33,736 nt of DNA from Nemertoderma westbladi (Eukaryota > Animalia > Xenacoelomorpha), in NCBI GenBank assembly GCA_032718475.1, contig JAUCBJ010007959.1, positions 1 to 33,736 of the forward strand, given 5' to 3'. Made by a program: the position numbers and the translations under genes. Shown here piece by piece: positions 1 to 33,736 of this stretch; positions within the stretch are counted from its first letter, which is position 1, and the number at the start of each line of letters is the position of its first letter. Below the pieces are notes generated by a model that made no database searches, had not been told where the DNA came from, and worked only from the letters and a program-made list of their open reading frames with translations.

Positions 1-135
1 TGAATAGGCATTTCGATGTCAGCAGGTCGCTTGGTTGTCAGAGTGCGCGCCGTTGACAAAATATTTTACAATCTGACAACAGGGCTCGGGCTCGCCGTTG
101 GCAAAACGCGCGCCATTGGCAGGACGCGCGCCGTT

Positions 136-704
136 TGTGACGGGATCCACGGAGGATCCCGGTTTATCCGGTTTTCATCTACGCGTCCCCGCCGTGTGTG
201 AAAGGTAAAGAGAGTTATTGATCGCTGTATATAGTTCTCCGGGTATAATAGTATAAGATATGATATAAGGTATACAGATGATAACACAAAGTACAGTATA
301 AGATACAATATTGGATACACGGATGGTATACGAAGACGGTAATTGAAGTTCCGGTACTACCCTAGCTAAATTTACTTACTATAAGTGAATGAAATGATTA
401 CTGTACTGATAATATATATTGCACGGTTGGCCGTGTTACATTACTCAACCGATGCCTTCCCCCCATTGGCTAATAACCCTGTTGTCGCCCTTTGCCTCCC
501 CTGGAGGGTTTCCCTTCGCCCCTGTTACTCTCTCTCTCTCTAAGGGGTGTAACCCCTGACCCTTATTGTGTGTGTGTGTGTGTGTGTGCTTTCTCCTTCC
601 CACTTTGTTGGGGTGACACGAGGTTGATTGCTCACCCTCGTGTTCCCCAATATTGCTTAACGGCTCACTTTATGGGGTGGTTAGCGGAATTGGATAAGCT
701 AACA
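136..704 (-). repeat. LTR, variant C (569 bp)
   Basis: On - it starts TGTTAGC and ends GGATCCCGTCACA, directly after PPT GGGGGGGAG (705-713). Shares blocks with the LTRs at 5087 and 5836. Confidence 0.9.
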
Positions 705-1430
705 CTCCCCCCCATGCTATCTTCCCGGTGAGAAGATAGCATCCACCTCTAGTGCGCTACAATTCCGCTGGATCTCGACCTAGTATCGGGTGTGGGGTGG
801 AACTATTTTCTTTCGGAGCCGGCTTTCCAGGCCGCTCCCTATGGGTATGATAATGCTACCCCGTTTGCCTGGCGTCCCGTGTCGGGCCGATCGTGCGCTC
901 CTCCCACACGACTTTTGTTTCCCCAACACTTTCGCCACTGCAACTCTACTCTGTTTTCACCCTGACCCTCCTCTACTTTTCCTCACTTCGGCTTTAACTC
1001 TCGGGCTTCCCTGCCCCTCACTCAGCCTCTTATTCCTCCCCCCCCCCCCCCCCACACTTGAATTGCGCTCGCACTCTCTCTACACTCCGCACTTTCTCCG
1101 CACTACAACTCAACCTCTATCCTGACCACTCACTCCCGACGAGTTTCACCCCTCCCTTTTGTGCCGTCGCACTCAAGAAGCGTGATGTCGTCCAATGTAT
1201 CGTCCGTGGTGGTATTATAGTCCATTGGTCCCCAGTCCCAGTAGCTAATTGAGAAAGGTTATATGACTATACAGTAGTACTTACTTCGAATATATTTTTA
1301 TCACTAGATTACTGATTATTACGTACGTACATACAAATTGCACTTATTCGATTATTTTAGATTACTTGAATTTGTACTTAAGAGTTAGCACGTCTCACGT
1401 GGTGCCTTCCAGGCATGTTACACCGAAGTC

Positions 1431-1703
1431 TTAGTTCGTTCCACCAGCCTTTGGGAACCACCTCAAGTCTTTCCCTTTGTCGTCCTCCTCCCTGGGTCGT
1501 TTCCTGGTCACTGCCGCTCCTCTGGTCTTGTCTACTTTCTGGCTTCGGACTCTCGCCGCCACCTCCTTACTGATCCCGGTCGTCGACTCCTTGGGTGCCG
1601 GTGTTATTAGCTCCCGGTATCGCTTCGCGGGTGGCCCCTCCGAGTGGCCCTGTTGTCTCCCCCTGGTGGCGTCCCATAGGATCATCTTCATTGCCCGCGG
1701 CAC
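1431..1703 (-). pseudogene. C-terminal 90 aa of the accessory exonuclease/zinc-knuckle ORF
   Basis: 73/90 aa identical by hand alignment to 17807-18079, with no gaps and the same stop position. Confidence 0.9.
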
Positions 1704-2171
1704 AGATATTATTTAGTTCTAATCTACCAGCCTGCCAGCTGACCAGTTAACGTTTTTATTTGACTTTTTTGTCCTCCTTTTTTTACGAATTGTGCATAAT
1801 GACTTTTGGTGTCCCTTTAATGACTTTTGTTGTCCTTTTAATGACTTTTTATGTATGTACATATTTCTTCAAACTGTCAGAGTCAGACTGCTGATTTCTG
1901 GACTGTCAGACAGTTGATTTCAACATGCCTATGCCAAAACATTCAAAATTTGTTGATTTCTGCTCTGTCGGACAGTTCGTTTCACTATGCCTGTGCCAAA
2001 ACATTTAAAATTCCATGATTTATAGAATATGAGCTAGATTTCCATATGCGCCTGTCTGCCTGTGGTAAAAAAAACTCTATAAATTTAATAGTTTGTGGTT
2101 GTTGTCGATAATCGATTACCACATGACGTAGCAAAACACTCATTTTATAGCCAAAAAACAATTACAAATTG

Positions 2172-2331
2172 ATGGAAAGGAGCAGTAAGGCCGGATTTTC
2201 TAACCAAAACAATAAACAAACAGTCACTTTACCAAATGAAGGAAAGGAGCAGGTTACAGAGGCTAGCCTTTCTAACCAAATCAATAAACGGTCACTTTAC
2301 CAAATCAGGGAAAGGACCAGGTTACAGAGGA
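2172..2331 (+). repeat. ~69-bp tandem repeat, left part (continues at 4271-~4390)
   Basis: Units GGAAAGGAGCAGGTTACAGA...TTTCTAACCAAAACAATAAAC...CACTTTACCAAAT occur on both sides of the 2332-4270 insertion. Confidence 0.75.
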
Positions 2332-2758
2332 GAGGTAGAATAAAACGTCTGTCCTTATCTGATCTGATCTGACGGTATCTGATCCTATAACCAATCAGGA
2401 GAAAGAGATATAATATTTACCTAACTGTCTGTTAGGTAAATAGCCAATAGCTGAATAGGGGATCACGTTTCACGTTGCCTGTTTATGTATCAGTATTATC
2501 ATATGACGTAGCAGTACAGGCATACAGGTATGCATCTAATGCACAACTTTTTAATATATTTAACATATATAACAAATTTTAATATATATTATTATATATT
2601 AAAAATGCGATATAGGATGAAGGATGGCAGGATTGTCCCAGCAAAGATGGATAGTTTCAGATGTAAACAACTTTCGTAGATTTAGTTGGTGTTGAAACAT
2701 TAAACATTTATTAAAAACAATACAGCCTTTGCTGCAATATTTTCGTAAATCTTTCTTG

Positions 2759-3979
2759 TTAACCCTATTACCTTTTAACCATTATTTTGTGTGTTTTGAC
2801 CATTAGCACCACTGGGGGGGGGGGGGGGGGGGGGGGCGATTCGGCCCACCCACTATATTTTTGTAATCGTCCAATGAAATCCTACAAAATTTGGGCTGTT
2901 GGTGAAACAACTATAGATGAACACTCCCTACCAAACCTTAAAAAGTTAAAATTTCATAAGTAGGGACTCATAATTTTGATGAAAAATAAAGGTAGTCCCA
3001 GGACAAAATTACAAAATTTTTCGTTTTCTAAAAACTAATAGTGTGGCAGTGTTGGCTAGATTTAGTAGGTTTTTCAAGACGCTGAATCGAATGTGATTAT
3101 ATTCCATTTCCAAAAATTGAAGTGGATGCTATTTTTCGTGCACCTAAGAAGCGGGCGTGGCACTTCAAATTTTGAAAAATTAGATATTCAGAAAATGCCC
3201 ATAATTTTTTATTTCAACGCATCTTAATAGGTTTTCTGGGCCGCTGAATCGATTGAAAGTAATATAGAAGCCTGAAGACTTAGTGGTTCGCCATTTTTGG
3301 TGCACCAAAATTAGGGCGTGGCACTTCAAATTTTGAAAAATACGAGATTTGGAAAATAAACCAAAATTGAAATTTTAACGCATTTATATAGGTTATCTAG
3401 ACCGCTGAATCGATTGAAAGTATATAGAAGCCTGAAGACTTAGAGGTTAGCCATTTTTTGAAATCAAAACTTTTTGAAAAAAGATAAATTTAATAAAAAA
3501 TCGACCGAAAAGTGAAATCCTGGTATTCTTTACATGGGCGAAGAATACCAGACTTTATGCCGTTATATTTCACTTTGCAGTTACCCCCATGTGAAGAATA
3601 CCAGGTTTTCACCAAAAACACAGGTTACAGAACGGCTGAATATAACCAAAACAATAAACGAATTAGTATATTTACAGGTTATAAGACATAAATAAGCTCT
3701 ATAATACACTCAATAAAGATAAATTAAAAAATAATTAAAATCTTCATATATAAAATTCCAGTAAAAGTCGACTGAAAAGTGAAATCCTGGTATTCTTCAC
3801 ATGGGCGGTATTCTTCACATGGGCCGGCACCAAAATTTGGCACCAGCCGCTAAAAACAAATTTAAGATTTCTAGCTTATTTTATTTGAATTCCTTTTAGT
3901 TCGTTTCAGTTAGTCTTTCAGTTGGTATCGTAGTTTCAGAGGGGGAGGTGTTATATTGACCCCCCCCCCCCGGGTTTAA
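2759..3979. mobile_element. Possible nested TTAA-flanked non-autonomous element with internal direct repeats
   Basis: TTAACCC at the left and GGGTTTAA at the right. Poly-G near the left end mirrors poly-C near the right end. ~155-bp internal direct repeat (~3135-3460) and repeated AGTGAAATCCTGGTATTCTT motifs. TIRs are poor. Confidence 0.3.
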
Positions 3980-4119
3980 GGGGAATACCGGGGAAACTTC
4001 ACATGCTGGTCGACATAGGCAGAAAGTCCAGTACTCATTTCGCTAACATTTAAGGGTGCAAGGCAGAGATGCCTCGCTAAACCCTTCAAAACATTCGTGC
4101 CGAAACGAAATCTACCTTG

Positions 4120-4190
4120 AACCCATGCCGGGGTTGAACCCACAACCTCCGAGATATGTGAATTCAATATAACCACTACACCAAGGTGCG
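4120..4190 (-). other. tRNA-derived module (Pol III A/B boxes), not a functional tRNA
   Basis: On -: TGGTGTAGTGG (A box) ... GGTTCAACCCC (B box) at tRNA-like spacing. No good anticodon arm. Confidence 0.55.
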
Positions 4191-5086
4191 CTCTGAACCA
4201 AGGTGGAACAAGTGTCAGATACCGTCAGATCAGATCAGATCAGATAAGGACAGACGTTTTAGCCATCCTATACAGAGGAGGGATTTTCTAACCAAAACAA
4301 TAAACAATCACTTTACCAAATGAAGGAAAGGAGCAGGTTACATAGATGGTCTTTTCTAACCAAAACAATAAACGATACATTACCCAGGATGGAATTCAAG
4401 CATGAGCGCGCAGGTACGCTTTGTTGCTTCGAGATCACCGCGCAACTGAAATTGGCTCGTCGCGCACCTCATCATAATCCACACAAAATCACGTAGCTCA
4501 TTCAGTCATGTCATGCATATCTCAAAAAAACGTACAGCTCATAAGAACAATCCTCATTCGCATTCCTTTTTTACAAGTTTGAGCGTTTCGTTCAAAGCTT
4601 TATCTTAGTATGTTGCATCTACATAATAAATTAAACAGTTAAATGCAGTTGAATCGACATAATAAATTAAACAGTTAAATGCAATCAATCAATCAATCAA
4701 TCAAAAAATTGTTAATATTAAAAAATATTTTTATAATCCACTACATTTGCATTTGAAAATACATTACTCTATAGTCTATACTGTATAAAATTTGAATAAA
4801 TATGCAATACTTCATTATCATTAGGTACCAACCAGCCAGCCAGTAATACTGTGTATAATAATTAGTCTTAACATACAGTTGGCTTATATAATGTGATAGG
4901 CTTAATTAAGTCATACTTACTACATTGTTATACAGAAGTATATTGTTAATACAGAAGTACCGGTGCCGGAACCGGTACTAAAATACCTGCTTTATACCTA
5001 CATCTGTACATACAATACAGCAATACTGGAAAATAGTGTACTACCGGTACTGATAGCCTGAGAGAACAGCAGTAGAGAAACCGGTA

Positions 5087-5659
5087 TGTTAGCGTATTCA
5101 ATTCCGCTAACCAGGCCCACACAGAGTTGGTTTTAAGCAATATTGGGAGCACGAGGTTGGTTACCAATCAACCTCGTGTCACCCCAATAAGCGGGGACAA
5201 TAGGCCCCAAGGGAACACACACAGCGGGGGTCAGAGGTTACACCTCCGGGAGGGAGAGAGAGACAGCAGCGGGGGGGAAGTACTCCCAGGGAGATGGGAG
5301 GGTGAGAAGTGAGTTACTAGCCAATGGGGGGAAGGCATCGGCTGAGTAGTGTAATGCGGCCAACCGGTGCAATATATTACCATTTCACTGTATCATTCAT
5401 TCACTCATTAGCTAGTCAGTTCAGTTAGGGTAGGACGGCAACTTTATTACCGTTCAGCCGTCTATTCATTCATGTTGTCTGTATACTGCAATTACTAACT
5501 GCATTCACTATAACTGTGCTTATACTTTATACTATTTTATATTATATACATACCGAGCGATTAACAATAGGAACTCTAATAAACTCTTTTCACACGGCGG
5601 GACGCGTAAATAAATCTAACCACCGGATAAACCGGGATCCTCTGTCTGATCCCGTCACA
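5087..5659 (+). repeat. LTR, variant A (573 bp)
   Basis: TGTTAGCG...GATCCCGTCACA. CCAAT (~5321), TATA-like (~5372) and AATAAA (5578-5583). Followed immediately by a PBS. Closer to LTR-C than to LTR-B in its 3' half. Confidence 0.88.
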
Positions 5660-5667
5660 TGGTAGCA
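5660..5667 (+). promoter_or_regulatory. Primer-binding site, probably tRNA-iMet
   Basis: TGGTAGCA directly after the LTR CA end, complementary to the 3' end of metazoan initiator tRNA-Met (...UGCUACCA). Only 8 nt match. Confidence 0.65.
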
Positions 5668-5687
5668 TGGAACCTAACTGTAAACCC

Positions 5688-5835
5688 ATCATACCCATAG
5701 AGAGCGGCCTGGAAAGCCGACTCCAAGAAAGAGGAGTCCACCCCACACCCGATAGTAGATCGGGTTCCAGCGGAATTGAAGCGCACTCGTAGATGATGCT
5801 ATCTTCTCACCGGGAAGATAGCATGGGGGGGGGAG
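5688..5835 (+). repeat. Duplicate of the element's 3' UTR end including hairpin and PPT
   Basis: Near-identical to 18646-18792 (3 substitutions, 1 G indel). Confidence 0.93.
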
Positions 5836-6446
5836 TGTGAGCGGATTCAATTCCGCTCCACCAACCCCATAAAGTTGGGAAGTGGCGTTTTAAGCAATAT
5901 TGGGGAGTACGAGGTTAATCACAATCAACCTCGTACCACCCCCAATAACAGGGACAACACACGGCCCCAAAGAGCCACACAAAAGAGGTTATAGGTCAAA
6001 CCTCTTGGAGAGGGAAAGTGACAGCAGCGGGGGGGGGGGGGGGGGGGGAAACACTCCCACAGAGGTGGGAGCCGAGAATTAGGTTATTGGCCAATCAGGG
6101 ACAAGGGAAAAGCATCCGCTAGGTAGCAAGGCCACAAGTAGAGTAGAGGTGAATATATATTACCGGTTAACGTTTGTGCCTCTTTCAGTTATCTCAGTCA
6201 CACAGTGGGGACCAGTGACATTTTTGTACCGTCACCGCCGTTACCGGTATCCTATTCAGTATTTGCAATCATAGCTTATATCATATTATTCCTTATCACT
6301 GTTCTGGACAACTGTGCTATTATATTCAGTTAACTATATTACCGTTTATATCAACATCAAAGGTAACAACAACAAACTATCTTTTCTCAATCGCGCGGTG
6401 ATGCGTAACACAAATCAACCGGTCGGGATCCTCTGATCCCATCACA
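5836..6446 (+). repeat. LTR, variant B, upstream copy
   Basis: TGTGA...TCACA termini. ~99% identical to 18793-19401 (5 substitutions plus poly-G length). Not followed by a PBS. Confidence 0.95.
6089..6190 (+). promoter_or_regulatory. Putative LTR Pol II promoter: CCAAT, TATA-like, initiator TCAGTT
   Basis: GGCCAATC (~6089), TATATAT (6154) and TCAGTT (6185-6190). The same order and similar spacing occur in LTR-A and LTR-C. Confidence 0.5.
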
Positions 6447-6537
6447 GTACAAAAATCACAAAGATTATTTTAGTACAAATATCTTGAATACCACTGCTAG
6501 AACTGTGACTGCCAGCCACCAGGGAAAAAGTTAAAAG

Positions 6538-9500
6538 ATGAGCGGAGAACCCCAAAATCTAGAGGGAGAGACGACACCGCCGCAGAACCCGGACGATACC
6601 AACGAAACGATCCGTGAGGCCGCAACGCGACGGTATCGACCCGCAATGCCGGACTCGCCGGAGAGAGACGATCCGGCAGCCCAAGCGGAGGGCGGCCGTC
6701 TACCAGGACGAGAGGATGAGTCGATGCACGATGGCGGTCGAAGTACCGATGTCGCCGGCCAGCCACAGGCCGAGGACGACGGACGGCCCACCGGAACGGC
6801 GACGGTGGGGCCGCCGGTACGACGCCGAACCAGGAGTGGAGGAGGAGAGATCGGCGACGAGGACGTCGGAATCAGTGACCGGCTCCGACGAGCCTACAAC
6901 GCGACGAAGAAACAGCTCAGGGAGGCCAGAGAGGGAGCAAAAGTAGACCAAGGGAAGTTGAACCAGCGACTAGGTGAGTCGAATAAACACTTTAGATACC
7001 TTGTTCGCTTTGGACAGGGAGAACTAGCCAGTGAGAGAGCGAGGGGGGTCGCCACCGAACTATTTGAACTGTGGCAGTCCAGGATAATGGAGCCCCAAGT
7101 AGTGTACATAGGGCCGTATTTAGTGGATGCTAGGGGAATTAAGTTAGTGAGTTGGGCAGACCCACACAAGGGCGAATCCGAGATTAACCCCGAGGATTCG
7201 GTCTCGTCGGTTAGCGAGAACCCCAGAAAGCGGGGGAAAGTTAGTAGGACAGAGAGGCGACGGGGGTCCATCGCGACCGACAAGTCCGCTACATCCTCCG
7301 CAAAAGCAAGAAGGGTGTTAGAAATAGATCTGGCGTGTCAATTAGACATGGTGGCGCTAGACCAGAAAGAGTTAGAGAGGCAGTTTGAAGAGGGAACTGC
7401 GTTGCTAGAAAGAGAGAGAGAGCTGGCGAGAGAGAATAAAGAGAGGGCTGAGAGGGTTGCGAGAAACTTTAGAGAGTGTGAGGAGATAGAAATGAGGGAA
7501 GGAAAGGAGCAAGAAGAGCGAGAAACGAATGAGGCGAAGGAGCGAGAAGAGCGAGAAACGAAAGAGGCGAAGTGAGGCTGGCTCGGGTAGTATCTACGAG
7601 GAGCTGGAAGTTATGGAAACGTTTGTTAATACCCCACTTACAGGGACCGGACGACAGACCCAAGACTGGTGTAACCGTACGGGCGGGGGGGGGGGGGGGG
7701 GGGGGGGTAATAACAATACATTAGAGGACGTTAATATTAATAGTACCATAGTTGATAACCCTAATCAAACTTTCATTGCAGGAAATAATATTTTGCCCGA
7801 TAATAGTAATTTAAATCCGAACGATCCTAATTTAAATAATAATCCAAATAATTCAAATAATCTAGATTTGAGTATACAAAATAATTCAAATAATTTAAAT
7901 TTAAATACGCAAAATAATCTAAATAATAATTTTAATTCAAACGATCAGAATAATCCCGATTCTAATTCAAATATACAGAATAATTTAAATAATAACCCGA
8001 ATTCAACACAGAATAATTCTAATAATTTAAATAATTTAGAAAATAATATTGATACTGGTGCTATTAATGTAAACGCGGCAGACGTAGGTGGTCCGACCAG
8101 CGAGAGCCTGGTAGGCCACATAGTTAGTATGCAGGGAGTAATGGGGGTGAGAGACCCCGAAGGGAGCCTGGTAGGCCACGTAGTTAGTGCGCAGGGAGTG
8201 GCGGAGTTGAGTCAACCCGACGGGAGCCTGCCAGGCAACGCAGTGATAGAGGGAAAGGCGGGGGTGAATAGACCCAGCTGCAGTAGAGTTAGTGCGTTGA
8301 CTAGAGAGGGGCGTAGAGGCGAAGTGAGAGACAGTGAAGTGATAGGTGGCGAGTGGGGGGGGGGGGGGAGGCTACAGGAGCCCCACAATGAGAGATTAGC
8401 GGCGAGAGGGGGGGGGGGGGGCAGAGAGTGTCCCACAGGCACCCAGTGATGGAGAATAGTAGGTGGATTACGAATATCCCCAGCGGCGTGCGACTGGGTA
8501 GAGAGAGAGAGAGGTTGGCGTTGCGAGAGGGCGAGCGACGACATGTCGAGCCCAGTCAGAAGAGGGAAGAAGAACAGTGGAGTTTAACCAGGAGGTCGAC
8601 GAGAGATCTCACGAGCGGGGACGCTACACTGCGACCTGGCGAGGTGTATTATACGCCGAGAGAGGGGTACAGGGCGTACCGGTACGAGGACGAGAATAAT
8701 AGAGGGGATCGAAGAGAACCTTCCCGACGGGATATAGCTGCCGATCGAGGATACGGTAATCGCGGGGAGGACTTCTTGGATTATTCGAGAAGGTTAAACT
8801 TCGGTCCGGAGGGACACATACAGACTGCTGGACATACTGTAGGCCTTACTGCACATACTATAGGCCATGCTGGGAGAGATAATGTAGGCGATAGGGCAGC
8901 GCGGACGACGGGATTAAACCCGGAAGTCGCGGAGTACATACCGGTAGGTAGGCCAGAAGTGGATAGGCCTATACCGGTACCAGCACAACAGTATGACTAT
9001 AGCATGCAGGGACATAACATATATCCAGGGGAGGGGAGAGTTATTGCGGATAGGTGTATGGGCCCCAATATATTAACATCAACCCCAGTACCAAACATAC
9101 CGGTGGGGGGGGGGGGGGCAGGGTGACATTCCCCCATCACAATATCAACAATATACTCAAACAGGGATAAGAACATCGAACCCCCTGGACGAGAACAGAT
9201 CCTGTGACACAGAAATATGGAGGGGGCCATTACCCCCAATGATATATCCGACGCAAAGGAGGGCAACAGACAGGACGAGCGGACCGCACCCAACGGGAGA
9301 ATCTGTACAGCTTCCATCGAACCCATTGGAAGCACAGGCGATGGGAATGGCTACATTAATCGATGCACTGAAGCCCAGAATCGAGTTACCACCTGTAGAA
9401 CCATTTAAATTCGATGGAAGTAGGCCAGAAGAATACCTGCAATTTCGGCGCATGTACAGCAATGAGATATTGACTAAGAACCTGACGCAGGCGGAGTGCC

Positions 9501-10400
9501 TAAAATATCTACAGTTATATACAGGGGGCCCAGCGTATGACATTGTAAGGCAGTACCAGGGCATCGAGGGTGGCTTCACGACAGCATGGCGGGCGCTAGA
9601 CAGGGAGTACGGGCACCCGGCCAAGATCATCCGGCAGACCCTAAAAGGTATAACATCGGGTGGCCTACAGGATAACCCCATTAGCATAAAGACGTTTGCG
9701 AACAAAGTCGAGAAGGCGCTAATCGTGTTGAAGACGTTAGACGCGCCATATGAACTCAACGCATCTAATAACATCACCACGATAGCGCAGGCACTGCCAA
9801 TCTGGCTGCGCAATAAATGGAGGAAAATCGCTTTCTCCACCAGGGAGAAGAAGGGTGCGGAACCGGGCCTAGAAGAAATGTCGAGCTTCCTCAACTACGA
9901 AGCCGAATTGATCACAGACCCAGTCTATAGCGAGGATAGTCTGGGAAAGGGGCCAAAGACCGAATACAATAGGCCGAAACCAGAACACAACACGGCGAAC
10001 GCATTGCCAAAGCTCCGGCAATCGCTGCCATACTTGGCGACGCAGGGGACTGCTAGTCCACATGTAGCCGGGGGTAGGGCCACACCATGGAGCGGACAGG
10101 GGCAAAATAACAATACAAACAAACACAACCCCAACACGCCCAGTAGGCCGAAAACAAACAATAAGAATAATAGGGATCTAGGTACGAACGCAAGTGCGAT
10201 ACGCAGCGCACTATATAAGGATGGCTATAACCCAAACAACAAATGCCAATTACACATGAATGCACTTCATCAGACCATGAACTGCAGATATTGGCAAGCA
10301 CTGCCAAGAGAAGATCAGATAGAATACGCGAGGAGGAGCGAAGTCTGTCCTCGATTTGTGACGGGTGGACATAGAGCTAACCAATGCAAGGAAACACCAA
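6538..10400 (+). pseudogene. gag: Gag region of BEL/Pao polyprotein (frameshifted)
   Basis: ATG 6538. Consecutive ORFs 6538-7575, 7529-8449, 8428-9126 and 9239-. Coiled coil, Asn-rich tract, BEL capsid-like PFKFDG...YLQFRRMY...CLKYLQLYTGGPA...AWRALDREYG, and degenerate Cys/His knuckles (CQLH..H..C, CPRF..H..C). Two shifts lie at poly-G runs. Confidence 0.85.
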
Positions 10401-13400
10401 TTAAGTTCGGTCAAGGCAAAGGACAGACAATGGCGAAAAGCACCGTAGGGGCGAAGAAGAGAGGAACGGTACTACTCGGGGTAGTACCAGTGAGGTTGAT
10501 CGGAGAAGGCGATCGATCAGTAACCACGCTGATGCTGGTCAACAGTGGAGCAGCCTTCACATTGGTCGAAGATTGGGTGGCCGAAGAGATAGGACTAAAG
10601 ACAAGGCCAAGTAGAATGGCGGTAACAACGAGGTCCTGGAGATGATGACCGGACGGTGCGGGATAGCAGCGATAGCACCGGGATGCGATTATGGGGCGAC
10701 GATCGACCCCATCCAGGTGATAGAATCGATAAATATCAACGTCAGGCGACCAACCAACATCGAGGTCGAACAATATAGATTCCTGGACAGTATCGACTTC
10801 TCAATACCAGAGGTGGACGTTAGTAAGGTATCCATTATAGTAGGAATGGACTGCCCGACGGCCCACGAGAGAATGCAGACGGTCTTCGGCGAGGACAGAC
10901 AGTGTGACCCGGTGGCAATTTTAACACCATTCGGGTGGATGCTAAGTGGCCCAATTAGAACCAAGATACAGTTTAGGATGTCGGAGACATCAGGGTGCAT
11001 GTTCGCGGGAACTATGAGGGAGATGGAAGATGAAGGAGCGGAGGAGCAGCTCAGGAGACTGCTTAGGCAGGATTTTGAGGGATTGAAAGAGACCGGGGTC
11101 GGAACCTCGGTAGAGGATAAACAGGCAATACAAAGTGTAAAGGAGTCGAGGAGATGCGACGAGGGGCGGTACACCATAGGAATGGTATGGAAACAGCCAA
11201 AATTACCGCTACTGGACAACAAGGGAATGGTACTCACGAGGCTTCGTAAATTGAAGCAAACGCTAAAACGGAGCCCCGAAAAGAATGAGTACATTCATAG
11301 AACGATAAGAAAGTATGTCGAGAAAGGATGGGCCGTGGAGTTACCGGTCGACGAACCGAACACGGATAGGACCTATTACCTGCCACTTCACGTGGCTCTA
11401 GACCCAAAGAAAGGTAAACTGCGGATGGTAGTTGACGCATCGGCTAAGACCAACGGCAAGTGCCTAAATGACTATCTGCTGGAGGGTCCCAATATTTATG
11501 ACTCAGGAATCGAGGTCCTACTGAGATTCAGAAACGGGAGGCACGCCTTCACTTGCAACATCGAAGGCATGTTCAACCAAGTCCGTGTGACAGAGGAGGA
11601 TAGTGACAGCCAGCGCTTCCTATGGTACAACGGCGACGAGGAACCGTCGACAATACCGGTGTACAAGATGGTGGTGCAGAATATTGGGGCCAAGTCGTCC
11701 TCATTTACGACGACTGTGGCTGTGAGGGATATAGTAGAGGGGAAAGAGGATAAATATAGCGCCAAAGCCGTCGATATGATTCGACACGGCTTCTATGTAG
11801 ACGACGGAATGGAGTCTGGAAACACGGTTAAAGAACTACTGGATACAGGGTGCGAGGTTCGCGACATCCTGAAGGGATCCGGGTTTAACCTGACCAAGTT
11901 CCAATCCAGCTCAGAAGAGTTTATGAAAGCCATAGAGGACAGGAGGCCAGAGTCGACCATGGATAATCTCACGACAGCCAAGGGACAGGACATGGCGAAT
12001 AAGAGGGTAGAGTCCCAGCAGAAGGCATTAGGGATCATGTGGAACCGAGAGACAGACGAGTTCAAGTACCAGCTGAGCCAGGAGGGCGCGGATATCCACA
12101 CAAAGAGGGGCTATGTGTCGTACATATCAAGGATATACGATCCCCTAGGCCTAGCATCCCCACTATTAGTCACGGGGAAACAGATACATAAGAAAGTATA
12201 TAAGCTAAAGGACGAATGGGATACAGAGGTCCCTGAAGAGATCAGCAAGCAATGGAGCAAGTGGACGGAGAGTTTAGAATGGATGGGGACATACAGCATG
12301 CCACGCGTATATTTTCCGGATGGGGACATGACGGATCTGGATCTACACATGTTCTCCGATGCGTCATTGGAAGCATACGGAGCGGCACTCTACCTAGTAC
12401 AATGAGAATGGACTCATAAGCCCAGACTTGCATTCAGCAAAGCAAAGTCGACGCCGCCAGATTCAGCATCAGTCCCGAAACTCGAGTTGATAGCTGCTAG
12501 ATTAGGAGTAAGGGCCACAGCCTACTTGATGGATACTATTCCCAACATAGTGGAAACACACTACTGGACGGAGTCCATGGTAGTGCTTGGATGGCTACAT
12601 AATGAGAAGACGAGATACCCTATTTTCGTTGCAAATAGGGTGGACGAAATAAGAGCGACAACTGAGTTGGAAAGGTGGCACTACTGCCCAACGGATGAGA
12701 ACCCAGTGGACTTGTTATCGAGGGGCGTGGCACGCCACACTTTCTTGAAGAAGGAAGTATTGTGGCAGCATGGGCCACAATTCCTGAACGATAAAACGGC
12801 CTGGCCACCGATGAAGAAGGTGGACCCGGGCTCAGAGGAAGTAGCACTAGAGGAAGAGGGAGGAGACTCAGAAGGTGAAGAGATATATAGTCAAATGGCG
12901 AGGGAGATCAGGGAGGTGCAACCAAAATCAGAAGAACCATGCGATAACCCTATGGATAAACTCCTCAGCTACAGCTCAAGTTGGTACAAGACCAAGAAGT
13001 TGGTGGCGTATTGGAGAGCCTTCGGGGATTTCCTCAAGGGAATTGGCAGGGACGCCAAGAGGAAACCAAACATCGATCTGGAGGGAGCGGCGAGGGCCGT
13101 GATTTGCTACGAACAGAAAAGGTACTACGGCGACGGAGTGCAGCGCGTCAGTAAACAACAACATCTTCATCAGGACAGCGAGCTCATCATGCTGTCGCCA
13201 CAACTCAATAACGATGGGATCCTAGTAATGAACTCTAGAGTGCTAAGTAACAACAGCCTCATTATCCCACCGAAACCCATCATCATCCCAAATAGATCGC
13301 CGATAGTACACCAGATCATTTGGGACTCCCACAAGTCGATATTGCACGGGGGCACCAACCAGACCCTCACGGAGATACGGAGGACCTTCTGGTTCACACA

Positions 13401-14439
13401 GCTAAGAAAGAAGGTGAAGGCGGTAGTGGGGCAGTGCCAGACCTGCCGACGGACGAGGAAGGAGCGGGCCGTACAGGAGATGGCGCCATTACCGGCCAGC
13501 AGGGTGAGACAGCACGACCCGCCATTCACGCACTGCGGTGTAGATATGTTCGGGCCGATAAAGATCAGGGTGATGCGGCACACGGAGAAGCGCTATGGCA
13601 TCATCTTCGTATGTAACAACACGTGGGCAGTAGGAATAGAACTCGCCCAAGACGCAACCGCATCGGCATTCATCAATGCCCTAGAGAGGTTCAGAGACCG
13701 CAAAGGTGGGACGATCGCAGTGATATACTCCGATAATGGAACCAACTTTGTGGGGGCGGAGAACGAGCTGGCAGAGGCCTTGGACATCCTGGAAGGAGAG
13801 GAAGTCAGGGCAGCCATGAGAAGACGACAGGTGAAGTGGGAGAGGAGGACGCCATATGCTCCGCATACTTTACGATGCGTCGAGAGACTCGTGGGTAGTT
13901 CCAATCGTCTGATGACGAAGTTGATGAACACCCACATGGCGACAGAGGATGTACTAAGGACGGTACTAGCAAAATGCGAGGGTATCATTAATAGCAGACC
14001 GCTATACCCAGAAAATGATGACCCAGAATCATTAGATGTGCTGACACCCAGTCACTTTCTAATGGAGAGGCCAGCGACCATCGACATGCGGGGTGTAGAT
14101 CCAGACGACATACACTCCCGACAGAGTTGGAAAGTCGCTAAGGCGATAAGCGCATAGTATTGGAGGAGGTGGGTTGAGGAATACCTACCCACGCTACATA
14201 GGAGGAGCATGTGGAGAAATACCACTAGGGAGTTGGAGAAGGGTGATTTGGTGATCGTCACGGACTACACCATTATCAACAATCAGTGTCGATTAGCAAG
14301 AGTCGTGGAAACTTACTCCGACAAGGACGGAAGAGTCCGATCGGTGGAAGTGTGGATAGGGGGTAAGATAGGGGCGAAAGATAGGAAGACCTACAGGAGG
14401 GCTGTACGGAAGTGTTGCCTATTAGAGGGCGCACCTTAG
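10401..14439 (+). pseudogene. pol: Pol of BEL/Pao: protease, RT, RNase H, integrase
   Basis: PR LV[N]SGA. RT YYLPLH, LRMVVDASAK, CLND, YVDD (11794). RNase H LHMFSDAS..AYGA, VPKLEL. IN H-H..CQTC, GVDMFGP, YSDNGTNFVG, ERLV and C-terminal RRWVEEYL...DGRVRSVEV. Frameshift ~10640, in-frame stops at 12403 and 14155, final stop 14439. Confidence 0.95.
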
Positions 14440-14599
14440 TGTTTAGTCGTCCAAATGTTGGACTGATGGGGGTGGGATTGAGGGCGAGACGCCCTTCCCA
14501 CACAAAACATAAAAAAAAAAAAAAATAAATAAATAATAGAGAAAGAGAGTAACAGAAAGGAAAGTAATAGTACATAGTAGGTACGTAGTAAGTAAGTAG

Positions 14600-15120
14600 G
14601 CAGATAGAAGTTAGTTAGAGAGTTAGTAAGAGTAGTAAGAGGGTACGTAGTACCATTAGTTAGAGAGTTAGTAAGAGTAGTAATAGGGTACGTAGTACCG
14701 TTAGTAAGAGTTAGTGGAGTTAGTTAGTAAGAGGTTACGTAGTACCATTAGTAAGAGTTAGTGGAGTTAGTTAGTAAGAGGGTACGTAGTATCGTTAGTA
14801 AGAGTTAGTGGAGTTAGTTAGTAAGAGGGTACGTAGTACCATTAGTAAGAGTTAGTGGAGTTAGTTAGTAAGAGGGTACGTAGTACCGTTAGTAAGAGTT
14901 AGTGGAGTTAGTTAGTAAGAGGGTACGTAGTACCATTAGTAAGAGTTAGTGGAGTTAGTTAGTAAGAGGGTATGTAGTACCATTAGTAGAAGAGTTAGTA
15001 AGAGGGTACATGTAGTACCGCTAGTAGAAGAGTTAATGAAAGGGTACGTGTAGTACCGTTAGTAGAAGAATTAGTAAGAGTTAGTGTGCTAGTAAAAGCT
15101 AGTAGAGTTAGTAGTGAGTA
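14600..15120 (+). repeat. 47-bp tandem array between pol and accessory ORF
   Basis: Unit GTTAGTAAGAGGGTACGTAGTACCATTAGTAAGAGTTAGTGGAGTTA. The TACGTAGT motif recurs at 14736, 14783, 14830, 14877, 14924 (variant at 14971), with degenerate units on both flanks. Confidence 0.95.
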
Positions 15121-15512
15121 GTGAGAGGGGGGCACGTGGGTACAGCAGGACATATCGTGTAGGCCACACGAGACATACTACTGTACTGCACAGCCCATAG
15201 AGTAGGCCAGAATATGAATTAAAATAATAAATAATCCATTAATAGATACTAATAGCACAGTTGTAGGATTAAAATAAATATTAAAATCAAAAATTAAACA
15301 AATTATGGTAACAGTAGGCAGGATATTCTAGAACATAATTAAAGTAACTGACAAAATTAGGGAATTTACGAAATTTGGCACTTTAGGAAATAAAAGTAGG
15401 AAAATTCGGCAATAACCTAGCGTTCAGAGAGAGATAGGCCATTATCGGACCGTACAGACCATCCTAACTACATCACTCACTTATATTGTGCCTTGGTAAG
15501 GTACCACCTTAG

Positions 15513-16511
15513 GTGAGCGATCGGGAGAGTTCGAAAAAGGCGGAGAAACTTGTTAGAAAGAGAAAGGCGGAGTTGGGAGGAAAGGAGATACTGGTGGATT
15601 TCACCGAAAGGCATCCGGAAGAGAAGACGAGGGGATACTACGAGCGGTTGGAGAAGGGTCACAAAGCGCGAGCACTCCAGGACCATTTCAGGGAGGTGCA
15701 CGAGAAGCGGCTGGTTGGGACCTACGGGACACCGACGCTAGACAACGCAATCTTCGAGCATTTCCACTACGTGGTAAAAGGAGACGAGGCGAAGTTCGGG
15801 ATACCGAAGTATCCAAAGGAACCACCGAAAAAGGACTGGAAGAGGTTCGTAGAGTCCGTCAGCTGGGGAGGGTACATGGTCCTAGACGACGAGGGGACCG
15901 TGGAAGACGAGGAAGGTTCGAGAAGAGTGTCGGCGGGGTTGGCCAGAACCGTACTCCTGCATTTGGCCGCGCCAAATGGGGATATATTCATGTTCGATCT
16001 GGGGACGTATGGGAAGAAGAACGGGCCAAAGTTTAACCGGTTGCCAAGGGCGGTGCAGAGCCTAGTAAGAGAGAAGTCAACGATAAAGGTGGGATCGGTG
16101 ATCCGCGACGATGCGGAGAGAATCATCGGTCCGGAGACCCCCAACCTCCTGGACATGCAAACGGTCTACATGGCTATGACAGCACCAGCCGGGTTGGGAC
16201 TAGTAGAGAACACGGACCATTGTGGAGCGGTGGCGATGGGCCAGCTAATGGGGCTCGTATGCCACAAACCAATGGACTGGGGTAAATTCAGGGAGGAGTA
16301 CGGAGCGGAGTTGGCGAACTCGCTGAAGTGGGGAGCGAGACTGGGGAAGCAAGAGGTGTATCAATTCCGGAGAGGGGCGATAAAGATATATCAGAAGCGA
16401 TATATCCTGCAGGAGGACTGGATAATGATAGGTTTGCTAAACCTATTCATGACCGAGGTTATCGAAAGAGAACCAACAGCATTTCTGCTATCGGGATCAC
16501 CCCTGAACTAG
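15513..16511 (+). CDS. Accessory ORF, part 1: DEDDy-type 3'-5' exonuclease domain (WRN/EXD/Mut-7/RNase D-like)
   Basis: ExoI YMVLDDEG (D 15885, E 15891); RTVLLHLAAPNGDIFMFDL; LPRAVQSLVREKSTIKVGSVIRDD (ExoII D 16110); LLDMQ; QLMGLVCHK; ExoIII-like YQKRYILQED (Y 16401). All in the canonical order. No ATG before the domain. Confidence 0.78.
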   Translation: MSDRESSKKAEKLVRKRKAELGGKEILVDFTERHPEEKTRGYYERLEKGHKARALQDHFREVHEKRLVGTYGTPTLDNAIFEHFHYVVKGDEAKFGIPKYPKEPPKKDWKRFVESVSWGGYMVLDDEGTVEDEEGSRRVSAGLARTVLLHLAAPNGDIFMFDLGTYGKKNGPKFNRLPRAVQSLVREKSTIKVGSVIRDDAERIIGPETPNLLDMQTVYMAMTAPAGLGLVENTDHCGAVAMGQLMGLVCHKPMDWGKFREEYGAELANSLKWGARLGKQEVYQFRRGAIKIYQKRYILQEDWIMIGLLNLFMTEVIEREPTAFLLSGSPLN

Positions 16512-18079
16512 AGAAGAGCCTTCAAAGTGGCTTTCGAGGGTCTGGTAGACCACCCGGGGCTGAAGGGCGAGTCGATATACTATAACTGCCGATATCTAGT
16601 AGACAGGGAGGTGGCTACACCATATCAAAGGTGGGAGCAGCTAGAGGCGGATAGACGAGAGGCGAAGCGATTGGAAGAAATCGCTAGATGAGAAAGGAGG
16701 AAGGCAGAAGAAAGGGAGGCGGATGCTAGAGGAGAGGGCTACTTGTTCGAGGAACAGGAGGCCTTGGACGATCTACACTGGACATCAGGGGCGAGAATTG
16801 GGGTAGATGGTAGGATCAGCGAAACAGTCGACATTGGGATGGCAGACGACGCCCATACCAGCGGGTGCCGAGGGCGATTTCGCAGAGAGAAGGCCAGGGG
16901 AACTGGAAGGATGGAGAGTCACGGGCGAGAGCCAAGGTGGGAAGGGACACAGTGGGTCCACCGGGTAACCGGGTTTGGAGCCACTCCCAGAGGAGGACGA
17001 GGATGATGACGAGTTCGGAGAGATGCCACCCATCGGGAGAATCGGCCACTCAGACACGGACTGGGTTGGCGGGAGAGTGGTGACGGCCAGCGGGGCGAGG
17101 GCCTTCTGGGATAGACCCGGCAAGCGGGCCTGGGTGCATGAGGAACCGGCAATGGATTTCACGGGGAGCACCATCAGGTTGGGCGAGCAACCGGGATCGG
17201 CACCACGGGTAGTATTCGGAGACGACGATGCCCAGGCGAGACGAGGAGATAGACATGGACAGGGACGCTAACGTCCAGAAGTTCGCTTACCAGCGACTCC
17301 ATAGACCGAGGAGATCACTTGGGACGAAAGACGACGTGGGGCGGGAGGCATTGGTACTCGGCTGCGATTACTGCGGGAGGCAAACTCACCAGGTAAGGAG
17401 CTGCTTGTACCGATTCCAAAGTGGGACGAGCTGCCTCTACTGCCGCGAGTCGAGTCATAGGATGGGGGCGTGTCCATGGTTGCACAAGTGTTCTAAGTGC
17501 AACTTCCGGGGGCACTACGGACGCCAGTGCGACTGGATGGACGATGAGGAGAAGTTTAAGATCTTCGAGGAGTGGGCCGATGTCGGCGCCATGACGCCGC
17601 AGCGGATGAAGGCCCAGGAATTCCGGTGGGGCTTCTTTAATATTAACCAGGAGGCCCACCTGGAAATCATCAAACGGAGACTTCCATTCACTTATCAGGA
17701 AGTGTCAACGGCGGCGACGTATGCCAGAGTGATAAATACACAGAGGTATTTAGATAGGTGGACGCCAGAGAACCGGGGAGAGTTCAGAGATTTCTTGGCG
17801 GAGCATGTGCCTCGGGCCATGAAGGTGATCCTATGGGACGCCACTAGGGGGAAGCAACAGGGCCATTCGGAGGGGCCACCCGCGAAGCGATACCTGGAGC
17901 TAATAACACCAGCACCCAAGGAGTCCACGGCGGGAATCAGCAGGGAAGTGACGGCAAGGATCAGGAACCTTAAAGGGGACAAGAACAAGGGAGCGGCGAC
18001 GACCAGGAAGCGACCGAGAGAGGAGGACGACAGAGGGAAGGAATTGAGATGGTTCCCAAAATCAGGAGGAGCGAACTAG
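16512..18079 (+). pseudogene. Accessory ORF, part 2: coiled-coil/acidic linker, 3x CCHC knuckles, basic tail
   Basis: Frame continues past TAG 16509 and TGA 16689, then two frameshifts (into ORFs 16975 and 17228). Three CX2CX4HX4C motifs at 17363-17530, plus PPAKRY and TRKRPR. Confidence 0.8.
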
Positions 18080-18782
18080 AACTTGGAGAGGGAGATGTGG
18101 GGATGCCTGGAAGGCACCACATGTGAAGTAATACGAACTCCTAAGTGCAAATTTAATTAAAAGTGCAATTAGTATGTACGTATGTAATAATCATTAGAAT
18201 AGAATATAATCATATAGCCAATATAACCAAAGTAAGTACTATAGTCATCTAACCTTTTTCCAATTAGCTACTGGGACTGGGGGCCAATTGACTATGACAG
18301 GAGGACGGGAGACTAGACGTAGCACTACACACTTGACACTTCTTAAGTGCGACGGCACAGAAGGGGAGGGTGAGGCTCGTCAGGAGTGAATGGGTTAAAG
18401 GTAGACAAGGGTTGAGTATAGAACGCGTGGAGATTGCGATGTGGAGAGGCGAGTGCAATTCAAGTGTGGGGGGGGGGGGGGGAGGAGTAAGAGACAGAAT
18501 GAGGGATGAAGAGGTCCGAGAATTAGAGTCAGTTAGAGTGGAGTGGGGATAAAATTGTGTGAGAGAAATCCACAATTGTCTCGAACCGAGATGCCAGATG
18601 TCTTGGTGCAACATAAGTGAAGTTGCACCAAGAGAGGGTAGTAATATCATACCCATAGGGAGCGGCCTGGAAAGCCGACTCCAAGAAAGAGGAGTCCACC
18701 CCACACCCGATAGTAGATCGGGTTCCAGCAGAATTGAAGCGCACTCGTAGGTGATGCTATCTTCTCACCGGGAAGATAGCAT

Positions 18783-18792
18783 GGGGGGGGAG
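18783..18792 (+). promoter_or_regulatory. Polypurine tract
   Basis: GGGGGGGGAG abutting the LTR TG. Confidence 0.9.
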
Positions 18793-19401
18793 TGTGAGCG
18801 GATTCAATTCCGCTCCACCAACCCCATAAAGTTGGGAAGTGGCGTTTTAAGCAATATTGGGGAGTACGAGGTTAATCACAATCAACCTCGTACCACCCCC
18901 AATAACAGGGACAACACACGGCCCCAAAGACCCACACAAAAGAGGTTATAGGTCAAACCTCTTGGAGAGGGAAAGTGACAGCAGCGGGGGGGGGGGGGGG
19001 GGGGAACACTCCCACAGAGGTGGGAGCCGAGAATTAGGTTATTGGCCAATCAGGGACAAGGGAAAAGCATCCGCTAGGTAGCAAGGCCTCAAGTAGAGTA
19101 GAGGTGAATATATATTACCGGTTAACGTTTGTGCCTCTTTCAGTTATCTCAGTCACACAGTGGGGACCAGTGACATTTTTGTACCGTCACCGCCGTTACC
19201 GGTATCCTATTCAGTATTTGCAATCATAGCTTATATCATATTATTCCTTATCACTGTTCTGGACAACTGTGCTATTATATTCAGTTAACTATATTACCGT
19301 TTATATCAACATCAAAGGTAACAACAACAAACTATCTTTTCTCAATCGCGTGGTGACGCGTAACACAAATCAACCGGTCGGGATCCTCTGATCCCGTCAC
19401 A
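18793..19401 (+). repeat. 3' LTR, variant B (609 bp)
   Basis: TGTGA...TCACA, preceded by the PPT. Direct repeat of 5836-6446. Confidence 0.95.
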
Positions 19402-20009
19402 CTGAGTGAGGCATGGGGAACTTGGCAGTGGCCCGCATTACGATCCGACCGACCGCCGTATTCCCAGTGTAGTAAATTGAATCTTACTGACAAGCAAGCA
19501 ATTCCGTAGTATTTATTCCTCAGTTAATCGCATCTTGATGCCACTCGGCTGCTAGGGTCCAGATACATCGGACTGTCGAAAGCTGTTTAGATGAAGAAGT
19601 TGGGGGTTTAGATGGCCTTTCCAACGACCAACGACCTGAAGACGGTACCAGTAACTCTGTACCACTGTAACAGTTAACAGTACCGGCACCGTACTGTAAT
19701 CCTGTAGTCTCCTAGCAACCAGCTGATGCCAAGCCTAATAATTTTTGGGTAGATTAATTCATTGTAACTGTAAGACAGTTACACAGATTATTACAGGAAG
19801 GGATTTAGGGGTCTTAACCTCGATTGATAAGTTTATTTTACCGAAAATAACTTATCTTTTATTGGCGCAATTGTAGGACTAATCCCATCACATGCGTACT
19901 TTTTAACCGGGTAGTGTACAAATTTAGGAATCGCGTAATTTTTCTTGAAATTAAAATCTCATATCTCTCCAAACCACGTACGCGTTTCGACCTTACTGGG
20001 TCGAAACGG

Positions 20010-20078
20010 CGTGGTGTCGGATTCGAACCTGGGACCTCGAGGTGGATGCCGCGACTACAACCACTAGACCACAGGTTC
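20010..20078 (-). other. tRNA-derived module (A/B boxes), SINE-like
   Basis: On -: TGGTCTAGTGG ... GGTTCGAATCC, followed by hairpin CGTTTCGACC-CAGTAA-GGTCGAAACG. Confidence 0.6.
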
Positions 20079-21440
20079 TTGAGATATGGAGTATTAATTT
20101 CAAAGCCAGCTGCCATTCTGTGAGAGTTACACATATGCTACACGAAGACCCCACGCAAATTCAACTTGGAAAATTTCTAAACTTTTGCCAGACTACATAT
20201 GTACCAAGTTTGGATATATTTTATCGAAATTTGGCTGAGTTATTAACGTTTAAAATTGGACACAACAGATCGACAGAACAACAGAGCAACAGTACAACAG
20301 ACACACCGATTGAGTTAGTGGTACCTGTATGCTAAGCTCGCTTACTTTCGTCGCTCGCCCCACAACTACCCTAGTTTCTATTACAGTACTTTGGTTTAGT
20401 GCTTCTATCTGTAGTGATGAATTCTGCGTTAGACGTGTGGGGCGATAGCCATGCAGCCATGTAAGTCCAGTTGGGCCTTAGCCTGTTAGCGTAGGTATGT
20501 AGTTAGTGCACACATCCGTTGTCGCCGTCGTCGTTGGAAACGTTTGAACGCTAATAAGTCAGTCAATCTCTTGAATGAAATGGAACCAAACTTGATACAT
20601 GTATTTTATTACAATTAGTGACAATATTCAACTGGATGTTTCCATCCAACTAGAGGTTGAACATCTACGTCGAGTTAATTTAATACCAGAATTAAAAATC
20701 GCAACACATAAGTCGTTGAACAATTTAATAAAGAAATTAATAGCTTTCCATATTTTCTAAACAAAATGAAACCGTCTGTCTACTCATGTATACTGGATCA
20801 TCGTTATAGAAAACTTAACACCAACCTTAGGAGGCAACGAGAGAAAGCCGCCCCAATATTAGATTATTACAACAACATATCCATTGAGTAAGAAAGTGGA
20901 GAAGAGCCTGGCCCGTCTCTTAATTTTTTACTTTATATTACGCGATCAATTTTCACTCATCTCGTCATGAACCCAACATGTATGTGACCTTTTGTTAAAT
21001 TTGTTGGCTATGCGTTTGCGGCTGTTTGGGCGGGGTATGGTAGGCCTACACTTTTCACACTTAAATATTTTGGTTGTGAAATGTTACAGGGCATAGCTAT
21101 CTGAGATATTTCATTTATATTTTATTATGCGAGGAAGAAGAACATACAACGTTATTTACTATATATGTAACAAAATAATTGTTTTCGGGTTTAACTTGGA
21201 ATCCTCCCCAAATAGTTGATATACAATTATATTTAAAATTATTTCCATGGTCATGGTCATTCACCCGTCTTTAGTTAGAGATTTGTTTGCATGAAAGACA
21301 GTTTAGTTTAGTTTTTACTGATTTATTATCTCTGATCTGACTGGGGTAATAATAAAGGATAGGATAAATGGAAGCAAAGTGTGACAGTAACAATTATTTC
21401 CCCGTCACCCTGCATGTCTTAAGTATATGATATATCAAAT

Positions 21441-23830
21441 GGGGAAGTTTGGATTCACTGCATAAATGCAGTTCACCAAACTTCCCCCGAATGCACACTG
21501 TAACTTCCCCCTTCCCACAAATATCCACTGTTGAATTAATTTGAAGCGATATAATAAGTACAAAATTGTGCGAGTTTTTAATTGTGTGGTCCAATTGTTA
21601 TTTGATTACTATTTATTATTTAAAGTGCATTTAATATCACACTGGTTTTTAGAATATTATACTATACAACCTTATGTTTTATTAATTTACCCAATCGAAG
21701 CCTCATAAGGGCCGGTTATTTGTACGCATATCCCCTAATGCGCTCAGTAAGGTTCAAACAACATATTAATATGAAAATAAAGTATCTGCAAAGAAAAGAA
21801 CCCAATACTTTATAATTTGACCTTATTAAAAAATTTGCACTTTTGCACACTTATTTGTACAAATTCACTTTAGCAGATCGTAATGGTGGCTCTTATTTAA
21901 CAAACTTATGTTTATCCTCTACCGATCTACGATGGTGTATGATCAAGTGTCAGTCGCTAAAAGTGTCAAAAATCCAATTTAATAAATCTGGATTTGCGAT
22001 TTTGGACCATATTCATGGACATTTTTAAGTCACTTTATAGACATAAAAAGTTAAACAAATGTTACGATTATAGTTAGAAATCATTCCAAACTACATTTTA
22101 ATCCAAAAAATAACATTCTACGATGAATAGAATTGGAAATAACAGTGTTTGAAGTATCGAAAAAATGTTCACTATTTAAGTGCATTTTGCACTAAGTGCA
22201 CATAAGTCTTTTCCCAAGTTGTATCCTATTTCACACACTACAATCTATCCTCTATCCAATGAAAAAAGTTTCAGATTAAACGGCCCTGTAGAACCGAAGT
22301 TATTTATGTTTAAAAATAGTCACTCGAAAATTTCAAATTCTCTTGGTCACATAGTCTAGTGGTTATCAATCACGTTAATGAAACCTAAGTTCGCGGGTTC
22401 GAAATCCAATATTGACCTGACCATTCTTAATTTTTTTGCAAAAAAAATTATTTTAATTTTTTCACTAAAATCGCTCTAACTTCGGTTCTGGTGGTCCAAA
22501 TTCAATAAAATTGGTATATTGTTTGCCGTAATTTTTTTCTTAATCTTTTGAGAAGGGGTTATTTTCGGCCCCAAAAAAATTAAAAAAAGGGCCAAAATAA
22601 CGCGATATTTTTCGACCCTTAAAATTCGTAATTTTAATTATATATGTTAAGATAAAAGATAGCGGAGTTAATTTGATACTTTTTACAGGTACTTTTGGCG
22701 CAATACGCTAAATTATAATGGAATAGCGATTTGTTAAAAAAAAAAATTTTTCGTCCCTTTTTATAAATATTATATTTCACACGATCGCCTGCCGCTCCAG
22801 TTTTATAATACCTCCGGCGCTGTGATTAACGCTGTTAGATAGATAATTTAACTCACTATAAGTCTGTGTAAACAAATCTCCCGTAAGTTAAGTAGTTTTC
22901 GAGCTAGACGATTTCCCGCGAAGCAAGTTTGAGGCGCGAAATTATAATTTTGGCCCTCATTTTTTTAATATCATCCTTGGAGCAAAACCGATAGCATATC
23001 TGAATTCCCCGTATGGATATTGACTGTATAGAATGTACCTTAACCAACTAAAGTTAAAAATAAAAAATTATTCGATAAAAACTACTTTACAAATTCTGGC
23101 TCTTTTTGGCCCCTATTGCCGACATATTTTTTGTACCCCCATTCGATAGGAACGTGGCCCCAATGGTCTTCTACGAGTTTCATAAAAGAATTAGTGGATT
23201 CCTACCCGCGTTGTCGAATAAACATTTCGGAAATAAGTTTTCCAAAAAAGACGGACAAAAACGCACAAATTTACAGCCCCTTTTTCCACCCGAAATTTTA
23301 ATAAATATCTTACCCCCATTCGATACGAAGGTAGTACCACTCTTCCCCTTTCCAACCGCGTTACTTTCGTCCCCGTACGATTAATATTAGCCGAGTTATA
23401 GCGGATCCCGCAAAGTCATTTTGTCCGTTTTTTCAACTTTGACGGACATTTTCGGAAAAAAGGCGTGGTAATCTTTTTTGAAAAAAAAAACGAATTCACT
23501 AATTAATCCCTTCTATCGTATCCCGGCGTCGGCTAAGCAATAACCTAGGGTTTTTTCGAGCCACTGTAGAGCGCCTTTCAAAAAAATTTTAAAATTGTCG
23601 AAAAAATGACGGTTTTTTGTCCGCCGTGTCCGTCGAAGGGTTAGATTTAATAATGTTAGAGTTGCTAATATCTTAGAATTCCGAGCCGCTCCCTTGGTGA
23701 GAAAATAAAAAAATTTGGTCAGTTCCTTCATCGAAAAGTCCCCCAGAATCCCAAGTTAACCTATATAGTTAGCGATGGCCTGCGGCTTTAGGAGCGGCCG
23801 CGGTATTCACCTCCCTCATAGCGGCCGCGG
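21441..23830. mobile_element. ~2.4-kb non-coding interspersed repeat, copy 1 (probable non-autonomous DNA element)
   Basis: 21441-23448 aligns with 24448-26422. Starts with a long palindrome and ends in a GC stem-loop. Class not determined. Confidence 0.7.
22345..22417 (+). other. 73-bp tRNA-like module inside repeat copy 1 (copy 2: 25321-25393)
   Basis: GGTCA...TGACC ends, A box TAGTCTAGTGG, B-box-like GGTTCGAAATCC. Confidence 0.55.
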
Positions 23831-24447
23831 CGGTGTTGCGTCAAATGGAGAAATATTTATCCCACCAAGGTGGGCCCCTCAATATAGATATACTTAAAGA
23901 AAGACCACGAGGTAAAGGGAAAAGCGTGGAGGGGGGGGGGGAGGGGGGGGGGGGGGGTATAGGTTGAATGACACTCGTTAATTTTATATTACTCGAAATT
24001 TTATGTAATATATTTTCGCTCCCAGTGTTCACTTGTTCTATATACCGGTGACCCATTAATATTAATATATTCTACTCAGTCGTTAGTACGTATGATACGA
24101 AATCTGTAAGTTATAGTCACCGAAACATTTCAGCTCTGAAATTATAATACGTGAATCGAGGCTGTTTCTGTTACGATCTACATATAATAGATATGGTTAT
24201 TGATACTGTTACATTGTGATAATAGATTCTAGGTTTCTTTTACTGGTAAATCCGTATAAAAGTTGAAGTAATAAAATTTAATTACAGAACCATAGTTCGA
24301 AGATCAGCATTTTTCATACCAGTCATTGCTTAGAAATTTTACAGGATAATATTGTTAATCTGACTTAAGTTGTTTAGGTTGAACAAAGTCTACATAGTAA
24401 ACAACAGGTCCTCCAAAGAGTGTGTCTTTGGTATATTATATCATGAA

Positions 24448-26790
24448 GGGGGAAGTTAGATTCACTGCATAAATGCAGTTTATCTAACTTCCCCCAAATA
24501 TCTACTGTTGAATAAAATTGAAGCAATATATTAAGTCCGAAGAGGTGCGAGTTTTTTAATAAATTGTGTGGTCCATTTGTTATCTGATCTCTATTTATTG
24601 TTTAAAGTTCATTTAAGATCACACTGGTTTTTAGAATATTACAACCTTATTTATTATTAATTTATACAATTGAACCCTTATAAGGACCGGTTATTTGTAC
24701 AGATACTCCTAATGCTCTCAGTAAGGTCCAAACAACATATTAATATGAAAATAAACTATCTGCAACGAAAAGAACCCAATAATACACCATTTGACCTTAT
24801 TAAAAAAAATTGCACATTTGCACACATATTTGCACAAGTGCACTTTAGCGGATCCTAAAGGTGGTTCCTATTTAACACACTTATGTCTATTCTCTACCGA
24901 TCTACGATGGTGCATGATCAATTGTCAGTTGCTAAAAGTGTCAAAAATCCAATTTAATAAATCGCGACATTTGCGATTTTGGACCATATTCATGGACATT
25001 TTAAGTCTCTTTATAGACATAAAAAGATAAACAAATGTAAAGATTATAGTTAGAAATCATTCCAAACTACATTTTAACCCAAAAAATAACATTCTAGGAT
25101 GTATAGAACTTGACATAATAGTGTTTGAAATATCGAAAAAATGTGCACTATTTAAGTGCAATTTGAACTATGTGCACATGCGTCTTTTCCCAAGTTGTAT
25201 CCTATTTCACACACTACAATCTATCCTCTATCCAATGAAAAAAGATTCAGATCAAACGGCCCAATAGAACCGAAGTTATTGATGTTTAAAAATAGTCACT
25301 CGAAAATTTCAAATTATATTGTTCACGTAGTCTAGTGGTTATCAATCATGTTAATGAAACCTAAGTTCGTGGGTACGAAATCCAATATTGACCATTCTTA
25401 TTTTTTTGTAAAAAAATTTTTTTTTATTTTTTCACTAAAATCGCTCTAACTTCGGTTCTGATGGTCCAAATTCAATAAAATTGGTATATTCTTTGCCGTA
25501 ATTTTTTTTTCTATCTTTTAAGAGGGGGTCATTTTTGGCCCCAAAAAAAAATGAAAAAAAGGGCCAAAATTACGCGACATTTTTCGACCCTTAAAATTCG
25601 TAATTTTAATTATAAATGTTAAGAAAAAAGATAGCGGAGGTAATTTGCTACAATTTAAAAATACTTTTGGCGCAATACGCTAAATTATAATGGATTAGCG
25701 ATTTTAAGAAAAAAAATTTTTTTTTCGTCCCTTTTATAAATATTTTATTTCACACGATTGTCTGCCGCTCCAGTTGTATAATAGCTACGGCGTTGTAACT
25801 AACGCTGAAAGATAGATAATTTAACGCTCTATAATAATGTTTAAATACGTTTCCCAGACGTTGAGTAGTTTTCGAGCTAGACGTGTTCCCGCGCAGCGAG
25901 TTTGAAACGCGAAATTTTAATATTGGCCCTCATTTTTTTAATAGCGTCCGCGGAGCAAAACCGATAGCATATTTGAATTCCCCGTATCGATATTGACCAT
26001 ATAAAATGTACCTTAACCAACTAAAGTGAAAAATAAAAAATTATTCGATAAAAACTATTTTTCATATTCTGGCCCTTTTTGGCCCCTATTGTCAACATAT
26101 TTTTTGTACCCCCACTCGATAGGAACGTAGCCCCAATGGTCTTCTACGAGTTTCAAAAAAGAATTAGTGGAATCCTACCCGCGTTGTCAAATTAAACATT
26201 TCGGAAATAAAATTCCGAAAAAAGACGGACAAAAACGTCAAAATTTACGGCCCCTTTTTCCACCCGAAATTTTATTAAATCTCTTACCCCCATTCGATAC
26301 GAAGGTAGTACCACTCATCCCCTTTCCAACCGCGTTACTTTCGTCCCCGTACGATTACTATTAGCCGAGTTATAGCGGATTCCGCAAAGTCATTTTGTCC
26401 GTTTTTTCAACTTTGACGGACAATAGACGGAAAACAAGCCCGGAGGCGGGGTATTCCAAGATGTGGAAACGTCTAATTTAGACCCCCTCTTTCGATTCTC
26501 GGTGTCTCTGGATGCGTCAAATAGAGGTTTTTTAAGAGTCCTAGTGAAAAAAAGACAAAAAAACCAGACAATTGTCCGTCATGTCCGTCAAAACGATAGA
26601 TTCGCTAAAAGCTCTGAAGAATCTTATTTTTTTGGCATTACGCGTCCCCCCTCGAAAAATCAAGAAAATCGTACCTCTGGAAATAGGTCGAATGGGGGGG
26701 GAACACCGTTTTCGCAGTAACTACGCGTCCTCTATGTAGACTGCGTCCTTTGGAGGGGCGGCGAATTCACCTCACTCGACGCCGCCCTTA
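24448..26790. mobile_element. ~2.3-kb non-coding interspersed repeat, copy 2
   Basis: Direct, diverged copy of 21441-23830. Confidence 0.7.
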
Positions 26791-27766
26791 CTGAATGTTT
26801 TTAAAAAATGTTTCTTCCCACCAAGAAGTTTGAGCTAAAAAACAATTGAAACTTTATGAATTCGGCTAACTGTCTATGGAGAAAATGTTATTAGTATATT
26901 TCAGTATTTTTTAGAATGTGGCATTCACTCTGAGTGTAGGCTTAATAAAAATTGTAATTGCTTATTGAAGTAAAATTAATTTACAGTATAACTGTTAATG
27001 GAACAATATAATTTTATTGTATATAATTATACGATTATGATGTATGATTATATGATTTATATAAATATATGTATATAAAAACAATAAATTGGATGATCGT
27101 GATCGATAAGAGTAACAGAAACACATAAATAAGATACATTATTGAAAAAGTAATGTGAAGTAGGCTATATTGTAGTACTATTGTAGAGATTAAAAAAATT
27201 GAAAGCGACAAAAAGAAAATAAATGTACATTGTTTGAAGTCGAATGGTTTACGAATGTCGATTAGAAAAAGCATCAATTAAAAAATGTTCTAGGAAATAT
27301 GACATGTCCCTAGCGAAAATAAATCCAGTCACTTACATATTTTTCACACAACATCTCAAGAGTTACATATTTTTCACCTATCAGATTTACACATTTTACA
27401 CATGGACTGTAGCCCCTTCTCGCTAAATACAGAAATATAACTGTAAGGTACTACGGACGGTTTACTAGAGTAGTCATATAGGCCGATATCTCGATAACGG
27501 AACAAGCTACTGTATGAACAAACAGATGAAATTTTGCTCTAGATTAAATTGAAAAAAATCGGTATTAAAAAAATGTGTAGAAAATAGGAGATTGCATGCA
27601 CCAAATTGATTTAAGCCATATGATAGTAGATTATGCGCCGACTAATATATACAGTATTGTTGTTTCTCGTTTTCCTTTGCTACTCGAACTTATTTAGCCA
27701 TATTCACTACACTCTACAACTCCATTTTTGTAGTTTTACCCCCACTCCCATAATCCATTGTACTGT

Positions 27767-28290
27767 ACTACTAGGATCAGCATGCTGCATTTCAGCTTCA
27801 TTTTTAAGAATGCTGTGACGGCTTATTGACAAAATTGCGCCGCCACAACTCCCTATCACCCATGATATTTGCTAGATCATACGCATCTCCAATGCCAGTG
27901 TCTATTTAGATGCCTCTCAAGAATAGAATGTCATGGGCTGTCCATCATGCTTATTCAGTCCATGAGGCCGCAAAGCACAATACACTGGCTCGTCCTTATG
28001 GCGAAATCAATGTCCTGCAAAGCGGAGGCGGTTCTGTTCAAGTGTCAAGCTTGTGGTGACTTTTGAAATACCTAGAAATAAGTTGTATAGTATCTGATTG
28101 GAGATGTGTTCATTGTACTTGAAACAGTGAACCCGACGTAGAAATCTTGTATACTGTAGGCCTAAGTGTCATCCAGATATTTGGTTTCCTCTGCAGTAAG
28201 AGCCCATCATGGACTCCCAAAACTCCTATATAAGAGTACTATAGTTCTACTGACTGCCCTAAATAATCGAACCTTGAGATTCCCTTTATG
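27767..28290 (-). mobile_element. Degraded 3' fragment of RTE-clade LINE
   Basis: Homologous to 31141-~31665, including the ACTACTAGGATC..GCATGCTGCAT 3' end. Many substitutions and indels. Confidence 0.85.
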
Positions 28291-31137
28291 CTATGGGCCT
28301 AGAAGGCTACATACTGTACTACTGTAGGCCCTGCAAACCATAGCAACATTAAAATAATGTTTATTAACATATTTATTCAGATAATAAAATATTAAAATTC
28401 AAATGTTAAACTAATGCCAGTTTTAATATTTTTTTGGCAAAGCGCTCGGACCCTGTGCAATAAAAGTGCACTTTCGGCAGTATTTGGTAACCAATGTTAA
28501 TCAGTGTTATTTTAACATTGGAATTCTAATAGTTTGTAAATTTCCCACCCTTAACATTCTAATGTTATTCTAACATTAAGCTAATATTGGAATTATTTCA
28601 TAGCATTCTCATAGCATTCATGATTTAGTTTCTCACTATTTTCTCATTATTATTCTAACATTAGTACATCAATACTAAAACATTATGATTTTAATGTTAT
28701 TAAATGCATGGTATCTTGTAAATAGGCCTACATAGAGTTTCCATATAAACACGGTTATTTCTATAAATGCAATAACATAATACACCTGAACAAAATTGGT
28801 GCGGTTTGTTCTATAATATTACAGAATAAAAATGGGTAAAAACGCTATTTATTAATATTATAATCATAATATGAATAATAATATTAGCATTATGTGTACA
28901 CCCGTTGAAAATATGGAAATGAAACCCACCAACCCAAGACGCAATGCTTTATCTTATTATCTTATACAGTAGTAAATATCTAACAACAGTAATTTACAAT
29001 AATGTCTGGTTAATCCCCAATGTAGTGCTAATCTCGTAGGTATAAAAACACAGAACGTTCCGATACCTAATAGGACAATCTATTACAATTTTATTATTAA
29101 TTTAAAAGATATTACAAGAAACAAACAATTAAAATTTAATATAAATAAAGGTTGACCTATTTTATGCACATGTATTGGCCCTACGGTACAAGTTCTTATA
29201 AGTCCAATCAAAAGTTAAATTCCAGTCTCTATTTCGTTTGCTATCTTTTCGATTGCGATACACTCCTCGGTTCCTCCAACTTTTCTAGCACTGTAAAGTA
29301 ATTAGGATTATATTAAGTAAGATTACATTGATTACATTATTAGATTACCATAATATTAAGTTGACAGCGACATGGTATTCCGTCATATAAGTTAAGAAAA
29401 TTATGTTATAGATACTCAAACCTAAACCAACACACACACACCCCCTCATACACACACACACACCCCCACACACCCCTCTTTGTACAACCCCCATTCTGGG
29501 GACCGTTATTTCTATCGGTCGGTTCTGGGGTCGATATTGATTCCCTTATAACTTCTTTATTCTTGGTTTAAATTAAATTATTTTGGCACCAATAGACTCA
29601 GGAGACCATTTTACGTCATTCTATTGTTTCAAAATTTATCAACTCTAAAGATTGCTTATTTGTTACTCATGGGTTGAAGTGGGGACATCATACATACACA
29701 TTTCACTGGTGTGTTTAAGTTTTTGTCCAATCACGACCCGGTCCCCAGTGTGATTGAGCACATTTCAGGTAGAGTTTACACAATCATTAACTCTACCGAA
29801 TGTTAAACATTAAACAATGTGCTGCCGTGTCAGACGATATGTGATTGGATAACAAATAATGTTCTGGAATATTCTTGAGAAATAGAAAGGGTTCAATGGG
29901 CAGCCATAATCTTAAAATCCTTGTATTCGTAACTAACTCTGCAATATGATTTTGATGTGAGGAAACAATACGTAGATTTCCTTTTTGCTACCAATTTTAA
30001 CTAAATATTTTAATATTTTTATTGCTATTTGTGATAATAATCAAAATAACCAATGAACTTGAAATAAATAATTAACTAAACCTGAGATACATTCATTTAA
30101 TTTCGCAGTATGTAGTGCCTAATAATAGTATATTATTGACTACATGATGTTCATAATATTATTACAGTCAGATAATATAGTTAAATGCTTTAATTCTGAA
30201 TTACTTAATATATAAGAAGAAAACAATACAAGTATTATTTCGTTTTAAAAATTTATATTTTAATAAACGATTAATTTATTTCGTACTGAATATGGAGAAA
30301 AAATGATGTTGATGTAGATTTCATTTTAGCTACCAATTCATTCCGGGGACGTCCCCGGATTGATCGTTTAATGATCATTAATCGTCCCCAGTTTGTCCTT
30401 GTGTATTCATGCAATTGTCCCCGGTATGAATCAGGTACAACGTAATCCTGTGTAATCCGTATGTAATGTATATTTTTGAATACATATGATTGCATGAACA
30501 TATCAAGTAGGATAGGGTACTAAGCAAGTTAAATTCTTTAGTACTACAGTAAATACATAAAAATGAAAACATACGATACGTTGGCCTAGAGGTATTATTT
30601 TAAGGCCCCGGTAGCGCTACATGGACATAATTTTTATATTGCCTTGTTAGAGCAACTTCTCATTGTCAGAAACGACAATAACTTTGTATGAAGGTCAATG
30701 GAAGATTTGTAATTAATAAATAATGTATAATAAATAATAATATATAAGTATATAATATAATATATAATAAGTAAGTAATAAATAATAATTTATGTAAATA
30801 AAAAATTCTAATTCAAATTTTTCAAAAATTTGGAAAAATATTGACAAATTTTTGGATAAATATCCAAAAACCTTCAGCAGATTCAATTTTGAGTATTTTT
30901 CTTTCTAATTTTTCAAATCGCATCAAAAATGTTTGTTTGCTCTTTCGATATCTCGAAGCAAAATTTCAAAAATTAATTAGCAATTGTCATTTTGGTGCTG
31001 TTTTTGGTTTTGTTTATTGTTTAATTTTGACAAATTAAAAATTATCAATATTTTATTCAATTTTGGCCATTTATTTCCATAATGGAATAAAACAATCAGA
31101 ATTCGAGGTCGAGATATCTGAAGAGAGCACATCAGAG

Positions 31138-32444
31138 ACTACTACTAGGATCGGCATGCTGCATTGCAGCTGCATTTTTAAGAATGCTGTGCCGGCTTGT
31201 CAACAAAATTGCACCGCCACAACTCCCTATCACCCATGACATTTGCTAGATCATCCGCATCTTTAAGGCCAGAAGTGTCCACCATGCTTATCCACTCCAC
31301 TTGGCTGCCAAAGCACAAGAGTATGCAGTGGCTGGTCTTCATGTCGAAAGCAATGTCCTGCAAAGCGGAGGCGACTTTGTTCTAGTGTCAAGCTTGGGGG
31401 AAACAATGAGACACCTCCAATGTTATATAGAGTCTGGTTGGAGATGTTTGCATTGTACTTGACACAATGAACCCGGCGTAGCATTCTTGTGAATGTGCCA
31501 TCCAGAGATTTGGTGTCCTCAGCAGTTAGAGCCACCATGGACTCCCGTAGAGGAGTACTGGAACTACTGCTGCTCTAAATAATCGGACCTTAAGTTTCCG
31601 ATTAATTCTCGGTGACTTCCAAATCCTGGAAAGCCTATTCAAGGCTGCCCATGCCTTTCCCTTACGTATTCGAAGATCCTCACCTGACTTCCGGATCCAT
31701 GATCCCAGGTAACAGAAGTCGTCCACATGCTCAAGCATACCATCCTTTGAGCTTATGCTCATCCGATCAGAGACTTGCTGAGGACTTTCAAAGTTAACTG
31801 TCAGAATTTTGGTCTTTCTGGAGTTAATAAAAAGACCAACACTAGAAGCAGCATGTTCTAATGAGCTGAGGAGCCGTTGGGCTCCCTCTAATGATTCTGA
31901 GAGTACTCCTAAGTCATCAGCAAAGTCTAGATCAGTTAGGTACTTGGCAGGATTTCCTCGACTTCTGGAGCCAGTAGGTGGAGTTATCATCACCCCATCA
32001 TCATTATAATGATCTAAGGACATGCGTAGAACATAATCAACCACAATAATGAACAAGAATGGTGCAAGTGTGTCTCCTTGGAGGACGCCCCATAACACTT
32101 CAAATGGTTCTGTGTCACCATCAACAGTAGACACAAATGTTGTCGAACCATCGTATACTGATCTGATTGCTGCAATAATTTCATCAGGAATCCCATATAA
32201 TGAAAGTATGGTGAACATACGTGAGCGAGAGACTGAATCAAAGGCCTTGAAGAAGTCAACAAAGATAACAGCCAGATGCCTGTCTTTCTTTTTTTTTTGA
32301 TAACTCTTCAATTATCATTCTAAGTGCCAAAATGGGCTCCATGGTCCCACGACCTTTACGGAACCCATTCTGATTTCCACGGAGCAGTCTCTCAATGGGA
32401 TCCCTGATGCGATTTAATAGAATCCTATTGTAAGTAGTATACAA
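31138..32444 (-). mobile_element. 5'-truncated non-LTR retrotransposon (RTE-like), RT domain to 3' tail
   Basis: NQNGFRKGR, FVDFFKAFDSV, GVLQGDTLAPFLF, LDFADD, INSRKTK, FCYLGS, LLYGS, RLRFAGH. Frameshifts at ~32295 and ~31530. (TAG)n tail on -. Confidence 0.92.
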
Positions 32445-32664
32445 TACTATGACACCCGGCCATGGTCACCCGTAGCCCATCATTACCATCCATTTTTGGT
32501 ACTGCAGCCAATCAGAAGCCACCATTTCAACCTTTAGCGGTGGTCGTTATTATTTCAACCAATCAGATGTCAGCATTTCATCCGTAACCATGGTAACTTC
32601 TCAAGTTCCCGCATCTTCCGCTAGAGGCGTTATTAGTCACCCGACGCTAGTACTGCATCCAATC

Positions 32665-32950
32665 ACCAACCTTTATTTTACAGGTGTTCGGGTGTCTACA
32701 CTTAGCATCAGGTAACTTCTACTATTTTTCAAATCGCAATTTTTCAGCAACCAGTATTTTTCATATTTACCAACCTTTATTTTACAGACGCTAGAGGTGT
32801 CTACAGGTAACTTCTACTATTTTTCAAATCGCAATTTTTCAGCAACCAGTATTTTTCATATTCACCAACCTTTATCTTACAGACGCTAGAGGTGTCTACA
32901 GGTAACTTCTACTATTTTTCACCAGTAACTAAATTTAATTTCGCAATTTT
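32665..32950 (+). repeat. ~95-104-bp tandem repeat, ~3 copies
   Basis: ACCAACCTTTAT..ACAG...GGTAACTTCTACTATTTTTC starts at 32665, 32769 and 32864. Confidence 0.85.
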
Positions 32951-33736
32951 TCAGATAACAAAATATTCAACCGGGTTCGAACTCGGGACTGTTATAACTC
33001 CTCACAACTCGTCACCCACTCTTCCACCCAACCTCGAGAGAAAAAGACGATAAATATCCGAGTTATAGCTGTTGAATGCCAAGTAATAATTATTCAATAT
33101 CGATTTATTCATCATAACTGGTCGCAGATGTTTACAAATAGCTTGTGGTAGTATCAATTATAAATTATTGTTCATTGAATTCTATACTATAGCATATGTT
33201 ACCAACGAGATCCAATTATTCTAATGATTTCGATAGCATAAAATGCATATTAATTAATACGAAATACATCTAACTAATAATAATAATTTACTTGTTCTAC
33301 ATACATTATCAGTACAATATTGACAGGTTAATTACGTTTGAATATAAGATGGAATGATAATTAATGTTTAGATGTAGGGTATTGATTGTTGTGAGTATGT
33401 GCTAGATATAGCAGTAATAGTGTTATTCGATATGTAACATTATGAAACAATGTCTCATGTATACACTGTAGTGTTGCAACTATGTGTAGGTAAGTCAATG
33501 TGTCAGTGTTAATATAGTATATTACATTTTTTATAATATATTGGTTCTACAGAGTGATGCTGGGTTTTAGCACTATTAATTTGACATTTTTTTATTGCGA
33601 AATTAGATTCACTGAAAAATCACATGAATAAACTTTGCGAGACATTCCTTAACTATTCTTTGACAACAAATTGTCTATCTATCTATTTTGAGTAAAAAAT
33701 GTGAAAATTAAAATGCAAGTCTTAAAAACTGAGTAA

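Follow-up and report, generated by a model that had tools for sequence, protein, structure and literature searches.

A probable DEDDy-like exonuclease and zinc-knuckle gene in the third coding position of a BEL/Pao retrotransposon family from Nemertoderma westbladi

A BEL/Pao retrotransposon of Nemertoderma westbladi carries, in addition to gag and pol, a third gene (ORF3) whose N-terminal part very probably has the fold of the DEDDy 3'-5' exonucleases and which also encodes three CCHC zinc knuckles. The element lies in a window of 33,736 nucleotides, the whole of the stretch analysed (contig JAUCBJ010007959.1, assembly GCA_032718475.1); the features given below are on the + strand unless otherwise stated. 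Comparison with other copies supports ORF3 as a real family-level third gene, held under purifying selection in a high-copy family. Whether its product is a functional, RNA-directed accessory nuclease we judge to be evenly balanced.

The element is 13.7 kb long, and its LTR pair flanks gag and pol. The 5' LTR, defined as the shared repeat (5688–6446, with an uncertain 5' edge), aligns to the 3' LTR (18646–19401, ending in CACA) with 98.55% identity over 759 columns, the differences being 8 mismatches and 3 gap positions. The gag and protease region (6535–10645), frameshifted in the present copy, matches DUF1759 (E 8e-11) and Asp_protease_2 (E 0.007) in Pfam; two degenerate Cys-His boxes are recognisable in the decayed gag, and a third was not seen there. 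Pol (10615–14440) comprises reverse transcriptase (YVDD at 11794), RNase H / Pao peptidase A17 and integrase, with Pfam matches to PF05380 (E 8e-28) and Integrase_H2C2 (E 1e-11). It is interrupted by stops at 12403–12405 and 14155–14157 and ends at a stop near 14440. The Pol order PR-RT-RH-IN, with DUF1759, Peptidase_A17 and YVDD, is as described for BEL/Pao (PMC554778), and the nearest relatives, among 120 listed of the 320 found, are BEL/Pao polyproteins with 28–34% identity, PF05380 being present in all 120. By these sequence features the carrier is a BEL/Pao element (Belpaoviridae), and the Pfam domains of gag and pol and the LTR pair uphold the identity given in a preliminary description of this DNA.

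Reading the flanks by eye, we saw no target-site duplication. TGG is likewise absent, by eye, directly past 6446, whereas a neighbouring related LTR (5087–5659) has TGG immediately after it, so the primer-binding region of the 13.7-kb element may have been rearranged in the present copy. At the other end, a polypurine-tract-like AAGAGAGGG (18630–18638) precedes the shared repeat. The whole of 18064–19401 aligns to a sister element at 67%, and the 3' LTR possibly starts upstream of the shared repeat.

ORF3 lies between the end of pol and the 3' LTR, separated from pol by a spacer containing 7.8 copies of a 47-bp tandem repeat (14633–14999). It had been described as an interrupted sense frame of about 850 codons inside the LTRs, 3' of integrase, and this is what we find: three frame pieces, with approximate borders, sum to ∼853 codons, broken in the present copy by stops at 16509–16511, 16689–16691 and 16966–16968 and by frameshifts near 16790 and near 17220. 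A charged N-terminal region (15513–15760), which is an open frame without an ATG, leads into the DEDDy-like domain (15760–16480), delimited by ordered motif blocks, profiles and a guided model. This is followed by a charged stretch and an acidic/glycine-rich linker (16600–17330), which contain two of the stops and both frameshifts, then by the three knuckles (17363–17530), and finally by a C-terminal region (17540–18079) of no known family. Where a charged coiled coil had been proposed, the charge was confirmed (55% E/K/R/D across 40 residues), but the coiled coil was not, leaving only a charged stretch. Two basic NLS-like motifs, read by eye in the C-terminal region, PPAKR and RKRPR (18005–18019), are both kept in the sister copy. 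No transmembrane segment was found in ORF3, the best 19-residue hydropathy mean being 1.05, which agrees with the earlier reading; judged by its sequence, with no membrane anchor, ORF3 is without env features.

The preliminary description depended on ORF3 being present in other members of the family. It is: contigs from four public runs in three studies (11,880, 6,632, 6,649 and 85 contigs on 14100–18700) cover 29–30 of 30 bins across the region. The breaks in ORF3 are mostly private to the present copy. Each of the three stops is read as another codon in 82–100% of contig depth (three runs, two studies), and at the second frameshift an indel was seen in 3/3, 4/4 and 5/5 of the contigs counted in three runs, while around the first, cover is low, with loose contig ends near 16790. 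A third-position bias is seen across the linker in the frame expected, and the stops there are not common to other copies. No contig spans both the exonuclease and the knuckles, the longest among the pieces listed being 712 bases; from these short contigs, it is likely that ORF3 forms one continuous frame in the family. Contig depth peaks near the ORF3 motifs, although it is a quantity that cannot rank parts of the gene.

The window also holds the 3' fragment of the diverged sister element (136–1704, − strand), with the last 90 codons of ORF3, the 3' region and an LTR. Over those 90 codons the two copies share 81% amino-acid identity and an identical stop position. The comparison gives dN 0.096 and dS 0.59, a ratio of 0.16 (bootstrap 0.08–0.34), and 27/45 of the differences fall at third positions. 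Among differences common to other copies, 11/16 are at the third position (p 0.004), as against 7/20 of the near-private ones.

The exonuclease motifs reported previously were all found in place: ExoI as LDDEG (D at 15885–15887, E at 15891–15893), ExoII as KVGSVIRDD (aligned D at 16110–16112) and an ExoIII-like QKRYILQED (Y at 16401–16403, E at 16413–16415, D at 16416–16418). The ExoII Asp, in a K(V/I)G-x4-D context, scores 17.1 bits, reached by 0/1000 shuffles and 1/491 decoys. ExoI has its D-x-E after a hydrophobic strand, but its score alone is at chance level, and an alternative register places the D/E seven residues further on. We discarded this later register, the first given by MAFFT, as it would remove the helix and strand that precede ExoI; the strand-helix-strand context upstream of ExoI fits DEDDy. 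In the MAFFT alignment, D, E, K, D and Y fall on columns invariant in 61 sequences. The caveat originally attached to ExoIII also stands, as the motif is Y-x3-E rather than Y-x3-D, with an Asp one place later. For this reason we file the domain as DEDDy-like and not as a canonical member.

The motifs were also scored in combination. Five ordered DEDDy blocks score 40.6 bits, a value reached by 0/1000 shuffles (mean 0.9, sd 4.6, maximum 22.7) and by 0/484 natural decoys (maximum 17.7). The outcome was the same with loose uniform gaps, and again when any block except the central one was left out (in both cases 0/1000 shuffles and 0/491 decoys). Taken alone, the three blocks not included in the HMMER hit were reached by 2/1000 shuffles and 3/491 decoys; of the individual blocks, only the central one is significant by itself. 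Eight HMMER profiles were used in all. None of the first five (NrnC, RNase D, Pol I exo, two WRN-like sequences, and all 60 combined) reached significance; the best P was 0.026, and NrnC and RNase D gave no score. The three significant ones, WRN-like and mixed bacterial DEDDy profiles, were built after WRN-like sequences had been seen to fit best; they gave P 2e-4 to 6e-4, were beaten by 1–2/2000 shuffles and 0/484 decoys, and placed ORF3 best of the 72 ORFs in the window. Profiles and ordered blocks point to the WRN/RNase D/EXD group of DEDDy-like domains, in line with the WRN/EXD-type patterns first noted. By hhalign the probabilities were low (3–39%), and global alignments were degenerate in 3/4 cases.

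Undirected searches gave a different result. There was no match to PF01612 in Pfam at E 1 or E 10, and none for the exonuclease part in NCBIfam, PHROGs, PDB sequences, two homologue searches or 1.84 billion protein representatives; metagenome contigs matched neither the exonuclease part nor the knuckle part. A PDB match to viral VP4 (E 0.6) and three phage and plasmid tblastn matches at E 1–10 were rejected. A single-sequence AlphaFold model of the exonuclease part failed (pLDDT 31). The guided model reached pLDDT 71 and pTM 0.70, with core blocks at 86–93, and its best fold match was Nibbler (Z 15.2, rmsd 3.4, 196 aligned), with Egalitarian (Z 13.9) and EXD1 (Z 13.5) also among the matches; these matches are circular and not independent, because the model was built on a DEDDy alignment. 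The DEDD-fold assignment is therefore borne out by the directed tests and not by Pfam, PDB, the homologue searches or the unguided fold.

The three CCHC knuckles noted earlier are exact: all (17363–17404, 17432–17473 and 17489–17530) fit CX2CX4HX4C, and only 3/5000 shuffles of the piece contain even one. Their best matches, at E 0.04–0.3, are retroviral nucleocapsid (E 0.04), Lin28 and the trypanosome RNase D, TbRND (E 0.3). That the knuckles were copied from the element's gag was considered and rejected (best blastp E 0.56).

As ExoI has no in-frame ATG upstream of it (none before 15876), a separate ORF3 message can be proposed. From the sequence, the chances are about equal that ORF3 does or does not have a message of its own, probably a spliced one, in the manner of env genes. 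A candidate splice acceptor at 15465–15512 has a branch-like CTAAC/CTCAC and an AG that abuts the open frame; among YAG sites in 14400–15900, it shares second to fifth place in pyrimidine content.

In the mechanism that we propose, the three knuckles would grip single-stranded RNA and pass its 3' end to the DEDDy-fold 3'-5' exoribonuclease, which would shorten or degrade small silencing RNAs of the host, the preferred target. In T. brucei RNase D, the CCHC domain increases RNA binding and cleavage (PMC7797062), and by analogy the ORF3 knuckles may do the same. To judge by its motifs, the exonuclease is probably, though by no means surely, catalytically active with Glu for the last Asp. Set among the rival readings, a host small RNA target, as opposed to the element's replication intermediates, is our tentative choice; taken alone, a counter-silencing target is rather unlikely. 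We give a similarly low weight to the fullest version, a nuclear, knuckle-guided exoribonuclease that degrades host piRNAs/siRNAs, was captured independently of the bdelloid cases and helps to explain the high copy number.

An active nuclease might instead serve the element's own replication: the knuckles would attach it to element RNA and so bring about its packaging, and its task would be to trim the tRNA primer, the 3' ends of RNA or untemplated ends of cDNA, or to proofread RT. The retroviral spacing of the knuckles and their nucleocapsid match favour this, as do the use of both RNA and single-stranded DNA by DEDDy enzymes, the 3'-end processing suggested for bdelloid ORFs (PMC5408684) and the fact that the strongest sequence signal comes from WRN-like profiles. 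However, ORF3 is a separate gene, 1 kb past the pol stop, and not a Pol domain; a DEDDy-like stretch occurs in 0/120 listed BEL/Pao polyproteins (of 320), so that close relatives' Pol does without a fused one; and the conserved NLS-like motifs suggest a role outside the cytoplasmic particle. We consider such a replication role improbable. To much the same degree we doubt that ORF3 encodes an RNA-binding adaptor with weak or no catalytic activity, comparable to EXD1, Egalitarian or Maelstrom. Such an adaptor would protect, export or transport element RNA. The piRNA pathway has inactive DEDD derivatives in EXD1 and Maelstrom (PMC5408684), Egalitarian and EXD1 are among the guided-model matches, and in ORF3 Glu replaces the ExoIII Asp and ExoI scores weakly. 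Nevertheless, acidic residues still stand at all four positions and the ExoIII Tyr is kept; a weaker point is that no catalytic codon is found among 40 listed of 83 variant places.

It is still less probable that the N-terminal part owes its motifs to chance and is not DEDDy, or that exonuclease and knuckles belong to two separate genes. The blank undirected searches, the non-significance of single blocks outside the central one and the lack of a bridging contig all lean that way. They are countered by the ordered five-block score, far beyond both nulls under several gap settings, by the strand-helix-strand before ExoI, and by the frame bias and private stops of the linker.

Juno and Vesta belong to gypsy-like rotifer lineages. 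DEDDy exonuclease ORF3s have been described in these LTR retrotransposons of bdelloid rotifers, and in Athena/Terminon (Rodriguez, Kenefick, Arkhipova 2017, PMC5408684). Like the present gene, the Juno/Vesta ORF3s are non-env third ORFs after pol with no transmembrane segment (definition in PMC5408684), and have an RNase D/WRN-type DEDDy domain with one catalytic Asp changed to Glu. Compared with the published description, the carrier differs (BEL/Pao as against gypsy-like rotifer lineages), and the present ORF3 is much longer (∼850 codons); it carries three CCHC knuckles and basic motifs, whereas the paper describes just a Cys-His-Cys motif, in two families. The bdelloid motif is DEED, whereas here ExoII has Asp and the fourth position, in ExoIII, is Glu; we therefore do not file ORF3 as a bdelloid-type member. 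The bdelloid ORFs are also not clearly linked to copy number and do not depart significantly from neutrality (PMC5408684), in contrast to the purifying selection on ORF3.

TbRND (PDB 7c42, 7c45; PMC7797062) has a DEDDy exonuclease followed by several CCHC fingers, as ORF3 probably does, acts at small RNA 3' ends, and gives the highest identity among the Foldseek matches listed (17–19%). It is, however, a cellular protein with four fingers directly after the nuclease, whereas ORF3 has three ∼300 codons downstream, and the homology is weak. Nibbler/Mut-7, EXD2, WRN-exo, EXD1 and Egalitarian share the fold class, as tied top matches of the guided model (Z 13.5–15.2), and WRN-like proteins share the KVG-x4-D context of ExoII and the Q-x2-Y spacing of ExoIII. 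Identity to these proteins is 9–16%, with insertions after ExoI and before ExoIII, and by sequence no subfamily can be named as donor. In the env-carrying Belpaoviridae Cer13, Atlas and Tas (PMC9094657, PMC8742986), too, integrase and the 3' LTR are separated by a third coding region, but it encodes membrane fusion glycoproteins, and the present element exceeds the 4.2–10 kb given for the family.

The novelty, for which a literature check had been advised, is reduced, because the 2017 paper already describes DEDDy ORF3s in LTR retrotransposons, with the same functional guesses (PMC5408684); in the literature searched we found no report of a BEL/Pao carrier or of a knuckle fusion. The present element places exonuclease capture by LTR retrotransposons in BEL/Pao as well as in the rotifer lineages, a pattern suggesting that a single class of enzyme was recruited to the env position more than once, by convergence. 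With purifying selection and an RNA-binding module that has a solved analogue in TbRND, the element also offers a concrete protein for the role of exonuclease ORF3s. If the target is indeed host small RNA, this would be a rare case of enzymatic counter-defence by an animal transposon, in which an LTR retrotransposon family encodes an enzymatic suppressor of small-RNA silencing.

The element that carries ORF3, its third sense gene, is a 13.7-kb LTR element on the plus strand, bounded by LTRs at 5688–6446 and 18646–19401 that are 98.55% identical. Its assignment to BEL/Pao in the preliminary description was confirmed by a family search, with hits to DUF1759 in gag (E 8e-11) and, in pol, to RT, integrase and Pao peptidase A17 (E 8e-28), and by a YVDD in the RT; these features, a YVDD RT and Pao domains, agree with the description of BEL/Pao in PMC554778. 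A homologue search with the RNase H–integrase part gave 320 relatives at E 1e-20, and the 120 of these that were listed are all BEL/Pao polyproteins, the named ones animal, with 28–34% identity, so that the element belongs to a divergent BEL/Pao lineage. Both gag and pol are interrupted in this copy. The gag N-terminus (6535–9100) is very long and of low complexity; it contains repeats of 33 and 60 bp, a charged repeat and a stretch rich in asparagine, and G runs fall at its frame changes, which may be assembly errors or slippage.

Directly before the 5′ LTR lies a further related LTR (5087–5680), which shares 71% identity with that of a diverged minus-strand sister copy and about 76% with a portion of the focal LTRs. 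A primer-binding-site-like sequence, TGGTAGCATGG, follows this LTR and none follows the focal 5′ LTR; the arrangement is likely a nested insertion or a recombination between family members. Elsewhere in the window, perfect 32-base inverted repeats (2341–2372 and 4230–4261), 1.9 kb apart and with 68-bp subterminal repeats, possibly mark a non-autonomous DNA transposon. There is also an AT-rich 2-kb direct duplication (21415–23448 and 24423–26422, 87.6% identity), and a non-LTR (LINE-type) reverse transcriptase fragment (31263–32311, minus strand) was recognised by eye in translation.

The pol stop near 14440 is followed by a 47-bp array, an AT-rich spacer and the ORF3 coding stretch. At 14633–15080, in this interval, purine-rich tandem arrays with units of 47 and 38 bp differ in length from contig to contig; they could have a regulatory or packaging role. 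As first described, an interrupted sense ORF of some 850 codons follows integrase: it spans 15513–18079 on the plus strand in three frames, about 853 codons in all, with stops at 16509–16511, 16689–16691 and 16966–16968 and frameshifts near 16790 and near 17220. The exonuclease motifs ExoI, ExoII and an ExoIII-like one are present where they had been placed, as are the three CCHC knuckles, exact CX2CX4HX4C matches at 17363–17530 on the plus strand; at least one such knuckle occurred in just 3 of 5000 shuffles. Nowhere does ORF3 reach the hydrophobicity that a membrane anchor would need, in agreement with the reported absence of a TM segment, and the supposed coiled coil is a stretch rich in charged residues. 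ORF3 has no in-frame ATG upstream of 15876, a position inside ExoI. Since an AG with branch-like motifs directly precedes the open frame, env-style splicing of the message is possible. The C-terminal part (17540–18076, 179 residues) is an uncharacterised domain without a family match, and its last 90 codons are under purifying selection.

The exonuclease part gave no credible match in Pfam, NCBIfam, PHROGs, PDB sequences, homologue searches, 1.84 billion representatives, or phages, plasmids and metagenome contigs, and its single-sequence fold (pLDDT 31) was not a usable model. Direct tests against PF01612 were therefore made, with bacterial members as profile source. None of the five profiles built first reached significance (best P 0.026). 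Three others, with many WRN-like members, yielded P 2e-4 to 6e-4; only 1–2 of 2000 shuffles and none of 484 pieces of BEL/Pao polyproteins scored higher, and ORF3 came out on top of the 72 window ORFs. With hhalign, local alignments to DEDDy profiles gave P 3e-4 to 0.015 at low probabilities; in global mode, one of four runs brought the three Exo motifs into register together and the other three degenerated.

We also scored five family-defined DEDDy blocks, taken in order. ORF3 reached 40.6 bits, against maxima of 22.7 for shuffles (0/1000 reach it) and 17.7 for natural decoys (0/484), while true members scored 68–154 in sample. The gap limits had been chosen after the query was seen; when the test was repeated with uniform loose gaps and blocks dropped, 0/1000 shuffles and 0/491 decoys reached ORF3 in six settings. 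Without the central block, 7/1000 shuffles and 3/491 decoys did so, and the three blocks outside the HMMER match were by themselves reached by 2/1000 and 3/491. Singly, only the central block (0/1000) and, marginally, ExoIII (29/1000) stand out. Given enough upstream sequence, MAFFT placed D, E, K, D and Y of ORF3 on invariant columns; a shorter query gave a different ExoI register. The early caveat about ExoIII was justified: a Glu occupies the family's Asp position, hence our label 'DEDDy-like'. AlphaFold on a DEDDy-guided alignment (pLDDT 71, pTM 0.70) gave a model matching Nibbler, Pol I exo, RNase D, WRN, Egalitarian, TbRND and EXD1 with tied Z of 13.5–15.2; because the alignment imposed the fold, this predicted structure shows compatibility only. 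The proposed exonuclease domain is supported by directed profiles and ordered blocks, although Pfam, PDB and homologue searches were blank and the unguided fold poor, and we consider it very probable that the N-terminal domain has a DEDDy fold.

ORF3 is a conserved gene of the family. In each of four public runs (three studies, one organism), contigs cover its region in 29–30 of 30 bins, and three of the runs hold thousands of diverged fragments. At codon level (15860–17310; three runs, two studies), each stop is read as another codon in 82–100% of depth, and the second frameshift is an indel in 3/3, 4/4 and 5/5 contigs counted; the first has low cover and loose contig ends. As no contig bridges the exonuclease and knuckle halves, a single continuous frame is inferred rather than seen. 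Variants at a share of at least 50% number 83; 40 of them are listed, and from these 40 the 4 at stop codons were left out. Among listed differences partly shared with other copies (share <97%, a threshold picked post hoc), 11/16 are at third positions (p 0.004; 7/10 in the exonuclease half alone), versus 7/20 of listed near-private ones (Fisher p 0.046). Because shared differences favour third positions and near-private ones do not, the pattern reads as the decay, since insertion, of a gene that had been under selection. The sister element (136–1704, minus strand), truncated inside ORF3, keeps the last 90 codons with 81% identity; its stop lies at the same position, and the two basic motifs are retained. 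Over these codons dN/dS between the copies is 0.16 (0.08–0.34), a pattern absent in shifted frames, and beyond them 18064–19401 matches the LTR and 3′ untranslated region of the sister at 67%.

An exonuclease ORF3 in LTR retrotransposons is an already published concept: for the bdelloid elements Juno and Vesta and for Terminons, Rodriguez, Kenefick and Arkhipova (2017; PMC5408684) reported DEDDy ORF3s in which DEDD has become DEED, without coiled coil or membrane segment and with no clear departure from neutrality. Relevant parts of three reviews (PMC6431247, PMC6338049, PMC5718144) repeat the bdelloid case as the sole one. The ICTV Belpaoviridae profile has gag, pol and env only; the word 'exonuclease' is absent from the main texts of PMC3118150, PMC9094657, PMC554778, PMC13524379 and PMC12440569 and occurs a single time in PMC11662393, where it refers to LINE endonucleases. 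No BEL/Pao exonuclease ORF was found in the literature covered, mainly open-access main texts. Apparently new to the literature are the BEL/Pao carrier, the fusion to knuckles and the evidence for selection.

What ORF3 may act on can be ranked from the established functions of the fold, and the functional guesses offered for the bdelloid proteins in PMC5408684 are the same. Three points would favour a role outside the particle, on RNA of the host or of the element: the gene is separate from pol, a DEDDy-like domain occurs in 0/120 related BEL/Pao polyproteins, and the basic NLS-like motifs are kept. The processing of replication intermediates by the nuclease and an inactive RNA adaptor both rank next after the trimming of host small RNAs, which we would place first. 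The closest architecture with functional data is T. brucei RNase D, whose CCHC fingers, according to PMC7797062, enhance both its binding to RNA and its cleavage of guide RNAs at the 3′ end. By analogy, the knuckles of ORF3, probably a DEDDy-knuckle accessory protein, would hold single-stranded RNA while the nuclease shortened its 3′ end, with host small RNAs as the foremost candidate target.
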